NCBI GenBank assembly: GCA_040218735.1
Contig: JAVJQW010000008.1
Coordinates: forward strand, 160,001-224,000
Reading direction: 5' to 3'
Length of the DNA stretch: 64,000 nucleotides
From: Deltaproteobacteria bacterium
GTDB taxonomy: Bacteria; Myxococcota; Kuafuiibacteriia; Kuafuiibacteriales; Kuafuiibacteriaceae
The position numbers and the translations under genes are program-made. Shown in pieces: positions 1-64,000 of the stretch (positions within the stretch are counted from its first letter, which is position 1; each line of letters starts with the position of its first letter). The notes beneath the pieces were generated by a model. It did no database searches, had not been told where the DNA came from, and saw nothing but the letters and a program-made list of their open reading frames with translations.

Positions 1-1095
1 CGCACCGATCTGCAGCAGCAACATGCCGCCGAACTGCCGGAGCTGAATCCTGAAGTGGTTCTTTCGCGAATCGAGCCAGTGCGCGAGGAGATCGTCGGCT
101 CGGGCTTCCGCGTGACGGAGGCCCGTCGCCGATCCGAATGCGTGCGGCGCCGACGCCAACTCTTGCAGCCACGCGGCGACCTTGTACTTGTCCTTCGACT
201 CCTGCACCGCGGTCGTCACGGCGCGTCGTCCGAGCGGGAACACGACGACCGCAATGCCGACGATGAGCGCGAGGTCGAACGCCAGGAGGAACGGGTGATA
301 GAAGGCGAGGAGGAGGAGCCCGACGCCGATCTGGAGGACGGCGGTGACGCCGTCGAGGAGCACGGTCGTCGCGCTCTTCTCCGCGATGGCCGCGTCGAAG
401 AAACGCGTCACCTTCTCGCGTAGCTCCTTGGAGGACATCCGGTTGCGGTCGACGAGCGGTACGCGGTGCGCGAAGTCCGTCGCGGCGCGTACGAAGATTC
501 GCCGGGCGATCAGCTCGACCGCGATCGCCTCCAGCACGCGCAGCACGCCGGAGAACGCGAGGACCGCGAGCAGGATCAGCGCGACGACGATCAGGGGTTG
601 AAGGAGCGTCCCGAACGCGACGATGTCGAACATCGTCTGGACTGCGATCGGCGTGGCGAGCGTCATCAGCCCGATCGCGGCGGCGTAGACGAAGACGGTC
701 CACAGCTCCGCCCGCTCCATCGCCACGAACGCGCCGACGCGACGCCATGGCGTCCGACCGGCGAGCGCCTGGAGTGGGCGCCTCGGCACCACAAAACCTG
801 CGGGCAGCGCGCTGGCGTCGGGGCGGCCCGCTTTGGCAGCGAGCTCCGCAAACGGGATGTGGTCTCCCCGCTCGACGAGGACGATGTTGTCACCGAAGAC
901 GACGATCGGCGCGCGTCCGTCGGACGGTCCGTATTGCGTAGGTACGAGATCGTAGCCCAATGCGAACAGCGCCCGACGCGCCACCTCTTCCTGGTGTTCG
1001 CAGTCCGCTCGGGCTTCACGAAGAGATCGCCGCGCGGCCTTTCCGCCGACGGCGGCACCGAGGTGCAGCACGGTTGCTTCCAAGCCGATGCGCAT
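1..1095 (-). CDS. ABC transporter permease/ATP-binding protein (type I secretion/peptidase-ABC-like), partial; runs off the window start
   Basis: Not in the ORF track (no stop inside window). Manual reverse-strand translation from ATG at 1095: MRIGLEATVLHL... then transmembrane segments ELWTVFVYAAAIGLMTLATPIAVQTMFD...LQPLIVVALILL and IGVGLLLLAFYHPFLLAF, typical of an ABC membrane domain. The + strand ORFs 55-423 and 466-1125 are its in-frame shadows. Confidence 0.8.
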   Translation of the reverse strand, partial: MRIGLEATVLHLGAAVGGKAARRSLREARADCEHQEEVARRALFALGYDLVPTQYGPSDGRAPIVVFGDNIVLVERGDHIPFAELAAKAGRPDASALPAGFVVPRRPLQALAGRTPWRRVGAFVAMERAELWTVFVYAAAIGLMTLATPIAVQTMFDIVAFGTLLQPLIVVALILLAVLAFSGVLRVLEAIAVELIARRIFVRAATDFAHRVPLVDRNRMSSKELREKVTRFFDAAIAEKSATTVLLDGVTAVLQIGVGLLLLAFYHPFLLAFDLALIVGIAVVVFPLGRRAVTTAVQESKDKYKVAAWLQELASAPHAFGSATGLRHAEARADDLLAHWLDSRKNHFRIQLRQFGGMLLLQIGA

Positions 1096-1163
1096 CGGTG
1101 CGCAGACTGGACACCGAATACATGAAAGTCAAGTCGTGTATTTCGTGTCGCGAAACCGCGGTC

Positions 1164-2141
1164 CTAGTCCCCTCCGCGTCGCTGGTTACGCCAGCGTTTC
1201 GCCTCGCGGATCATTCGTCCCATCTTCTTACCCTCACGTCGCGACGCCGCAGCGTCTTGGCGCAGGGCTTCGGCGGCCTGCTCCTTCAGCAACTGTCGGT
1301 AGTGACCGACACGTTCCGTGTCGAGTGTGCCGTCCTCGACGGCCTCGCGGACGGCGCAGCCTGGTTCCTCCGCATGCGTGCAGTCTCCGAAGCGACAGCG
1401 TTCGGCGACGGCGTCGACGTCGTCGAACGTCAGGCGAATGCCTTCCTCGCCGCCCGCGAGCCCGATTTCCCGGAGGCCAGGCGTGTCGATGACGGCGTAG
1501 CGCTCCAGCACGGAGAGCGTTCGACGCGTGGTCGTGTGCCGGCCTTTGTCGTCCCCCGATCGCACGTCGGAGGTTTGGGCGATGTCGTTGCCGGCGAGGC
1601 GGTTGAGCAGGGTGCTCTTGCCGACGCCCGACGGTCCGAGCAGCGCGATCGTCGCGCCTTCGGGGATCGTCGCCGTGAGGGCGTCGATGTCCTCGTCCTC
1701 GATCGCGCTGAGCGCGACGACCGAGACCCCGAGGAAGGCCTCCTCCGCCGCCTCGACATCGGCGGCGAGGTCGACGGATCGGTCTGCTTTGCTCAGCACG
1801 ATCACTGGCGTCGCGCCGCCGTCCCAAACGAGGGTGAGGTAGCGCTCGATGCGGCGTTCGTTGATCGGTGTGCCGAGCGCTTCGACGATGAAGACCACGT
1901 CGACGTTTGCGGCGAGGGCCTGGACCTCGGAGCGCCGTCCTGGTCGACGCCGGGCGATGACGGTGCGACGCTCGAGGACATCGGTGATGCGGTCTTCTTC
2001 GACGACGACCCAGTCGCCGGTCACGACGTCGTGGCCGCTGCAGTGAACGGCGCCGTCACGCCCGAGGACCTCGGCGAGCGCACCGTGGCGGGTGACGACG
2101 CGGACCGCGCCGTCGGGGGGAGAGAGCTGTATCGATGACAC
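1164..2141 (-). CDS. rsgA: Ribosome small subunit-dependent GTPase A
   Basis: Circularly permuted GTPase motifs SKAD, GPSGVGKSTL, GRHTTT, DTPG and C-terminal zinc finger CRFGDCTHAEEPGC; start moved to GTG 2141 just past the upstream gene's stop. Confidence 0.93.
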   Translation of the reverse strand: MSSIQLSPPDGAVRVVTRHGALAEVLGRDGAVHCSGHDVVTGDWVVVEEDRITDVLERRTVIARRRPGRRSEVQALAANVDVVFIVEALGTPINERRIERYLTLVWDGGATPVIVLSKADRSVDLAADVEAAEEAFLGVSVVALSAIEDEDIDALTATIPEGATIALLGPSGVGKSTLLNRLAGNDIAQTSDVRSGDDKGRHTTTRRTLSVLERYAVIDTPGLREIGLAGGEEGIRLTFDDVDAVAERCRFGDCTHAEEPGCAVREAVEDGTLDTERVGHYRQLLKEQAAEALRQDAAASRREGKKMGRMIREAKRWRNQRRGGD

Positions 2142-2143
2142 GG

Positions 2144-4153
<2,010 letters not shown>

Positions 4154-4202
4154 GGCTCTGTCAGATTAGCAGGGTTCCTTTCCTGAAGCGCGTCGTCGCG
4201 GC

Positions 4203-6116
4203 ATGCTCCGGCGCACGATGACGAGCGCGGACTCCGATTACGCCGCAGTGTATACGGCTGCCTCCGATGACCCCGAGAAGTTCTGGCGCGCGGCGGCCGA
4301 ACGAATTCACTGGGAGCATCCGCCGGAACACGTCCTCGACGCGAATCACGCACCGCTCTATCGCTGGTTCGCAGGCGGCAAACTCAACACGGCGTACAAC
4401 GCGCTCGACCGTCACGTAGAGGAAGGTCGTGGTGATCAACTCGCGCTGATCTGGGACAGCCCGCTCGCGAGCGCAAAGCTTGCGCTCACCTACGCCGAGC
4501 TCCGCGACCGCGTTGCCCAGTTCGCCGGCGCGCTCGCCGCACAAGGCGTCGAGAAGGGCGACCGCGTCCTCATCTACATGCCGATGGTTCCTGAAACCGC
4601 CGTGGCGATGCTCGCATGTGCGCGCCTGGGCGCAGTGCACTCCGTGGTCTTCGGTGGGTTCGCTTCCGCCGAGCTCGCCAAGCGCATCGACGACGCTGCG
4701 CCGAAGCTCGTCGTCTCCGCGTCCTGCGGAATCGAACCCACCCGCGTCGTCGAATACAAGCCGCTGCTCGACGCCGCGATCGACATGAGTCGTCATCGCC
4801 CCGCGCGGTGCATCATCCTTCAGCGTCCTCAGGCCACCGCCGCCCTCGTCGAGGGCCGTGACCTGACCTGGGACGCCGCGCTCGAAGGCGTCGAGCCGCA
4901 CGACTGCGTGATGGTCGACGCCACGGATCCGCTCTATGTGCTCTACACCTCCGGGACGACCGGTGAGCCGAAGGGGGTCGTTCGCGACAATGGCGGGCAC
5001 GCCGTCGCGTTGTCCTGGTCGCTCGAACACGTCTACGGCGTGCGGCCGGGTGACGTGTTCTGGTCTGCGTCCGACGTCGGCTGGGTCGTCGGCCACTCGT
5101 ACATCGTCTACGCGCCGCTGATCCTCGGCGCGACGACCATCATGTACGAAGGCAAGCCCGTCGGGACGCCGGACCCGGGTGCGTTCTGGCGGGTGATCGA
5201 GGAGTACGGCGTTCGAGTGTTCTTCACCGCGCCGACCGCGTTCCGTGCGATTCGCCAGCAGGACCCGAACGGCGAGCACATCGGCCGCTACGATCTCTCC
5301 AAGTTCGAGGCGCTGTTCCTCGCCGGCGAGCGCTGCGATCCCGACACGCTGAACTGGGCGCGCGAGAGCCTCGGCGTCGACGTGATCGATCACTGGTGGC
5401 AGACCGAGACGGGGTGGCCGATGGTCGCGAATTGTCTCGGCATCGAGAAGCTCCCCGTGAAGCCCGGTTCCTCCACGCGGCCCGTACCGGGGTGGCGCGT
5501 CGAGGTGCTCGACGATCTCGGTCGGCCGGTCGAGGCCAACGTCGTCGGTAACATCGTCGTTCGGCTACCGCTCCCGCCCGGTGCGCTACCCACCCTGTGG
5601 AACGCCGACCAACGATTCATCGATGCGTACCTGTCGCGCTTCGACGGCTACTACCAGACGGCGGACGCCGGGTACCTCGACGAGGATGGGTACCTGTTCA
5701 TCATGTCGAGGACCGACGACGTCATCAACGTCGCGGGGCACCGGCTCTCCACCGGCGCGATCGAAGAGGTCCTCGCCGAGGTGCCCGACGTCGCGGAGTG
5801 CGCGGTGGTCGGTGCGACCGACGAGCTCAAGGGCCAGCGCCCGCTCGCGTTGCTCGTGCTCGACGCGAAGGCGACGCGCAGCGAAGAAGAGATCGAAGCG
5901 GAGTGCAAACAGCGCGTCCGCGATCGCATCGGGCCGATCGCTTCGTTGTCGCACGTGCTGGTCGTGAAGCGTCTACCGAAGACCCGCAGCGGAAAGATCC
6001 TCCGCCGCACGATGCGCGCGATCGCGGACGAGCAGCCCTATGATCTCCCCGCGACGATCGACGACCCCGCCATCCTCGACGAGATCAGCTCGGCGCTCGA
6101 TCGCACGCGCTCGTGA
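4203..6116 (+). CDS. prpE: Propionyl-CoA/acetyl-CoA synthetase family AMP-dependent ligase
   Basis: YTSGTTGEPKG AMP-binding motif, HSVVFGGFAS, DHWWQTETGW, LPKTRSGKILR; DHWWQTETGW and GHAVAL are PrpE-like. True start may be ATG 4218. Confidence 0.85.
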   Translation: MLRRTMTSADSDYAAVYTAASDDPEKFWRAAAERIHWEHPPEHVLDANHAPLYRWFAGGKLNTAYNALDRHVEEGRGDQLALIWDSPLASAKLALTYAELRDRVAQFAGALAAQGVEKGDRVLIYMPMVPETAVAMLACARLGAVHSVVFGGFASAELAKRIDDAAPKLVVSASCGIEPTRVVEYKPLLDAAIDMSRHRPARCIILQRPQATAALVEGRDLTWDAALEGVEPHDCVMVDATDPLYVLYTSGTTGEPKGVVRDNGGHAVALSWSLEHVYGVRPGDVFWSASDVGWVVGHSYIVYAPLILGATTIMYEGKPVGTPDPGAFWRVIEEYGVRVFFTAPTAFRAIRQQDPNGEHIGRYDLSKFEALFLAGERCDPDTLNWARESLGVDVIDHWWQTETGWPMVANCLGIEKLPVKPGSSTRPVPGWRVEVLDDLGRPVEANVVGNIVVRLPLPPGALPTLWNADQRFIDAYLSRFDGYYQTADAGYLDEDGYLFIMSRTDDVINVAGHRLSTGAIEEVLAEVPDVAECAVVGATDELKGQRPLALLVLDAKATRSEEEIEAECKQRVRDRIGPIASLSHVLVVKRLPKTRSGKILRRTMRAIADEQPYDLPATIDDPAILDEISSALDRTRS

Positions 6117-6498
6117 AGCTCCGCCTCGGCGGGAGGTTGTACATGCGGTGGAGCGTCGAGTGGTTGCGCAGACCGATCGCTTCGCGCGTGATCTTCAGAT
6201 CGAGCAACGCGCGCGCCGCGGCTTCGTACGCGTCGAGGTACGCCGCGCGCCGCGTCTCGTAGTTCGCCTCGGTCGATTCGTCGAGCGCGAGCGTCGAGGC
6301 TTCGAGCGCCAGCATCGCGTAGTCGACTTTCACGCCGGCGCGACCGAGCGACGCGGCCGTCTCGCGGCGGATCTCGATCTCGAGGGACTCTTGGCGCTCC
6401 TCGATCGAGAGGTGCGCTTCGAGGCGGTCGAGGTACGGGCTGGAGTGGCCGCGCGCCTTCATCGTCGACGCGAGCTCGCGGTAGCGGTTGGGCGCCAT
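6085..6498 (-). CDS. Hypothetical alpha-helical protein
   Basis: Protein-like composition (coiled, EIRRETAASLGR...REAIGLRNH); start taken at MAPNRY rather than the track start to avoid overlap with the divergent gene. Confidence 0.65.
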   Translation of the reverse strand: MAPNRYRELASTMKARGHSSPYLDRLEAHLSIEERQESLEIEIRRETAASLGRAGVKVDYAMLALEASTLALDESTEANYETRRAAYLDAYEAAARALLDLKITREAIGLRNHSTLHRMYNLPPRRSFTSACDRAPS

Positions 6499-6517
6499 CG
6501 TCGTTAGATTGTAGAGC

Positions 6518-6991
6518 ATGGCCGAACCTTCGCTGCGACTGATCGAAGCGCTCCGGCAGACGGCGGATCGCCTCGACGGTGGAGCCCCCTATCGCTGGAC
6601 GCACATGGGGTCCTGCAACTGCGGACACCTCGTACAGACGGTGACGAACAAGACCGCCGCCGAGATCCACGCCCGGGCGTTGGAGAAGGCGGGGGACTGG
6701 TCGGCGCAAGCGATCGATCACTGCCCGACGAGCGGTCTCACGATCGATCACATCATCGACGCGCTGCTCGGCCTCGGGCTCGGCCGGTCGGACATCGTCG
6801 AGCTCGAACGACTCGGCTCGCGCCGCGTCCGCCAGCGGCTGGACGGCGAGGTCTCGCACAAACGTCGGTCGGACGTCGTGCGGTACATGCGCGCCTGGGC
6901 CGTCCTTCTCGAAGAGGAGCTCGCCGAGCAGATCGCGGCGGTCGGGCAGGGCGGTACGGTGCGCAAGGCGCCGGTCCTCAGCCGAACGTGA
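6518..6991 (+). CDS. Conserved hypothetical protein with HMGSCNCGHL Cys/His motif
   Basis: 157-aa ORF, overlaps next gene by GTGA; motifs YRWTHMGSCNCGHL and HCPTSG. Confidence 0.75.
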   Translation: MAEPSLRLIEALRQTADRLDGGAPYRWTHMGSCNCGHLVQTVTNKTAAEIHARALEKAGDWSAQAIDHCPTSGLTIDHIIDALLGLGLGRSDIVELERLGSRRVRQRLDGEVSHKRRSDVVRYMRAWAVLLEEELAEQIAAVGQGGTVRKAPVLSRT

Positions 6992-7857
6992 CGAAGAACG
7001 CCGGGGGCCTCCGCGTCCTCATCGCGTACGTCGCTGCGATCGTCGCCGCCGTCGTCGCGGGCTGGCTCGCGCGCGCGATGCACCCGTGGTGGATCGTCGC
7101 CATCGCCGACGTCGCCGGGACCGCGGTGATCTTCGGCTTCAGCCGCGCCTACGACAACTCGAGCTTCTACGACGCGTACTGGAGCGTCGCGCCGCCGCTG
7201 ATCGGTGCGTACTTCGTTTGGGAGGCCGGCGCTTCGCCGCGGCTGCTGCTCGCACTCGTGCTGGTCACCGCGTGGGCGGTTCGGCTGACGTTCAACTGGT
7301 GGCGTCGCTGGGATGGGCTCACCCATGAGGACTGGCGCTACGTGGATCTTCGCGACCAGACGGGGCGCATGTACTGGGCCGTGAGTTGGCTCGGGCTGCA
7401 CCTGTTCCCGACCGTCCTCGTCTACCTCGGCTGCCTCCCGCTGTGGGCGGCCGCGGAGTCCGAGGTCGTGCTCGGCGTGGTCGACGCGGTCGCGGTGGTG
7501 GTGATGGGGGGCGCGATCACGATCGAGGCAATCGCGGATCGGCAGCTCTTTGCGCACGTCGCCGAGGGCGGTGGCGGTGTCCTCGATCGCGGCCTGTGGC
7601 GCTGGAGCCGACACCCGAACTACTTCGGCGAGCTCGCGCTCTGGTGGGGCGTCGCGTTGTTCGGCGTGGCGTCCGGCTCGCGTGAATGGTTCGTGTTCGC
7701 GGGCGCGGTCGCGATGACGGGCCTGTTCGTGTTCATCAGCATCCCGATGGTGGAGCGGCGATCGCTCGCGCGGCGTGGTGATGCCTTCCGCGCGTACTCC
7801 GCGCGGACGTCGATGTTGATCCCCTGGCCCCCCAAAGAACGCGACCGCGAGGCGTGA
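6988..7857 (+). CDS. DUF1295 family membrane protein (steroid 5-alpha-reductase-like)
   Basis: Multiple TM helices; NSSFYDAYWS, EDWRY, IEAIADRQL, GLWRWSRHPNYFGE motifs. Confidence 0.88.
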   Translation: MTKNAGGLRVLIAYVAAIVAAVVAGWLARAMHPWWIVAIADVAGTAVIFGFSRAYDNSSFYDAYWSVAPPLIGAYFVWEAGASPRLLLALVLVTAWAVRLTFNWWRRWDGLTHEDWRYVDLRDQTGRMYWAVSWLGLHLFPTVLVYLGCLPLWAAAESEVVLGVVDAVAVVVMGGAITIEAIADRQLFAHVAEGGGGVLDRGLWRWSRHPNYFGELALWWGVALFGVASGSREWFVFAGAVAMTGLFVFISIPMVERRSLARRGDAFRAYSARTSMLIPWPPKERDREA

Positions 7858-7956
7858 ACGACTCCGTTCGGGGCGCGCGGCGACGCGGCGTGCGCCTCGA
7901 GTCTCGCGGCGGGGGTACGTCTGCCCGAGCTGTCAGCGGTCGAACCCTCACTCGGC

Positions 7957-8003
7957 TTGACAGGCTCGTTGGGCTTAGTTAGTTTGTTGCCCGAACAAAC
8001 AAA
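7957..8003 (+). promoter_or_regulatory. sigma70-type promoter (TTGACA-17-TAGTTT) overlapped by a 25-bp ROK/XylR-type operator
   Basis: TTGACA at 7957-7962, TAGTTT at 7980-7985; imperfect palindrome TTAGTTTGTT-GCCCG-AACAAACAAA at 7979-8003, AT-rich island in GC-rich DNA; similar site at 20762-20786. Confidence 0.8.
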
Positions 8004-8039
8004 TGCTTCCTCCGCGGGAGCACGGATAGGGTTAATTCT

Positions 8040-9755
8040 ATGACACGGTCTCACCTGATGCGCTTCGCTCTCAGTTCCCTCCTCGCTGGCGCGGTCGCTT
8101 GCAGCGGCGGCGAAGACGACGACGACACCACGAACCCGCCCCGGGACGGCGGCGTCACCAACACCGAACGGGACGGCGGCGAGCCTCCCCGCGACGGCGG
8201 CGAGCCGGAGCGCGACGCGGGCATGGAAGACCCGATCCTCGTCTCCATCACCGTGGAGCCCGACACCGCCACGCTCGACATCGGCGCGACGCAAGGCCTC
8301 ACCGTCACCGGCACCTACGACGACAGCACGTCGGCCATCCTCACCGACGGTGTGACCTACCGGTCCTCCGACGACCTCGTCGCGACGGTCTCCGCGATGG
8401 GTTTGATCACTGCGGTCGACGTCGGCTCCGCCACCATCACCGTTTCGATCGACGCGTTCGAGGCGACCGTGGCCGTGACCGTCAACGCGATGCCCCCGGA
8501 TGACGTCTTCGTCGTGTTCGACGATGACTTCGGCGCTGACATCACGTTCGCGGATTTCGGCGGCTCCAACAACATGTACGAGGTCGACAACGGCATGGCG
8601 ATGGCGGGGACGTCATCGCTGCGCGTCGAGGTGCCCGCAAAGGGTTACACGGGCGGTGCCTTCGCGATCGCCGCGCCGCAGGATCTCACGATGTTCAACG
8701 CGCTGACCTTCTGGGCGCGTTCGAGCTCCGACCTCCCGCTCAACGTCACGGGCATCGCCAACGACGGCAACACCAACGTCTACCAGGCGGAGCTGAACGC
8801 CGTGCCGCTCACCGCCACGTGGACTCAGTTCGTGATTCCGATCCCGGACTCCTCGCGTCTGAGCGCGGTCAACGGACTCTTCCACTTCGCGGAGGGTTCC
8901 GAGGACGGTGCGTACACCATCTGGTTCGACCAGATTCAGTACGAAGTCATCGAGGCGTCGCGGCTCGGGACGCCGATGCCGGCCATCGCCACCGAGACGA
9001 TCATGCGTGACGTGGGTGCGACCTTCAACATCAACGGGACCTCGGTGACGACGCCGGTCGACGGCAATAACGTCACGATCTCGGCGCGGCCCCCCTACTT
9101 CACGTTCGCCTCTTCCATGCCTTCGGTCGCCACCGTCGACGCGATGGGGGTGGGTACGACGCTCGCGGAGGGCTCGACCGACATCACCGGCACACTCGCG
9201 GGCGTCGCCGCGGCCGGCACGCTCACCGTCAACGTGGCCGCACCGACGGTACCCACCGTCGCCGCGCCGACGCCGACGGTCCCCGCTGGCAACGTGATTT
9301 CGCTGTACAGCAACGCGTACACCAACTCGACGATCGACACGTGGTCCGCCGTCTGGGACAGCGCTGACGTCGCGGACGTGCAGGTCGCCGGCGACGACAA
9401 CAAGCTGTACACGAACCTCGTGTTCGCGGGCATCGAGTTCGTCGGTGGAAACTCGATCGACGCTTCGGCGATGACGCACTTCCACATGGACATCTGGACG
9501 GCGGACTCGACGGTGTTCCGCGTGAAGCTCGTCGACTTCGGCGCGGACAACGCCTTTGGCGGTGGTGACGACACGGAGCACGAGCTCACGTTCGACGGTG
9601 CCTCCACGCCGCCGCTCGCGACCGGTCAGTGGATGCAGCTCGAGCTTCCCATGACGGACTTCGTGAACCTCGCGAACGCCGCGAACATCTCGCAGATCGT
9701 CATCGTGGGTTCGACGAGCACCGTCTACGTCGACAACGTGTACTTCCATAACTGA
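8040..9755 (+). CDS. Lipoprotein with Ig-like (Big_2) domains and two carbohydrate-binding-like beta-sandwich domains
   Basis: Signal + lipobox AVAC; RDGG linker repeats; Big_2 (LVSITVEP...TYRSSDDLVATVSAMGLITAV; FASSMPSVATVD); CBM-like segments DLTMFNALTFWAR...WTQFVIPI...IWFDQIQY and NVISLYSNAY...DASAMTHFHMDIW...VYVDNVYF. Confidence 0.78.
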   Translation: MTRSHLMRFALSSLLAGAVACSGGEDDDDTTNPPRDGGVTNTERDGGEPPRDGGEPERDAGMEDPILVSITVEPDTATLDIGATQGLTVTGTYDDSTSAILTDGVTYRSSDDLVATVSAMGLITAVDVGSATITVSIDAFEATVAVTVNAMPPDDVFVVFDDDFGADITFADFGGSNNMYEVDNGMAMAGTSSLRVEVPAKGYTGGAFAIAAPQDLTMFNALTFWARSSSDLPLNVTGIANDGNTNVYQAELNAVPLTATWTQFVIPIPDSSRLSAVNGLFHFAEGSEDGAYTIWFDQIQYEVIEASRLGTPMPAIATETIMRDVGATFNINGTSVTTPVDGNNVTISARPPYFTFASSMPSVATVDAMGVGTTLAEGSTDITGTLAGVAAAGTLTVNVAAPTVPTVAAPTPTVPAGNVISLYSNAYTNSTIDTWSAVWDSADVADVQVAGDDNKLYTNLVFAGIEFVGGNSIDASAMTHFHMDIWTADSTVFRVKLVDFGADNAFGGGDDTEHELTFDGASTPPLATGQWMQLELPMTDFVNLANAANISQIVIVGSTSTVYVDNVYFHN

Positions 9756-9764
9756 GTCACCGCT

Positions 9765-11147
9765 GTGAAAGAGCTACGCTTCCCCGAATCGTTCGTGTGG
9801 GGCGTAGCCACGTCGGCGTTCCAGATCGAGGGCGCGACCGAGAAAGACGGTCGCGCCCCGTCGATCTGGGACACCTTCGCGGCTCGCCCGGGTCAGATCG
9901 CCGACGGGAGCGATGGCAAGGTGGCTTGCGACCACTACCATCGCTACCCCGAGGACGTCGGACTCATGAAGTCACTGGGCGTCGCCGCGTATCGGTTCAG
10001 CGTCGCGTGGCCGCGCATCCTCCCCAAGGGGCGCGGTCACGTGAACGCGGCCGGCCTCGACTTCTATGACCGCCTCGTCGACGAGCTCCTACGGGCCGGC
10101 ATCGACCCGTGGGTGACGCTCTATCACTGGGACCTCCCGCAGGCCCTCGAGGATCACGGCGGGTGGACGGAGCGCACCAGCGCGCACGCCTTCGTCGAGT
10201 ACGCGGACGTGGTCTCACGGCGCCTCGGCGACCGCGTGCAGCACTGGATCACGCACAACGAGCCGTGGTGCTCGAGTGTCCTCGGCTACGCGCAGGGGGA
10301 GCACGCGCCCGGCAAGCGCTCTTGGGCCGACGCGCTCGCCGCGTCGCATCATCTCTTGCTCGGGCACGGGTGGTCGGTCCCCGTGATTCGGTCCAACGCG
10401 CGGGGTGCGGAGGTCGGGATCACGCTGAACCTGACACACGTGGATCCCGCGAGTCCGAGTGAGCACGACGCGCACTTCGCGCGGGTCATCGACGGTGAGA
10501 TCAACCGGTGGTACCTCGACCCGCTGTTTCGGGGAGAATATCCCGCCGACATCATCGAGCATCACCGACGCGAGGGGCACATCTCGACGGACGAGCTGGA
10601 GTTCGTCGAGCTCGGCGACCTCAGCGTGATGCGTGCGCCCGTCGATTTCCTCGGCATCAACTACTACACCCGCGCGATCGCGCGGAGCCCGTGGGTCGAT
10701 GAAAGTGACAACCTCCCGCGGACCATCGAAGAGCCGTCGGACGACGTGCGATCCGACATGGGTTGGGAGCAGTGGCCCGACGGCCTTCAGAACCTCCTTC
10801 TTCGCGTGAACGACGAGTACACCCCGCCGAAGATCTACATCACCGAAAATGGCGCGGCGTTCTCGACCGGACCCGACGCCACGGGTCGCGTCCCCGACAC
10901 GCGCCGCCAGAGCTACGTCGAGGAACATCTGAGGGCTTGCCTCACCGCCATCGAAGCGGGCGTGCCGCTCGAGGGCTACTTCCTGTGGTCCCTCCTCGAC
11001 AACTTCGAGTGGGCCTATGGCTACGAGAAACGCTTTGGCATCGTATGGGTCGACTTCGAAACCCAGGAGCGCATCGTGAAGGACACCGGACACTGGTACG
11101 CGGACGTCATCCGCCGCAACGGTCTGACCGCGGAGCACGCAGCGTGA
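9765..11147 (+). CDS. bglA: GH1 beta-glucosidase (cytoplasmic)
   Basis: FPESFVWGVATSAFQIEG, TLYHWDLP, acid/base HNEP, nucleophile YITENG, DNFEWAYGYEKRFG. Confidence 0.96.
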   Translation: MKELRFPESFVWGVATSAFQIEGATEKDGRAPSIWDTFAARPGQIADGSDGKVACDHYHRYPEDVGLMKSLGVAAYRFSVAWPRILPKGRGHVNAAGLDFYDRLVDELLRAGIDPWVTLYHWDLPQALEDHGGWTERTSAHAFVEYADVVSRRLGDRVQHWITHNEPWCSSVLGYAQGEHAPGKRSWADALAASHHLLLGHGWSVPVIRSNARGAEVGITLNLTHVDPASPSEHDAHFARVIDGEINRWYLDPLFRGEYPADIIEHHRREGHISTDELEFVELGDLSVMRAPVDFLGINYYTRAIARSPWVDESDNLPRTIEEPSDDVRSDMGWEQWPDGLQNLLLRVNDEYTPPKIYITENGAAFSTGPDATGRVPDTRRQSYVEEHLRACLTAIEAGVPLEGYFLWSLLDNFEWAYGYEKRFGIVWVDFETQERIVKDTGHWYADVIRRNGLTAEHAA

Positions 11148-14100
11148 TCCGCTCGTCCCTCGTCGCCATCGCCATCCTGACCTCCGCCCCGGCATGGGCA
11201 CAGTCGTCGACCAGCTCCACGACGACGACCGCGTCGGTCGCCGCCCGCCCACCGCCCGCCGAATCCCCGCCGGTTCGCCGCTTTCAACCCACCCCGCGCG
11301 CCGAAGGGGCCCCGCACGTCGTGAAGACGTACCGCGACGAGCGGGGCCACCTCCTCCTCGTCGACGGCGTCCCCACGATGGTCTACGGGATGAACTGGGG
11401 CTACATGCCCATCGGCGAGAACTACTCGTACGACTTCTGGGGCAAGTCCGATGACTTCATCCGGGAGGCCCTCGACGCGGAGATTTCTCTGCTCCGCAAG
11501 ATGGGGATCAACGTCATCCGCCAGTACATCGGAATCCCCGCGAAGTGGATTCGGTACATCTACGAGAAACACGGAATCTTCACGGTCCTCAACCACCCCA
11601 TCGGCCGCTACGGCATGAACATCGACGGGGTCTGGGTGAGCCCCGTGGACTACTCCGACGAGCGAATGCGCGAAGTCATCCACGAAGAGATCGATGCGCT
11701 CGTCCGAAAGTACAAGGACGTCCCCGGCTTGATGATGTGGATGCTCGGGAACGAGAACAACTACGGCCTGTATTGGAAGTCGACGGAGATCGAAGACCTC
11801 CCCGAGGAGCAACAAGGCGATATCCGGGCGAAGTATCTGTACTCGCTGTTCGGCGAAGTCATCGATCGGATCCACAACCTCGACAGCAACCACCCGGTCG
11901 TCATCGCCAACGGCGACGTCGGGTTCATCGATGTCATCGCCGAGGAGTGCAAGAACGTCGACATCATGGGTTCGAACGTCTACCGCGGCGCCTCGTCGCG
12001 CGACCTCTTCGAAGTCATCGAGAAGAAGCTCGGCGTCCCGTTCATGTACACGGAGTTCGGCTCCGATGCGTTCGACGCCAAACGGATGCGTGAGGACCAC
12101 CTCGCACAGGCGGAGTACCTGCGGCTTCAGTGGCAGGAGATCTACGAACAGTCGTACGGCCACGGGAACGTAGGCAACGCGATCGGCGGGATGATCTTCC
12201 AGTGGAGTGACGGGTGGTGGAAGTACAAACAGACCGAGAACCTCGACGTCCACGACGAGACCGCCTCCTGGGCCACCGGCGCGTACCCCCACGACTACGT
12301 GGAGGGGCAGAACAACATGAACGAGGAGTGGTTCGGTATCGCGGCGAAGGGGCGCAACGACGAGCGCGGGCTCTACGAGGTCTACCCGCGGAGCGCCTAT
12401 TACCTGCTGCGCGAGGCCTTCCGCCTCGACCCCTACGCACCCTCCACGACCAACGAGAGGATCCGCGAGGTCTTCGGCGCCCTCGATCCGAAGGACTTCC
12501 AAGCGCGCTACGAAGCCACGCAGCTACGCTCGAAGATCGACTTCCTGGAGCGCGTCCGGCTCTCCCAGCTTCGGCTCGATCTCATGACCTTCACGACGGG
12601 TGGAAAGAACCTCAACATCGACGAACGCGAGCCGCGTCGCTTCGACCACCTCCAGTCCGCCTACGTGGGCATCGAGGCGCGCCCCGCCTCAGGCGTCCGT
12701 GCGGACGCTACGGTCAACGTCCTCGGCAACGTCGCGGTCAACCCCATCGACGAGATCTACTTCGAGCGCCGCGGGATCCCGGAAGAGGTTCGCAACACGG
12801 CCGGGGAGGAGGTCGTCCTGACCAGTCTCGAGCGTGTGAAACTCTACCAAGCATCCTTCGAGTGGGAGAACGACTGGTTCGCGGTCGAGGGCTACTATCG
12901 CAAGGGGCACTACCATTGGGGTTACGAGGGTGACTTCTTCGGGCTCTACCCGGAGGCCAACTACGAGCAAGCCGTCGATCAGTTCAACGCCGACACACCC
13001 AGCGGTGTCGTCTTCACCGGTAAGAAGGCGTTGGACGGCCTCAAGATCGCGTTCGGTCCGCAGCTCTACTGGGGCGCGAACCCAACGGTCATCTCGAAGT
13101 ACTACCGAACGATCGGCGACTGGGAGTTTTCTCTCATCCACCAGGAGGACATCGCCCAGCAGGCCTCCGCGCTGACCAGCTCGATCATCCCGCAGCCTCG
13201 AACGCGAAAGTCGACGATCTACGCAGCGCGCGAGTGGGGGCCGCTCAAACTTCAGGTCGGTGGAATCATGGCGGGTACGGACCGGCTGGGCCGTCGCTAC
13301 GTCTCCATCGAAGAGGCCGCCGAACCCACGTATCTCGAGTCAGGCTACTACGTGCTCGACGACGAGATCGAGCTGATCGACACCCTCGGCGCCAAGGCGC
13401 GCGTCACGCTCAACCTCAACCCCTTCTACTGGTACGTCCAGGGTGGCTACCGCGGGTTGGTCGCCGATGCGGGTGGTGACTGGTCCCTCAACATCACGAA
13501 CTGGTCGATGAAGGAGAGCGGGCAGGGCAACCACTGGGCGGTCTCGAGCGGCGCCGCGATGTACCTGGGTGACTTCGTCGTCGCGCCCAACTTCCTGTTC
13601 CAGAAGCCACTGGAGGGACCGCTGGTTCAGATCGAAGACGCGTTCGATCCGAACACCGGCACCTACTACCGCGGTGTCCTACCCAGAAACCAACTCAACG
13701 ATCCCTTCTGGGTTCGCTCCAACCGCGAAACCTACGGTTTCGAGCTCCTCCTCGCCTTCGATCCCACCCCCGACACGTTCATGTGGGCGTGGGACAACCT
13801 CCAGCGCGAGAACGCCTTCTTCACCGCTGCGCTCGACTTCACCTACAAGGTCCATCCCACGAGTCAGGATGCGGCGGTGGCCGTGGCGCAGGAGGGGTTC
13901 GTCTTCGCCTTCGCCGGGGCTGCTCCGGCTCGGAACCTCTGGGATGTGAGCCTCCGGACGATCTTCAACTTCCGCTCCGACATGCAGTGGGTCAACTGGC
14001 TCTACTCGGGCCGCGGGCAGGCGAACGGCGACGACGATCGCCTCGTCGTGCGGTACGGAACCTACGGTCGGTTCCGTTGGGATCAATTCGTCGCGCAGTA

Positions 14101-14359
14101 CCACGTCCGGCTCCACGACTGGGGCCCGTTCGATTACTACCGCGACTTCAACCTGACGTTCCCGCTCCAGACGTTGCTCGACATGAGCTACGCGTTGCAG
14201 ACGCCCGACTGGTTCGCGATCTCGCAGACGCGCCTCGGGCTGCGGGGTAAGTTCAGGTTGCTCGATGAGAACTCGGGGCGCTTCCAAGCCGACCCCGACG
14301 ATCCCGACGCGTTCGGCCAGGAGTGGGAGGTGCTCACCTATGTGCAGATCTCGATTTGA
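11144..14359 (+). CDS. Secreted clan GH-A (GH2-like TIM barrel) glycoside hydrolase fused to a probable C-terminal outer-membrane beta-barrel
   Basis: Start at GTG 11144 overlapping the GH1 stop; signal peptide VIRSSLVAIAILTSAPAWA; catalytic motifs LGNENNY and FMYTEFG; from ~12560 about 600 aa of amphipathic, aromatic-rich strands ending WEVLTYVQISI. Confidence 0.8.
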   Translation: MIRSSLVAIAILTSAPAWAQSSTSSTTTTASVAARPPPAESPPVRRFQPTPRAEGAPHVVKTYRDERGHLLLVDGVPTMVYGMNWGYMPIGENYSYDFWGKSDDFIREALDAEISLLRKMGINVIRQYIGIPAKWIRYIYEKHGIFTVLNHPIGRYGMNIDGVWVSPVDYSDERMREVIHEEIDALVRKYKDVPGLMMWMLGNENNYGLYWKSTEIEDLPEEQQGDIRAKYLYSLFGEVIDRIHNLDSNHPVVIANGDVGFIDVIAEECKNVDIMGSNVYRGASSRDLFEVIEKKLGVPFMYTEFGSDAFDAKRMREDHLAQAEYLRLQWQEIYEQSYGHGNVGNAIGGMIFQWSDGWWKYKQTENLDVHDETASWATGAYPHDYVEGQNNMNEEWFGIAAKGRNDERGLYEVYPRSAYYLLREAFRLDPYAPSTTNERIREVFGALDPKDFQARYEATQLRSKIDFLERVRLSQLRLDLMTFTTGGKNLNIDEREPRRFDHLQSAYVGIEARPASGVRADATVNVLGNVAVNPIDEIYFERRGIPEEVRNTAGEEVVLTSLERVKLYQASFEWENDWFAVEGYYRKGHYHWGYEGDFFGLYPEANYEQAVDQFNADTPSGVVFTGKKALDGLKIAFGPQLYWGANPTVISKYYRTIGDWEFSLIHQEDIAQQASALTSSIIPQPRTRKSTIYAAREWGPLKLQVGGIMAGTDRLGRRYVSIEEAAEPTYLESGYYVLDDEIELIDTLGAKARVTLNLNPFYWYVQGGYRGLVADAGGDWSLNITNWSMKESGQGNHWAVSSGAAMYLGDFVVAPNFLFQKPLEGPLVQIEDAFDPNTGTYYRGVLPRNQLNDPFWVRSNRETYGFELLLAFDPTPDTFMWAWDNLQRENAFFTAALDFTYKVHPTSQDAAVAVAQEGFVFAFAGAAPARNLWDVSLRTIFNFRSDMQWVNWLYSGRGQANGDDDRLVVRYGTYGRFRWDQFVAQYHVRLHDWGPFDYYRDFNLTFPLQTLLDMSYALQTPDWFAISQTRLGLRGKFRLLDENSGRFQADPDDPDAFGQEWEVLTYVQISI

Positions 14360-14963
14360 CGCCGTCTGGCTCCTTCCGGCGGTCATCGCCCTCCTCGCGG
14401 GGTGTGAGCTCGATCCGCAGCGCTATCGCTACGGCGAGAACATCACCGGGCTCCAGTTCGAGTACTTCGACGAGACCGAAGGGGTGCATCCGAGCCAGGT
14501 CGTCCTGCTGAACCCGAACAACCCATTCGTCGAGGCCCCGATCGGCGCCGAAACGAAGTTCGACCTGCTCACGGGGGGCGGAAACGCCGCCGGCTTCTAC
14601 GCGTGGGCCACGCTCCTCGCGACGGGCGCGAACGGCGAGAATCAGTTCTACGCGGCGACCAAGCTCCGCGACGTCTACTACGCGAACGAGGTGCCGCCCG
14701 AGGACTCCGAGAAGGTCCGCCTCCTCGCGATCGCCGCGTTTCAGTCGGTGCTCGACAACTTCCCGGACTCGGTGACCTTCGACGCGTCGGGCACGATCCC
14801 GTTCCCGCTCGCGACGCCCGCCTTCCAGGCGATCGTCGACCTCAACGGGCGACCCGAGGGTGACTGGGCGCTCGTGCAGGACGTGAACGGGAACCCCGTC
14901 GCCGTGAAGCGCGCGGGCGTCGATATCCCCCGCACCGTTGTGGAGGAGGAGGACGACTCTTGA
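14340..14963 (+). CDS. Hypothetical lipoprotein with TPR-like helical pair, in the beta-glucan operon
   Basis: ATG 14340 overlapping upstream stop region; lipobox LLAGC; helices ENQFYAATKL and LAIAAFQSVLDNFPDS. Confidence 0.7.
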   Translation: MCRSRFDAVWLLPAVIALLAGCELDPQRYRYGENITGLQFEYFDETEGVHPSQVVLLNPNNPFVEAPIGAETKFDLLTGGGNAAGFYAWATLLATGANGENQFYAATKLRDVYYANEVPPEDSEKVRLLAIAAFQSVLDNFPDSVTFDASGTIPFPLATPAFQAIVDLNGRPEGDWALVQDVNGNPVAVKRAGVDIPRTVVEEEDDS

Positions 14964-15631
14964 GGTACGTCAACGCAGCCTGCGTGGCACTGCTCGTCAC
15001 GAGCGCGTGCCGACTCGACCCCGGAACGCCCGACTATTCGGGCCACGTCGGACTGTTCGAGCCGGACGGCGACACGGAGCCCGTCGATGGGCCCGACCCC
15101 TACGAACCCGGCGAGGCGCGCCTCGCGTTCGGGTTGTTCTACGAGGGCGGGTTCTCGGACGTCATCGCGAGCAACGGAACGACCATCAACTACTTCATCT
15201 TCGTCATCGAGGGGACGTCCCAACTCACCTACGCGCAGGAGCCCTCGGACGATCGGGTCGAGGGGGTCGTGTCGGATCAAATCACCCTGGAGGGGACGCC
15301 GTTCTGGGGCGGCGGGTTCGTCTGGAACGAACCCATCGACATCTCGGAGTGGACTACGATGTACGTGAGTTTCAAGTCGAGCGACCCCTCGTTCGAAACC
15401 TTCGACCTTCAGGTACAATCGGGCGCGGGGGCCGCGGCCACCAACCTCGACCCGCGCGACTACGGCTACGTCAACGACGGCGAGTGGCACAACCTGGCCA
15501 TCCCCGTGCAGGACTTCGTCGCGGCCGGGTTCGACCCGGCCCAGACGCGTTCGCCGTTCATCCTCGCGTCCCCCGGAGGAGACGCGGGTGACGTGCTGCT
15601 GGTCGACAACCTCTACTACACGCAGGACTGA
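14960..15631 (+). CDS. Lipoprotein with carbohydrate-binding-like beta-sandwich domain
   Basis: Lipobox TSAC; PIDISEWTTMYVSFKS...DGEWHNLAIPVQDF...LLVDNLYYT pattern of galactose-binding-like CBM folds. Confidence 0.72.
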   Translation: MRYVNAACVALLVTSACRLDPGTPDYSGHVGLFEPDGDTEPVDGPDPYEPGEARLAFGLFYEGGFSDVIASNGTTINYFIFVIEGTSQLTYAQEPSDDRVEGVVSDQITLEGTPFWGGGFVWNEPIDISEWTTMYVSFKSSDPSFETFDLQVQSGAGAAATNLDPRDYGYVNDGEWHNLAIPVQDFVAAGFDPAQTRSPFILASPGGDAGDVLLVDNLYYTQD

Positions 15632-15633
15632 AG

Positions 15634-17052
15634 TCAGGCCGCTCCGCGGCGCTGTTCCAACTCGCCCCGAATCTCCAGCGCTCGGTCTTCGGTGATCTCG
15701 TACCGAGCAATGAGCCAGATCGCGATCATCGAAGTCGCGGCAGGGATGAATGCGTCGAAGGCTCGCATCAGCATGATCGCCTCCGACGTCTGCTGGCCGT
15801 CGAGCTCGACGTCGAAGCCGGTGGCGTTGAGCAGGAAGCCGCCAGCGGCGAGCGCCGCCGCCATACCGAGCTTCACGACCCACCAGAAGATCGAGCCGAA
15901 CATCCCCTCCCGGCGCTGCGCGGTCTCGAGCTCGTCGAGGTCGACGACGTCCGCCACCATCGAAGGCATCAGCGTGAACAGGCCGCCGAGCCCGAACGCG
16001 AGGAAGGGCGCCGGCAGCACCACGAGCCACGGGTTGTTCGGGTCGTAGCAGAACCACTTCATGATGTAACCGAGCACGGACACGCCGGTCGTCAGGAAGA
16101 AGGCGCGCCGCTTTCCGAGCTTCGTGCCGAGGGCGGTGGCGATGATGATGACGACGAACGTCGAGACCGCGGAGAGACTCCCGGCGTAACCCGCGTACTC
16201 CGCTCCGGCGACTTTGTCGCCGCCGCACACGTAATAGATGATCACGTAGGACTGAAACGAAGAGATCAGCATGAAGCCGTTGAAGACGAGGAACGTCGCC
16301 CCGCACAGCTTCTGAAAGGGTCGGAACTTAAGCGTTGCACCGAATCCCTTGAAGAAACTCACGAGCTCTTCCCCGAGCCTCTTCTTGGCGCGCTCCGCTT
16401 TGGCGGGGCCGAGGCGCTCCCGGAGGAAGAGCGCCGGTAGAACGCCGATGCCCATCGTGACGACGCCGATGATGACGGCGAGACCGGCCGCGCCGTCCAT
16501 CATGTCGTCGAAGTAGTCCTCGGCCTGCATGAAGGCGAGGAACCAGGGCGACACCACGTACGCGAGCTGCCCGAGGAAGTTCTGGACGCCCATGAGGCGA
16601 GTGCGTTCGTGGTAGTCGGGCGTCAGCTCGTAGCCGAGCGCGACCCAGGGCGTCGCGTACATCGTGTACGCGAGGTAGAAGACGATGGATCCTGCGAGGA
16701 AGTAGACGAAGTAGAAGGTCTCGCTCTTGTCGCTCGGGAACTGCCAAAGAAGGATGAAGACCACGCCCGCGGCGAGCGCCCCGATGAAGATGTACGGGCG
16801 CCGGCGCCCCCACTTCGACTGGGTCTGGTCCGACACGTAACCCATGAGCGGGTCGGTCAGCGCGTCGGTGAGGCGGGGCAGCGCGCCGAGGAGTCCGACG
16901 AGCGCTGGGTTCATGCCGAGCCCGAGGTTCAGCACGATCGTCATCCCACCGATCGCCGCTGCGAGTAAGTTGTTGATGAGTGCGCCGAGGCCGTAGATCA
17001 GCTTGGCGGCGAAGGTGATTCGGTCTTCGGGGCGCGTCGTGTGGTCGCTCAT
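15634..17052 (-). CDS. MFS transporter, glycoside-pentoside-hexuronide (GPH) family sugar permease
   Basis: About 12 TM; DALTDPLMGYVSDQTQSKWGRRRPY, ELTPDYHERTRL, RREGMFGS motifs. Confidence 0.92.
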   Translation of the reverse strand: MSDHTTRPEDRITFAAKLIYGLGALINNLLAAAIGGMTIVLNLGLGMNPALVGLLGALPRLTDALTDPLMGYVSDQTQSKWGRRRPYIFIGALAAGVVFILLWQFPSDKSETFYFVYFLAGSIVFYLAYTMYATPWVALGYELTPDYHERTRLMGVQNFLGQLAYVVSPWFLAFMQAEDYFDDMMDGAAGLAVIIGVVTMGIGVLPALFLRERLGPAKAERAKKRLGEELVSFFKGFGATLKFRPFQKLCGATFLVFNGFMLISSFQSYVIIYYVCGGDKVAGAEYAGYAGSLSAVSTFVVIIIATALGTKLGKRRAFFLTTGVSVLGYIMKWFCYDPNNPWLVVLPAPFLAFGLGGLFTLMPSMVADVVDLDELETAQRREGMFGSIFWWVVKLGMAAALAAGGFLLNATGFDVELDGQQTSEAIMLMRAFDAFIPAATSMIAIWLIARYEITEDRALEIRGELEQRRGAA

Positions 17053-17879
17053 CGAGGCGCCCGCTCGAACACGCGCACGTAATCGACGAGCATCTCGGCG
17101 GGGAAGACGGTGTCCGAACCGACGGGCCCGACGAAGCTGCCGCCGACCGCAACGTTGAGCAGGAGGAAGAACGGGTGATCGAACACCCAGTCACCACGCG
17201 CTTGGACCTCGGGGGTCGTGACGACCTGATAGACGACGTCGTCGACCAGGAACGCGATTCGCCCCGGATCCCACTCCACGGCAAAGATGTGGAAGTCATC
17301 CGTGAAGCTCTCGTCCTCGGGGAGCGCGAACTTACTCGTAATGGGGCTGCCCCCCGAGTAGCCGGGTCCGTGCAGCGTGCCGTGGACGACGCGCGGCTCT
17401 TGGCCGCGGAACTCCATGATGTCGATCTCACCCGCGCGGGGCCAGTCCGTCTCGGGGAAGTTCGCGCCCAGCATCCAGAACGCGGGCCAGATGCCCTGCC
17501 CCGGGGGGAGCTTGATGCGCGCTTCGAAGCGCCCGTACTTCTGCTCCACCAGGCCCTTGGACTTGATGCGCCCCGAGGTATACGCGCGGCCCATGTAGTC
17601 TTCTTCGCGGGCGACGATGCGGAGGTTTCCGTTGCCGTCGTGGGAGACGTTCTCGGTGCGGTCGGTGTCGAACTCGAGCTGGTTGTTGCCCCACCCGTCG
17701 CCGCCGACGTCGAAGGTCCACATCGCGGGATCCGGCGACGTGCCTTCGGCGCCGTCGAACTCGTCGTACATCGTCACGATCCAGGACACGGGTGGCTCCA
17801 CGACCGGACCTTCTCCAATCTCACATCCCACGATGCTCGCGGCGATGACGACGACCCACGGCTTGAAACCAACCATCAT
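17049..17879 (-). CDS. GH16 endo-beta-1,3-glucanase (laminarinase-type), lipoprotein
   Basis: Lipobox IVGC; GWGNNQLE, YTSGRI, GIWPAFWMLG, catalytic GEIDIME, FHIFAVEW, LLNVAVGG. Confidence 0.93.
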   Translation of the reverse strand: MMVGFKPWVVVIAASIVGCEIGEGPVVEPPVSWIVTMYDEFDGAEGTSPDPAMWTFDVGGDGWGNNQLEFDTDRTENVSHDGNGNLRIVAREEDYMGRAYTSGRIKSKGLVEQKYGRFEARIKLPPGQGIWPAFWMLGANFPETDWPRAGEIDIMEFRGQEPRVVHGTLHGPGYSGGSPITSKFALPEDESFTDDFHIFAVEWDPGRIAFLVDDVVYQVVTTPEVQARGDWVFDHPFFLLLNVAVGGSFVGPVGSDTVFPAEMLVDYVRVFERAPR

Positions 17880-19117
17880 GTGCTTCCCACTGCCGCGACC
17901 ACGCGGCTGAACATCTCGGGGTTCTCGAGCGCCGATCTGAGAACCAGCGTCGCGGCCCCGACCGCGATTCCTTGTTCATCGAGCTCGCTCCGGAGGATCT
18001 CCGCGTGTGCGATCGAGTCGGCGAGGGAGAGGCGCGACACGGTATCGCGGAGCGGTTCGAGGAGGAGATCTCCGACCCGCATCAAACCGCCGCCGAGCAC
18101 GACCATTCTCGGGTTCAGCAGATTGAGCATGTTCGCGACGCCGATACCGAGCTGCCGTCCGGCGTAGGCGATGACGGCGACGGCCGCTTGATCACCGGCG
18201 AGGGCGTCGTCGACCAGCGCGTCGATCGTCTTGGGAGGCTCGCCTTCGCCGAGCGCGCGATACTCTTGCTGCGCACGCTCGAGGAGCGCGGCGCTGCCCA
18301 CGAGCGTCGTCAGGCAGCCGCGTAGCCCGCAGGAGCAGAGCGGTCCGTTGGCGTCGATCGACGTGTGGCCGATCTCCCCCGCGGCGCCGCCGCTACCGCG
18401 GAAGATCTCACCGTTCATGATCAGCCCGGCGCCGATGCCGGTCGCGACCTTGATGTACGCGAGGTCACTCACCGTCCGGCCCGCGCCCCACCAGCGCTCC
18501 GCGAGCGCGCCGAGGTTGGCGTCGTTGTCGAGCACCACCGGCGAACCGATGCGCGCCTCGAGCTCTTCGATGAGGTCGATGCCCTCCCACTTCGGAATCA
18601 CCGAAGGCAGGAGCTTCCCGGGTTCGGCCGGGTTGAGCGGGCTCGGTACGGCGACGCCGACGCCGACGAGCGACGACGGTTGGGTGCCGTTCGCCAGGCA
18701 GACCTCCAGCACGAGGCGCTTCATCGCCGAGAGCGCCTCCTGGGGAGCGTCACGGACCGGCACGGAGACGGAGCGGTACTCCGAGACGTTGGCGCGGAGG
18801 TCGGTGAGTACGACGGAGACGTGCGTAGCGCCGAGCTCGATCCCGACGATGTTGCTCGCCGCGTCCGAGAACTCCAGGAGGATGGGGCGGCGGCCGCCGG
18901 TCGAGAGACCCGCGCGCGCCTCCCGCACCAAGCCCGTTTCGAGGAGGTCGCTGACGATCGCCGAGACGGTGGAGCGGCTGAGTCCGGTACGACGCGAGAG
19001 GTCGGCGCGGGAGATCGATCGCTCGCACCAGAGCAGGTTGAGGAGGAGGCGGCTGTGCTGGGCTCGGATCGCCGAGGCGCCCAGCACTTCGTCGGGTCTG
19101 TGCACGGTGCGGATCAT
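17876..19117 (-). CDS. ROK family transcriptional repressor (XylR/NagC-like)
   Basis: N-terminal wHTH ISRADLSRRTGLSRSTVSAIV...GGRRP; DNDANLGALAE; AGEIGH...CSCGLRGCL zinc motif. Confidence 0.93.
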   Translation of the reverse strand: MIRTVHRPDEVLGASAIRAQHSRLLLNLLWCERSISRADLSRRTGLSRSTVSAIVSDLLETGLVREARAGLSTGGRRPILLEFSDAASNIVGIELGATHVSVVLTDLRANVSEYRSVSVPVRDAPQEALSAMKRLVLEVCLANGTQPSSLVGVGVAVPSPLNPAEPGKLLPSVIPKWEGIDLIEELEARIGSPVVLDNDANLGALAERWWGAGRTVSDLAYIKVATGIGAGLIMNGEIFRGSGGAAGEIGHTSIDANGPLCSCGLRGCLTTLVGSAALLERAQQEYRALGEGEPPKTIDALVDDALAGDQAAVAVIAYAGRQLGIGVANMLNLLNPRMVVLGGGLMRVGDLLLEPLRDTVSRLSLADSIAHAEILRSELDEQGIAVGAATLVLRSALENPEMFSRVVAAVGST

Positions 19118-19138
19118 GATGGACGGCGCCGCCTCGTG

Positions 19139-20755
19139 CTACGGGCAGGTGTCGCAGCGACCGTAGGCCGCCTCGGTGGTCGTGGGCGCGTCGGGCACCG
19201 TGATTTGCCGGTTCGCGAAGGTCGCGCCGTCGGTGACGGGCGCGCAAGCTCCGTTGCCGGCCATGACGTCGTCGATCAGGTCCTCCTGCGAGGCGAAGTT
19301 GTCGATCATGTACTTGAACTCGAGCGGTCCGGCCGGGAGCGGGAACGTCCCAGAGTAGACGCCGTCGGTGTCCGGGTCGGTGAGCTCGAACCCACCGTCG
19401 CACCACGAGCAGAAGGGCCCGGTCACGAAGACCGTCGTGAACGTCTCCGTCGTGCAACTCATGTCGACGGAGAAGGTCACGTTGTACTCACACGAGCCGT
19501 CGTCGTTCGTCGCGTTGGGGTCGAAGTTGACGGCATCCGTGTCGGTGCAGCCATCGCCCGGGCCGCCGCCCGTGTCCGACGGGTCGTTCTTGTACTGAAT
19601 GTCGTCCACGTAGAACTCGATCGTGTTTCCGGGTGAGGTCGCAACCCATCCGAACCCACCCGCGATGTCCGCGTAGTCCGTGCCGACCAAGAGGATCTGG
19701 TACTCAGTGGGCGTCGCAGCCAGCGTGATCTCCGGAGTCTCCAACGCAAACCCATCCGGCCCCGCGTAACCCACCAGGAATTTCACGACCTCGCCGCCCT
19801 GTGCGCCCCACGCCCAGAAGTTGATGCGCGTCGCACCCTGCGGGACCGGGAAGCCGTCCGCCTCGCCCCAGTTGCCGTCGGGGTACTGCCAGAACACGCC
19901 GCCCCATCCGTTCGGGCCGCCCGCGGTGTACGTGAACGCGTGGCAGAGCCCGGCCTGATCCCCGGCGCGCGTGGGGCAGACTTCAACCGCCGTGATTCCG
20001 CCCGACTCACCATCACCCATGAACCCACTCGGCGCGTAGACATCGTCGACGACGAGCGGGAGCTCCGTACTCACCGCGGGGCACCGTCCGAACGTAAAGG
20101 GTTCGAAGACCGTGTCGGCGGCGGGCATGGTGAGCTCGCGCGCGAGCCCCCCCGACGCGGTGACGCCGCACGCGGCGTCGATGGGTTCTTCGCGGATGGG
20201 ATCGCTGCCGATCACGAACCGCAAGTTGTGTTGCTGCGCCGTGATGACGATCGTTCCGCGGTACACGTTGTCCTGATCACCGTCGGTGAGTACGGCGCAG
20301 GTCCCGCACCAGTTGTTGAAACTCCCGTGCACGTACACGCCGTCGGCGCGGTCGAAGTCCTGAACCCCGGACATGTCCACGCGAAGCGTCGCGATGTAGC
20401 GGCAGGAGCCGTCGTCGTCCGTCGCGGTGTCACTGAAGTTCACGGCCGCGGCGTCCGTGCAGCCGTCGTAGCGACAGGAGCCGTCGTCCGTCGTCGCGGT
20501 CGGGTTGTAGTTGTTCGCTCCGGCGTCCGTGCAGCCGACGCCCGAGTACGTACACGACCCGTCGTCGATCGACGCCCGAGGCAGGAAGTTCTCGGCGAAG
20601 CGATCGGTGCAGCCGACCACCGGCTCCGTGGTGGGCACGCACTGGTTCCCCTGGCGCTCCGTCCCCTCGGGGCAGGGGTTTTCGGGCTCGAACGTGCTCG
20701 AACACCCTACGGCGAGGGCGAAGAGGGCGATCGGGGCTCGGTGAAGGGTACGCAT
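19139..20755 (-). CDS. Modular lipoprotein: GCTD...DDGSC repeats, two CBM48/E-set-like domains and a central CBM-like domain
   Basis: Lipobox AVGC; four GCTDxxAxNF/YxxxAxxDDGSCxY repeats; VYVHGSFNNW...DGDQDNVY and VFVTGPFCSW...DPDTDGVYSGT...FKY; central YAPSGFMGD...WGGVFWQYPDGNWG...FYVDDIQY. Confidence 0.78.
   Translation of the reverse strand: MRTLHRAPIALFALAVGCSSTFEPENPCPEGTERQGNQCVPTTEPVVGCTDRFAENFLPRASIDDGSCTYSGVGCTDAGANNYNPTATTDDGSCRYDGCTDAAAVNFSDTATDDDGSCRYIATLRVDMSGVQDFDRADGVYVHGSFNNWCGTCAVLTDGDQDNVYRGTIVITAQQHNLRFVIGSDPIREEPIDAACGVTASGGLARELTMPAADTVFEPFTFGRCPAVSTELPLVVDDVYAPSGFMGDGESGGITAVEVCPTRAGDQAGLCHAFTYTAGGPNGWGGVFWQYPDGNWGEADGFPVPQGATRINFWAWGAQGGEVVKFLVGYAGPDGFALETPEITLAATPTEYQILLVGTDYADIAGGFGWVATSPGNTIEFYVDDIQYKNDPSDTGGGPGDGCTDTDAVNFDPNATNDDGSCEYNVTFSVDMSCTTETFTTVFVTGPFCSWCDGGFELTDPDTDGVYSGTFPLPAGPLEFKYMIDNFASQEDLIDDVMAGNGACAPVTDGATFANRQITVPDAPTTTEAAYGRCDTCP
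20396..20615 (-). repeat. Three tandem ~25-aa Cys/Asp repeats (GCTD...DDGSCxY); a fourth copy lies near 19484-19552
   Basis: GCTDRFAENFLPRASIDDGSCTY / GCTDAGANNYNPTATTDDGSCRY / GCTDAAAVNFSDTATDDDGSCRY / GCTDTDAVNFDPNATNDDGSCEY in the translation; boundaries approximate. Confidence 0.85.
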
Positions 20756-20761
20756 GGGGAC

Positions 20762-20809
20762 TTATTTCGTTCGCCGAACAAACTAAGTCCCTCTCCGGGG
20801 CAGTGTCAA
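20762..20809 (-). promoter_or_regulatory. sigma70-type promoter (TTGACA-18-TAGTTT) overlapped by second ROK/XylR-type operator
   Basis: Minus strand TTGACA at 20809-20804, TAGTTT at 20785-20780; operator TTAGTTTGTT-CGGCG-AACGAAATAA at 20786-20762, 7 nt from the ATG at 20755. Confidence 0.8.
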
Positions 20810-23800
20810 GTCGAGCCGAGGAGGCGGTCCGCCGGGATGTCGACCTCGATGCGGTCGACGCGGCCGGTCCGCTCGAAGAGCGCGGCGGAGGTCTCGGCGT
20901 CGAGGATCCCGCCCTTGGCCACGTCCACGTCGCCCCCACCGTACACACGCGCGACGAGGGTGTCGCCGGACGCGACGCGCACGTAGACGACCGGGACCTG
21001 GCAGACTGTGAAGCCGAGCGCGCCGGCCGGCAGCGTCATGCGGTCGGGGGCGCCGCCGACGCGGAAGAAGGACCACGACGCCGGCGCCGCGAGGAGCTCC
21101 TCGGCGCGAAGCAGCGTCGGGTCGAACCGCAGACGGCCGCCCTCGACCGAAATCCCGAGCTCGCCGCGACGTGTGAGGACCTCTTCCTTCACCTGCCCGG
21201 TCATGCCGGGTTGCTGCGCGCTGGCGTGACCGGGGGTGTGGGAGTACGGGTCGGTGGGGAACGCGCCGTAGACCTCGGGGGACTTCGTGAACCCGAGGCC
21301 GTCGCGCACGCGGTAGTACGCGTCGGCGAGGCGCGCCGTGACGCCTGCGTCCTCGCCGCTCTCGACGGCGGCGAAGAAGCGCTCCTGCACCGCCAGCAAG
21401 AGCTTCGACACCATGTGCCAGTAGATCGATCCGATCCCCTCGTAGCCGTACATCGTGCCCGACCGCCCCGTGAACGCGCGGTGCCCGAACACGTCTTCGT
21501 AGAGCGCGCAGGTCTCGTCGCCGTGGGCCTCGACGAGCGCACGCCACACATCGTCGAGCTCCGCGAGCGCCTCCCGCAAACTGCCGACGTTCTCCAGCGC
21601 GGGCGCGAAACGATGCTGCCCGCGCGCGTCGACCGCGACGATCGACGTCTCGTCGGCCTCCACGAGCGCCGACAGCAGTGGGTTCGCCGCGACGTCCGCC
21701 GCGTCGACGACGTTTTTGTCGAGGAACCCGGGGAGCGCGCGGGCCGGGTAGAGCATGAAGCTGTTCTGATCCGCGCGGTACATCGCGCTGTCGAACAGCG
21801 CGTCGATGAGCGCGAGCGCCTCCTTCGCGTCGAGGCGGCCCGAGCTCAGCACCGCGACTTGCCCCTCCAACATCTCGTAGAGGTGCTCGACCCCCGCGCC
21901 CTCGTCGTCCGCGTGCAGCACGTTGTACGCGTGGTAGAGGCCGTCGGGCCGGAGGCTCGCCGCGATCGCGTGGTCGGCGTAGCGCAGCGCCACGCGGCAC
22001 AGCGCAACCAAGTCGTCTCGGCGCCGACGCTCGCGTCCGGTGAGGCCGTGTTCGTAGAGCGACGCGCGGTAGTCGGCGTAGGGAGCGCCGAGGGCGTCGA
22101 GCACTTCGCGGCGCGCGGCGTCCGACACTGCGGGGGCGTCCAGGAGACCGGCGTGTTCTTCGAGCGCCGCGCGGATCGCGTCGAACCAAACCGCGACCTC
22201 CGTCGACAGCTCGACCGCCTCCGGCGCGGACGCCGCGAGCCAGTCCTCGAAGAACGCGAGGTAACGCCGCAGGTAGTCGAGCGTCACCATCGACAGCCCG
22301 TAGCCGGCGAGCGCGTTGTTCGCGTCGTTCCACTCCGGTCGCTGCGTGTTCATCCAGATGCCGCCGTCCACGACGAGGTTCGACAGCTTCGCGAGCGCCG
22401 GTACCAACAGCTTCTCGACCAGGTTCACGTGCCGAATCGACCCGTCCGCGTCGCGCAGGAGCTTGCCGTCCGTCCCGCCCGCCTCCACCCGCGCAGCGAT
22501 CGCGGCGTCGTGTGCCTCGTCCAGCTCGATGCTCGAACGCGGGTTCGCGAGCAACGCCTCGTAGGGGCGGATGCGGTACGGAACGTCGGCGTAGGAGAAG
22601 ATCGCTTCGGTCGCCCATGCCGTGAGCCGCTCCGGGTGGTGCGCGCGCGACAGCTCTAGCAGACGGAGCAGGTACACGATCTGGTGGTCGCCCCAGTACC
22701 CGATGTTGCTCCACGGAGCGTCGGGCTCGGGCACCTCCCACTCGATCCCTTCGCGCGTGACGCGGTACGGGTTGTAGCCGTCCGCGGTCGACGCGTTGAG
22801 GAACTTCGCGACGATGCCCTCCACGAACGCCGGGAACGCGGTGCACAGCGCCTCCCAGTTCTGGAAGATGTCGCGCCAGTTCCCCTGGTACTCGAGGCGC
22901 TGGTTGCCCGCTTCGTCCACGAGGTGGATCGCGAAGCGATTCCAGGGGCGGCTCGGATCACCGTGTCGGCGGCTGAAGGTGATCGGGAGGTACTCGAGCC
23001 CGAGGCGGTGCAGGTTCGGATCTTCGGTCGTCGAGAAGCGTTCGTGGAGCGCGTCGATCGACAAACGCTCCGGGAGCGCTTCGAGCAGCGCCCGGTGTGT
23101 CTCGAACGCGGCGCGGTTTCGCGTGCGCACGAAGTCGGCGACGTCGGCGCCCGGGACGTCGTCGTCGAACGCAAACACGCCGCCGCGCATGTTGTTGAAG
23201 AGGACGTTCGCGAAGTGGTGCGCGTTCGCGGTCGGGTCGGCGGTGTGCTGCAGCCCGTCGGCGCTCGCGACGTTTTGTATCAAGCGATCCGTTCCGGCGG
23301 AGATCTCCTCGGCGAGTATCGTGTCCCAGTCGCGCTCGGCCTCGAGCTCGGCGCGGAGCGCTTCGACCTTCGACTGACTCTGCGCGACGTCGGCGACGAG
23401 ATGCCAACGCACAGGCTCCCCGGGCGACAGCGTCAGGTGTTTGTCCAGGACGTACGCGCCGCGCCGCCCGGTGAGGACCGCCGGTCCGTTCGGTGACTCG
23501 CGGGTGCGAACATCGGCGCCGTCCAACCCGTGGCTCCAGACCACCGTCGCCCGCAACGACTCCGCGGGCTCGGCGCGGTCGGAGAGCTTGGCCTCCAGTG
23601 TGAACAGTCCAAGGCGACCGTCGATCTCGCTGCGACGGTACGCGTTCACGAGGTTGCTCATCTGCTGTTGCGCGGCGAGGTCCACGCCGTGAGGCATCAC
23701 GTTGCGTAGGCCATCGACGATGTGCACGTCGGTCGTTCGTTCCGCGACGAGCGTCGCGCTGCGAACCCATCCGTAGCGCGACGACGAGGACCACGCGTAA

Positions 23801-24153
23801 CGGAAAGTCAGGCCGAGCTCGGCGTGGTGCTCCTCGAACACGATTCGATTCCCCGGGATGTTCTTGTGGAGGGCGGCGCGCCGTTCCCCCGTGAACGGCC
23901 GCCACGTCACATCGCCGACGCGCAGCTGGGTGAACGGTCCCGTGTGCGGCGCCGACAGGTGAAGGCGATCGTCGGTCTCGTACGGGAAGAGGCAGCGCGA
24001 CGCATCGACGCGCCCGGCCGTCAGCCCGCCGCGGCTCGACACGAACATCCAGTGGTCGGCGTCGCTGACGACGCTCATCAAGAACGGGGGGAGCTGGTCG
24101 ACTTGGTCGATGCGGAGCATCGCCTCACCGTCGACGTCGACGAGGGGGAGCAC
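20806..24153 (-). CDS. GH149 beta-1,3-glucan phosphorylase
   Basis: Family motifs PPFLMSVVSDADHWMF, FSRRHGDPSRPWNRF, YQGNWRDIFQNWEAL, NTQRPEWNDANNAL, YEMLEGQVAVLSSG, FTGRSGTMYGYEGIGSIYWHMVSKL, YGAFPTDPYSHTP, QQPGMTGQVKE; start uncertain (GTG 24153 or ATG 24120). Confidence 0.88.
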   Translation of the reverse strand: MLPLVDVDGEAMLRIDQVDQLPPFLMSVVSDADHWMFVSSRGGLTAGRVDASRCLFPYETDDRLHLSAPHTGPFTQLRVGDVTWRPFTGERRAALHKNIPGNRIVFEEHHAELGLTFRYAWSSSSRYGWVRSATLVAERTTDVHIVDGLRNVMPHGVDLAAQQQMSNLVNAYRRSEIDGRLGLFTLEAKLSDRAEPAESLRATVVWSHGLDGADVRTRESPNGPAVLTGRRGAYVLDKHLTLSPGEPVRWHLVADVAQSQSKVEALRAELEAERDWDTILAEEISAGTDRLIQNVASADGLQHTADPTANAHHFANVLFNNMRGGVFAFDDDVPGADVADFVRTRNRAAFETHRALLEALPERLSIDALHERFSTTEDPNLHRLGLEYLPITFSRRHGDPSRPWNRFAIHLVDEAGNQRLEYQGNWRDIFQNWEALCTAFPAFVEGIVAKFLNASTADGYNPYRVTREGIEWEVPEPDAPWSNIGYWGDHQIVYLLRLLELSRAHHPERLTAWATEAIFSYADVPYRIRPYEALLANPRSSIELDEAHDAAIAARVEAGGTDGKLLRDADGSIRHVNLVEKLLVPALAKLSNLVVDGGIWMNTQRPEWNDANNALAGYGLSMVTLDYLRRYLAFFEDWLAASAPEAVELSTEVAVWFDAIRAALEEHAGLLDAPAVSDAARREVLDALGAPYADYRASLYEHGLTGRERRRRDDLVALCRVALRYADHAIAASLRPDGLYHAYNVLHADDEGAGVEHLYEMLEGQVAVLSSGRLDAKEALALIDALFDSAMYRADQNSFMLYPARALPGFLDKNVVDAADVAANPLLSALVEADETSIVAVDARGQHRFAPALENVGSLREALAELDDVWRALVEAHGDETCALYEDVFGHRAFTGRSGTMYGYEGIGSIYWHMVSKLLLAVQERFFAAVESGEDAGVTARLADAYYRVRDGLGFTKSPEVYGAFPTDPYSHTPGHASAQQPGMTGQVKEEVLTRRGELGISVEGGRLRFDPTLLRAEELLAAPASWSFFRVGGAPDRMTLPAGALGFTVCQVPVVYVRVASGDTLVARVYGGGDVDVAKGGILDAETSAALFERTGRVDRIEVDIPADRLLGST

Positions 24154-24241
24154 GGGCCGTGAACCTGGCAGACGCCGGACGTCGCCGTCTAGGGGGTGAC
24201 TAGGGGTGGCGTCGCGCGACGTCGGGAGGCAGGCTCGGTGC

Positions 24242-25267
24242 GTGCGTCGGTCTCCCTTACTGTTCTTGCTCGCGGCGGCGTGTGCGTCGGCGCAGAAGCC
24301 GGCGCCGACACCGAACACAACGACACCGATCACACAGGCGCCGAACGCGCTGCTCGCCGACACCTCGCGGGCGATCGCCTATTCGGGCTACCGCGAAGGG
24401 CAACACCCGGATCGCGGAGACGGCGAGGTTGCGCCGAGCGACGATCAGCTCCTCGAAGACCTGAAGATCCTCGTCGCCGCCGACTTCACGCTGATTCGCC
24501 TCTATGACTCCGGTGCGTTGTCGACGCGGGTACTGAAGCTCATCGCCGCGCATGACCTCCCGATCCGCGTGATGCTCGGAGCTTGGTTGCAAGCCGAGTT
24601 GTCCAACCACGAAGGGTGCGCGTGGTTGACCGAGCCGATCCCCGAAGCCGAGCTCGCCGCGAACACAAAGGCGAACGGCGAGGAGGTCCAGCGCGTGATT
24701 GCGCTGGCGAATCAGTATCCGAGGATCGTCGTCGCGGTGAACGTCGGCAACGAGGCGCTCGTCACCTGGAACGATCACCTCGTCGCGCTCGACGCGATGC
24801 TCGCGTACATGAAGACGGTGAAGGCGGCGATCGCGCAGCCGGTCACGACCGCCGACAACTACGTCGTGTGGCGCGAGCAGGGCGCGGCGCTCATGACGGT
24901 CGCGGACTTCGCGGCGATCCACACCTACCCGGCGTGGGAGAACAAAACGATCGACGAGGCGATGGCGTACACGATCGAGAACCTCCAGGGCGTGCGCGAC
25001 GCGATCCCCGCGGCGCAGCTCGTGATCGCCGAGGCGGGGTGGGCGACGACCGCCGTGGAGTTTCCCACGGCGAACGAAGCGAACCAGACGCGCTACTTTC
25101 GCGAGCTCATGGCGTGGGCAAAGACGTCGAACGTCACCACGTTCTTTTTCGAAGCCTTCGACGAACCCTGGAAGGGCCACCTCGCGAACCCCGACGGCGC
25201 CGAGAAACACTGGGGGCTGTGGTTCGTGGACCGAACGCCGAAGGCGGCGCTGAAGTCTCTTCAGTAG
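24242..25267 (+). CDS. GH17-like beta-1,3-glucanase/glucosidase, lipoprotein
   Basis: GTG 24242 after GGGAGG; lipobox AAAC; AIAYSGYREGQHP, acid/base VNVGNEAL, nucleophile IAEAGWAT, FFFEAFDEPWK, EKHWGL. Confidence 0.85.
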   Translation: MRRSPLLFLLAAACASAQKPAPTPNTTTPITQAPNALLADTSRAIAYSGYREGQHPDRGDGEVAPSDDQLLEDLKILVAADFTLIRLYDSGALSTRVLKLIAAHDLPIRVMLGAWLQAELSNHEGCAWLTEPIPEAELAANTKANGEEVQRVIALANQYPRIVVAVNVGNEALVTWNDHLVALDAMLAYMKTVKAAIAQPVTTADNYVVWREQGAALMTVADFAAIHTYPAWENKTIDEAMAYTIENLQGVRDAIPAAQLVIAEAGWATTAVEFPTANEANQTRYFRELMAWAKTSNVTTFFFEAFDEPWKGHLANPDGAEKHWGLWFVDRTPKAALKSLQ

Positions 25268-26325
25268 ATCCCGGGGATGATCCGCCGCGGGACGCGCTCC
25301 TTGTAGCGATCCCACAGCGCCCCGTACTTCGCCGCGCAGCGTTTGTCGTCGTCGCGTTCGCGCGTGCCGAGCAACAGCACGTAGTACAGCGGGTAGAGCC
25401 ACGGCCACGGCACCGCCGGGTGGCCAAGCGCGAGGGTGATGCCGGTCGCCATGAGCACCTCGCCGAGGTAGTTCACGTGGCGCGACACCCCCCAAAAGCC
25501 GCTGCAGAGGAGCGACCGCTCGCCGTCCGAGACGGTCTCGGGGGTGATGACGCCGAGGAACTTCTGCTCCGGGTCACGTTTGAAGACGTACTTCTGCATG
25601 TTCGCGCCGCGCGCGAGGGACCAGCCGGTGAAGAAGACGGCGGCGTAGAGGACGAGCTCGAGGGTGGAGAGCTGGGGCCCGTTGAGGTGCGCGGTGGTGC
25701 CGAGCCCCACCGCGTAGAAGTACGGGTAGAACGCCATGCAGCCCCACCCGAGCTTGAAGCCCACGCGCTCCGCGAACAGGTCGTAGGTGTAGAGGTGGAC
25801 GTGTTCGAAGAACAGGTAGTCGAACACGAACCACGACAGGAGCGCAGCGCTGAGGAGGAGCCCGCGGCTCGGATCATCGTGGGTGATCACGTGGTGCGCG
25901 GTGAACGACAGGACGTTGAGCTCGAGCAGCACCGCGCCGACGAGGTAGAGGTACATCTTCGCGTCGACGCGGCGGCCCAGCCACTGCGGGTTCTCGGCGC
26001 GCCCGAGGAAGAGATCCGCGAGCAGCCCTTTGCCGGTGGGCGGCTCCTTCAGCACGACCACGAGCGTGAAGATCAGGCCGAGCGTCGCGGCGCCCGCGGC
26101 GCCGACGTAGCGGTGGAGCCACAGCGCGTCCCACGTCGTCCACCCCGCGCGGCACACGCCGCTCCACACGACGATCGTCACGACCAGGACGAGGAGCCCG
26201 TTGAGTCGGTAGCGCAGCGGCCGACCGTCCTCCTTCACGTAGCCTTCGACGCGGCGCGCGGGGAGCACTACGTGGAGGACGAGCACCAACGCGTAGACGA
26301 TCCACGGCGCGAAGAACCACACCAT
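25261..26325 (-). CDS. ERG4/ERG24 family sterol reductase-like membrane protein
   Basis: ERVGFKLGWG, RGANMQKYVFKRDP, LLCSGFWGVSRHVNYLGE, RERDDDKRCAAKYGALWDRYKERVPRRIIPGIY follow the ERG4/ERG24/DHCR7 C-terminal signature; start at MVWFFAPW. Confidence 0.85.
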   Translation of the reverse strand: MVWFFAPWIVYALVLVLHVVLPARRVEGYVKEDGRPLRYRLNGLLVLVVTIVVWSGVCRAGWTTWDALWLHRYVGAAGAATLGLIFTLVVVLKEPPTGKGLLADLFLGRAENPQWLGRRVDAKMYLYLVGAVLLELNVLSFTAHHVITHDDPSRGLLLSAALLSWFVFDYLFFEHVHLYTYDLFAERVGFKLGWGCMAFYPYFYAVGLGTTAHLNGPQLSTLELVLYAAVFFTGWSLARGANMQKYVFKRDPEQKFLGVITPETVSDGERSLLCSGFWGVSRHVNYLGEVLMATGITLALGHPAVPWPWLYPLYYVLLLGTRERDDDKRCAAKYGALWDRYKERVPRRIIPGIY

Positions 26326-27092
26326 CACGACAACTCCTTGGTGGAGGCCGCCATCACCGCGACGGCCGTGCGCTTCGGGAGGAGGCGGCCCATGAAGAAG
26401 CTCGCGAGGCCGTTCACGAACCCGGGCGTCGTGCGCGGTCCGCGGCCCAGCGCGTCGAGCGTGGCCTCGGCGATGGCTTCGGCGTCGAGGGTTCCGGGCG
26501 CTTCCTTCTTCGATGCGCTTGCGTAGCCGGGCGTTCGGATCGCGCCGGCGCAAGACGCGACGACGTCCACGCCGTGCGGTTTAAGCTCGGACCACAGGCC
26601 CTCCGCGAGCACGGTGTTGAACGCCTTCGTCGCGGCGTAGGTGGCGATGCGCGGGGCGCCTTGCTGGCCTGCGAGGGAGGACATGAGGGCGACGCCGCCG
26701 CGGCCGCGTTCGATCATCGCGGGCGTGAGCGCGCGGACGAGCGCGACGGGGGCGCGGACGTTGACGTCGACGGCGCGGACGAGGTCATCGGTGGTGCGCT
26801 CGACGAACGCGCCGATCGGGGCGTAGGCGGCGTTGTAGACGAGGAGGCCGATCTGCAGGTCTTCGGTTCCGTCGACGACGGCGGCGACGTCGGTCGCGAG
26901 ATCGGCGGTGACACATCGGGTCTGGACGTCCTCGATGCGCCCGGCGATCGCCTCCAGGAGCGCGCCGCGCCGCGCAACGAGCACGACGTTGACACCCCGC
27001 TTCGCGATCGCCTCGGCGAACGCGGCGCCGAGGCCCTCGGAGGCCCCGGCGACGATCGCCCACGGGCCGTATCGATCTGCGAACGCCACCAT
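26325..27092 (-). CDS. Short-chain dehydrogenase/reductase (17beta-HSD/3-ketoacyl reductase-like)
   Basis: YGPWAIVAGASEGLG Rossmann motif, LLVYNAA, catalytic YAATK; stop abuts the start of the sterol reductase. Confidence 0.9.
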   Translation of the reverse strand: MVAFADRYGPWAIVAGASEGLGAAFAEAIAKRGVNVVLVARRGALLEAIAGRIEDVQTRCVTADLATDVAAVVDGTEDLQIGLLVYNAAYAPIGAFVERTTDDLVRAVDVNVRAPVALVRALTPAMIERGRGGVALMSSLAGQQGAPRIATYAATKAFNTVLAEGLWSELKPHGVDVVASCAGAIRTPGYASASKKEAPGTLDAEAIAEATLDALGRGPRTTPGFVNGLASFFMGRLLPKRTAVAVMAASTKELS

Positions 27093-27208
27093 GGCGCGGA
27101 CGGTACACGACACGTCGGCGAACCGGGATCGCCGATCGATAACGCACGCCACGTTCAACATTCGGTCGAGCTGACGTCGGGATCGCCGCGTGCTTTCATG
27201 AAGGGGCC

Positions 27209-28627
27209 GTGCGGATCTGGATCGGTGCCTGCCTGTTCGTGGCCGCGTGCTCGGGCGGAGGGTCGACCGAACCGTCCGCGCCGGACGCCGGCCCGGACGA
27301 CAAGGACGCCGGTTACGTCATCCGCGACGCCGGGGCGGACGTCGACATGCGACCCCGGTGCGGCAACGGCGTCTGCGAAGACGGGCGCTACGACAAGCCG
27401 GACTTCGGGGAGAGCGTGATCACCTGCTCCGAGGACTGCGGGTTCGAAGCCTGGGGGTGCTCGCACTCCGACGAGGGCTGTCGCTGTGGCTCCACCTACG
27501 AGCCCGGAGACGAAGCCTTCTCACGCGACGACTGCGCGTGGCCCGGGACGCTGTGCGTTCCTTGGGATCGAATCGGCCGCGCCGATTCGCAGATCAGCGA
27601 CCATACCTGCGTTCGACCGTGTGAGACCGACAGCGATTGCGGGACGGGCCCCTCGGGCGAGGAGCGCGTCTGCGCCGACATCGAGCTCCCCGAAGGCGCG
27701 CCGCAGCTCGGCCGCGCGTGCGCCGACCGTCGCGCCGAGATCGACGAACACTGCGGGTGGTCGTTGACGACCGACGTCCGGGTCATCGGCGCGCGGGTCT
27801 ACACCGGCGACGAGATGGTCGCGTGCGGCGCGGGCGCGACCTGCGTGCTCGGCGTCGACCCGACGTTCCACTCCGACGAAGGTGTTTGTGTGATCCGCTG
27901 CGGACGCGAAGACGATCCGCCGTGCCCCACCGCGTTCCCGTACTGCAACCCGAGCGTGGTGGTCGGGACCTCCTCGACCGCGCAGCGGTCCGTCGGGGTC
28001 TGCAGCGCGCAACGTGGGCTCGGCGCGGTCTGCGAGATCCGGAGCCGGGATCGCGTGGGCCTCGCTTCGCGGTGTGACACCGCGGGGGGTGAGCTCCGCT
28101 GTTTGACGCAGGAGGGTTCGAACCGCGGCCACTGCGTCGCGCCGTGTGAGGGGGCCTGCGCCGACGATCCGCAGAACGGCGCGATGACGTGTGTCGCCGA
28201 CTTCTTCGACGATGGGTTCGGCGTCTGCGCCCACGACGACTGCGGGACGTTCCCCGACACGTGCGATGGCGACGGCTGGGGCGGCGACGGACGGTACTGT
28301 CGCGCGCTCACCGAGGCCGCGGGGGCGTGTGTCGATCGTGAGTACTGGTCCGCGCCGAGCAAGGTCGACAGCACCGGTGCGCTCGCCCACCAGGGCGACA
28401 ACTGCACGACGTCGCGTTCGATCTTCTGCCCCGAGCCCGCCGAGTGCGTCGACATCGCCGTCGAAGACGGCGGGCTGTGCATGCCAACTTGCGACCGCGA
28501 CGCGCCCGACGCGATCGCCACCTGCATCGACGGGCTGACGGCGCTCGGCTTCGGGACGACCAACGCCACCTGCGCGCAGCCCTTTGGCCTCGAAGGCCAC
28601 CGGGGCATTTGCGGCAGTGACGATTAG
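27209..28627 (+). CDS. Cysteine-rich secreted lipoprotein
   Basis: Lipobox VAAC, DAG linker, roughly 40 Cys in short CxxxC modules (RCGNGVCE...CSEDC, CVRPCETDSDC). Confidence 0.72.
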   Translation: MRIWIGACLFVAACSGGGSTEPSAPDAGPDDKDAGYVIRDAGADVDMRPRCGNGVCEDGRYDKPDFGESVITCSEDCGFEAWGCSHSDEGCRCGSTYEPGDEAFSRDDCAWPGTLCVPWDRIGRADSQISDHTCVRPCETDSDCGTGPSGEERVCADIELPEGAPQLGRACADRRAEIDEHCGWSLTTDVRVIGARVYTGDEMVACGAGATCVLGVDPTFHSDEGVCVIRCGREDDPPCPTAFPYCNPSVVVGTSSTAQRSVGVCSAQRGLGAVCEIRSRDRVGLASRCDTAGGELRCLTQEGSNRGHCVAPCEGACADDPQNGAMTCVADFFDDGFGVCAHDDCGTFPDTCDGDGWGGDGRYCRALTEAAGACVDREYWSAPSKVDSTGALAHQGDNCTTSRSIFCPEPAECVDIAVEDGGLCMPTCDRDAPDAIATCIDGLTALGFGTTNATCAQPFGLEGHRGICGSDD

Positions 28628-28672
28628 AGCGCCCTCTTGCCGAGGACTCGAACGCGGGGGACCCTCCCGCCG

Positions 28673-29323
28673 ATGCACACGCGCGCCCTCCTGATCGCCC
28701 TCGCTCTCGTCGCCTGTAAGAAGGAGCCCCCGGCCGAGCCCGCCGCGGCGGCGAAGCCCAAGACCGAGGCGCCGAAGGCGACCGGCGCGGCTGCGCTCGT
28801 CGCGGCCGACGTCTGGATCTGCGACGGCGGCGCGGGCAAGAGCTGGATCAACAAGGGCACGACGAAGGCGGAGATCGAGGAACTCGTCGGGGCGGAGAAC
28901 CTGAAGGACGAGGAAGAGAACTTCATGGAGAGCGAGGAGACGTTCGTGGTGACGACCTTGTTCCCCGACGACAAGGACCGACGCGCGACGATCCACTGGA
29001 TGAACGACGACCCGACCCAGGGAGTCACGCGCCTCGACCTCTTCGGGAAGAAGTGGCGCACGTCCGACGGGTTGTACCCGGGCGCGTCGCTCGCGGAGGT
29101 CGAGAAGATCAACGGCGGCCCCTTCGATCTCATGGGTTTCGAATGGGACATGGCCGGGATGGCGTCGGTGAAGTCGGCGGGCCTCAACTTCGTGGTCCCG
29201 CAGGCGAACGTGACGCGACCCGAGTACGAGAAGGTCGTCGGCGACGGGGAGTTCAAGTCGACGGACCCGAACATGCGAGCCGTCGAACCGATCGTCGGCG
29301 AGGTGATCTGCCAGCCGATCTAG
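28673..29323 (+). CDS. Hypothetical lipoprotein
   Basis: MHTRALLIALALVAC lipobox; GASLAEVEKINGGPFDLMGFEWD segment. Confidence 0.75.
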   Translation: MHTRALLIALALVACKKEPPAEPAAAAKPKTEAPKATGAAALVAADVWICDGGAGKSWINKGTTKAEIEELVGAENLKDEEENFMESEETFVVTTLFPDDKDRRATIHWMNDDPTQGVTRLDLFGKKWRTSDGLYPGASLAEVEKINGGPFDLMGFEWDMAGMASVKSAGLNFVVPQANVTRPEYEKVVGDGEFKSTDPNMRAVEPIVGEVICQPI

Positions 29324-29398
29324 AGCGGTCGAGAGGAGTGGACTGTCCGCGGACTGTCCACACCGCGCCACGCGCGTCCTCCCCATTGCGCCGACGCC

Positions 29399-29414
29399 TG
29401 GCACGCCGGTTGTA
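29399..29414 (+). promoter_or_regulatory. Putative sigma54 (-24/-12) promoter
   Basis: TGGCACGCCGGTTGTA: GG and GT spaced by 10 nt, one mismatch to TGGCAC-N5-TTGCA; ~85 nt upstream of the protease ATG. Confidence 0.5.
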
Positions 29415-29496
29415 ACTCCTTCGTCGCGGCATTCGACGAAACCCCATTCGGGTCGCCGCGCCGGCGGGTGCGGCGACCAGCTCAGGAGCAAACCTC

Positions 29497-30819
29497 ATGT
29501 ACGACTGGTCCGGCGCGGCGCGCCCGTTCGCCTTCTTCTGTCTCACGTCCGCGGCCCTCGCCTGCGGCGCACCGCCCGCGGGCGAAGCCGACGTCACCTC
29601 CGGACCCGAGACGGAGCTCGGCTTCGTCGGCTCGAACCTCACGGTCTGCGAAGCGATCGAGTCGCCCGCCCTCGTCGAGGCCGGCACCAACCTCGAAGAG
29701 CGGGCGTACGACTTCGGCCGCCTCAGCGCCGAGCTCGCCAACGACCTCGAGATGCAGGCGATCACCGGCATCGTGACGATCGACGACTGCGAGGACGCCC
29801 TCGCGTTCGTCGAGGCACGCGTCGCGCGCGACGTCGGGCAGGGCTCACTCGAGCCGGTCCTCGCCGACGCCGGCTACCCGTCGGAGCTCGACGAAGACGG
29901 CTTCGGAACGACCGTCCGGGGTATCTGGAACGGGGAGCCGAGCGGCGACCAGCGCATCCTCCGTATCCGGATCCCGAACCAGCTCGGCTCACCTGGCGAT
30001 GCGGATCCGTCGGACGGTTCCTTCAAGGGCTGCTCCGCGATCGCGTTCTCGCCGCGGCACCTCCTGACTTCGGCGCACTGCATCCCGGGGGGCGTGAGCG
30101 GCTACTGGCGAGTCCGCGCGTTCCGCGGCGACTCCAGCGGGAGTGATCGCGGCACGCCGATCCTCCTCGGCAACTACCGCGCGTACATCTACGTGCACCC
30201 GAACTACACGGGGTCGGGTGACACCGAAGACGACGTGGCGCTCATCTCCATGGCGCGTCAGTGTGTGAACAACAACGAGCGCGACGCGGTCACCGTGTGC
30301 TCGGGCTCGCCGTGGGAGCGCACACCCAACAACACGAACCTGATGCGCCTGTGGCTCGGCAACATCTCCGTGAGCACCGCGATGACGATCAAGGGCTTCG
30401 GAACCACGAGCCGCTACTCGGCGACGCCCGCGCGGCTGCACTTCGGAGACGACGGCGCGCAGGTCTCGATCGACTGGACGGGCTCGAAGCACTTCCTCAC
30501 CGACGACGAGAAGAAGGCGATCATCTGCAAGGGCGACTCGGGCGGCCCCGCGATGATGACGGCGGACTGGGCTTCCTACGCGGCGGGTGTCGCGTCGAAC
30601 GCGACGATGTACGGCGATCAGATCTGCGCGAAGACGACCGGCGTCCGGAAGCAGCGCTGGCACCGTATCAGCGGCTCGTTCGCGAACTGGGCGGAGCCGA
30701 AGCTCGACAGCAACCCGTGGTTCTCGTGCCCGCTGTCCGGCTCGAACTGCTGCCACCGCGCGTCGTCCGCGAACGCGTACACCGAGCTGGCGAACCACAC
30801 CTACGCGCGCTGCTGGTAG
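29497..30819 (+). CDS. Secreted trypsin-like (S1) serine protease, probable lipoprotein with N-terminal pro-region
   Basis: Catalytic triad motifs LLTSAHC, DDVALI, CKGDSGGP; activation-like RGIWNGE; ALAC lipobox; AGGAG RBS. Confidence 0.87.
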   Translation: MYDWSGAARPFAFFCLTSAALACGAPPAGEADVTSGPETELGFVGSNLTVCEAIESPALVEAGTNLEERAYDFGRLSAELANDLEMQAITGIVTIDDCEDALAFVEARVARDVGQGSLEPVLADAGYPSELDEDGFGTTVRGIWNGEPSGDQRILRIRIPNQLGSPGDADPSDGSFKGCSAIAFSPRHLLTSAHCIPGGVSGYWRVRAFRGDSSGSDRGTPILLGNYRAYIYVHPNYTGSGDTEDDVALISMARQCVNNNERDAVTVCSGSPWERTPNNTNLMRLWLGNISVSTAMTIKGFGTTSRYSATPARLHFGDDGAQVSIDWTGSKHFLTDDEKKAIICKGDSGGPAMMTADWASYAAGVASNATMYGDQICAKTTGVRKQRWHRISGSFANWAEPKLDSNPWFSCPLSGSNCCHRASSANAYTELANHTYARCW

Positions 30820-30823
30820 GTGC

Positions 30824-32104
30824 TCACACCCGAAGGAGCTGGGTGAGCGGGCCCTGACTCCCGTCACCCCAACCGTCGAACGGCGCACCTGCCGCGCGCG
30901 CTACCGTCGCGAGCAGGTCGCCGTGTCGCCGGTCGCCCACGTCCACGAACCTCCCCGTATCGATCGCGCCGCTCGCGCCCCCCGCGAGCACGAAGGGGAG
31001 GTCGTGGTGACTGTGGTCGTCGCCGTCGGAAACCTCGGTGCAGAACAGCACCAGGGTGTGGTCGAGCATGGTGCCGTCGCCCTCCGGATGCATCGCGAGG
31101 CGATCCATCAAGTGAGCGAGGCGATCCGCGAACCACCGCCGCTGCGCGACGTACGTGTCGAGGAGCATGCCGCTCCCGCCGTAGTGCGAAGCCTCGTGGC
31201 TGCGGGTGTCGCGGGTGTTGGTCATCTCCGCGTTCGGGATGCGGCTCATGATGAGCTCGCTGGTGTGGTGCGAGCACTGGAGCACGCCGACCTGCGTGAG
31301 GTTGCAGGCCATCGCCTCCACCATCACGTCGATCTGCAGGTTCAACAGATCGCCGAAGCGCTCCGGCGCGTAGAGGTCCGTCACCGAACCCACCGCGATG
31401 GCCGGGTCGTCGCACGTCGGAGGCATCGCCGTGGTGTTGCGGACGCGCTCCTCGACTTCGCGGAGTGACTCGAGGTGTAAAGACAACTTGCGCTGCTCGA
31501 CGGCGCCGAGGTCCGCGCTGAACGCCTCGAGGTCCGCGCGCATCGCGTCGATGACCGTGACGTCCGAGCTCGGCGCGGCGGGGTCGCGCGGGGTCGCGCC
31601 GGTGAAGAGACGCGCGAACGCGAGCCGGGGATCGTCCTCCGGCGCGATCGTCTGCTCGGAGCCGACGTAGCTGATGTGTTTGTCGCCCGACGCCCCGTTC
31701 TGGTTGGCCTGCACGCCGAGGTAGAGGTGGCGGTGCGGCGCGCCGGAGTAGACGGTGCGCGCGAGGCCGTGGTCCAGCGATTCGCCGCGACCGCCGTCCT
31801 TCGCGGTGAGGAGCTTCTTGGCGCCGCCCGGGTGGCTGCCGGAGTCGGTCGGCCCCGAGCCGAGACCGCTGAGGAACACACAGCGATCCTTGTGTCGTTC
31901 GAGGGGCGCGAGCTGGTGCGACAACGAAAGCGAGGCGCCGCTCCCGCTCGGGCGCCACGACGCGCGGTGCACGCCGTCGGGGTAGTAGAAGAAGATCACC
32001 CGGTGCGCGGTCGACGCGGCGCGCGCGGTGAGCGCCGAGCGCGTGAGGTACCAGGGCACGACGGCGGCGCCGAGCCCGGCCTTGAGGAAGCTGCGGCGGT
32101 TCAT
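30824..32104 (-). CDS. DUF1552 domain protein with Tat signal
   Basis: MNRRSFLKAG Tat motif; IFFYYPDG, HLESLREVEER, SHEASHY, MLDHTLV, HSHHDLPFVLAGG. Confidence 0.85.
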   Translation of the reverse strand: MNRRSFLKAGLGAAVVPWYLTRSALTARAASTAHRVIFFYYPDGVHRASWRPSGSGASLSLSHQLAPLERHKDRCVFLSGLGSGPTDSGSHPGGAKKLLTAKDGGRGESLDHGLARTVYSGAPHRHLYLGVQANQNGASGDKHISYVGSEQTIAPEDDPRLAFARLFTGATPRDPAAPSSDVTVIDAMRADLEAFSADLGAVEQRKLSLHLESLREVEERVRNTTAMPPTCDDPAIAVGSVTDLYAPERFGDLLNLQIDVMVEAMACNLTQVGVLQCSHHTSELIMSRIPNAEMTNTRDTRSHEASHYGGSGMLLDTYVAQRRWFADRLAHLMDRLAMHPEGDGTMLDHTLVLFCTEVSDGDDHSHHDLPFVLAGGASGAIDTGRFVDVGDRRHGDLLATVARAAGAPFDGWGDGSQGPLTQLLRV

Positions 32105-34296
32105 GGCGCCCTCCGCCGGACGAAGGCGTCGTCCGCGACGATGTCGAGTAACAGGTCCCGCACGTTGCGGCCGTTGGCGCGGAATCGATCCGCGATTGCG
32201 GCGATCGTGCAGGCATCCGCGTCTTCGTTCGTCTGGCCGGTCTGGTAGCGCCACACCTGCGTGGTGAAACACGTCGCGACGCGGTCGGACGCGGCGAGCG
32301 CCTGCGCGAGGCCTTCGAGATCTGCGAAGTCGGTGGCGGTGCCGTCGCCGAACGCCTCCACGTCCTCGAGGGCGCCCGTCGTGTCGATCGGGTGGCCGTT
32401 TTCTTCGGTGCGCGGACGACCGACGGTGTCGAACGTCTCGAACGCGAAGCCGACCTCGTCGAGGTAGCGGTGGCACGCGTGGCAGCGCGGGTTCTCGGAG
32501 TGCTGCGCGAAGCGCTCGCGGGTCGTGGCGTTCGGGTCGACGTTCGGCACGCCCCCCGCGTCCGGCGGCGGGACGCCGAAGGCCTGGCAGAGGATCCGCT
32601 CGCGGACGAGCTTGCCACGGAGGATCGGCGACGTCTGATCGGAGTGCCCGTACGACGCGAGCACACTGCCGTGCGCGAGGACGCCCGCGGCGGGGCGCGC
32701 GACTTGTTCGCCGTCGAAGTCGCGGCCGTGGAACGCCGCGAGCGTCGCGTCCTGGAAGCCGAAGTCCGCGGTGAGGAGGGTGTCGAGGTCGCCGTCGGAG
32801 TCGAGCGCGACGTCCGTGAAGAACCTCCGTGTGGAGGCGAGCATCGACGCGCGCACCTCGGGGCTGAAGTCGCCGTAGGTGGCCGGTTGTTTGTCGACGG
32901 TCATCACCCGTTCGGCGCCGAGCCACGCGGTGGCGAAGCGGCCGAGGGAGACCTCCGCGCGTGGGTCGTCGAGCATCCGGTTCGCTTCGGCGCGACGCAC
33001 GGCGGGATCGAGCAGCGTGCCGTCCGCCGCGTGAGCGAGGAGGGCCTCGTCCGGAGGCGAGGACCACAGGAAGTAGGCGAGGGCCGACGCGACCTCGTAG
33101 GCGTCGAGGGCGAAGTCGTCGCCGTCGGCCTGGCCGAGCTCGGTGCGGTAGAGGAAACGCGGCGACGCGAGCATCACGCGCACGGCGTCGGCGACGCCGG
33201 CTTCGAACGTCTCGGCGCCGCGGATGAGCGCCGCGAAGCGTTCGATCTCCTCAGTAGAAAGCGGTCGCCGGAACGCGCGTGCGCCGAAGCGCTCCACGAA
33301 GGTGTTCGCGCAAGCGTCGCTCGGTGCGCAGGTGATCCAGTCGTCGAGCCTATCCACGACGCGCGCGGCGAGCGCCGCCGTCGCGTTGAAGTGTTCGGTG
33401 ACGTGGACCGGCGTGACGACCGCCGAGTCCGCGTGGTCGTCGAACGGGAAGTGGTCGGGGCGGATCTCCGCGGGGAGGCCGCGGTACGGATCTTCGGCCG
33501 CCGGAGCGTTCGTGCAGTCGATGGTGATCTGCGAGTTGAACCCGCCGAACCCGTCGGGCGCGCGCTCGGAGGCGTTCGGATCCTCGAGCCACGTGCCGTC
33601 GACCACGAGTTTGTAGGTGTGCGCGCCGTCGGCGAGCACGCGCTCCAGGACAAACGCGCCGCGGAGCTCCGACCAGGTCATCGGCCAGCCGCCCTCGGCT
33701 TCCGTCGCAGCCCAACCGTTGAAGCTGCCCGCGACGATCACCGTCGAGCCGCGCGCGCCTTGGAACGTGAAGCGATGGGTCCCGCACGCGGTCGTCGGTG
33801 CGAGCGCGGCGACGGTGCGGCGCAGCTCGTGTCGTGTGAGCAGTCGGATGCGGCGCGGCGCAAACCTCGTCTCGGCGTTCGCGCAGGTCGACTCGACGAC
33901 GGGGGCGATCGTGTCGAGGGCGTCGAAGATCGTCTTCGCGCACGCGCGGTCGCAGGCCTCGGGGCGGCCGACCGGCATGCGTGTCTCCACGGCGTCGAGG
34001 AACGCGGTCTCGCCGCGGGCCCACCCGGCGAGGATCGGTGCGACGCCGCCGGTCCCGGCGGGGCCGTGGCAGGTCGCGCACTGCATCGCGTACAGCTCGG
34101 GGCCGGTGGCGTTCGGCGGCGGGTCGGGGATGGGGGCCACCGTCGGCGGCGGGTTGGTCTCGCGGCGCGGGGCGGTCGCGTCCGGACGTGGACAGGCCGT
34201 CACCATCAGGGTGACCGACCCGACCAAGGCTGACCACGAACCGCTCCGCACCCGCGTCTGTCGTCGCCCCCGCGACGACCCGAGCAGCATAGTCAC
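32101..34296 (-). CDS. DUF1592/1588/1585/1587/1595 (PSD/PSCyt) protein with N-terminal cytochrome c and inserted CBM48-like domain
   Basis: CATCHG heme motif; RRIRLLTRHEL; VIVAGSFNGW...YKLVVDGTWLEDP; FGARAFRRPL, SPRFLYR, TSPILRG, CHACH; true start likely further downstream (about 34207-34260). Confidence 0.82.
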   Translation of the reverse strand: MTMLLGSSRGRRQTRVRSGSWSALVGSVTLMVTACPRPDATAPRRETNPPPTVAPIPDPPPNATGPELYAMQCATCHGPAGTGGVAPILAGWARGETAFLDAVETRMPVGRPEACDRACAKTIFDALDTIAPVVESTCANAETRFAPRRIRLLTRHELRRTVAALAPTTACGTHRFTFQGARGSTVIVAGSFNGWAATEAEGGWPMTWSELRGAFVLERVLADGAHTYKLVVDGTWLEDPNASERAPDGFGGFNSQITIDCTNAPAAEDPYRGLPAEIRPDHFPFDDHADSAVVTPVHVTEHFNATAALAARVVDRLDDWITCAPSDACANTFVERFGARAFRRPLSTEEIERFAALIRGAETFEAGVADAVRVMLASPRFLYRTELGQADGDDFALDAYEVASALAYFLWSSPPDEALLAHAADGTLLDPAVRRAEANRMLDDPRAEVSLGRFATAWLGAERVMTVDKQPATYGDFSPEVRASMLASTRRFFTDVALDSDGDLDTLLTADFGFQDATLAAFHGRDFDGEQVARPAAGVLAHGSVLASYGHSDQTSPILRGKLVRERILCQAFGVPPPDAGGVPNVDPNATTRERFAQHSENPRCHACHRYLDEVGFAFETFDTVGRPRTEENGHPIDTTGALEDVEAFGDGTATDFADLEGLAQALAASDRVATCFTTQVWRYQTGQTNEDADACTIAAIADRFRANGRNVRDLLLDIVADDAFVRRRAP

Positions 34297-34373
34297 TCAG
34301 CCGTGAGTTACGATTCGACAGGTGGCGGATGGGACGCGCGACCACACTCGAACATTGAGTATCCTGCGGGACG

Positions 34374-35372
34374 TTGGACTACGGCGAGCTGCGGCGGATC
34401 GGCTTCGATCTCGACGGGGACCCGGGCCCGCCGATCGACCCGGCGGGGAAACACATCCTCCTCGTGTACCTGTTTCCGGCGCTCGGTGACGCCGTGCTGT
34501 TGGCGCCGGTGGCGCGGGCGCTGCTCGACGCCGGGGCCGAGGTCGACGTGTTGCTCCGCCCGAGCGGGGCGCGGATCTGGCGTCACGTCGACCTGCCGGT
34601 GCGGGTCATCGAGGTCGGTGACCCGCTCGACGCCGACTACGACGTGGCGGTCGACCTCACCCGTCGCTTCGACGCGGACGGGCGTCCGCACCTGGCCCGA
34701 GCGCCGGTGCGGCTCGGTTGGATGGGGGAGGACGAGCCGAACCCGCCGCCGGGCCTGACGTTCGGGACGGTCGATCACCGCATCCAGGCGGACCGGCACT
34801 GGTCGCGGCTGCAGATGCTCCCGCTCCGTTGCTTCGGCGTGAAGGAGCCGATCTTCGACGTCCCGTTCCGCATCGACGACGCGGCGCGCGCCGCGGCGGA
34901 CGCGATGTGGACCTCGAAGCCGCGCGTCCTCGTGGTGCCCGGCTCGCGTGAAGCGCGCAAGCTCTGGCGCCCGAACGCGTACGCGATCGCGGGCGGCGCG
35001 CTGCGCGAAGACGGCGCCAGCCTCGTCGTCGTCGGTGCGCCGGCGGAGGCGGATCGGATCGAGGAGGTGGCGGATCGGATCGGTGCGCCCACGTACACCG
35101 GTTCGGATCTCGGGCAGCTCCTCGCGTTGGTGCAGGGCGCGGACATCGTGCTGACGAACGACACTGGGCCGCTCCACCTCGCGTACCTGAGCGACGTGCC
35201 GACGGTGGCGGTCTTCACGCAGATGCCGACCGTCGCGTGGGGCCCGCCGCACCGCACGGAGCGGCACATCGTGATTCGCGTGGACGCGGCGGTGGAGCAG
35301 GCGTCGGACGCGATGTGCGGCGACGCGCTGGCGAACGCGGTGCGCGCGTTGCTGGCGCGGGTCGAGTCCTGA
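34374..35372 (+). CDS. Glycosyltransferase family 9 (heptosyltransferase-like)
   Basis: ALGDAVL, VVPGS...KLW, VLTNDTGPLHLA, WGP motifs. Confidence 0.87.
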   Translation: MDYGELRRIGFDLDGDPGPPIDPAGKHILLVYLFPALGDAVLLAPVARALLDAGAEVDVLLRPSGARIWRHVDLPVRVIEVGDPLDADYDVAVDLTRRFDADGRPHLARAPVRLGWMGEDEPNPPPGLTFGTVDHRIQADRHWSRLQMLPLRCFGVKEPIFDVPFRIDDAARAAADAMWTSKPRVLVVPGSREARKLWRPNAYAIAGGALREDGASLVVVGAPAEADRIEEVADRIGAPTYTGSDLGQLLALVQGADIVLTNDTGPLHLAYLSDVPTVAVFTQMPTVAWGPPHRTERHIVIRVDAAVEQASDAMCGDALANAVRALLARVES

Positions 35373-35432
35373 GCGGCGCTTGACGCAGCGCACGACGCGA
35401 CCATCCAAGGGGGCGCAAAGGATCGAACGAAC

Positions 35433-36551
35433 GTGCCCAGGGATCTCTACGAAACGCTCGGTGTGTCGCGCACGGCGTCGGCCGCCGAGATCAAGAAGGC
35501 GTACAAGCAGCTCGCGCGGAAGTACCACCCCGACAAGAACCAGGGGGACGCTGCGGCGGAGGCGCGCTTCAAGGAGATCGGTTCTGCGTACGAGGTCCTC
35601 GGCGACGAGGACAAACGCAAGCTCTACGACGAGTTCGGCGAGGACGCCGAAAAGCTCGGCTTCGACGCCGAGAAGGCCCAGGCCTACCGCGCTTACTCCG
35701 CGGGTGGCGGAAACGGCTTCCCCGGCGGCGGTTTAGCGGGTGGCGTCGACCTCGGCGACATCTTCTCCGATCTGTTCGGAGGCGGCGGCGGCTTCGGCGG
35801 CTTCAACGGTCGCCGGCCCGCGCCGCGCCAGGGCGCGGACGTCACCACCGAGCTCACCGTCGACTTCGTCGACGCGATAAGCGGGACCAAGCCCACGATC
35901 GAGATCGACAAACCCGTCGCCTGCGGAACGTGCTCCGGATCGGGGCGCGCGGGCGCCGCGACGACCTGCGCGGGGTGCGGCGGCTCCGGTCGCGCGAACG
36001 TCGCGCACGGGCCGGTCCAGGTGCAGGCCGCGTGTCGGTCGTGCGGCGGGAGCGGACGCAGCGCGCCCGCGTGCTCGACGTGTCGCGGCTCTGGCCAAAC
36101 GACGAAGCGCACGAAGCTCACGGTCAACATCCCGCCCGGCGTCGAAGACGGCCAGAAGATCCGCCTCGCCGGCCAGGGCGCGCCCGGTCGCAACGGCGGT
36201 CCCGCGGGGCACCTGTTCATCCAGGTTCGCGTCCGCCCGCACGCGCTGTTCGAGCGCCGCGGACGGAACCTCGAGTACACACTCCCGATCACCGTCGGTG
36301 AGGCGATGCTCGGCGCCGAGATCGACGCCCCCACCCTCGACGGCCGCGTGAACCTCCGCATCCCGCCGAACGCGCAGTCCGGGCAGAAGCTCCGGCTACG
36401 CGGCAAGGGCGTGCCCGCGTCGAAGAAGGACGCCGCGGGTGACTTGTTCGTGCGCCTGTCGGTGGTGGTGCCGAAGGCCGGGACGGACGAGGCGAAGAAA
36501 CTCGCCGCCGCCATCGACGCGCTCTACGACGAGGACGTTCGCACGGCCTGA
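35433..36551 (+). CDS. dnaJ: DnaJ class I molecular chaperone
   Basis: J-domain with HPD, G/F region, four CxxCxGxG repeats, C-terminal domain. Confidence 0.9.
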
Positions 36552-36554
36552 GCT

Positions 36555-37424
36555 CTAATCTCCCGGGACGCCGTCGACGTCCATCCACCACGGCGTCTCA
36601 CCCTCGTACGGAGGGAGCGCGTAGAGCCGTCGAAGCGCGTCGAGCACGGCGCCGTGATAGATGGTTGCGTGGGTGTCCGTCGCGGCGCGATCCGCGTGGG
36701 TCACCTTCAACCCTTCGGGTTTGGTCTCGGCGAGCGCGGCGAGGAACAGGTCGGTGCCGACCTTCATCGCGCCACCCTCGTCGGCGGTCGCGATGTACAG
36801 TCGGCGATCCGAAGCCCCGTGCTCCGCGAGCTTCGCCGATGCCTCGCGCGCCACGCGTCGGGCGTCCCACCATAGGCTCGGTGAGATCGCGAGGTAGTCG
36901 TCGAACGCGTCCGGAGCGTCGAGGAACGTGTCGACGACGAACAGGCCGGCCAAGCTCTCCCCGACGAGGACACGACGTTTGCCGGTTCGGTATCGCGCCT
37001 CGACGAATGGTCGAACCTCGTCGAGGATGAAGCGACGAAACTCGGCGGCGCCGCCCGCTTTCGGAAACCCCTTTCGAAAACGGGGGTCCTCAGGAGGTGG
37101 CGTCAGCTCGTGCTGGCGATCCTTGGTCTGAATGCCGACCACGACGAACGTCTCGTACGTCCAAGAGAGCGCGCCCAGGTGAGCGAGACCGGCGATGTGT
37201 TCGAAGTCCTGATCGAGCGCACCGTCGAGGAGGTAGATCGTGCCGTGTATCGGCCGCCCCTCCTCGTAGCCCGGTGGCACCCAGACGTTGATCTCCCGCG
37301 CGTCGCCGAGGATCGCGGTCGTCAGCGCGTGCGTTTCGCCGATGACGATGGGCTTCGTATTCGAACCGGACGTGGCACATGCGAGCAGGCCTGTGGACAG
37401 GAGCGGTAGGAGTTGGCGGATCAC
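36555..37424 (-). CDS. IroE-like alpha/beta hydrolase (esterase), lipoprotein
   Basis: LLAC lipobox; IYLLDG, GESLAG nucleophile elbow, ISPSLWW, THATIYH. Confidence 0.85.
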   Translation of the reverse strand: MIRQLLPLLSTGLLACATSGSNTKPIVIGETHALTTAILGDAREINVWVPPGYEEGRPIHGTIYLLDGALDQDFEHIAGLAHLGALSWTYETFVVVGIQTKDRQHELTPPPEDPRFRKGFPKAGGAAEFRRFILDEVRPFVEARYRTGKRRVLVGESLAGLFVVDTFLDAPDAFDDYLAISPSLWWDARRVAREASAKLAEHGASDRRLYIATADEGGAMKVGTDLFLAALAETKPEGLKVTHADRAATDTHATIYHGAVLDALRRLYALPPYEGETPWWMDVDGVPGD

Positions 37425-37467
37425 TTCGCGGGCATAGGTCGTCGTTGGGCGCGGAGCAACCGTGGGT

Positions 37468-38283
37468 CTACGTGTCGCCGTCGATCCACGCTTGCCAGTC
37501 GTCGTCGGGTTCGGGGGCGAGCCAGTAGGTCGTGTCGTCGCGGATCTTCGTCGCGTTCGGGGGCGTGGCGATCGTGACGCCGCCGCTCCAGAAGCTCTCG
37601 AGCGTTCCCGTCTCGAACTCGGCGCCGAGGATGCCGACGTCGGCGCGGAGCGCGACGGTGGGCCAGAACTTCGTCTCGTTCTTCAGCAGGTGGATGTACG
37701 GGCGGTCGACGTGCAGCTCGAAGCGGATCGTGTCGTTGACGAGGTCGCGGCGCACGACGGTGCCGATGGTGAGGCCGCGGTAGTAGATCGGCGCGCCCGG
37801 TTGGATGCCGTGGGTCTGCTTCGCGAACAACAGGTAGCGCTGGCCGGCGCGGTCGGCGGCGACGGCGGGGGCTTCGGGCAACATGTCGAACTCGGTCTGC
37901 TCCGGGCCTTCGCCGGGATCGACCGTGACATAGGCGCCGGAGCGCAGCGCTTCGAGCCCGCGGACGCGGCCGACTTCGAGCTTCGGTGTGACGACCCAGA
38001 ACTTCGACCCCTCGCGTGCGAGCTGTTCGGCCCAACGCTCGATCGTGACCTCGACCTTCACTTCGGAGGCTTCGGGGTCGAGGCGGATGTCGGTGACGCG
38101 GCCGCACTCCACGCCGCGGTAGCGCAGCTTCGAGACGTCGACTTCGAGGCCCGCGTTTCGGTCGGCGCGAAGCACGAGCGTGGCGCCCTTGGAACGCACC
38201 TCGCGGATCAGGAGGAACGCGGCGGCGATCGCCGCGATGACGGGCATGAGCCAGGGCAACAAGCGGGAGGATTTGATGGTCAC
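37468..38283 (-). CDS. pqiB: PqiB/MlaD family protein with two MCE domains
   Basis: N-terminal TM (PWLMPVIAAIAAAFL), GLEVDVSKLRYRGVECGRV, KFWVV, GAPIYYRGLTIGTV, TKFW; GTG 38283 overlaps pqiA stop. Confidence 0.82.
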   Translation of the reverse strand: MTIKSSRLLPWLMPVIAAIAAAFLLIREVRSKGATLVLRADRNAGLEVDVSKLRYRGVECGRVTDIRLDPEASEVKVEVTIERWAEQLAREGSKFWVVTPKLEVGRVRGLEALRSGAYVTVDPGEGPEQTEFDMLPEAPAVAADRAGQRYLLFAKQTHGIQPGAPIYYRGLTIGTVVRRDLVNDTIRFELHVDRPYIHLLKNETKFWPTVALRADVGILGAEFETGTLESFWSGGVTIATPPNATKIRDDTTYWLAPEPDDDWQAWIDGDT

Positions 38284-38792
38284 GGGGTCACTCCTTGGGC
38301 GTCGGCGGCGGCGCGGAGGTTCTGGGTCGCGATGATCGTCAGCACCACCACCGCGGCGAACGCGAAGATGCCGGCGCGCGGCACGATGTAAGTGAGGTCG
38401 CCGAAACGAACGACGGAGATCGCGACGGCGAGCAGGAACACGTCGAGCATCGACCACGGTCCGATGCGCTCGAGGAACGCCAGACCGCGACCGACGAGCT
38501 TGGGTGAAGTGTCACGACCGAGCGCGACCGAAACCCAGAAGACACCGACGATCTTGATGAGCGGGATGACCATGCTCGCGATGAACACGATCGCCGCGAG
38601 GGTCATCTCGGACGCTTCGACGAGCTCGATGACGCCGGCCCAGATCGTCATCTCTTGCTGACGTCCGAAGCTCGCGTGCTCGAAGATCGGGAGCAGGTTC
38701 GCCGGCACGTAGAGGAGCAGCGCCGAGAGCGCGAACGCGGTCGCGTAGCTACGTCGTGTTCGCGCGTCCGCCATCGGCACCAACGAGAGCAA
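38280..38792 (-). CDS. pqiA: Paraquat-inducible protein A (single PqiA domain)
   Basis: LYVPANLLPI, TIWAGVIEL, IGPWSMLDVFLLA motifs; start may be ATG 38774. Confidence 0.87.
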   Translation of the reverse strand: MLSLVPMADARTRRSYATAFALSALLLYVPANLLPIFEHASFGRQQEMTIWAGVIELVEASEMTLAAIVFIASMVIPLIKIVGVFWVSVALGRDTSPKLVGRGLAFLERIGPWSMLDVFLLAVAISVVRFGDLTYIVPRAGIFAFAAVVVLTIIATQNLRAAADAQGVTP

Positions 38793-38961
38793 GGCGTGTG
38801 CCGCGCCCTCGGCGGTGTGGATGGCGCGCCGGATCGTGGCAGATCACCACGCGCGCGGCGTCCTGGTGGGATCCTGTTCTTCCTACGGTCCTTTCGCACT
38901 CGGCCGGGTGCACTCGTCGATGCAGTGCACACGATCTCGCCCTGAAAACGCCTGATTTGCC

Positions 38962-38977
38962 TGGCCTCTCGTTTGCT
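38962..38977 (+). promoter_or_regulatory. Putative sigma54 (-24/-12) promoter
   Basis: TGGCCTCTCGTTTGCT: GG-N10-GC with TGGC and TTGC cores immediately upstream of the 1000-aa gene. Confidence 0.55.
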
Positions 38978-38990
38978 CTGGCTGCGCGCC

Positions 38991-41900
38991 ATGTCGGCCA
39001 TCCGCTTCATCACCCAGATGCAGACCTTCACGCAGACCATCGTCGAGACCGTCGTCGACGCGCTGGGCAACGTGTCCACGGATACGTTCATCCAGACCGA
39101 AGAGCGCCCCGTCGAGGTGCCCGTCGTGGTGCCGGACGAAGCCGACGTCGAAACCACCGACGATCCCCCCGAGCTCGACGATGAGCGCCGCGAAGAGATC
39201 GCCGAAGAGGTCGCCGCGCTCGACCGTGTGCAGGACGGCGTCGAGTACCTCTTCGACCCGGAGCTCACCCCCGACGAAGCCGCCTACGCCACCTCGCTGA
39301 TGCTCGACCGCTGGCCGCCTGGTGAGTCTTCCGGCACCTACCTCACGCTCCAGCTCGGCGACCTCGCGGCCACGTGGCCCGAGGGCGGCGAAGCGGTCCT
39401 CGGCATGCTCGCCGAGCGTGCTCTGGATCCCGACGAGACGCTCCACACCGGCGAGCTCGCCGCCGCGGCGTTGAACCTCGCGAGCACCGATCCGACGCTC
39501 GCCGCCGCGCTGATCGACGACGTGGGCGATGCATGGCCTGCGTTCGTCGCGACACTCGGCATGGACGTCCCCGCGGACGCCGGCTTCGACGACCCGCGTA
39601 TGCGGAACGTCGGCTCGCGCATCATGGAGGTGACGGCGTTCCTGGAGACCGTGCAGAGCCTCCCGCCGTCCGAGGGGCAGGCGCTCGCCGTGTTCTCGAT
39701 CTTCCAGGGCGCCGGTCCCCTCGCCTGGGGCTCGAGTGACTTCCGCACGCAGATGGGCCACGCGCTCGCCGGTGTCATGGCGCTCGGCGACGCGGAGCTC
39801 GCGGCGCAGGAGGGAGAGCGGATGGCCGCGTTGTTGTCGCAGCCCGACATCGCGGAGGCGCTCGAAGTGGCGACACCGGCGGAGCGCGAACAGCTCGTCG
39901 TCACGTTGCTGTCCCGCCCCGGCCTCACCGCGGAGCTCCTCGACGAGCACCATGGGAACCTCGCCACGGCGATCGCGTTCGTCGATCTCGGCCAGCTCAA
40001 CGATCAGCTCACCGGGCCGTTCATCGCCGGCGAGACGCTGGGCCTCCCCGACGAGACCGCGCTCGCGTCACCGGGCGACCTCGAGGACCACCCCGCGATC
40101 GCGGCGCTCGGGGATCCGGCGACGGTGGCGGACATCGAGGCCGCCGTGCTCGCGGGGGAGCTCGACGCGGCCGACGCCGCGGCGTACATCCGTTCGCTCG
40201 CCGCGGAGTCGACACGCATCGGTGATCCGGACCTGACGAACTACGGGGCCAACGCCTTCACCGCTGCGGCCATCGAGTTCTTCAACGGCGGCAACCCGAT
40301 CGAGAAGTCGAACGTCGATGACCTCGCCAACCGCGACGCGGAGCAGCTCCTCGCGCTCGCAGACGCGATCGAGGCGAGCGACGATCCGCGGTTCATCGCC
40401 GAGGCGCTCGTGGCCGGATCGATTCAGCACGCGTCCTTCGAAGGTGCGCTCGAGCCGTACGTCGGCGTCATCAACGAGATGGCGCAGACGACGCAGCGCA
40501 ACCGCGTCCTCACCATGATGGCGGTTGGCATCGCGGCGAGCCTCGTGTTGCCCGCCGCGGCCGCCGCGGGCCTCCCGGCGTTTGGCGCCACCGGCACGAT
40601 CTTCGGCGTGGGTGTGACCGGATCGCCGTTCCTGTCGGGGCTCGTCGTCGGTGGCACTTCGGGGGTGTTGAGCACGACGATGAACGCCGCGTTCCAGTAC
40701 GAGGGCACCGGCGAGATCAGCTGGGGGCACGCCATCGCGGGCGGCACCATCGACGGGCTGACCGGCTTCTTCGGCGCGACGGTCGCGGCGCGCGCGATGT
40801 CGCAAGGGTACGGACTCGTGCGGGCGGTCGGACCCGCGGTGGGCATCGACGCGGCGGGTGGCTTCGGCAGCTACGTCCTCGGAACGCCGGGCGCGCTCGA
40901 AGGCATCCTCGCGCTCGACGAAGACCACGTCCTCGGCGCGCTCGCGCAGACGGGGATCAGCGCGTTCCTTTCGATGGGGTTCAACGGGGTCACGTACCGC
41001 GTGCAGCTCGGCGACCCGCCCGCGATCGGCGTGCCGCGTGACTACGACACCAACGCCAACACGATCGCGAACCTGTTGGATCCGGCGGCCTCGAACGGCG
41101 TCTTCGACGGGACGGTTCCGATCCTCGGTATGGACGGCAACCCGATCGACGTCGCCACACTCGCCGCGCGCGACTACGAGAGCTTCTTCACCGTCTACCA
41201 AAACGACGCCGGCGATCTCCTCGTGCAGGAGGTCGCCCGGGCGCGGCCGGGGACGCCGCTCGCGCTCGAGCCCTTCGACGCCATCAACGGCGTGGCGCGC
41301 AACGCACCCGGCGACGGCTGGACGCCGATCGGCAGCTTCCACAATCACCCGTCCGGAACGGGCATCGCCTCCAACGGCGACCTCGCGGTCGATCCGATCT
41401 TCCGCGGCGAGATCGGCGACGGATTCGCGAGCTTCGTGTTCACCGGCGACGGCGCGACGCCGATCGTCAGCGAGGCTCCGCCGACTACGCTCCTCGACGC
41501 GTACCAGGCGGGGACGCTGCAGCCGTTCACGGACGTCGAGCCGACCGAGGCGGATCTCGCCGAGCTCGCCACGCTCTTCGAGCGGTTGGGCGACGGGTCG
41601 CTCTACATGGCGTCCATCCCCACGGCGCCGAACACTTGGATGACGGTCGGGCCGCCGCTGGATTCGCGGATCACGGGCGTGCTCCCGCGCGACGTGAGTT
41701 ACCTGTCGCTCGACTTCATGCCGGGCGGTCGTACGAGCGCACCGACCACCGAGGCCGAGGCGATCGCGGCGGGCAACGAGTTCGCCTGGATCGTTCGCAC
41801 GGTCCTCGACGCGGCGCCCGACGACTTCGATCCGAACACGGTCATCGTCTCGAACTCGACGAACGCCACGATGGCGGACTACGCGAGCCGGGTGCTCGGT

Positions 41901-42029
41901 ATGAACGTCATCGACCTCGGGGAGGGCCGCTTCGCGGTGTGGACCACGCTCGGCGAGCTCCGCGACCACATCGCGCAGCCGCCGATCTCGCGGATCCTCG
42001 ATCGTCAGGCGAGTCGCTTCATTCCGTAG
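38991..42029 (+). CDS. Large toxin/effector-like protein: acidic helical N-terminus, Gly/Ala-rich hydrophobic region, JAB/JAMM-motif domain
   Basis: No signal peptide; hydrophobic glycine-zipper stretch ~40500-40990; HNHPSGTGIASNGD (HxH-x7-S-x2-D) at 41340-41381; start ATG 38991 or 39018. Confidence 0.7.
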   Translation: MSAIRFITQMQTFTQTIVETVVDALGNVSTDTFIQTEERPVEVPVVVPDEADVETTDDPPELDDERREEIAEEVAALDRVQDGVEYLFDPELTPDEAAYATSLMLDRWPPGESSGTYLTLQLGDLAATWPEGGEAVLGMLAERALDPDETLHTGELAAAALNLASTDPTLAAALIDDVGDAWPAFVATLGMDVPADAGFDDPRMRNVGSRIMEVTAFLETVQSLPPSEGQALAVFSIFQGAGPLAWGSSDFRTQMGHALAGVMALGDAELAAQEGERMAALLSQPDIAEALEVATPAEREQLVVTLLSRPGLTAELLDEHHGNLATAIAFVDLGQLNDQLTGPFIAGETLGLPDETALASPGDLEDHPAIAALGDPATVADIEAAVLAGELDAADAAAYIRSLAAESTRIGDPDLTNYGANAFTAAAIEFFNGGNPIEKSNVDDLANRDAEQLLALADAIEASDDPRFIAEALVAGSIQHASFEGALEPYVGVINEMAQTTQRNRVLTMMAVGIAASLVLPAAAAAGLPAFGATGTIFGVGVTGSPFLSGLVVGGTSGVLSTTMNAAFQYEGTGEISWGHAIAGGTIDGLTGFFGATVAARAMSQGYGLVRAVGPAVGIDAAGGFGSYVLGTPGALEGILALDEDHVLGALAQTGISAFLSMGFNGVTYRVQLGDPPAIGVPRDYDTNANTIANLLDPAASNGVFDGTVPILGMDGNPIDVATLAARDYESFFTVYQNDAGDLLVQEVARARPGTPLALEPFDAINGVARNAPGDGWTPIGSFHNHPSGTGIASNGDLAVDPIFRGEIGDGFASFVFTGDGATPIVSEAPPTTLLDAYQAGTLQPFTDVEPTEADLAELATLFERLGDGSLYMASIPTAPNTWMTVGPPLDSRITGVLPRDVSYLSLDFMPGGRTSAPTTEAEAIAAGNEFAWIVRTVLDAAPDDFDPNTVIVSNSTNATMADYASRVLGMNVIDLGEGRFAVWTTLGELRDHIAQPPISRILDRQASRFIP

Positions 42030-42086
42030 TGATTCGCGGCGCGGTCGTCGGTTGCGCGTTCGGGCCCGCGTCGGTATCGGGGGCGG

Positions 42087-43535
42087 ATGCGAAACGCCCA
42101 CGTCGCCGCCGCCGGTCTGATCCTCTTCGCCTGCAACACCGTCGACGACCTGCCGGAGGTCGAGCCGTACCCGCAGTGCGACGCGAGCAGCACGAACCTC
42201 GCGTCGCAGGCCGCGACCTACGACGCGATCGCGCGCCGCCTCCACATCCAGCCGGGACAGAACCTCCTGCACGCGGCCATCACGACGTCGGACTACGAGA
42301 CGTTCGATCGCGTTCGGCTCTCCGACAACAGCGGCTTCTGGACGGCGACGTACGTGGCCTCGCAGGCGTACCGCTACCGCGTCAGCGGGGACGCCGAGGC
42401 GCTCGAGAACCTGAAGCGCACGCTCCAGGGCATGCTCGACCTCACGCGCATCACCGGCAAGCCCGGGTTGTTCGGGCGCTCCTACGTGAAGCTCGGGCTG
42501 CCCGGGTTCCCGACCGAGGCGGAGCTCGTCGCCCAGTACCCCGACTGCCCCGACTTCTCGGCCGGCCAGTGCAAGCGCTGGAACCGCGTCGACGACGGAC
42601 CCTACGCCGGCCACATGTGGAAGAACGACGTGTCGCGCGACGAGTACGCGGGCCACATGTTCGCGGTCGGGATCGTCGGTAAGTTGGTCGACGACGCGGA
42701 GGTTCAAGACACCGCGCGGGCGATCGCGTCCGAGGTCGCGCTCCACCTCATCGACAACGACATGCAGTTCAAGGACGTGTCGGGGGAGACGACGACGTTC
42801 GGCTTCATGAGCCCCACGTCGTTCGGTGGGTTCCCCGGTTTCCTCGCGGTGCAGACGCTCGCGTGGTTCGCCACCGCCGCGGACCTCACCCAGGACCCGC
42901 GCATCACCTCGTTCTACCGAAATTGTCTGCTGCGCGAGGACATCGAACAGTGTGAGAAGCCGGACCTCGCGACGTCGGAGTCGTATCTGATTCACCTGCG
43001 GACGATGGGGTTGAACCTCGACTGCAAGACCAACTGGAACAACCACAACATGGCGCAGCTCGCGATGTTCGATCTGTTGCAGACCGAGGAGGACGGACGA
43101 ACGCGTCGCATCTACCAGCAGATCCTCGAGGACCAGATGTGGGCGGCCGACGACCCCCGCCCGATGAAGGACCAGAAGAACACGCTGTACACGTTCTTCC
43201 ACGAAGTGAACCGCAACCCCGCGCTCGTCGAGCGTGACGAGGCTCGGGTCGAGACCGGGCTCTGCGTGCTCAAGAAGTTCCCGGAGGTAAAATATCGCCG
43301 CGCCGTCGATCACAGTCGATTCACGGAGCAGTGCCGCGGGCGCAAGGACTTCGGGATGAGCACGGAGCTGATCCCGTACGAGGAGCGCCTCGTCGACAAC
43401 TTCAGCTGGACCCGCAACCCCTATCAGATCCGCGATCCCATCGAAGAGGATCGGACGTACATCGAGTCACCCGAAGACTTCCTCCTCGCCTACTGGATGG
43501 GTCGGTACTTCGGGATGATCGACGAAGACACCTGA
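42087..43535 (+). CDS. Hypothetical lipoprotein, probable alpha/alpha-barrel enzyme
   Basis: LFAC lipobox; helical repeats with SDNSGFWTATYVASQAYRY, WKNDVSRDEYAG, DFLLAYWMGRY. Confidence 0.68.
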   Translation: MRNAHVAAAGLILFACNTVDDLPEVEPYPQCDASSTNLASQAATYDAIARRLHIQPGQNLLHAAITTSDYETFDRVRLSDNSGFWTATYVASQAYRYRVSGDAEALENLKRTLQGMLDLTRITGKPGLFGRSYVKLGLPGFPTEAELVAQYPDCPDFSAGQCKRWNRVDDGPYAGHMWKNDVSRDEYAGHMFAVGIVGKLVDDAEVQDTARAIASEVALHLIDNDMQFKDVSGETTTFGFMSPTSFGGFPGFLAVQTLAWFATAADLTQDPRITSFYRNCLLREDIEQCEKPDLATSESYLIHLRTMGLNLDCKTNWNNHNMAQLAMFDLLQTEEDGRTRRIYQQILEDQMWAADDPRPMKDQKNTLYTFFHEVNRNPALVERDEARVETGLCVLKKFPEVKYRRAVDHSRFTEQCRGRKDFGMSTELIPYEERLVDNFSWTRNPYQIRDPIEEDRTYIESPEDFLLAYWMGRYFGMIDEDT

Positions 43536-43592
43536 GGATCTCGTCGAAAGAAAGTGTTCCCACGGATCGGGCCGGCGGTGTCATCACGGTCG

Positions 43593-45023
43593 ATGACGTT
43601 CTCCCTTCGGCTCCTCGCGGTGCTCATCCTCACCGGCTGCAGCGCAACGCCCGCCCAAACCCTGCACGGGGACGACCCCCGAACCCGTACCGCCCGAAGC
43701 GGAACGCGCCTGGTCGCGGTCGAGGTCACGGACGTTCAGGGCGACGCTCGCCGCTTCGTGCATTTCCGCGATCGCGAGACGAGTCAGCCGTGCCAGCTCG
43801 TCCCGATCGATTCCGAGCTCGCGACGTACGCGTGCCTCCCCGAAGCTGTGGCTCGCATCGCCTATCTCGACCCGAACTGCGAGGGCGATCCGCTTCCGAA
43901 CGTCGTCGAGAGCGACGACCGGTGGGTGCGCCTCGGCGAAGGGTTCGCGCCCGACGTCGTTCGCCTGGGCGCGCCGCTCGACGACGTCGAGGTGTACACC
44001 CACGGCGGGCACCGCGGATGCCATCCGGCGACCGAAGTCTGGGTCCAGCGTGGAACGACGTTTCGGACGGCCGAGCAACGCGAGGCTACGACGTTCGTGA
44101 CCGGCACCTACGAGGTCGACGCGAGCCTCGAACGGATCGATCGCACCTCGTTCAAGGGCAGCGACGGCAGCACCCTCCTCGTCTCGCTCTTCGACCGGCT
44201 CGCCAAGACGACCTGTCGTCCGGGGGAGGCGCCGGACGGCGCGGGCCCGCGCTGCATCCCCGCGATCGACCGACTCTTCGTGGGGCCCGAGCTCGAGGAC
44301 CTCTTCCTACCGGGCTGTGACCAGCCCGTCGTCGCGTCCTACTCCGCATCCGCCGTCGGATTCCGCACCGACGATCCGGACGAAGTGATCTACCGCTTCG
44401 TGAGGCCGGAGCGCGACGTCGACGTCGCCCGTCGCGATCCGATGTCCGGGGCTTGTGTCCCGGTCGTCGATCTTCAGCTCGGGCGGCGCAGCCTCTTCGA
44501 AGTGCACCCGTACCCCGCGTCGGCGTGGCCGATCGTGCGCCTCGAGCGTCACGGCGCGCCGGACGCGACGGTGGACGTCGCGTGGTCCGTGGAAGGCGCC
44601 GCGCTCGCGGCGTCGCCATCACCGAACCCCGAGGCGCACTTCACGTCGACGACGCTCGGCGCGAGCTGCGCGCCCGGCTGGGTCGACGGCGAGCTTCGCT
44701 GTGTCCCGGTCACGCCGTGGGTGAGCGGCGTCGAGCGAGGCGCGTTCGAGAACAGCGGGTGCACGCGCCGAGCGCTCGCGCTCTCCGCCGGGAGCACGCC
44801 GCCCACGATCGCGGCCTTCGAATCGGCTCCCGCGACGGCGACGCAAGCTGGGTTGCGAAGCTGGGGAGTCCACTTCGTGGATCCGACGCCGGTGGACGGA
44901 TGGATCCTCCGGTGGAACGGTGACTGCTCCCGCGCGGTGGGGGTGTCCGTCTTTCGCCTCGGGGACGAGGCGGGCGCGGACGATCTGCCTCGGTTGGTGT
45001 CGAGAGACCTGACGCTCGAGTAG
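43593..45023 (+). CDS. Hypothetical myxobacterial-type lipoprotein with internally repeated Cys modules
   Basis: LTGC lipobox; three related units (FRDRETSQPC...CLP; LFDRLAKTTC...RCIP; FTSTTLGASC...RCVP). Confidence 0.68.
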   Translation: MTFSLRLLAVLILTGCSATPAQTLHGDDPRTRTARSGTRLVAVEVTDVQGDARRFVHFRDRETSQPCQLVPIDSELATYACLPEAVARIAYLDPNCEGDPLPNVVESDDRWVRLGEGFAPDVVRLGAPLDDVEVYTHGGHRGCHPATEVWVQRGTTFRTAEQREATTFVTGTYEVDASLERIDRTSFKGSDGSTLLVSLFDRLAKTTCRPGEAPDGAGPRCIPAIDRLFVGPELEDLFLPGCDQPVVASYSASAVGFRTDDPDEVIYRFVRPERDVDVARRDPMSGACVPVVDLQLGRRSLFEVHPYPASAWPIVRLERHGAPDATVDVAWSVEGAALAASPSPNPEAHFTSTTLGASCAPGWVDGELRCVPVTPWVSGVERGAFENSGCTRRALALSAGSTPPTIAAFESAPATATQAGLRSWGVHFVDPTPVDGWILRWNGDCSRAVGVSVFRLGDEAGADDLPRLVSRDLTLE

Positions 45024-45202
45024 GACCTCCCCGAGAATGGTCGGTGGCTTCTTCGCGCCCGGCACCTCGTGGCCGAGGCGTGTGCGAAACCTTGCGATGT
45101 CTTGAAGCCGCCCTTCACGCAGGGAAGGTTTCGAGCTCCCCGAGGAGGTCGACCCGAGGCCAGGATGGTGATCCGCGAGGGGTCCCTGTATCTACATCCT
45201 CG

Positions 45203-48200
45203 GTGAACCTACGCACCCTCGGGACGACCGTCGTCGGGATCTGCCTCTTTTCGCCGCTCGCGTTCGGCTCCGAAGCGGCGCGAGTGTTCGAGGAGAACGT
45301 CGGCCAAGCCGACGCGCGGGTGACCCACTTCGCGCGAGGCGCACGCGACACTTTCTTCGTCACTCGGGATGGGTTCGCGATCGTCGCGCCCGGCTACGCC
45401 GTCACGGCGCAGCTCGGTCGGCCCGGTCCGGTCCTCGAGCGCAGCGCGCTCCCGGGACGTGTCCACCACCTCGTCGGCGATCCGAAGAAGTGGCGCGCGG
45501 ACATCGACACGTTCGATGTCGTCACACGCGTCGCGGGGAAGGGCGTCACCGTCGATCACCGCTTCGACGAACGCGGTCGCGTCGCTTTCGACGTTCACCT
45601 CGCCGCGGGTGCCGACCTCGCGACGTTCGCGCTTCGCTTCGACGGTCCGCAGAAGATCACGATCGACGACGCCGGTCGGCTCGTCCTCGACGAGCGAATC
45701 TACCTCACCGCGCCCCTCGCGTCCCAGGACGGCGAAGCGGTCCCGTGCCACTTCGTGATCCGCGGCGACGCGATCGGGTTCGAGGCCAGCTACGATCCCC
45801 GCCGCCCGCTCCTCATCGATCCCACCATCGAGTACGGGACCCTGCTCGGCTCCACCGGGAGCTCGATCGAAGCGGTCGACGCCGACGCTTCCGGCAACAT
45901 CTACGTCTTCGGCACCACGAGCCAGGCCACGTTCCCGACCACCGTTGGCGTCTACGACACCACCCTCGAAGGGACGGACGCCTTCGTCGCCAAGATCGAC
46001 CCGACGCTCACCGGCGCCGCCTCGCTGGTGTTCTCCACGTTCGTCGGCGGCTCCCAGACGGACCGGATCTACGCGGGCGCCGTCGGGCCGAACGGGCGGC
46101 CGCACTTCTTCGCGCGGATGTCGAACGACTTCATCACGACCGCCAACGCGTTCGACGCGACGCGCAGCGGCGGCTTCCCCGGCTACATCGCGGTGCTCTC
46201 CGCCACGGGCGCCGCGCTCGACTACGGGACGTGGTTCAGCGACGGCGGGCAGAGCGCGATCGACGTCGACGCGGCCGGCCACATCTACGTCGGTGGCAGC
46301 AACAACAGCACCAGCCACCCGCTGACCCCCTCCGCGTACCAGTCGACCCGAATGAACAGCGACGCGTACGTCGCGCGCCTCGACATCACGCTCCCGCCCG
46401 CTCAACAGCTCGTCTACTCCACACGTTTCGGCGGCTTCGCCAGCGACGCGACGATGGCGCTCGACGCGGACGACAACGGTCACGTCTTCCTCCTGATCGA
46501 CTCCGGCTCGTCGGATCTCCCGGTCACGGTGGGGGCGTTCCAAACCCGCGCCGACACGTACGCGGTCGCACGCTTCGACACCAACGCGAGCGGCGCCGCG
46601 TCGCTCGTGTACTCGACCTTCCTCGGCGGCACGGGCGGTGAGACCCGCCGCGTGAACGTCGGCGACATCGCCACGGACGGCGCCGGCCACGCGTACGTCA
46701 CCGGCGGCACCGCGTCCGCCGACTTCCCCACGACCGCGGGCGCATTTGCCACCACGATCCCCGCCACCGGCTCGGCGTTCATCACGAAGATCGCGCCGAC
46801 GGGGACCGCGCTGGTCTACTCCACGTTCGTCGGCGGCAGCTCGCCGAGCGACGAGGGCTACGACATCGCGGTCAACAGCCTCGGCGAGGCGTTCCTCACC
46901 CACCGAAGCTCCCTCGCGCCGTCCCCGTGTGGCTTCGCGGGCGCGACCGGCCTGCAATCTGGGTTGACGCGCATGAACGCGGCCGGCAGCGCCATCATCC
47001 ATACGACGCGCCTGGGCGAGAGCGAGGCGGCCCACCTCGCGCTCACCCCCGCCGGCGTCGCGGTCATCGGCGGCACCCTCGACACGCCGACGTTCCCCCT
47101 CTCGGGCGGATTCGCGACCTCGCTCGCCGGAAACGACGGCTTCGTGGCCGCGGTGTCGATGGAGCCCGGGTGCACGGACCTCGACGTCGACATCACCGTC
47201 GACCCCAACCCCACCACCGCGGGCAACGGCGCGACGTTCACCGTGCACATCACGAACCTCGGCGTGGACCCCGCGCACGATGTCGTCCTCACTGACGACC
47301 TCCCCGATGGCGTGTCGCTCGTGCTCGCCGAACCCCGGGCCGACTGCCCGCGCGTCGATCCCGTCGTGTGTTCACTCGGCACCATCGGGGCCGGCGCGAC
47401 GTCGACCGTCACCGTGCGCATCTCCACGACGCGCAGCTCCCCCGCGAACATCCTCAACACCGTCGAGGTCAGCTCGAGCTCGCCGGACGCGAACCCCGCC
47501 AATGACGTCGCGTCGGTGGTGCTGAACATCTCGCCGCGCGCCGACGGCTGCGGCCCCGTCACCTACTTCGGCGACTGTAACGGCGCGACGCTCACGTACT
47601 GCGAGGCGGAGGGCACCGCGGCGGAGCGCGTCGTGACGGTCGACTGCGCTTCGCAGTTCCCCGGCGCGCGCGCGACCTGCGGTTTGGTCGACGCGACCCA
47701 CGGGAACGACTGCGTGGTGTTGGCCGGCGAGACCTGCGCGTTTGCGGACGAGCTGCAGCGACCGCAGTACGCGCTGTGCGACGGCAGCGCGCCGGGCTGC
47801 GTCTACGACGAGGCCGCGGGTGAAGCGATCTGTCAGGAGGGCGTCGGGCCCTGCACCCCCGCTGTGGCCGGCGCTGCGTACGCACCGACCTGCATCCAAG
47901 GGGTCCTCGCGTTCGACTGCCGCGTGAGCCAACCCGTCGGCTACGACTGCGGCGGCGCGGGCGGGACCTGCGCGAACGCGACGTGCTCCGGCCTCCCGGA
48001 GGGCGCGCGATGCAACGACGCCGATCTGCTCTGCGTCGAGACCGCCGCGATCTGCGACGTGTACACCGATCGCTGCCTCGGCCTCGGCGCCGTCTGCGAC
48101 GCGACCATGTTCACCGCGTCCTGTGACGGCGACACCCTCGAGCTGTGTGACCCGCGCGTGGGACGCGTGGTTCGCACCGACTGCGCCACGGCGTTCGAGG

Positions 48201-51200
48201 GTTCGGGCCGCGTTCGGTGCGGCGCCCCCTTCACCTGCCTCGACAACCGCTCGGGCGGCCCCTGCGCACGGGTGCCGCCGAGCTGCGTCGGCGGCGCGTC
48301 GGGGGACCGCTGTGATCCCACGCGCGGCATCTACTGCGGCCCGGGCCTCAGCTGCGTCGCGCGTCAACCGGCTGCGGGCGAGCCGCCCATCTCGACGTGT
48401 GAGGGGCTCCGCAGCGAGTGCGCGCCGACGGAGATCACCGCGGGCTGTGAAGGGGACATCGCGACGTTCTGCGTCGGCAACCGCGAAGGGACCGCGGTCG
48501 AGCCGGTCGGCTTCGACTGCGCTTCGTTCGGGAGCACGTGTGTTCGCGAGGGGCGGACGCAGGCGATCTGCGAAGGCGGGGAGGGCGCCCCCTGCGACGA
48601 CCCGACGCTCCACCCCGCTTCGTTGCTCCGGTGCCTCCCCGGCTACGCGTGCGCGGGCTCCGGCGCCACCCTCGGCACCTGCGTCGAGGTCTCACCGACG
48701 CGCGACGGTGGCGTCCGCGACGGCGCCGTGGCGCCGGACGGTGGCGTGGTCCGCGACGGCGGGAGCGAAGGCCCCGTGCGCGACGCGGGCACGACCCGAC
48801 CGAAGGCGCCCGACGAAGGCGGGTGTGGCTGCACCGCGACGGAGCGCTCCGATGTGAGTTGGGGGTGGTCGCTCGCGCTGGTCGCGTTGTTGTTCCGGCG
48901 GCGGCGCGCGGTGCTCGCCGTGTTGTTCGCGCTCGCGTTGGTCGCGGCGGATGACGACGCCGAAGCCAAAGGGTTCCGCGGCTCGACGCTGACGCCGAGC
49001 CGTCCGCTCGGGTCGGGCTCGGGACTCCAGGTCGGCGCCGGCGCGGTGTCGACGTTGAGCTGTCCGATGACCGTCGACGACTGCCTCGATCCGATCTTCG
49101 GCGTGTCGGCGTGCGGGCGGATCGAGATGCAGCTCCTGCTCGGCGTGTCGCCCGGCCTGTCGGTGTGTTTCGACCACTGCAACGCGAACCCGCCGGACCT
49201 CGCCGCGTGCCAGAGCACCGACTACTTCCGGACGATCTGCGGCCAGTACGAGGCGTCGACCTTCCTGATCCCCGAGCCGCCCGAGTGCCAACCGCCGACC
49301 GGGCCGGCGTACCCGTGTGAGCACCCTTCGGCGTGTGTGAACCTCCTGCGCGGGTGGATCGACGACACTGCGCTCCAGTTCGGGAGCGCGGCGCCGGCGG
49401 TCGCCCCCACGACGGTCGTCGTCCCGCCGACGTCGGGTGACAACGTCGGCACACCCCCCGCCGGGTCGCTGCTCGCAGTGAAGAAGCCGGACTACACGCC
49501 GGTGGGGATGCGATCGGACAGCCTCGAGACCACCCTTTGGGGCTTCCATCAGACCGACGTCACGCAGGGGTCCAACCTCGACAACGTCGCGGCGCTGTCG
49601 CGCATCCAGACGCAGCGACAGGCGTGGGCGGCGAACGGCGACGTCGTCGGGAGCTGCAACGAGTACGCGTACGAGTTGTTCTACTCGGTGAGCCAGTTCC
49701 AGGATCAGAAGATCACCCTCGGCTCGGAGTACCGCGACGTCTTCGACCTCGCCTATCAGGTCGCGAACCCGGTGCCCGCGCACGCGCTCGGCACACGCGG
49801 GGTGATGAACCTCGCGGAGGTTCGCTTCGACGGTGCGCCGTCACCGGATCAGCACGAGTTCCCGTCGTGGCAGCAGTACAAGAACTCGTTCTTCGCCGCC
49901 GACTACATGAACCCGACCCAACGCTCGATGATCCTCGCGGATCTCGAACCCGGCGATCCTCGCCCGTCGAACAAACAGATCATCCTGCTCGACGACGATC
50001 TCTACGCCACCGTCTGGGATGGCTACATCAACGGTCGCTACACCGAGTCGTGGCAGTGGCACCTCGACCAATCGAACGCGTTGCAGCCGCTCTACCTCGA
50101 CGAGCAGCTCTTCCAGATCGAGAAGTTCAAGCTGGAGTTCGAGCAGCTCTTGTTCCGCCGCGCGCAGGTGCTCTCCGCGATCCAGGCGATCTACCGGCGC
50201 TGGCACGAGGGGGTGCTCGAATCGATCCCCGAATTCGCGGACGACTCGTTCTTCGATCCGTCGATCTACGAGAGTCAGATCTACGTCGGCGAAGATCCGA
50301 TCTCCCAGCTGCTCGCGGAGCAGCGCGCGCAGCGCGCGGACCGCGCCGCGTCGCAGGGGCTCGTCAGCAGCAACGAGGTCGTCAGCGTCCAACACGGCTT
50401 CAACTACTCGGACTTCACGCAGCTCCCGAGCGGACAGGTCACCACGCCCTTCTCGGCGCCGCTCCCGGGTGCCGGCTCCGTCACGACGCGCGGGGGGATC
50501 TCGGCGACGCAGTCGGTCGCTCGGGCGACGCAGGCGCTGCGCGGCATGTCGATGTCGAGCTCGTTGGTCGCGGAGTCGGTGGGTCTGCAGGGCTCGCTGT
50601 CGGACGTGGTCGCGCCGGGCCTGGAGGGCCTGTACGCGATGCTCGCCGGGGTCGATGCGCTGATCGAGGCGGCGCTGTTCGAGGCGGAGGCGCTCGGCTG
50701 CCTCGCCCCGGGGCTCACGCCGTGTGACTGGTCGCCGCGTCTGTTCAGCCAGCGCGTCACGGATCTCGGGCGCTACCGCGAGCCGTATTACGAGCAGTGC
50801 CGCGAGTACACGGCCGACACCGGCTTCGCGGCGATCGTGAATGCGACGCCGTTTGTCTACCCCAACCCGTCGGGCGGTCAGCCTCCGGAGCTCGTCACGA
50901 TGGTCGACGGACAGTCGTGCAACCGCGCCGCCTACAACACGGACCTCGACGCGATGCAGCTCTACTTCGACTGCGTCGACCAACACAAAAAGGACCTCGT
51001 CTCCGCGCTGACCCAGATCCTCGGGAAGGAGGGCTTCGTGATCGGACCGCCGCCCGACTACGACGTACGGATCGGCGGCGTCGAGAGCGACACCTTCGAG
51101 ACCGGCAACGACATGTTCGAGGCGCGCGGAGGTTTCGAAGCGACGTGGGGCATGACGATCGCCGGCGTCGAGACGAGCAGCCCCGACTGGTGTCTCCTCG

Positions 51201-51937
51201 AACCCTCGCTCCACGCTGCGTTGTGGGCGGGCGGGCGCGCGTTGTTCGCGAACTTCGAGCTCGTCGACGCCCACGCCACGATCAGCGCCGAGCCGGGCGT
51301 CGACTCGGAGGCGTACATGGAGGTCGCGGGTGTCGAGCTCGTCGACACCGGTCCGCACCAGTTCGCGACGAACATGGACTTCAACATCATCGAAGACGGC
51401 GGCGAGGAGTCCGAGGACTTCTTCAAGGCGCAGGCGACCATCACCGTCGTCGTCGTACCGGTGACGATCCGCGGCGGCGTCGCCGGGCGGATCGGCGCGA
51501 CGGTGGGGCTCGGCATGGGCCAGCCCAAGGGCGGGTCGTGCAGCACCGCCGACGTCCTCCTCGAGGGCCACTTCACCCCTTACGTGGGCGTCGACGCGTT
51601 CGCCTCGGTGAGCATCGACGCCCTGATCGTCGAAGCGGGCATCAAGGTCACGCTCGTGCTCGTGCAAGCTGACTTGCCGCTGGACGTCGCCGTGGAGGTC
51701 GACGGGATGCAGGCGGGGAGTGTGCTGGGCGCAAACATGGCGGTCTCGGCCAACCTCGATCTCGTGCTCTCCATCCTCTCGGGTTGGGTGAGCGCGTTCG
51801 TGGAGATCTGTTACCTGATCGGGTGCGAGTACTTCGAGGAGATCCTGTTCCGCTGGGACGGGCCGCGCTTCACGCAAAATCTATTCAGTGTCGGCTTCGA
51901 GGTTCCGCTCTTGCCGCTGACCACGCTGGGAGACTGA
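45203..51937 (+). CDS. Giant secreted protein: SBBP beta-propeller repeats, DUF11, Cys-rich region, internal MYXO-CTERM, second signal-like segment, second ~990-aa Cys/helical/beta-sheet protein
   Basis: Start at GTG 45203 gives signal peptide VNLRTLGTTVVGICLFSPLAFG; FEENVGQ, PLLIDP, repeated LVYSTFLGG/DAFVAKID; DUF11 (TFTVHITNLG...DVVLTDDLP...DANPAND); DEGGCGC...LALVALLFRRRR at 48812-48907; single open frame to 51937. Confidence 0.8.
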   Translation: MNLRTLGTTVVGICLFSPLAFGSEAARVFEENVGQADARVTHFARGARDTFFVTRDGFAIVAPGYAVTAQLGRPGPVLERSALPGRVHHLVGDPKKWRADIDTFDVVTRVAGKGVTVDHRFDERGRVAFDVHLAAGADLATFALRFDGPQKITIDDAGRLVLDERIYLTAPLASQDGEAVPCHFVIRGDAIGFEASYDPRRPLLIDPTIEYGTLLGSTGSSIEAVDADASGNIYVFGTTSQATFPTTVGVYDTTLEGTDAFVAKIDPTLTGAASLVFSTFVGGSQTDRIYAGAVGPNGRPHFFARMSNDFITTANAFDATRSGGFPGYIAVLSATGAALDYGTWFSDGGQSAIDVDAAGHIYVGGSNNSTSHPLTPSAYQSTRMNSDAYVARLDITLPPAQQLVYSTRFGGFASDATMALDADDNGHVFLLIDSGSSDLPVTVGAFQTRADTYAVARFDTNASGAASLVYSTFLGGTGGETRRVNVGDIATDGAGHAYVTGGTASADFPTTAGAFATTIPATGSAFITKIAPTGTALVYSTFVGGSSPSDEGYDIAVNSLGEAFLTHRSSLAPSPCGFAGATGLQSGLTRMNAAGSAIIHTTRLGESEAAHLALTPAGVAVIGGTLDTPTFPLSGGFATSLAGNDGFVAAVSMEPGCTDLDVDITVDPNPTTAGNGATFTVHITNLGVDPAHDVVLTDDLPDGVSLVLAEPRADCPRVDPVVCSLGTIGAGATSTVTVRISTTRSSPANILNTVEVSSSSPDANPANDVASVVLNISPRADGCGPVTYFGDCNGATLTYCEAEGTAAERVVTVDCASQFPGARATCGLVDATHGNDCVVLAGETCAFADELQRPQYALCDGSAPGCVYDEAAGEAICQEGVGPCTPAVAGAAYAPTCIQGVLAFDCRVSQPVGYDCGGAGGTCANATCSGLPEGARCNDADLLCVETAAICDVYTDRCLGLGAVCDATMFTASCDGDTLELCDPRVGRVVRTDCATAFEGSGRVRCGAPFTCLDNRSGGPCARVPPSCVGGASGDRCDPTRGIYCGPGLSCVARQPAAGEPPISTCEGLRSECAPTEITAGCEGDIATFCVGNREGTAVEPVGFDCASFGSTCVREGRTQAICEGGEGAPCDDPTLHPASLLRCLPGYACAGSGATLGTCVEVSPTRDGGVRDGAVAPDGGVVRDGGSEGPVRDAGTTRPKAPDEGGCGCTATERSDVSWGWSLALVALLFRRRRAVLAVLFALALVAADDDAEAKGFRGSTLTPSRPLGSGSGLQVGAGAVSTLSCPMTVDDCLDPIFGVSACGRIEMQLLLGVSPGLSVCFDHCNANPPDLAACQSTDYFRTICGQYEASTFLIPEPPECQPPTGPAYPCEHPSACVNLLRGWIDDTALQFGSAAPAVAPTTVVVPPTSGDNVGTPPAGSLLAVKKPDYTPVGMRSDSLETTLWGFHQTDVTQGSNLDNVAALSRIQTQRQAWAANGDVVGSCNEYAYELFYSVSQFQDQKITLGSEYRDVFDLAYQVANPVPAHALGTRGVMNLAEVRFDGAPSPDQHEFPSWQQYKNSFFAADYMNPTQRSMILADLEPGDPRPSNKQIILLDDDLYATVWDGYINGRYTESWQWHLDQSNALQPLYLDEQLFQIEKFKLEFEQLLFRRAQVLSAIQAIYRRWHEGVLESIPEFADDSFFDPSIYESQIYVGEDPISQLLAEQRAQRADRAASQGLVSSNEVVSVQHGFNYSDFTQLPSGQVTTPFSAPLPGAGSVTTRGGISATQSVARATQALRGMSMSSSLVAESVGLQGSLSDVVAPGLEGLYAMLAGVDALIEAALFEAEALGCLAPGLTPCDWSPRLFSQRVTDLGRYREPYYEQCREYTADTGFAAIVNATPFVYPNPSGGQPPELVTMVDGQSCNRAAYNTDLDAMQLYFDCVDQHKKDLVSALTQILGKEGFVIGPPPDYDVRIGGVESDTFETGNDMFEARGGFEATWGMTIAGVETSSPDWCLLEPSLHAALWAGGRALFANFELVDAHATISAEPGVDSEAYMEVAGVELVDTGPHQFATNMDFNIIEDGGEESEDFFKAQATITVVVVPVTIRGGVAGRIGATVGLGMGQPKGGSCSTADVLLEGHFTPYVGVDAFASVSIDALIVEAGIKVTLVLVQADLPLDVAVEVDGMQAGSVLGANMAVSANLDLVLSILSGWVSAFVEICYLIGCEYFEEILFRWDGPRFTQNLFSVGFEVPLLPLTTLGD

Positions 51938-51942
51938 CGAAG

Positions 51943-53634
51943 ATGACCGTCAAGAAGCTCTGGGTCCTCACGATCCCCGCCGCGGTCGCGGTGGCGGCCT
52001 ACCTCTATCCGGACGAAGCACCGAAGCGCGGGGCAGCGCTCCGCTACGACGTAGAGCTCGACGGGAAGTCCCGCGCGCAGCTCGGCGCGCCGGAGCAACC
52101 GGTCGTCGTGGACAGCCGCTACGCGGTCGCGGCGTCCGTCGAGCTCCAACCGACGACCGACGCGCCGGGCGCTCCGATGGCGCTCACGTTCCTCGCCGTG
52201 GAGCGGGCGACGGTCGAGGTCCTCGGCGAGGCGGCGCTCGACGCGACGGGGATCGCCGGGCGGACCTTCTTCATCGACGGCGACGCGCTGGTGTCTCCCG
52301 CAGATGCGACGCTCGATCATCGGCGCCTCGCGCAGCTGGTCGCGTCCGAGCTCGCGGTGGAGCTCTCCGACGAACGCAACTGGACTTCGATCGAATCGGG
52401 GCTCCTGGGTCGGGTGGAGTCGAAGTACGAACGCGACGGCGAGACGATCGTCCGCGACCGCGTGGCGTACGCGACCCTGCGCTCGGGCGTCGACGCGAAC
52501 ACGGCGAAGGTCACCGGGCGCGACGCGATCGAGATCGAGGACGGACGGTTGCGTTCGCTCGTCGGATCCGAGGAGGTTGTCGCCGCGTCCTTCGTCGCGG
52601 AGGCGTCCCGGCGGATCGTGCGCGTCGGCGTCGAGATCGCGCGCCCGATCGTGCAGCCGCCCAAGGTCGTTCGCCACGTGATGAGCGAGCCGATCGTCAG
52701 CGGGACCGCTCAGGATCGCGCGGTGCGGGATCGCATCGACGGGCTCACCCCGGACGCGCTCGTCGCCGACCTCGAGGCCCACCCCACGGGCCAGCTTCCG
52801 CACCACAACGCGTGGCTGTGGCGGGCGACCGGGTTGCTTCGGGCGCAGCCCGAGGTCGCGGCGCGCCTCGTCCAGACGATCCAGTCGCCGGCGATGACGA
52901 CCGGGGGGCGCGGGCTCGTCCTCGACCTCCTCGCCTCGGCGGGGCACGCCGAGGCGCAAGCGGCCATGCGATCGATCGTCGAGCTCGACGCGGTGAAGGA
53001 CGATCCGAAGGCGTCGCTCCTGTTCCAGCGCTTCGCGTTGTTGAAGCAGCCCGACGCGGCGACCGTCCGTTTCCTCACCGACGCACGCAACACCGCCGGC
53101 GACATCGACCGGTACACCGCGAGCACCGTGTCCCTCGGCGCGGCGGCGGCGCGCGTCGAAGGGGGCGATCGGATCGCGCAGGGGCTGCTCGCCGACCTCT
53201 CCGCGGAGACCGACGAAGACCGGCTCCGCGCGATCGTCGCGGGCGTGGGCAACACCAGGTACGAGCCGGCCGCGTCCGAGCTCGCGGCGAAAGCGCGCAC
53301 GTTCTCGCCGCGCCTCCGCGCTGCGACGGCGTCGGCGCTTCGGCACCTGCACTCGGACCAGGCGCGCGCGCTCGCGCTCGCCCTCGCGCGGGACCCGGTC
53401 GATCTGGTGCAGGTCCGTGCGCTTCACGCGCTCCGCAAGCAGGGGCTCCGGCCGCAGGACATCGCGGGGCTCGATCCGCGCCCCCTCGCCGAGCTCGCGC
53501 TCCCGGCGTTCGTGACGCTGCTCGAGCCCCACGTGAACCACCCCGACGCGCGGCGCGCCTTGACCCAGGTGCTCGCGCGAAAGGCCGACCCGCAGCTCAA
53601 AGCGCGCGTACGTGATCTCCTCCAGACCCCCTGA
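51943..53634 (+). CDS. Membrane-anchored HEAT-repeat protein resembling the vitellogenin/MTP N-terminal lipid-transport module
   Basis: ATG 5 nt after the giant gene's stop; N-terminal TM; beta-rich first half (LRYDVELDGKS, ESGLLGRVESKY, IVRDRVAY) then helical repeats (LVLDLLASAGHAEAQAAM, VSLGAAA, AGVGNT, LRAATASALRH). Confidence 0.7.
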   Translation: MTVKKLWVLTIPAAVAVAAYLYPDEAPKRGAALRYDVELDGKSRAQLGAPEQPVVVDSRYAVAASVELQPTTDAPGAPMALTFLAVERATVEVLGEAALDATGIAGRTFFIDGDALVSPADATLDHRRLAQLVASELAVELSDERNWTSIESGLLGRVESKYERDGETIVRDRVAYATLRSGVDANTAKVTGRDAIEIEDGRLRSLVGSEEVVAASFVAEASRRIVRVGVEIARPIVQPPKVVRHVMSEPIVSGTAQDRAVRDRIDGLTPDALVADLEAHPTGQLPHHNAWLWRATGLLRAQPEVAARLVQTIQSPAMTTGGRGLVLDLLASAGHAEAQAAMRSIVELDAVKDDPKASLLFQRFALLKQPDAATVRFLTDARNTAGDIDRYTASTVSLGAAAARVEGGDRIAQGLLADLSAETDEDRLRAIVAGVGNTRYEPAASELAAKARTFSPRLRAATASALRHLHSDQARALALALARDPVDLVQVRALHALRKQGLRPQDIAGLDPRPLAELALPAFVTLLEPHVNHPDARRALTQVLARKADPQLKARVRDLLQTP

Positions 53635-53693
53635 CGACGGGCGTCGCGGCTCGAGCCCTTGACGTGGGGAAGACGGGCTGGTTCGTCAGTGCC

Positions 53694-54509
53694 ATGCACA
53701 AGCGCACGATGACCGCGTTCTCGCTCCTGACGATGACTCTCCTGTTGGGGTGCCCCAAGAAGGAGGAGGCGAAGGCGCCGCCGGTCGCCGAGAAGAAGGC
53801 GGAAGCCAAACCCGCCGAGGCGAAGAAGGCGGAGGCCCCCGAGCACTACTTCAACAAGAAGGAGAACCTGGACCCGGATCCGGCGTACGTCCCCGGCGAC
53901 TACCCGGCGCCGGACACCGCGGCCGCGAAGAAGGCCTACGAGGAGCGGGCCGCGAAGATCGCGGTCGGGGGTGACAAGACCCTGAAGGTGCAGGAGGGCG
54001 GCGAGCTCACCTTCGGCATCGCGAAGAACGAGGAGAAGCGTGTCTTCGGCTACTTCCGCAAGTACGCCGGCGCAGTGGCACTCGGTGCGTCGGGGCCCGA
54101 AAAGGTGGAGCTGGTCATCGACGTCAACTCGATCGACACGGCGGTCGCGGGCCGCGATCACCGCATCATGGACATCCTCCTCCAGAGCATGAAGCCCGAG
54201 TACGGGACGGCGGTCCTCGTGTTCGACAAGTTCGACATGGGCGGCAAGTCCTGGGACGACGCCGTGAAGGAGGGCGCGCCGATCGTCGCCTCCGGCTCGC
54301 TGACGGTGAACGACAAGTCGAACCCGGTGAAGACCAAGCTGAGCGTCACCCAAGAGGGTGACGTCTACACGGTCGAGACGACGGACAAGGTGCTGATCAA
54401 GCTCTCCGACTACGGCTACGGCGAGCGTCCGTACGCGCTCATGAAGGCGTGCAACCACGTCTCGATGGGCAACGTCGTCGACCTCGCGGTGAACGTGAAG
54501 CTGAAGTAG
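53694..54509 (+). CDS. YceI-like lipid/polyisoprenoid-binding lipoprotein
   Basis: LLGC lipobox; VFGYF, VIDVNSIDTAVAGRDHRI, GSLTVNDKSNPV, IKLSDYG, VDLAVNVKL follow the YceI pattern. Confidence 0.8.
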   Translation: MHKRTMTAFSLLTMTLLLGCPKKEEAKAPPVAEKKAEAKPAEAKKAEAPEHYFNKKENLDPDPAYVPGDYPAPDTAAAKKAYEERAAKIAVGGDKTLKVQEGGELTFGIAKNEEKRVFGYFRKYAGAVALGASGPEKVELVIDVNSIDTAVAGRDHRIMDILLQSMKPEYGTAVLVFDKFDMGGKSWDDAVKEGAPIVASGSLTVNDKSNPVKTKLSVTQEGDVYTVETTDKVLIKLSDYGYGERPYALMKACNHVSMGNVVDLAVNVKLK

Positions 54510-54516
54510 ACCGCGG

Positions 54517-56052
54517 TCAGCGGCGCTCGGCGACGTCGACGGCGAGCATGGACCGACCGGAGGACTCGGTTCCGTCGCGCGGGCTCGGCTCGTGCGTTTG
54601 CCACCACGCGGCGGCGTCCTCCGTGGTCCACGCTTCGAGCACGAGCGTGTCGAGCGCGGCGGCGAGGGCGGCTCCGTCCGCCGGGCGTTCTTCGGGGCGC
54701 TTCGCGAGGCAGCGGAGGATCAGCGCTTCCAGCTCGGCGTCGATCGGGCGGCCCAGCGCTTCGGACGGAGGTTCGGGCGTGTCGTTGAGATGTCGCGAGC
54801 ACACTTCGATCACCGTTCGCCCCTCGAAGACGTCGCGCCCCGTGAGGAGGAAGTAGCCGACCGCGCCGAGCGCGTACACGTCGGACGGCGCGCCCACGTC
54901 GTCCGGGTCGCTGATCGCTTCCGGTGCGAGGAAGCTCGGCGTCCCGACCACGACGTTGGCGTTCGTGAGCCCGTCGGCGACCGGGTCGTCGATCGCTTTG
55001 ACGAGGCCGAAGTCCAGCACCTTGACGGTGTCCGGCGTGTTCGCGCGGACGCACAGCATGATGTTCGCCGGTTTGATGTCGCGGTGGACGAGCCCCATCG
55101 AGTGCGCCTCCGCGAGCGCGCGCGCGGCCTGGAGCAGGATGTGGCCGACGCGGCCGGCGGGCACCGGTCCAGCGAGCTCGACCAGCGCCTCCAGCGTGAA
55201 GCCCTCGACGTACTCCATCGCGTAGTAGAACTGCCCGTCGGGCGTTCGGCCGTAGTCGTAGATCGACACGCTGTTGGGATGTTCGAGCCGGCTCGTCTGC
55301 GTCACTTCGCGCTCGAACCGGGCGATGGTCTGTTCGCCGGCCTTGTCGATCGGCAGGAGTTTGACGGCCGTCGGGCGTCGCAGCATCACGTGCGTCGCGC
55401 GGTACACGACGCCCATACCGCCTTCACCGAGTTTGCTCGACAGCTCGTACTGGCCGAGCCGTAGCGCGTCCCGCACCTGACGCCGCAGGCCGTAGATCAC
55501 GTGCGAGGTGACGGCGTTGGCGCCGACGAACGCAACGCCCATGAACGTGAGGCCTTCGCGGAGGAGGTGGTGCGTCGCTTGGAAGGGTTCGGAGATCAGG
55601 ATGGGCAGCATGCACGCGGCGCCGACGAAGAGTGTCCGGAGCGTCTGACTGGGTACGAGCGCGGCGCGTACGCCGAGCAGCAGCATCACGCCGAACAACG
55701 TGAACACCGGGCCGTACGCGGGGGTGTCGGCCGGTGCGAACGCTTCGCCGATGAACACGTAGATCGTGGACAGCCCGACGGTGACGCCCACTTCGAACGC
55801 GAGCACGACGAGCCGCGGCGCTCGCGTGAACTTGAGGAGCGACCACGAGGCCAAGAGCACGGCGGTCACGAGGTACCGGAGCGTCGCGATGCCCTCGGGG
55901 ATCTCGGGCGTGCCCTGGGCGTCGAAGACCAGCGGCGTCACGAAGTCGGAGACGTACGCCGCGACGTCGATCATGAGGATCACCTGTACGTACAGACGGG
56001 TGCGATCGCGGAGCAGGTCGACGTCCCGCGGACTCGCACTCGCGGACGACAC
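54517..56052 (-). CDS. Membrane-bound Ser/Thr protein kinase (N-terminal multi-TM sensor)
   Basis: About 6 TM helices then LGEGGMGVVY, AVK, HRDIKPAN, DFG, GTPSFLAPE, SDVYALG. Confidence 0.92.
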   Translation of the reverse strand: MSSASASPRDVDLLRDRTRLYVQVILMIDVAAYVSDFVTPLVFDAQGTPEIPEGIATLRYLVTAVLLASWSLLKFTRAPRLVVLAFEVGVTVGLSTIYVFIGEAFAPADTPAYGPVFTLFGVMLLLGVRAALVPSQTLRTLFVGAACMLPILISEPFQATHHLLREGLTFMGVAFVGANAVTSHVIYGLRRQVRDALRLGQYELSSKLGEGGMGVVYRATHVMLRRPTAVKLLPIDKAGEQTIARFEREVTQTSRLEHPNSVSIYDYGRTPDGQFYYAMEYVEGFTLEALVELAGPVPAGRVGHILLQAARALAEAHSMGLVHRDIKPANIMLCVRANTPDTVKVLDFGLVKAIDDPVADGLTNANVVVGTPSFLAPEAISDPDDVGAPSDVYALGAVGYFLLTGRDVFEGRTVIEVCSRHLNDTPEPPSEALGRPIDAELEALILRCLAKRPEERPADGAALAAALDTLVLEAWTTEDAAAWWQTHEPSPRDGTESSGRSMLAVDVAERR

Positions 56053-56232
56053 GTCCGGATTCTGCGCATGTTGCGGTCGGGCGGAGCAAGCGCAGGGATC
56101 GTCGCTTCCTCGCGAGCCGGACCTCGCCGCGGCGGTGACGGTCCGTGCGACGTGCTGTCACAGTCCACGCGACACGTCGCCTCCTTGCGGTGCGCTCCGG
56201 TGCTGGCCCACGATGTGCTATCGGAGGTCGAG

Positions 56233-56904
56233 GTGTTTCGGACGACCCTCGTCCTAGCGACGCTCGTCGCATGTGTGATGCCGCGTGTCGCACGCGGTGG
56301 CGACAGTGAGGGATTGGCCGCGTCGTCGACGACGAGCGTGTCGGCCTTACCCGCTCCGGCTCGTGTCCGTGCGTCGGGGCCGAACGACGAAACCTCCAAG
56401 CGGCTGTCCGCCGAAGGTGTGCGGAGGTTCCTGGCGCGGCAATCACAGCGACGGGCTCCGCCGCCCGAGCCCGGCCTCGTGACGGGCGAGGTCTTCGCCG
56501 GCCTCGGCGCGCTCGTTGGGTATCGCCTCGCCTCCGGCGCCGCCTTGTCCGCCGCCGACCCGGAGCTGACGACGTCGTCGGCGACCGGTCTGCTCTTGCT
56601 CGACGCGACACTCACCAGCGCCGTCGTCGCCGGCGCCGTGTACCTCGTCGGCGACTCGAGCACGGACTACGAGCCCTCGTTCCTGGACGGTGTCGTCGGC
56701 GCCGTCGTCGGCTACTGCGTGGGACTGATCGCCTCCGTCGCGGTGGTCGTCGTGGACCGGAACAACCGCGAGCCGCTCGAGCGACATCGCGACGACCTCA
56801 GCACCAGCGCGTTGATCACGATCGGAATCGCGAGCGCGCTCGGACCGCTGTTCGGCGCGGTGATCGGTGTCAACGCGGGCAAGGACATACGCCCCATCGA
56901 GTAG
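56233..56904 (+). CDS. Hypothetical secreted/membrane protein with glycine-zipper helices
   Basis: GGAGG RBS before GTG 56233; signal-like VFRTTLVLATLVAC; four hydrophobic segments; upstream part of track ORF 55501 is the kinase shadow. Confidence 0.62.
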   Translation: MFRTTLVLATLVACVMPRVARGGDSEGLAASSTTSVSALPAPARVRASGPNDETSKRLSAEGVRRFLARQSQRRAPPPEPGLVTGEVFAGLGALVGYRLASGAALSAADPELTTSSATGLLLLDATLTSAVVAGAVYLVGDSSTDYEPSFLDGVVGAVVGYCVGLIASVAVVVVDRNNREPLERHRDDLSTSALITIGIASALGPLFGAVIGVNAGKDIRPIE

Positions 56905-56976
56905 GTGGACGCAAAGCGTTTCCCGCCGCGTCCGAATGTGAGGGTCGCGTGGCCGCGGAGCACCGCGCCACTAGAA

Positions 56977-57026
56977 CGACGAACGCCCGGCGAACCTCGT
57001 GGGCTCGAACCGGGCGTCGCGTTCGC
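56977..57026 (-). terminator. GC-rich stem-loop just downstream of tRNA-Val
   Basis: ACGCCCGG ... CCGGGCGT inverted repeat with inner imperfect pairing, between convergent tRNA and CDS; no strong U-tract. Confidence 0.4.
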
Positions 57027-57030
57027 GGGA

Positions 57031-57105
<75 letters not shown>

Positions 57106-57122
57106 GTGAACGGACCGCGTAG

Positions 57123-59756
57123 ATGCCAAAAGATCCCGCGCCTGTGAAGCGAAAAGTGTCCCCAGGTGGTCGTTCCGCCGGAGGGTTCGGCTACGAGGTG
57201 CGCCGGGCGCTCCTTTCGGGCACGTACGTCGAGGTCTACGAGGCCACGGCGCGGCTGCGCGGGGACTTCGAGCGGCGCGTCCTCCTCAAGCGGCTGAAGC
57301 CCGACCACGTGGACGACGCCCGGCTGCGCGAGGCCTTCCTCGGGGAGGCGCGGGTCGTGGCGCAGCTGCAGCACGTCAACGTCATCTCGGTGCTCGACTT
57401 CGGCATCGACGACGCCGGCCCCTTCATCGCGCTCGAGTACGTCGACGGGCTCGACCTGGAGAACGCCGCGGCCGGTGCGCCGCTGCCGCCGTTCGTCGGG
57501 CTGCACGTCACCGTCGAGGTCCTCCGGGCGCTCGAACACGCGCACGACCTCACCGACGAACGCGGCGCGCCGCTCGCGATCGCCCACGGCGACCTCGGCC
57601 CCCACGCCGTCATGCTCTCGTGGTCGGGCGACGTGAAGCTCTCCGCATGGTCCGTCGCGCGCAGCGCGCACCTCGACGTCACCACGATCGGACAGCCGCG
57701 CGGCAGCATCGAGTTCGTGGCGCCCGAGCGCCGCGACGGACGCCCCGCCGACCGGCGCTCCGATCTGTACTCCGTCGGCAAGCTCCTCCGCTGGATGTCG
57801 ACGGGCACCGCCGGCATCGACCACGCCACGTTTGCGGACGACCGCGCGCTGCGCGAGGTCATCGACATCGCCACCGCGCGCGACGCCAAGGATCGCTACG
57901 CCGACGCCGGCGCGATGATCGACGCCGTCTGGCCGCTCCTCGTCCAGCACGCCGAACGCGACGGACGCCGCGCCACCTGCGCGTGGCTCTCCGAGCGCCG
58001 CGACCTCTTCGCGGACACCTCACTCCAGGTCATCGCCGGGCTCGCACGCGACGCGGTCCGCACCGAGCGCGCACCCGTGCCGAAGATCCAGGTGCCCGAG
58101 AGCAGCGTCACCGCGCGCGACGACTCCGCGATCGGCGCGCTCGTGCACGGCTACCGGATCGAAGCGCTCGTCGCGCGCGGCGGTTGGGGCGACGTCTACC
58201 GCGCGCGCCACGCGAGCCTCGGCCACCTCTACGCGGTGAAGGTGCTCGGCCGGCAGATCACCTCGCCGAACGGCGCCAAGCGCCTCGCGCGCGAAGCGAA
58301 GGCGATGAGCCGGCTCGTGCACGACAACGTCGTCCCCGTGCTCGACAACGGGCAGCTCCCCGACGGTCGTCCCTTCCTCACGATGCCGTTCCTCGAAGGC
58401 CGGACGTTGCATCAGATCATCGGCAACGAAGGCCCGTTCTCCAACGATCGCGCGGCGTCGTTCGTGCGGCAGATCGCCGAGGGCCTCGACGCCGCGCACG
58501 CGCAGGGCATCATCCACCGCGACCTCAAACCGGGGAACGTCTTCGTGAGCGAGGAGGGCGGCCTCGAGCGTGCGCGGATCCTCGACTTCGGGATCGCGCG
58601 CGTCGTGGAGGACGGCCGCGATCAAACGCAGCTCACCGCACCCGATCGCCTCCTCGGCACGCCGTGGTACGTAGCGCCCGAACAGATCCGCGCGCCGTCC
58701 GACGTGACCGGCGCGGCGGACATCTACTCCCTCGGCATCGTCCTGTACCGAATGCTCCGCGTCGAGCCGCCGTTCGCGGGCACACCGACCGACGTCCTCG
58801 AAAAACACCTCCTCGCGGACCCGCCCGCAGTCGACGGTCCGCTCGGCGAGGTACTCGCGCGGATGCTCGCGAAGCACCCCGATCAGCGGCCGACGCCGCG
58901 CGGGCTCGTCGAGGAGCTCGACGCGATCGGCTACGGTATCGATACGGCGCGGACGCGGGTGAAATCGTCGGCGGGGCGCTCCATCTCTGGGGATCCGGTG
59001 AGCCCCGGCATGATCGAAGCGGTCGCGTTCCACGACCCGACGATGATGACGCCGACGCGGCTCGACCCGCCGGCCCCAACGCGGCCTCGCCGCACGCCGT
59101 GGGCCGCGATCGGCGCGGTCGTCGTCGTCGTGATCGCGGCGAGCGCGCTCGCGACCGCGCTGTTGCTCGCGCCCGAGCCGACCCCCGTCGCGTCGGCGCC
59201 GGTCGTCCCGCAGCCCGGCGCTCAGGCCGCGCCGCGCGTGCAGCCGGGCGCACAGCCCACCGCGCCCCCGAAGGCCCCCGAGCCGCCGTCTCCTGCTCCT
59301 CCTTCGAAGCCCGCGAAGCTCACGAAGCGCACGCCGCCGAAGTCGGTGAAGAAGGGCGACGCCGTTCGTCAGGCCCGCCGTCACCTCTGGAACGTGCTGA
59401 GCACGAACGGCCTCGCGATGGCCGATGTCGAGGCCTCGGCCTCCCTCGCCGCGGCCGTCACGCCGGTGCAAGCTGCCTTGCGCGCCGCGGACTCCGCCAC
59501 CGCGGAGCGGCTCATCGCCGAGGTCGAGCGCGTCGCGCCCGCGGCGTCGGCGGATCCCGCGCTGATCGACGCGAAGCTCCGGCGGGTGCAGAAGCTCCTC
59601 TCCCGCGTCGCCCCCACCGTCGCGACGGAGAAGGTGAAGGCGTTCGAGGATCGCTTCTTCGCGCTGAGCTCGACGTCGCCAGGCACGGACGCGCTCCGCC
59701 GTCAGCTCACCGTCCGCATCGCGGCGCTGGAGCGCGATCTGTTGCGCGCGAAGTAG
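57123..59756 (+). CDS. Tandem pseudokinase + Ser/Thr kinase with TM helix and Pro-rich extracellular region
   Basis: Domain 1 degenerate ([13 protein letters not shown] in place of DFG); domain 2 intact ([25 protein letters not shown]); [25 protein letters not shown]. Confidence 0.88.
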
Positions 59757-59757
59757 C

Positions 59758-60414
59758 TCATTCGATCACCCACAGCACGACCGCCGTGATCGCGCTCGTA
59801 ACCGCCAAACCAAAACACACGTTGGCCACCGTCGCTTGCGTCGACGCGCGGCTGTCGAGCGCGTCGCGTCGCTCGGGCGTGTGCGCCATCGACTCGATCT
59901 CACCGACCGTCCCTCGACTCAACGCTCCGAACGCGATCCCCCCCGCCAACGCCGCGACGCCGACGCTCCCCGCGATCCACGGGTACGGCGACGAGGCCGT
60001 GGGGGTCGAAGTGACCGCCTGCGGCACCGTCACCGCCTTGGGCGCGAACAGCTGCGACGCGAGCGGCATCCACGCCGCGGGCTTCTTCGCGTCGGCGCGC
60101 GGCACCTTGAGCGTGACCTCCTTCGGCGCTCCGTCGACGACGAGCTGCGCGCGTACGAACATCTGCAACGGTCCGCCGACGACCGAAAGCAGCAGCACCT
60201 CGTTCGCACGTAGCCGCGCGCGCACCGCTTCGACACACGGGCCGGCTTTCGCGCACTGCTCCCAGTCGGGCCGGTCGACTTCGACGCGTCGCCCGCTGTG
60301 CTGTTCGATCGCCGCGCCGACCGCGCGCGCGACTTCCTCGGACTCCGACAGCGGCACGCCGCGCGCCGCGCCCACGTGGACGCCGACGACGCCGATCAGC
60401 AGCTGGAGCAGCAC
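59758..60414 (-). CDS. Hypothetical protein with C-terminal TM hairpin (myxobacterial type)
   Basis: CAKAGPCV motif; PWIAGSVGVAALAGGIAFG and ANVCFGLAVTSAITAVVLW hydrophobic segments. Confidence 0.62.
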   Translation of the reverse strand: MLLQLLIGVVGVHVGAARGVPLSESEEVARAVGAAIEQHSGRRVEVDRPDWEQCAKAGPCVEAVRARLRANEVLLLSVVGGPLQMFVRAQLVVDGAPKEVTLKVPRADAKKPAAWMPLASQLFAPKAVTVPQAVTSTPTASSPYPWIAGSVGVAALAGGIAFGALSRGTVGEIESMAHTPERRDALDSRASTQATVANVCFGLAVTSAITAVVLWVIE

Positions 60415-60471
60415 GCCGCGGAGCCTACCATCCCTTTGAACGCGAGCGACGCCGTTGCATGATGGTCATCG

Positions 60472-62181
60472 GTGCGCGGCGCTCGCCTCAGCTGGTTGCT
60501 CGCGGCGTCGGCCTGCACGGCATCACCGTCGAAGAGCGCGACCGCACCTGCGCCGCCGGACGAAGTCACCTACCTCCTCGCCGTCGCGCGCGGCGAAGGT
60601 GTCACCGCGTCCGCGCTCGTGCGTCGGGTCGACGACGACGTCGGCGCCGAGCTCCCCGAGTCCTGGACCGACGCCGATGAAGCGTGGATCCTCGGCTTCA
60701 CCGACGACGAGCTGGAACGAATCCCGCTCGTGCCCTCCGCAGAGCCCGCCCGCGCCGCGGGTGATCGCGACGCGTTGCTCGCAGCGCCCGCGTGGCAAGT
60801 GCACGGCGTGATCGAGGCGGGGGCGGCGACGCTCGCGGTCGACGGCGTACCGCCGCCGGAGCTGACCGTCGCAGGCCTCCCCGCGTGTCCCCAGGTCTAC
60901 GGCCCCGACAGCTACGCCGACGTGCGGTGCCGCGTGGACCGCTGCGTCGCGCCGATTCAACAGGAGGGCTGCGACATCGCGATCGACGAGTTCTCGTGTG
61001 AGATCGGATTCGACGTCCGCCTCGACGGACGCGGCAACCCCGTCGACAACGGGAGCTGCGAGACCGGCCCGGACCACGAAGGCGCGCGCTCGGTCGTCCA
61101 ATGCGACGATCCGCCGGCGACGCGCTGTCCGATTCATCTCTACGACGGCCTCGAGCCGATCGCGGGACGCGTCGAGACGGCGACGGTCTACGCAGTCGAG
61201 GCGCGCCCCGTAAATGACGAGCCGTACGAAGACACCGGCTTCCTCAGCGGTCTCGCCGTGCTCGAAGACCGCGTCGTGGTCGCCGGGCACGGGGGCGCGG
61301 CCGAGCCGCTCATCTGCCCGGCGATGGCAAACGAGCTGACGTTCTTCGACCGCTCCGATCTGTCACGGATCAAGACGACGACGGTCGGGCGTTGCCTCCG
61401 CGAGCTCGTTGCGGCGGAGGACCGCGCGACGTTCTACATGATTTACGGAACGCACCCGTTCGTGCAGTTCGCCGAGGTCGACGCCGACGGAGAGATCCTG
61501 CGTGAGGTCGCGCGGGTCACCAACGGCGGACGTGAGTACGGGCGCATCGTGCTCACCGGCGGTGACGCCGTGTTTCTCGAGCGGAGCGTCGCCGCAGGGG
61601 TCGATACGGTCGTGGCGGTCGACCTCGAGTCGTTCACGGTCACCGCGACCGACTTCTCCGACGCCCCGCCGCGGCGCCTGTCGGACGTGTATCCGTTCCA
61701 GCCAGGTCAGATCCTCATCGCCGAGCGCGATCGCGGCGTCGTGGTGCGCTTCGACGTCGGAACCGGCGCCATCGTCGACGAGACCCCGCTCTGTGAAGGC
61801 GCGAAACACCCGGAGGCGATCTTCAGCGACGGGCGCTTCGCCTTCGCGCTGGGCAACGGCGATCGATCGTCGTTGTCCGTGATCGATCTGAGCTCCATCT
61901 CGGCGCCGTGTGTCCTCGCAAAGTACTTCGCGGGCTTCGCCGACACCCGAGTTCCCGTCGGCATCGTCGGCGACCGGCTCTGGGTGGCGGCGCGTCGCTT
62001 CGAACGCGAAGAAGACGTCGGTCGCGCGGTGCTCGCCGCTTACGATCCCTCACGTGAGTCCTTCCTCGCGGGCGCGCTCGATCTCGGCCCGGGGCTCCCG
62101 ACCCACGCTGTCCTCGTCGACGACGTGATCTACGTGGTGCTCGCGTGGTCGGGACACCTCGTGCGAGTGCGTGACCTTTGA
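60472..62181 (+). CDS. Hypothetical lipoprotein, Cys-rich N-domain plus probable beta-propeller (paralog 1)
   Basis: ASAC lipobox; clearly homologous along its length to the next gene. Confidence 0.75.
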   Translation: MRGARLSWLLAASACTASPSKSATAPAPPDEVTYLLAVARGEGVTASALVRRVDDDVGAELPESWTDADEAWILGFTDDELERIPLVPSAEPARAAGDRDALLAAPAWQVHGVIEAGAATLAVDGVPPPELTVAGLPACPQVYGPDSYADVRCRVDRCVAPIQQEGCDIAIDEFSCEIGFDVRLDGRGNPVDNGSCETGPDHEGARSVVQCDDPPATRCPIHLYDGLEPIAGRVETATVYAVEARPVNDEPYEDTGFLSGLAVLEDRVVVAGHGGAAEPLICPAMANELTFFDRSDLSRIKTTTVGRCLRELVAAEDRATFYMIYGTHPFVQFAEVDADGEILREVARVTNGGREYGRIVLTGGDAVFLERSVAAGVDTVVAVDLESFTVTATDFSDAPPRRLSDVYPFQPGQILIAERDRGVVVRFDVGTGAIVDETPLCEGAKHPEAIFSDGRFAFALGNGDRSSLSVIDLSSISAPCVLAKYFAGFADTRVPVGIVGDRLWVAARRFEREEDVGRAVLAAYDPSRESFLAGALDLGPGLPTHAVLVDDVIYVVLAWSGHLVRVRDL

Positions 62182-63962
62182 GCCCTGGCGCGGACGGGAC
62201 CGGCCGGGCAACATCCGCGTCCGTGCGCGTCGCTCCGCTCGGACTGCTTCTCGTCGCGGCGTGCACGGCGAGCCCCTCGCGCAGCGCGACGGCGCCCGCG
62301 CCTCCCGGCGACGTCGCCTACCTCTTGGCGGTCATCGGAGACGCCGTCGAAGCCTCCGCGCTCGTCCCGCGCGAGGACCAGGACGACGTTGGCGCCGCGC
62401 TGCCGGACGCGTGGACCGACGGCGAGGACGTCTGGATCCTCGGCTTCACGCAGGCGGAGCTCGACGCGATCCCCTGGACGCCGTCGGACGCGCCCGCGCG
62501 CGCCGCGGGCCCGAGTGACTTCGTGCTCCCCTCTCCGGCGTGGCGCGTGCGCGGTTCGATCGAGGACGGTGCCGCCGAGCTCACCCCCGACGACGGCGCG
62601 CCCCCGGAGCTCACCGTCCCCGGTCTGCCCGCGTGCCCCGCGGTGTACGGCGACGACGCGTACGCAGACGTCCGCTGCCGCCCCGGCGCGTGCCGCGCAC
62701 GCATCGAACAACGCGGCTGTGTCATCGAGCTCGATCCGATCTGGTGTGAGCTCGAGGTCCGCGCCACCCTCGACGGGCGCGGCGCGCCGACGTTCGGCGA
62801 AGACTCCGCCTGCGAGGTGCTCGTCGATCGCGAGGGGCCGCGCTCCGTCGTGGAGTGCCCGGACATCTCGAACACACGCTGCCAGGTCCACCTCTACGAT
62901 GACCTCGAGCCCATCTCGGGCGAGGTCATCGTCACCGAGATCGACGACGTCGAACCGACCTACTTCGACGACGAAGCGTTCGAGGACTTCGGCTTCCTCA
63001 CCGGGATGACGGTGCTCGACGATCGTGTGGTGGTCGTCGGCTACGACGGCGGGACGCCGCAGCTGCCGTGTGTGGACCTGCCGACCGAGCTGACGTTCCT
63101 GCGGCGCGACGACCTGTCGTTCATTCGAACGTCGACTACCGTGGGGTGCCTCCGCGAGGTCGTCGCTGCGCCCGACCGCGCGTCCTTCTACGGGATCTAC
63201 GGCTCCGGCACGGACGTGCACTTCGCGCAGTTCGAACGCGACGGAACGATCCGACGCGACGTCCTGCGTATCTCCCCCGAGCCGATGCGCCAGCCCGAGT
63301 ATCGACGCATCGTCCTGCACGACGACGATCGTTACGCGAGCTTCATCGAGCTCTTCGCGGGTTCGCGTAACGAGTACGTCGTCACGGTCGACTTGCCGTC
63401 GTTCACGATCACCGACGCGCTCGTCTCGGACAACGAAGCCGCGCGCCCGTACGACCTCGCGGGGCTCGACGGAGGCAACGTGTTGCTCGCCGACCGCGAG
63501 CTCAACCGCATCGTCTTGTTCGATGCGGTCAACGGCGGTGAAGAGGGTGAGTTTCTCCTCTGCGATCGCGCGGTGCACCCGGAGTCGATCTTCACCGACG
63601 GACGGACCGCCTTCACGATCGCGCACGAGGACGACTCCTCGCTCGTCGTCCTCGACCTCGCTTCGAGCGGCGCGGAGTGCGGCGTGGCGAAGCCGTTCGT
63701 CGACCACTTCGACACCCGCGAGGTGGTCGGCTTCCTCGACGAGGACACCCTGGTGGTCCTCGCGCGCACCATCGATCCGCTCGACGAAGCGGTCCTCGGG
63801 CGGGCGGCGGTTGTGTTCTATCAGCGTGGACGCGACGCGTTTCGGCCCGCGTTCCTGGACCTTGGCCGCGGTCGGCCGCGCCACGGTCAGCTCGTCGATG
63901 GCGTCCTTTACGCGACGTTGCCGTACACCGCCGAGGTGGTGCGTGTGTTGCTCGCGGAGTGA
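62178..63962 (+). CDS. Hypothetical lipoprotein, Cys-rich N-domain plus probable beta-propeller (paralog 2)
   Basis: VAAC lipobox; shares ACTASPSxSATAPAPP, WILGFT, PPELTVxGLPACP, HLYDxLEPIxG, CLRE, HPExIF with the upstream gene; true start may be slightly downstream. Confidence 0.75.
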   Translation: MSPGADGTGRATSASVRVAPLGLLLVAACTASPSRSATAPAPPGDVAYLLAVIGDAVEASALVPREDQDDVGAALPDAWTDGEDVWILGFTQAELDAIPWTPSDAPARAAGPSDFVLPSPAWRVRGSIEDGAAELTPDDGAPPELTVPGLPACPAVYGDDAYADVRCRPGACRARIEQRGCVIELDPIWCELEVRATLDGRGAPTFGEDSACEVLVDREGPRSVVECPDISNTRCQVHLYDDLEPISGEVIVTEIDDVEPTYFDDEAFEDFGFLTGMTVLDDRVVVVGYDGGTPQLPCVDLPTELTFLRRDDLSFIRTSTTVGCLREVVAAPDRASFYGIYGSGTDVHFAQFERDGTIRRDVLRISPEPMRQPEYRRIVLHDDDRYASFIELFAGSRNEYVVTVDLPSFTITDALVSDNEAARPYDLAGLDGGNVLLADRELNRIVLFDAVNGGEEGEFLLCDRAVHPESIFTDGRTAFTIAHEDDSSLVVLDLASSGAECGVAKPFVDHFDTREVVGFLDEDTLVVLARTIDPLDEAVLGRAAVVFYQRGRDAFRPAFLDLGRGRPRHGQLVDGVLYATLPYTAEVVRVLLAE

Positions 63963-64000
63963 GGCCGTGATGACCTCCCCGCCATGCACGACCGACGCCC

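Follow-up and report, generated by a model that had tools for sequence, protein, structure and literature searches.

Laminarin and other β-1,3-glucans are among the largest marine and fungal carbon pools, and their uptake by Gram-negative bacteria is currently explained by SusCD or TonB-dependent transporters (TBDTs). Many laminarin loci carry no SusCD or TBDT gene. The β-1,3-glucan locus in the window analysed here, a stretch of 64,000 nucleotides from a myxococcotal genome, raises the question of which protein lets the glucan through the outer membrane when no such transporter is encoded nearby. The locus is made up of the following genes.

8040..9755, + strand: lipoprotein with Big_2 domains and CBM-like modules, candidate glycan-binding protein
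9765..11147, + strand: GH1 β-glucosidase (Pfam E 1.8e-164), overlapping the start of the fusion gene by 4 nt
11144..14359, + strand: fusion gene (1071 aa), read from the ORF and its translation as signal peptide, GH158-like glucanase, linker helix and outer-membrane barrel of ~26 strands
14340..14963, + strand: LipoA, TPR-like lipoprotein of no known family (lipobox LLAGC, ATG at 14340), overlapping the fusion gene by 20 nt
14960..15631, + strand: LipoB, lipoprotein with a CBM-like C-terminal domain (lipobox VTSAC, TTG at 14960), overlapping LipoA by 4 nt
15634..17052, − strand: MFS_2 sugar transporter of the inner membrane (Pfam E 5.3e-62)
17049..17879, − strand: GH16 laminarinase-type lipoprotein (lipobox IVGC, Pfam E 1.6e-26)
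17876..19117, − strand: ROK-family regulator or kinase with an N-terminal winged helix (Pfam E 1.3e-61)
19139..20755, − strand: lipoprotein with Cys-repeat motifs and CBM48/AMPK-CBM-like domains
20806..24363, − strand: GH149 β-1,3-glucan phosphorylase (NCBIfam NF058639, 1446.7 bits, cut-off 1150)

A preliminary description of this DNA had assigned the locus to β-1,3-glucan use, and its GH1, MFS_2, GH16, ROK and GH149 genes were all verified. It had also reported neither a TonB-dependent receptor nor SusD at the locus, an absence that proved wider than the window. No TBDT was found in the window or anywhere on its contig, and PF07980 (SusD) had no match in the genome, which is 96.5% complete. 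The genome holds 16 matches to PF00593 and 17 to PF07715, none of them on the window's contig; one of these 16–17 transporters encoded elsewhere could be co-regulated with the locus. In four of five related genomes the contig carrying the barrel gene was likewise free of TBDT genes, and in the fifth the nearest lay 168 kb away. A dependence of homologous loci on a nearby TBDT, which would have spoken against a TonB-independent route, did not emerge: 29 homologous loci yielded no match with Plug and barrel HMMs built for this analysis, which recovered their held-out controls. The fusion protein itself matched neither PF07715 (Plug) nor PF00593 (Pfam, E ≤ 0.01).

The fusion gene is present in a single copy in the genome. 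Its start codon is GTG and shares 4 nt with the stop of the GH1 gene as GTGA. The encoded protein is divided as follows.

11144..11200, + strand: signal peptide, residues 1–19, likely cleaved between AWA and Q (read from the sequence by eye)
11201..11314, + strand: Ser/Thr/Pro-rich low-complexity N-terminal tail, residues ~20–57 (read from the sequence)
11315..12457, + strand: clan GH-A TIM-barrel domain, closest to GH158 endo-β-1,3-glucanases (PF02836 and 9oro/6pal matches)
11753–11755, + strand: candidate acid/base Glu204 in the motif GNENN
12053–12055, + strand: candidate nucleophile Glu304 in the motif YTEFG
12488..12547, + strand: hydrophilic linker helix directly before barrel strand 1, residues 449–468 (residues 10–29 of the AF2 model, pLDDT 82–87)
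12554..14356, + strand: predicted transmembrane β-barrel, residues 471–1071, ~26 strands with long conserved aromatic and acidic loops (AF2, Foldseek, VIA-align)

The N-terminus, VIRSSLVAIAILTSAPAWA followed by QSS, reads by eye as a signal peptide, in agreement with the preliminary description; the Ser/Thr/Pro-rich tail behind it is absent from the listed homologue N-termini. The domain that follows is predicted from its sequence to be closest to GH158 endo-β-1,3-glucanases. It reaches 21.1 bits against PF02836 (cut-off 21), and its best PDB sequence matches are GH158 enzymes, which as single-sequence matches are distant and partial (9oro, E 1.4e-5 over residues 169–309; 6pal, E 3.1e-4); a profile search matches 6pal at E 1.6e-11. 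LGNENN of the fusion protein aligns with LGNESE (9oro) and IGNEIE (6pal), and YTEFG aligns with VTEFG and ITEWG in these two structures. The alignment therefore places in the fusion protein the catalytic pair of clan GH-A, a glutamate in an NE motif and another in a TE motif, as the preliminary description had recognised, and both motifs are kept in a 46%-identical homologue. Because the similarity to GH158 is distant, β-1,3-glucan is assigned as the probable substrate mainly from the genomic context. The words 'outer membrane' and 'porin' do not occur in the 2026 GH158 paper (PMC13195107).

The C-terminal half was modelled by AF2 from an alignment of 58 sequences with a pLDDT of 93.8 and a pTM of 0.87, giving one helix followed by ~26 long antiparallel strands that close into a barrel. 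Two-residue turns follow the even strands and long loops the odd ones, the pattern of outer-membrane proteins with their termini on the periplasmic side. Foldseek returned at least 410 PDB matches for the barrel model at E ≤ 1e-3, and all 44 of those listed are outer-membrane barrels. The top matches listed by VIA-align were AlgE (Z 14.8, 275 aligned residues, r.m.s.d. 5.3), FimD (Z 14.3, 348 aligned) and PapC (Z 13.3, 354 aligned); those listed further down included Wzi (Z 12.4), BT1762 (Z 12.3), FyuA (Z 12.0), PelB (Z 11.9), 1mpr (Z 11.5), 5mdo (Z 11.2), MtrB (Z 10.9) and PgaA (Z 9.8). Across the 26 predicted strands the two faces differed in hydrophobicity by 2.32 on average, whereas segments of matching length drawn 500 times from the GH domain gave 1.37 ± 0.18 with a maximum of 1.86, so that the strands of the modelled barrel would turn hydrophobic faces to the lipid. 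The ~600 residues of alternating strands noted in the preliminary description do end in TYVQISI. The last residue of the 58 aligned family members is F in 21, L in 15, I in 11, Y in 6, W in 2 and another residue in 3 (hydrophobic or aromatic in 55 of 58), and with its own terminal Ile and its N-terminal signal peptide the fusion protein has the sequence hallmarks of an exported protein with a C-terminal β-signal. The model thus predicts with high confidence that the C-terminal half is a large transmembrane β-barrel, as had been proposed, and the barrel is presumably inserted in the outer membrane.

Searches of Pfam, NCBIfam and the PDB by sequence gave no match covering the barrel half, and by these searches the barrel belongs to an undescribed family of more than 3344 proteins (391 representatives at 50% identity) without a Pfam or NCBIfam family for this half. 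Relatives are labelled 'hypothetical', 'beta-galactosidase' or 'GH2 TIM-barrel protein' in the databases. No description of a GH158–barrel fusion was found in the literature, and supplementary cluster tables outside the search could mention the gene. The family is present in 74 of 301 genomes of the phylum and includes stand-alone barrels with signal peptides. Its members occur in complete single-contig genomes of 9–13 Mb and in an Archangium MAG, and may therefore be genetically testable in cultivated myxobacteria. Going by the taxa line of the ESM Atlas, the family would extend to Bacteroidota and other phyla.

The surroundings of the gene are conserved to different depths. A search for related loci with the single fusion protein as query reached only Myxococcota. 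Among the 20 phylum-wide loci, GH1 adjoins the fusion gene in all 20, GH16 is present in 17, ROK in 12 and GH149 in 7. In one locus a stand-alone barrel is followed by a LipoA-like lipoprotein that carries CBM11-like repeats, then by SBP_bac_5, by ABC permeases and ATPases, and by GH1. This arrangement matches the Type I GH149 clusters, in which Kuhaudomlarp et al. 2018 (PMC5827456) explicitly found an outer-membrane transporter to be lacking. The barrel family stands where the missing outer-membrane step of such clusters should be.

The preliminary description had also taken the two lipoproteins encoded directly downstream for partners of the barrel. Both do carry lipoboxes, and each overlaps the gene before it, by 20 nt and 4 nt. 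The partnership itself was upheld in part: GH1, fusion gene, LipoA and LipoB occur together in 27 of 28 loci from closer relatives (the 28th ends inside the barrel gene), but both lipoproteins are missing from 8 of the 20 phylum-wide loci (12 have them), and in five of those eight genomes no LipoA homologue was found anywhere. LipoA and LipoB are therefore not obligatory parts. The LipoA lipobox is kept in orthologues. The mature protein has 186 aa, and LipoA was modelled by AF2 with a pLDDT of 86.9. VIA-align listed TPR-type matches only, at Z 8–9, as expected of an arrangement that is common; no Foldseek match reached E ≤ 0.001, a PDB profile search gave none of significance, and Pfam gave none at E ≤ 1 except a chance match to FimH. 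LipoA was also considered as a SusD and rejected, since it has no SusD_RagB or SusD-like Pfam match, is 186 rather than about 500 aa long and consists only of TPR-like helices. The complex of the barrel with LipoA, which the preliminary description had suggested modelling, scored an ipSAE of 0.51 (runs 0.47–0.55) against 0.00 for the best control, with at least 94% of contacts shared between runs and a partner pLDDT of at least 79. The mark used in this test was passed by 58 of 80 solved complexes and 2 of 110 mismatches, and the band at ≤0.60, which held 7 of the 80 and both mismatches, is more often wrong than right unless the pairing is likely beforehand, so that the predicted complex receives weak support.

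LipoB has a weak Pfam match to Exop_C (E 6.8e-4) and weak PDB matches to CBM11 and CBM30 (E ≥ 0.13; CBM11 E 0.13). It is fused to a GH17 domain in two loci (L015 and L019), and its module recurs in the larger locus lipoproteins, the LipoB profile matching homologues of the 8040..9755 lipoprotein in other loci. The LipoA module recurs in P0273, the lipoprotein with CBM11-like repeats beside the stand-alone barrel of the ABC-importer and GH1 locus (hhalign E 5.6e-18). By hhalign, LipoA and LipoB are unrelated to each other (probability 0.3%), and the match of LipoB to the CBM repeats of P0273 was not significant (probability 2.3%). We regard TPR-like LipoA and CBM-like LipoB as lineage-specific accessories that probably attach to the barrel and catch the glycan.

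These features point to an answer to the opening question. We consider it likely, by a modest margin, that the fusion barrel is the missing outer-membrane entry gate of a β-1,3-glucan cluster without a TBDT. Of the corresponding claim in the preliminary description, the barrel fold and the absence of a TBDT are supported; that the barrel works as a channel is suggested by its fold and gene context. The barrel would form a TonB-independent, plug-less passage for β-1,3-glucan, be it laminarin or fungal glucan, or for the corresponding oligosaccharides, and the tethered glucanase would shorten the chain at the pore. The MFS transporter may then carry the products over the inner membrane, and in the cytoplasm the GH149 phosphorylase and GH1 glucosidase would consume them. 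For the position of the enzyme domain, the periplasmic mouth and the cell surface are almost evenly balanced. There is a slight leaning to the periplasm, where an N-terminal domain lies by default if the first strand of its barrel begins on the periplasmic side; an enzyme on the surface would mean that the linker helix threads the lumen. Among the points that weigh against an entry gate, a 26-strand barrel that is open and plug-less would have to be occluded, and the best structural matches include the exporters AlgE, Wzi, PelB and PgaA as well as pilus ushers, the fold alone giving no direction of transport.

The strongest alternative, which we nevertheless hold to be unlikely, is that the main task of the barrel is to bring the glucanase to the cell surface and hold it there, in the manner of an autotransporter, with helix 449–468 in the lumen and the products entering by another route. 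The order of signal peptide, N-terminal passenger, hydrophilic helix of ~20 residues and C-terminal barrel is the one shown by type Va autotransporters, and the pLDDT of 82–87 over the helix predicts it to be packed rather than free. The GH158 enzyme of Bacteroides uniformis is reportedly a cell-surface glycosidase, and one member of the fusion family carries a CBM4_9 ahead of the GH domain. However, although the layout of passenger and helix is shared, type Va barrels have 12 strands, a Pfam autotransporter domain and a pore-spanning helix, whereas the fusion protein has ~26 strands and no Pfam autotransporter match. Passenger-less barrels also occur in glycan-import loci beside a LipoA-like lipoprotein, which indicates a function of the barrel itself, and none of the loci examined encodes an alternative route of entry through the outer membrane.

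Transport in the opposite direction is much less probable still. The barrel would then secrete a β-glucan exopolysaccharide, and the fused hydrolase would trim or clear the chain in the periplasm, as AlgL, BcsZ, PelA and PgaB are periplasmic glycan cleavers encoded beside AlgE, BcsC, PelB and PgaA. The high structural matches to the exporters AlgE, Wzi, PelB and PgaA (Z values as above) would fit such a role. So would the nearest named cluster in the ESM Atlas, DUF6029 (0.92, 158 shared features), a language-model resemblance to a family that Saidi et al. 2022 (PMC9603273) link to Wzi-like barrels. Neither the fusion protein nor, at E ≤ 0.1, 10 stand-alone homologues, however, match Pfam DUF6029 (PF19494). 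Pfam and NCBIfam searches revealed no glycosyltransferase, synthase, OPX or PCP gene in the window's locus, and the conserved neighbours are catabolic or concerned with import (GH1, GH16, GH149, an MFS or SBP-dependent ABC importer, and ROK or glucokinase). The last alternative, a string of soluble CBM or Ig-like β-sandwiches on a secreted glucanase, is a common architecture of large secreted glycosidases and would suit relatives labelled 'beta-galactosidase' or 'GH2 TIM-barrel protein', but it is contradicted by the single closed barrel predicted at pLDDT 93.8, by listed structural matches that are all membrane barrels and include no sandwich, and by the lack of a CBM or Ig Pfam match in the C-terminal half, and is hardly credible.

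If the barrel is a channel, annotation pipelines overlook how a major flux of carbon enters the cell, and a fusion of enzyme and channel would represent a novel way of taking up nutrients. The family could also be relevant to the feeding of myxobacteria on fungal cell walls. More speculatively, the fusion protein might act as a thread-and-cut translocon, in which an intact glucan chain captured by the CBM lipoproteins threads the plug-less 26-strand barrel and is cleaved by the tethered GH158-like domain at the periplasmic exit, so that hydrolysis, and not proton-motive force relayed by TonB, makes uptake one-way. We put this forward tentatively; if true, it would be a third principle of glycan import across the outer membrane, beside SusCD/TBDTs and passive sugar porins, and would fill the transporter gap of SusCD-less and Type I GH149 laminarin clusters.

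Known systems share parts of this design. The GH158 enzymes BuGH158 (PDB 6PAL) and GH158(Pro) (PDB 9ORO) are clan GH-A TIM barrels like the N-terminal domain, with aligned NE and TE motifs, and both they and the fusion gene are found in β-1,3-glucan loci; the solved chains, however, have 407–424 residues and no membrane barrel. GluM of Corallococcus sp. EGB, reportedly described by Li et al. in 2019, is said to be an outer-membrane β-barrel β-1,6-glucanase; it is set apart by its reported activity on β-1,6-glucan, the fusion enzyme being closest to β-1,3-glucanases. In exopolysaccharide export systems a barrel works together with an enzyme that cleaves the glycan in the periplasm, and AlgE, PelB, PgaA and Wzi are glycan-conducting barrels, AlgE being the best structural match among those listed. 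They have 16–18 strands and lie in biosynthetic operons, whereas the fusion barrel has ~26 strands, no Pfam DUF6029 match and a catabolic locus. LptD–LptE, MtrB–MtrA/C and the ushers FimD and PapC share with the fusion protein the size class of 24–26 strands, an N-terminal domain on the same chain, which is periplasmic in those systems, and a lipoprotein partner whose gene lies close by, but LptD, MtrB and FimD/PapC carry LPS, electrons and pilins, have no glycosidase and show no sequence similarity to it. Maltoporin LamB and chitoporin ChiP are TonB-independent oligosaccharide barrels that appear among the listed matches (1mpr and 5mdo) and whose type of sugar channel resembles the fusion barrel in its conserved aromatic-rich loops. 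They bear no sequence relationship to it, and channels of this type are trimers of 16–18 strands without a fused enzyme or a dedicated lipoprotein. With SusC/SusD and other TBDTs, some of which (for example BT1762 and FyuA) are among the listed structural matches, the fusion protein shares the position of a large barrel at the head of a glycan locus, accompanied by a helical TPR-type lipoprotein and by CBM-bearing lipoproteins. LipoA differs from SusD in its size and in having no SusD Pfam match, and the fusion barrel differs from SusC in that an enzyme domain takes the place of the Plug, which it lacks, and in its ~26 strands against 22.

The open reading frame at 11144-14359 (+) begins with a GTG codon and overlaps the preceding GH1 gene at its stop codon (shared sequence GTGA); it encodes a fusion protein of 1071 residues with the following organization.

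Features of the fusion protein
N-terminus (+): signal peptide, ending ...APAWA before QSS (translated sequence)
Directly after the signal peptide (+): Ser/Thr/Pro-rich tail (translated sequence)
Residues about 58-438 (+): TIM-barrel glycosidase domain (PDB sequence matches)
Residues 449-468 (+): hydrophilic helix of 20 residues (AlphaFold2 model)
Last ~600 residues (+): C-terminal region with no family match in Pfam, NCBIfam or PDB sequence searches

The sole Pfam match of the protein, a GH2 TIM-barrel at residues 108-212, was borderline (21.1 bits against a cut-off of 21), and the NCBIfam search returned nothing useful. The top PDB sequence matches were two GH158 endo-beta-1,3-glucanase structures, 9oro (E 1.4e-5) and 6pal (E 3.1e-4 with the single sequence and E 1.6e-11 with the family profile). 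The preliminary description of the N-terminal half as a GH-A glycosidase with both catalytic glutamates was correct, because GNENN (Glu204) and YTEFG (Glu304) align onto the NE and TE catalytic motifs of these GH158 structures. On these sequence matches the domain can be narrowed to 'GH158-like', a term that does not assign formal CAZy membership.

The AlphaFold2 model of the barrel half, built from residues 440-1071 aligned with 57 homologues, has a mean pLDDT of 93.8 and a pTM of 0.87 with no segment below 50, and consists of a single helix followed by ~26 long antiparallel strands, a DSSP count on the predicted model in which an error of two is possible. Foldseek returned at least 410 PDB matches at E<=0.001, and all 44 of the matches listed are outer-membrane barrels, including MOMP, TonB-dependent transporters, Occ channels, AlgE and OmpF-type porins. 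An independent VIA-align search had the same outcome, matching AlgE (Z 14.8), the FimD translocation domain (Z 14.3, an alignment of 348 residues spanning model residues 30-632), PapC (Z 13.3), Wzi (Z 12.4), PelB (Z 11.9), maltoporin (Z 11.5) and MtrB (Z 10.9), along with many TonB-dependent transporter barrels. A soluble beta-sandwich, the fold that the preliminary description had named as incompatible with its outer-membrane barrel, is rejected on the grounds of the membrane-barrel model and the listed matches, all of them barrels.

The amphipathicity of the strands was 2.32, far above the 1.37 +/- 0.18 of a control from the same protein (maximum 1.86, 500 draws). Turns of two residues follow strands 2, 8, 10, 14, 16, 20 and 22 and a turn of three residues follows strand 4, while odd strands mostly precede long loops. 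Such an asymmetry of turns and loops is usual for outer-membrane proteins and, in the model, places both ends of the barrel at the predicted periplasmic face. The C-terminal residue is Ile, and F, L, I, Y or W is terminal in 55 of the 58 aligned members. The amphipathic strands, the turn/loop asymmetry and the C-terminal residue all fit a membrane barrel. The best-conserved residues lie in long aromatic/acidic loops, such as HYHWGYEGDFFGLYPE and NDPFWVRSNRE, which may fold into the lumen as a candidate occlusion.

A search with the barrel half scored 7999 candidates, of which 3344 reached E<=0.001. The top 120 are 45-62% identical to the query, come mostly from Myxococcota MAGs and, where they bear a name, are called 'hypothetical protein', 'beta-galactosidase' or 'GH2 TIM barrel domain-containing protein'. 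When 50%-identity representatives were searched exhaustively, 391 matched at E<=0.001, 107 of them at E<=1e-30. Most long family members share the GH158-like N-terminal domain (31-62% identity to that of the fusion); one (P0208) has a CBM4_9 domain ahead of the GH-barrel fusion, and another (P0125, 1351 aa) is extended at the N-terminus by ~340 aa, whose beginning is similar to that of the GH domain. The family also includes true stand-alone barrels, about 560-625 aa long and each equipped with a signal peptide; none of the ten scanned has a Pfam family. The barrel part of the family profile matched no PDB chain. In the ESM Atlas, the nearest neighbours are unnamed, largely Bacteroidota clusters (0.96-0.94), followed by DUF6029 at 0.92, a proximity that serves as a lead only. 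The barrel occurs in 74 of the 301 genomes sampled from the phylum (23 of 137 genera), and its gene is present as a single copy in the genome of the window.

The gene lies within a glucan locus spanning 8040 to 24363, with overlaps of 4 nt between GH1 and the fusion, 20 nt between the fusion and LipoA, and 4 nt between LipoA and LipoB.

Genes of the glucan locus, the plus-strand genes in their order
Plus strand: Big_2/CBM-like lipoprotein
Plus strand: GH1
11144-14359 (+): GH158-like/barrel fusion
14340-14963 (+): lipoprotein LipoA
14960-15631 (+): lipoprotein LipoB
Opposite strand: MFS_2 transporter
Opposite strand: GH16 lipoprotein
Opposite strand: ROK regulator
Opposite strand: CBM48-like lipoprotein
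Opposite strand: GH149 beta-1,3-glucan phosphorylase

Among 28 loci of closer relatives, 27 have LipoA and LipoB downstream of the fusion; two of the 28 represent a single place, and one breaks off within the barrel gene. GH1 is upstream wherever the DNA extends that far. In a separate set of 20 phylum-wide loci, GH1 adjoins the fusion in all 20, accompanied by GH16 in 17, ROK in 12 and GH149 in seven. No synthase or glycosyltransferase flanks the locus of the window, and the enzymatic logic of the fusion loci is catabolic throughout. In eight of the phylum-wide loci (L042-L047, L049 and L051) the fusion is the final operon gene, with no lipoprotein gene after it.

Other genes of the window were also observed. 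A 538-aa lipoprotein at 19139-20755 (-) carries five copies of a ~20-residue Cys-bounded motif (C-T-D-x-x-A-x-N-[FY]...D-D-G-S-C) and two CBM48/AMPK-CBM-like domains, the whole protein having no family. The locus is flanked by an ERG4/ERG24-family sterol-reductase-like gene at 25261-26553 (-) (E 1.5e-46), adjoined by a short-chain dehydrogenase, and on the other side by a DUF1295 membrane protein at 6988-7857 (+). A 747-aa open reading frame at 30824-33067 (-) has a DUF1552 (HXXSHH) domain (E 8.4e-56), and the closest NCBIfam models of a hybrid sensor histidine kinase at 2144-4153 (-) are the myxobacterial EspC/EspA kinases, with scores far under the cut-offs.

The genome of the window contains 16 PF00593 and 17 PF07715 matches, none of them on the contig carrying the window, and no SusD. 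The barrel contigs of four out of five related genomes contain no PF00593, and in the fifth the nearest match is 168 kb from the barrel. Ten large unexplained flanking open reading frames showed no TonB-dependent transporter domains. Custom Plug and barrel HMMs, built from the genome's own transporters and able to detect held-out controls, gave no match in 29 homologous loci (~20 kb each) or in the 64-kb window, bearing out the expectation that homologous loci lack such a transporter. One co-regulated from elsewhere in the genome is possible.

The best-supported reading is that beta-1,3-glucan, or oligosaccharides derived from it, enter through the fusion, which would be a TonB-free outer-membrane gate with an attached endo-glucanase. 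By default the enzyme would be placed at the periplasmic mouth of the barrel, because the first strand starts at the modelled periplasmic side and the linker is only ~30 residues long; there it could cut the glucan chain as it leaves the pore, and cleavage at the exit would make entry one-way. Alternatively, by analogy with autotransporters, helix 449-468 might thread the lumen and hold the enzyme on the surface beside the GH16 and CBM lipoproteins.

The entry gate was further proposed to have LipoA and LipoB, whose lipoboxes are conserved across orthologues, as partners. No sequence family was found for LipoA in Pfam or PDB profile searches; it is modelled as a small helical domain of TPR-like type carrying two short hairpins (pLDDT 86.9), and VIA-align matched it to generic TPR proteins and BamD with Z 8-9, a level common for helical repeats. 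LipoB has a CBM-like domain at its C-terminus, to which Exop_C and CBM11 matched weakly, and the LipoB module is found again in larger lipoproteins of the loci. Long LipoB forms of 811-821 aa occur in three related Myxococcota loci (L015:12527-14989, L019:2711-5143 and L021:3790-6252); a scan covering the first two found a C-terminal GH17 beta-1,3-glucanase domain in each (Pfam E 1.1e-8 and 6.9e-8).

Prediction of a barrel-LipoA complex gave an ipSAE of 0.51 (0.47-0.55) against 0.00 in all three controls, with at least 94% of contacts agreeing between runs and a partner pLDDT of at least 79. Of 80 solved complexes, 58 pass the mark applied, as do 2 of 110 mismatches; the band up to 0.60 holds just seven of the 80 solved complexes and both passing mismatches. 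The prediction weakly suggests that LipoA may dock on the barrel. However, neither lipoprotein was found in eight of the 20 phylum-wide loci, HMM search included, and LipoA had no match anywhere in five of these eight genomes (93-99% complete). These absences are evidence against an obligatory role, a third of the lineages sampled being able to dispense with the two lipoproteins. The proposed partnership is partly supported, with a tentative contact for LipoA.

A metagenome locus (L032:1093-12854) begins with a 588-aa stand-alone barrel (C-terminus ...YTHKF), followed by a 560-aa lipoprotein with a LipoA-homologous stretch of ~150 residues at its start (hhalign probability 99%, E 5.6e-18) and two CBM11-like repeats in the remainder, and then by an SBP_bac_5 binding protein, two permeases and two ATPases, and GH1. 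This gene order shows that the barrel has a role even where no enzyme is attached, that the LipoA module accompanies it over a large evolutionary distance, and that LipoA and CBM modules can share one protein, linking LipoA- and LipoB-type functions; the Myxococcota form present in the window has two separate, split lipoproteins. The arrangement resembles the proteobacterial 'Type I' GH149 clusters, in which, as Kuhaudomlarp et al. (PMC5827456) noted, no outer-membrane transporter gene is present.

Compared with known systems, the fusion differs from TonB-dependent transporters and SusC in having neither a plug nor PF00593, from type Va autotransporters in having ~26 predicted strands rather than 12, and from DUF6029, which it does not match; LipoA is set apart from SusD by the tests that define the latter. 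A search of the main texts of published papers found no description of a GH158-like/barrel fusion. Within the same phylum, GluM of Corallococcus is reported in reviews as an outer-membrane barrel glucanase. The position in the locus and the barrel-plus-lipoprotein design resemble SusCD, the size class of the barrel is that of LptD, MtrB and pilus ushers, and its predicted fold is closest to that of AlgE-type exporters. Glucanases of clan GH-A, outer-membrane barrels, TPR lipoproteins and CBM lipoproteins are each a known kind of component; their combination is not a known one.
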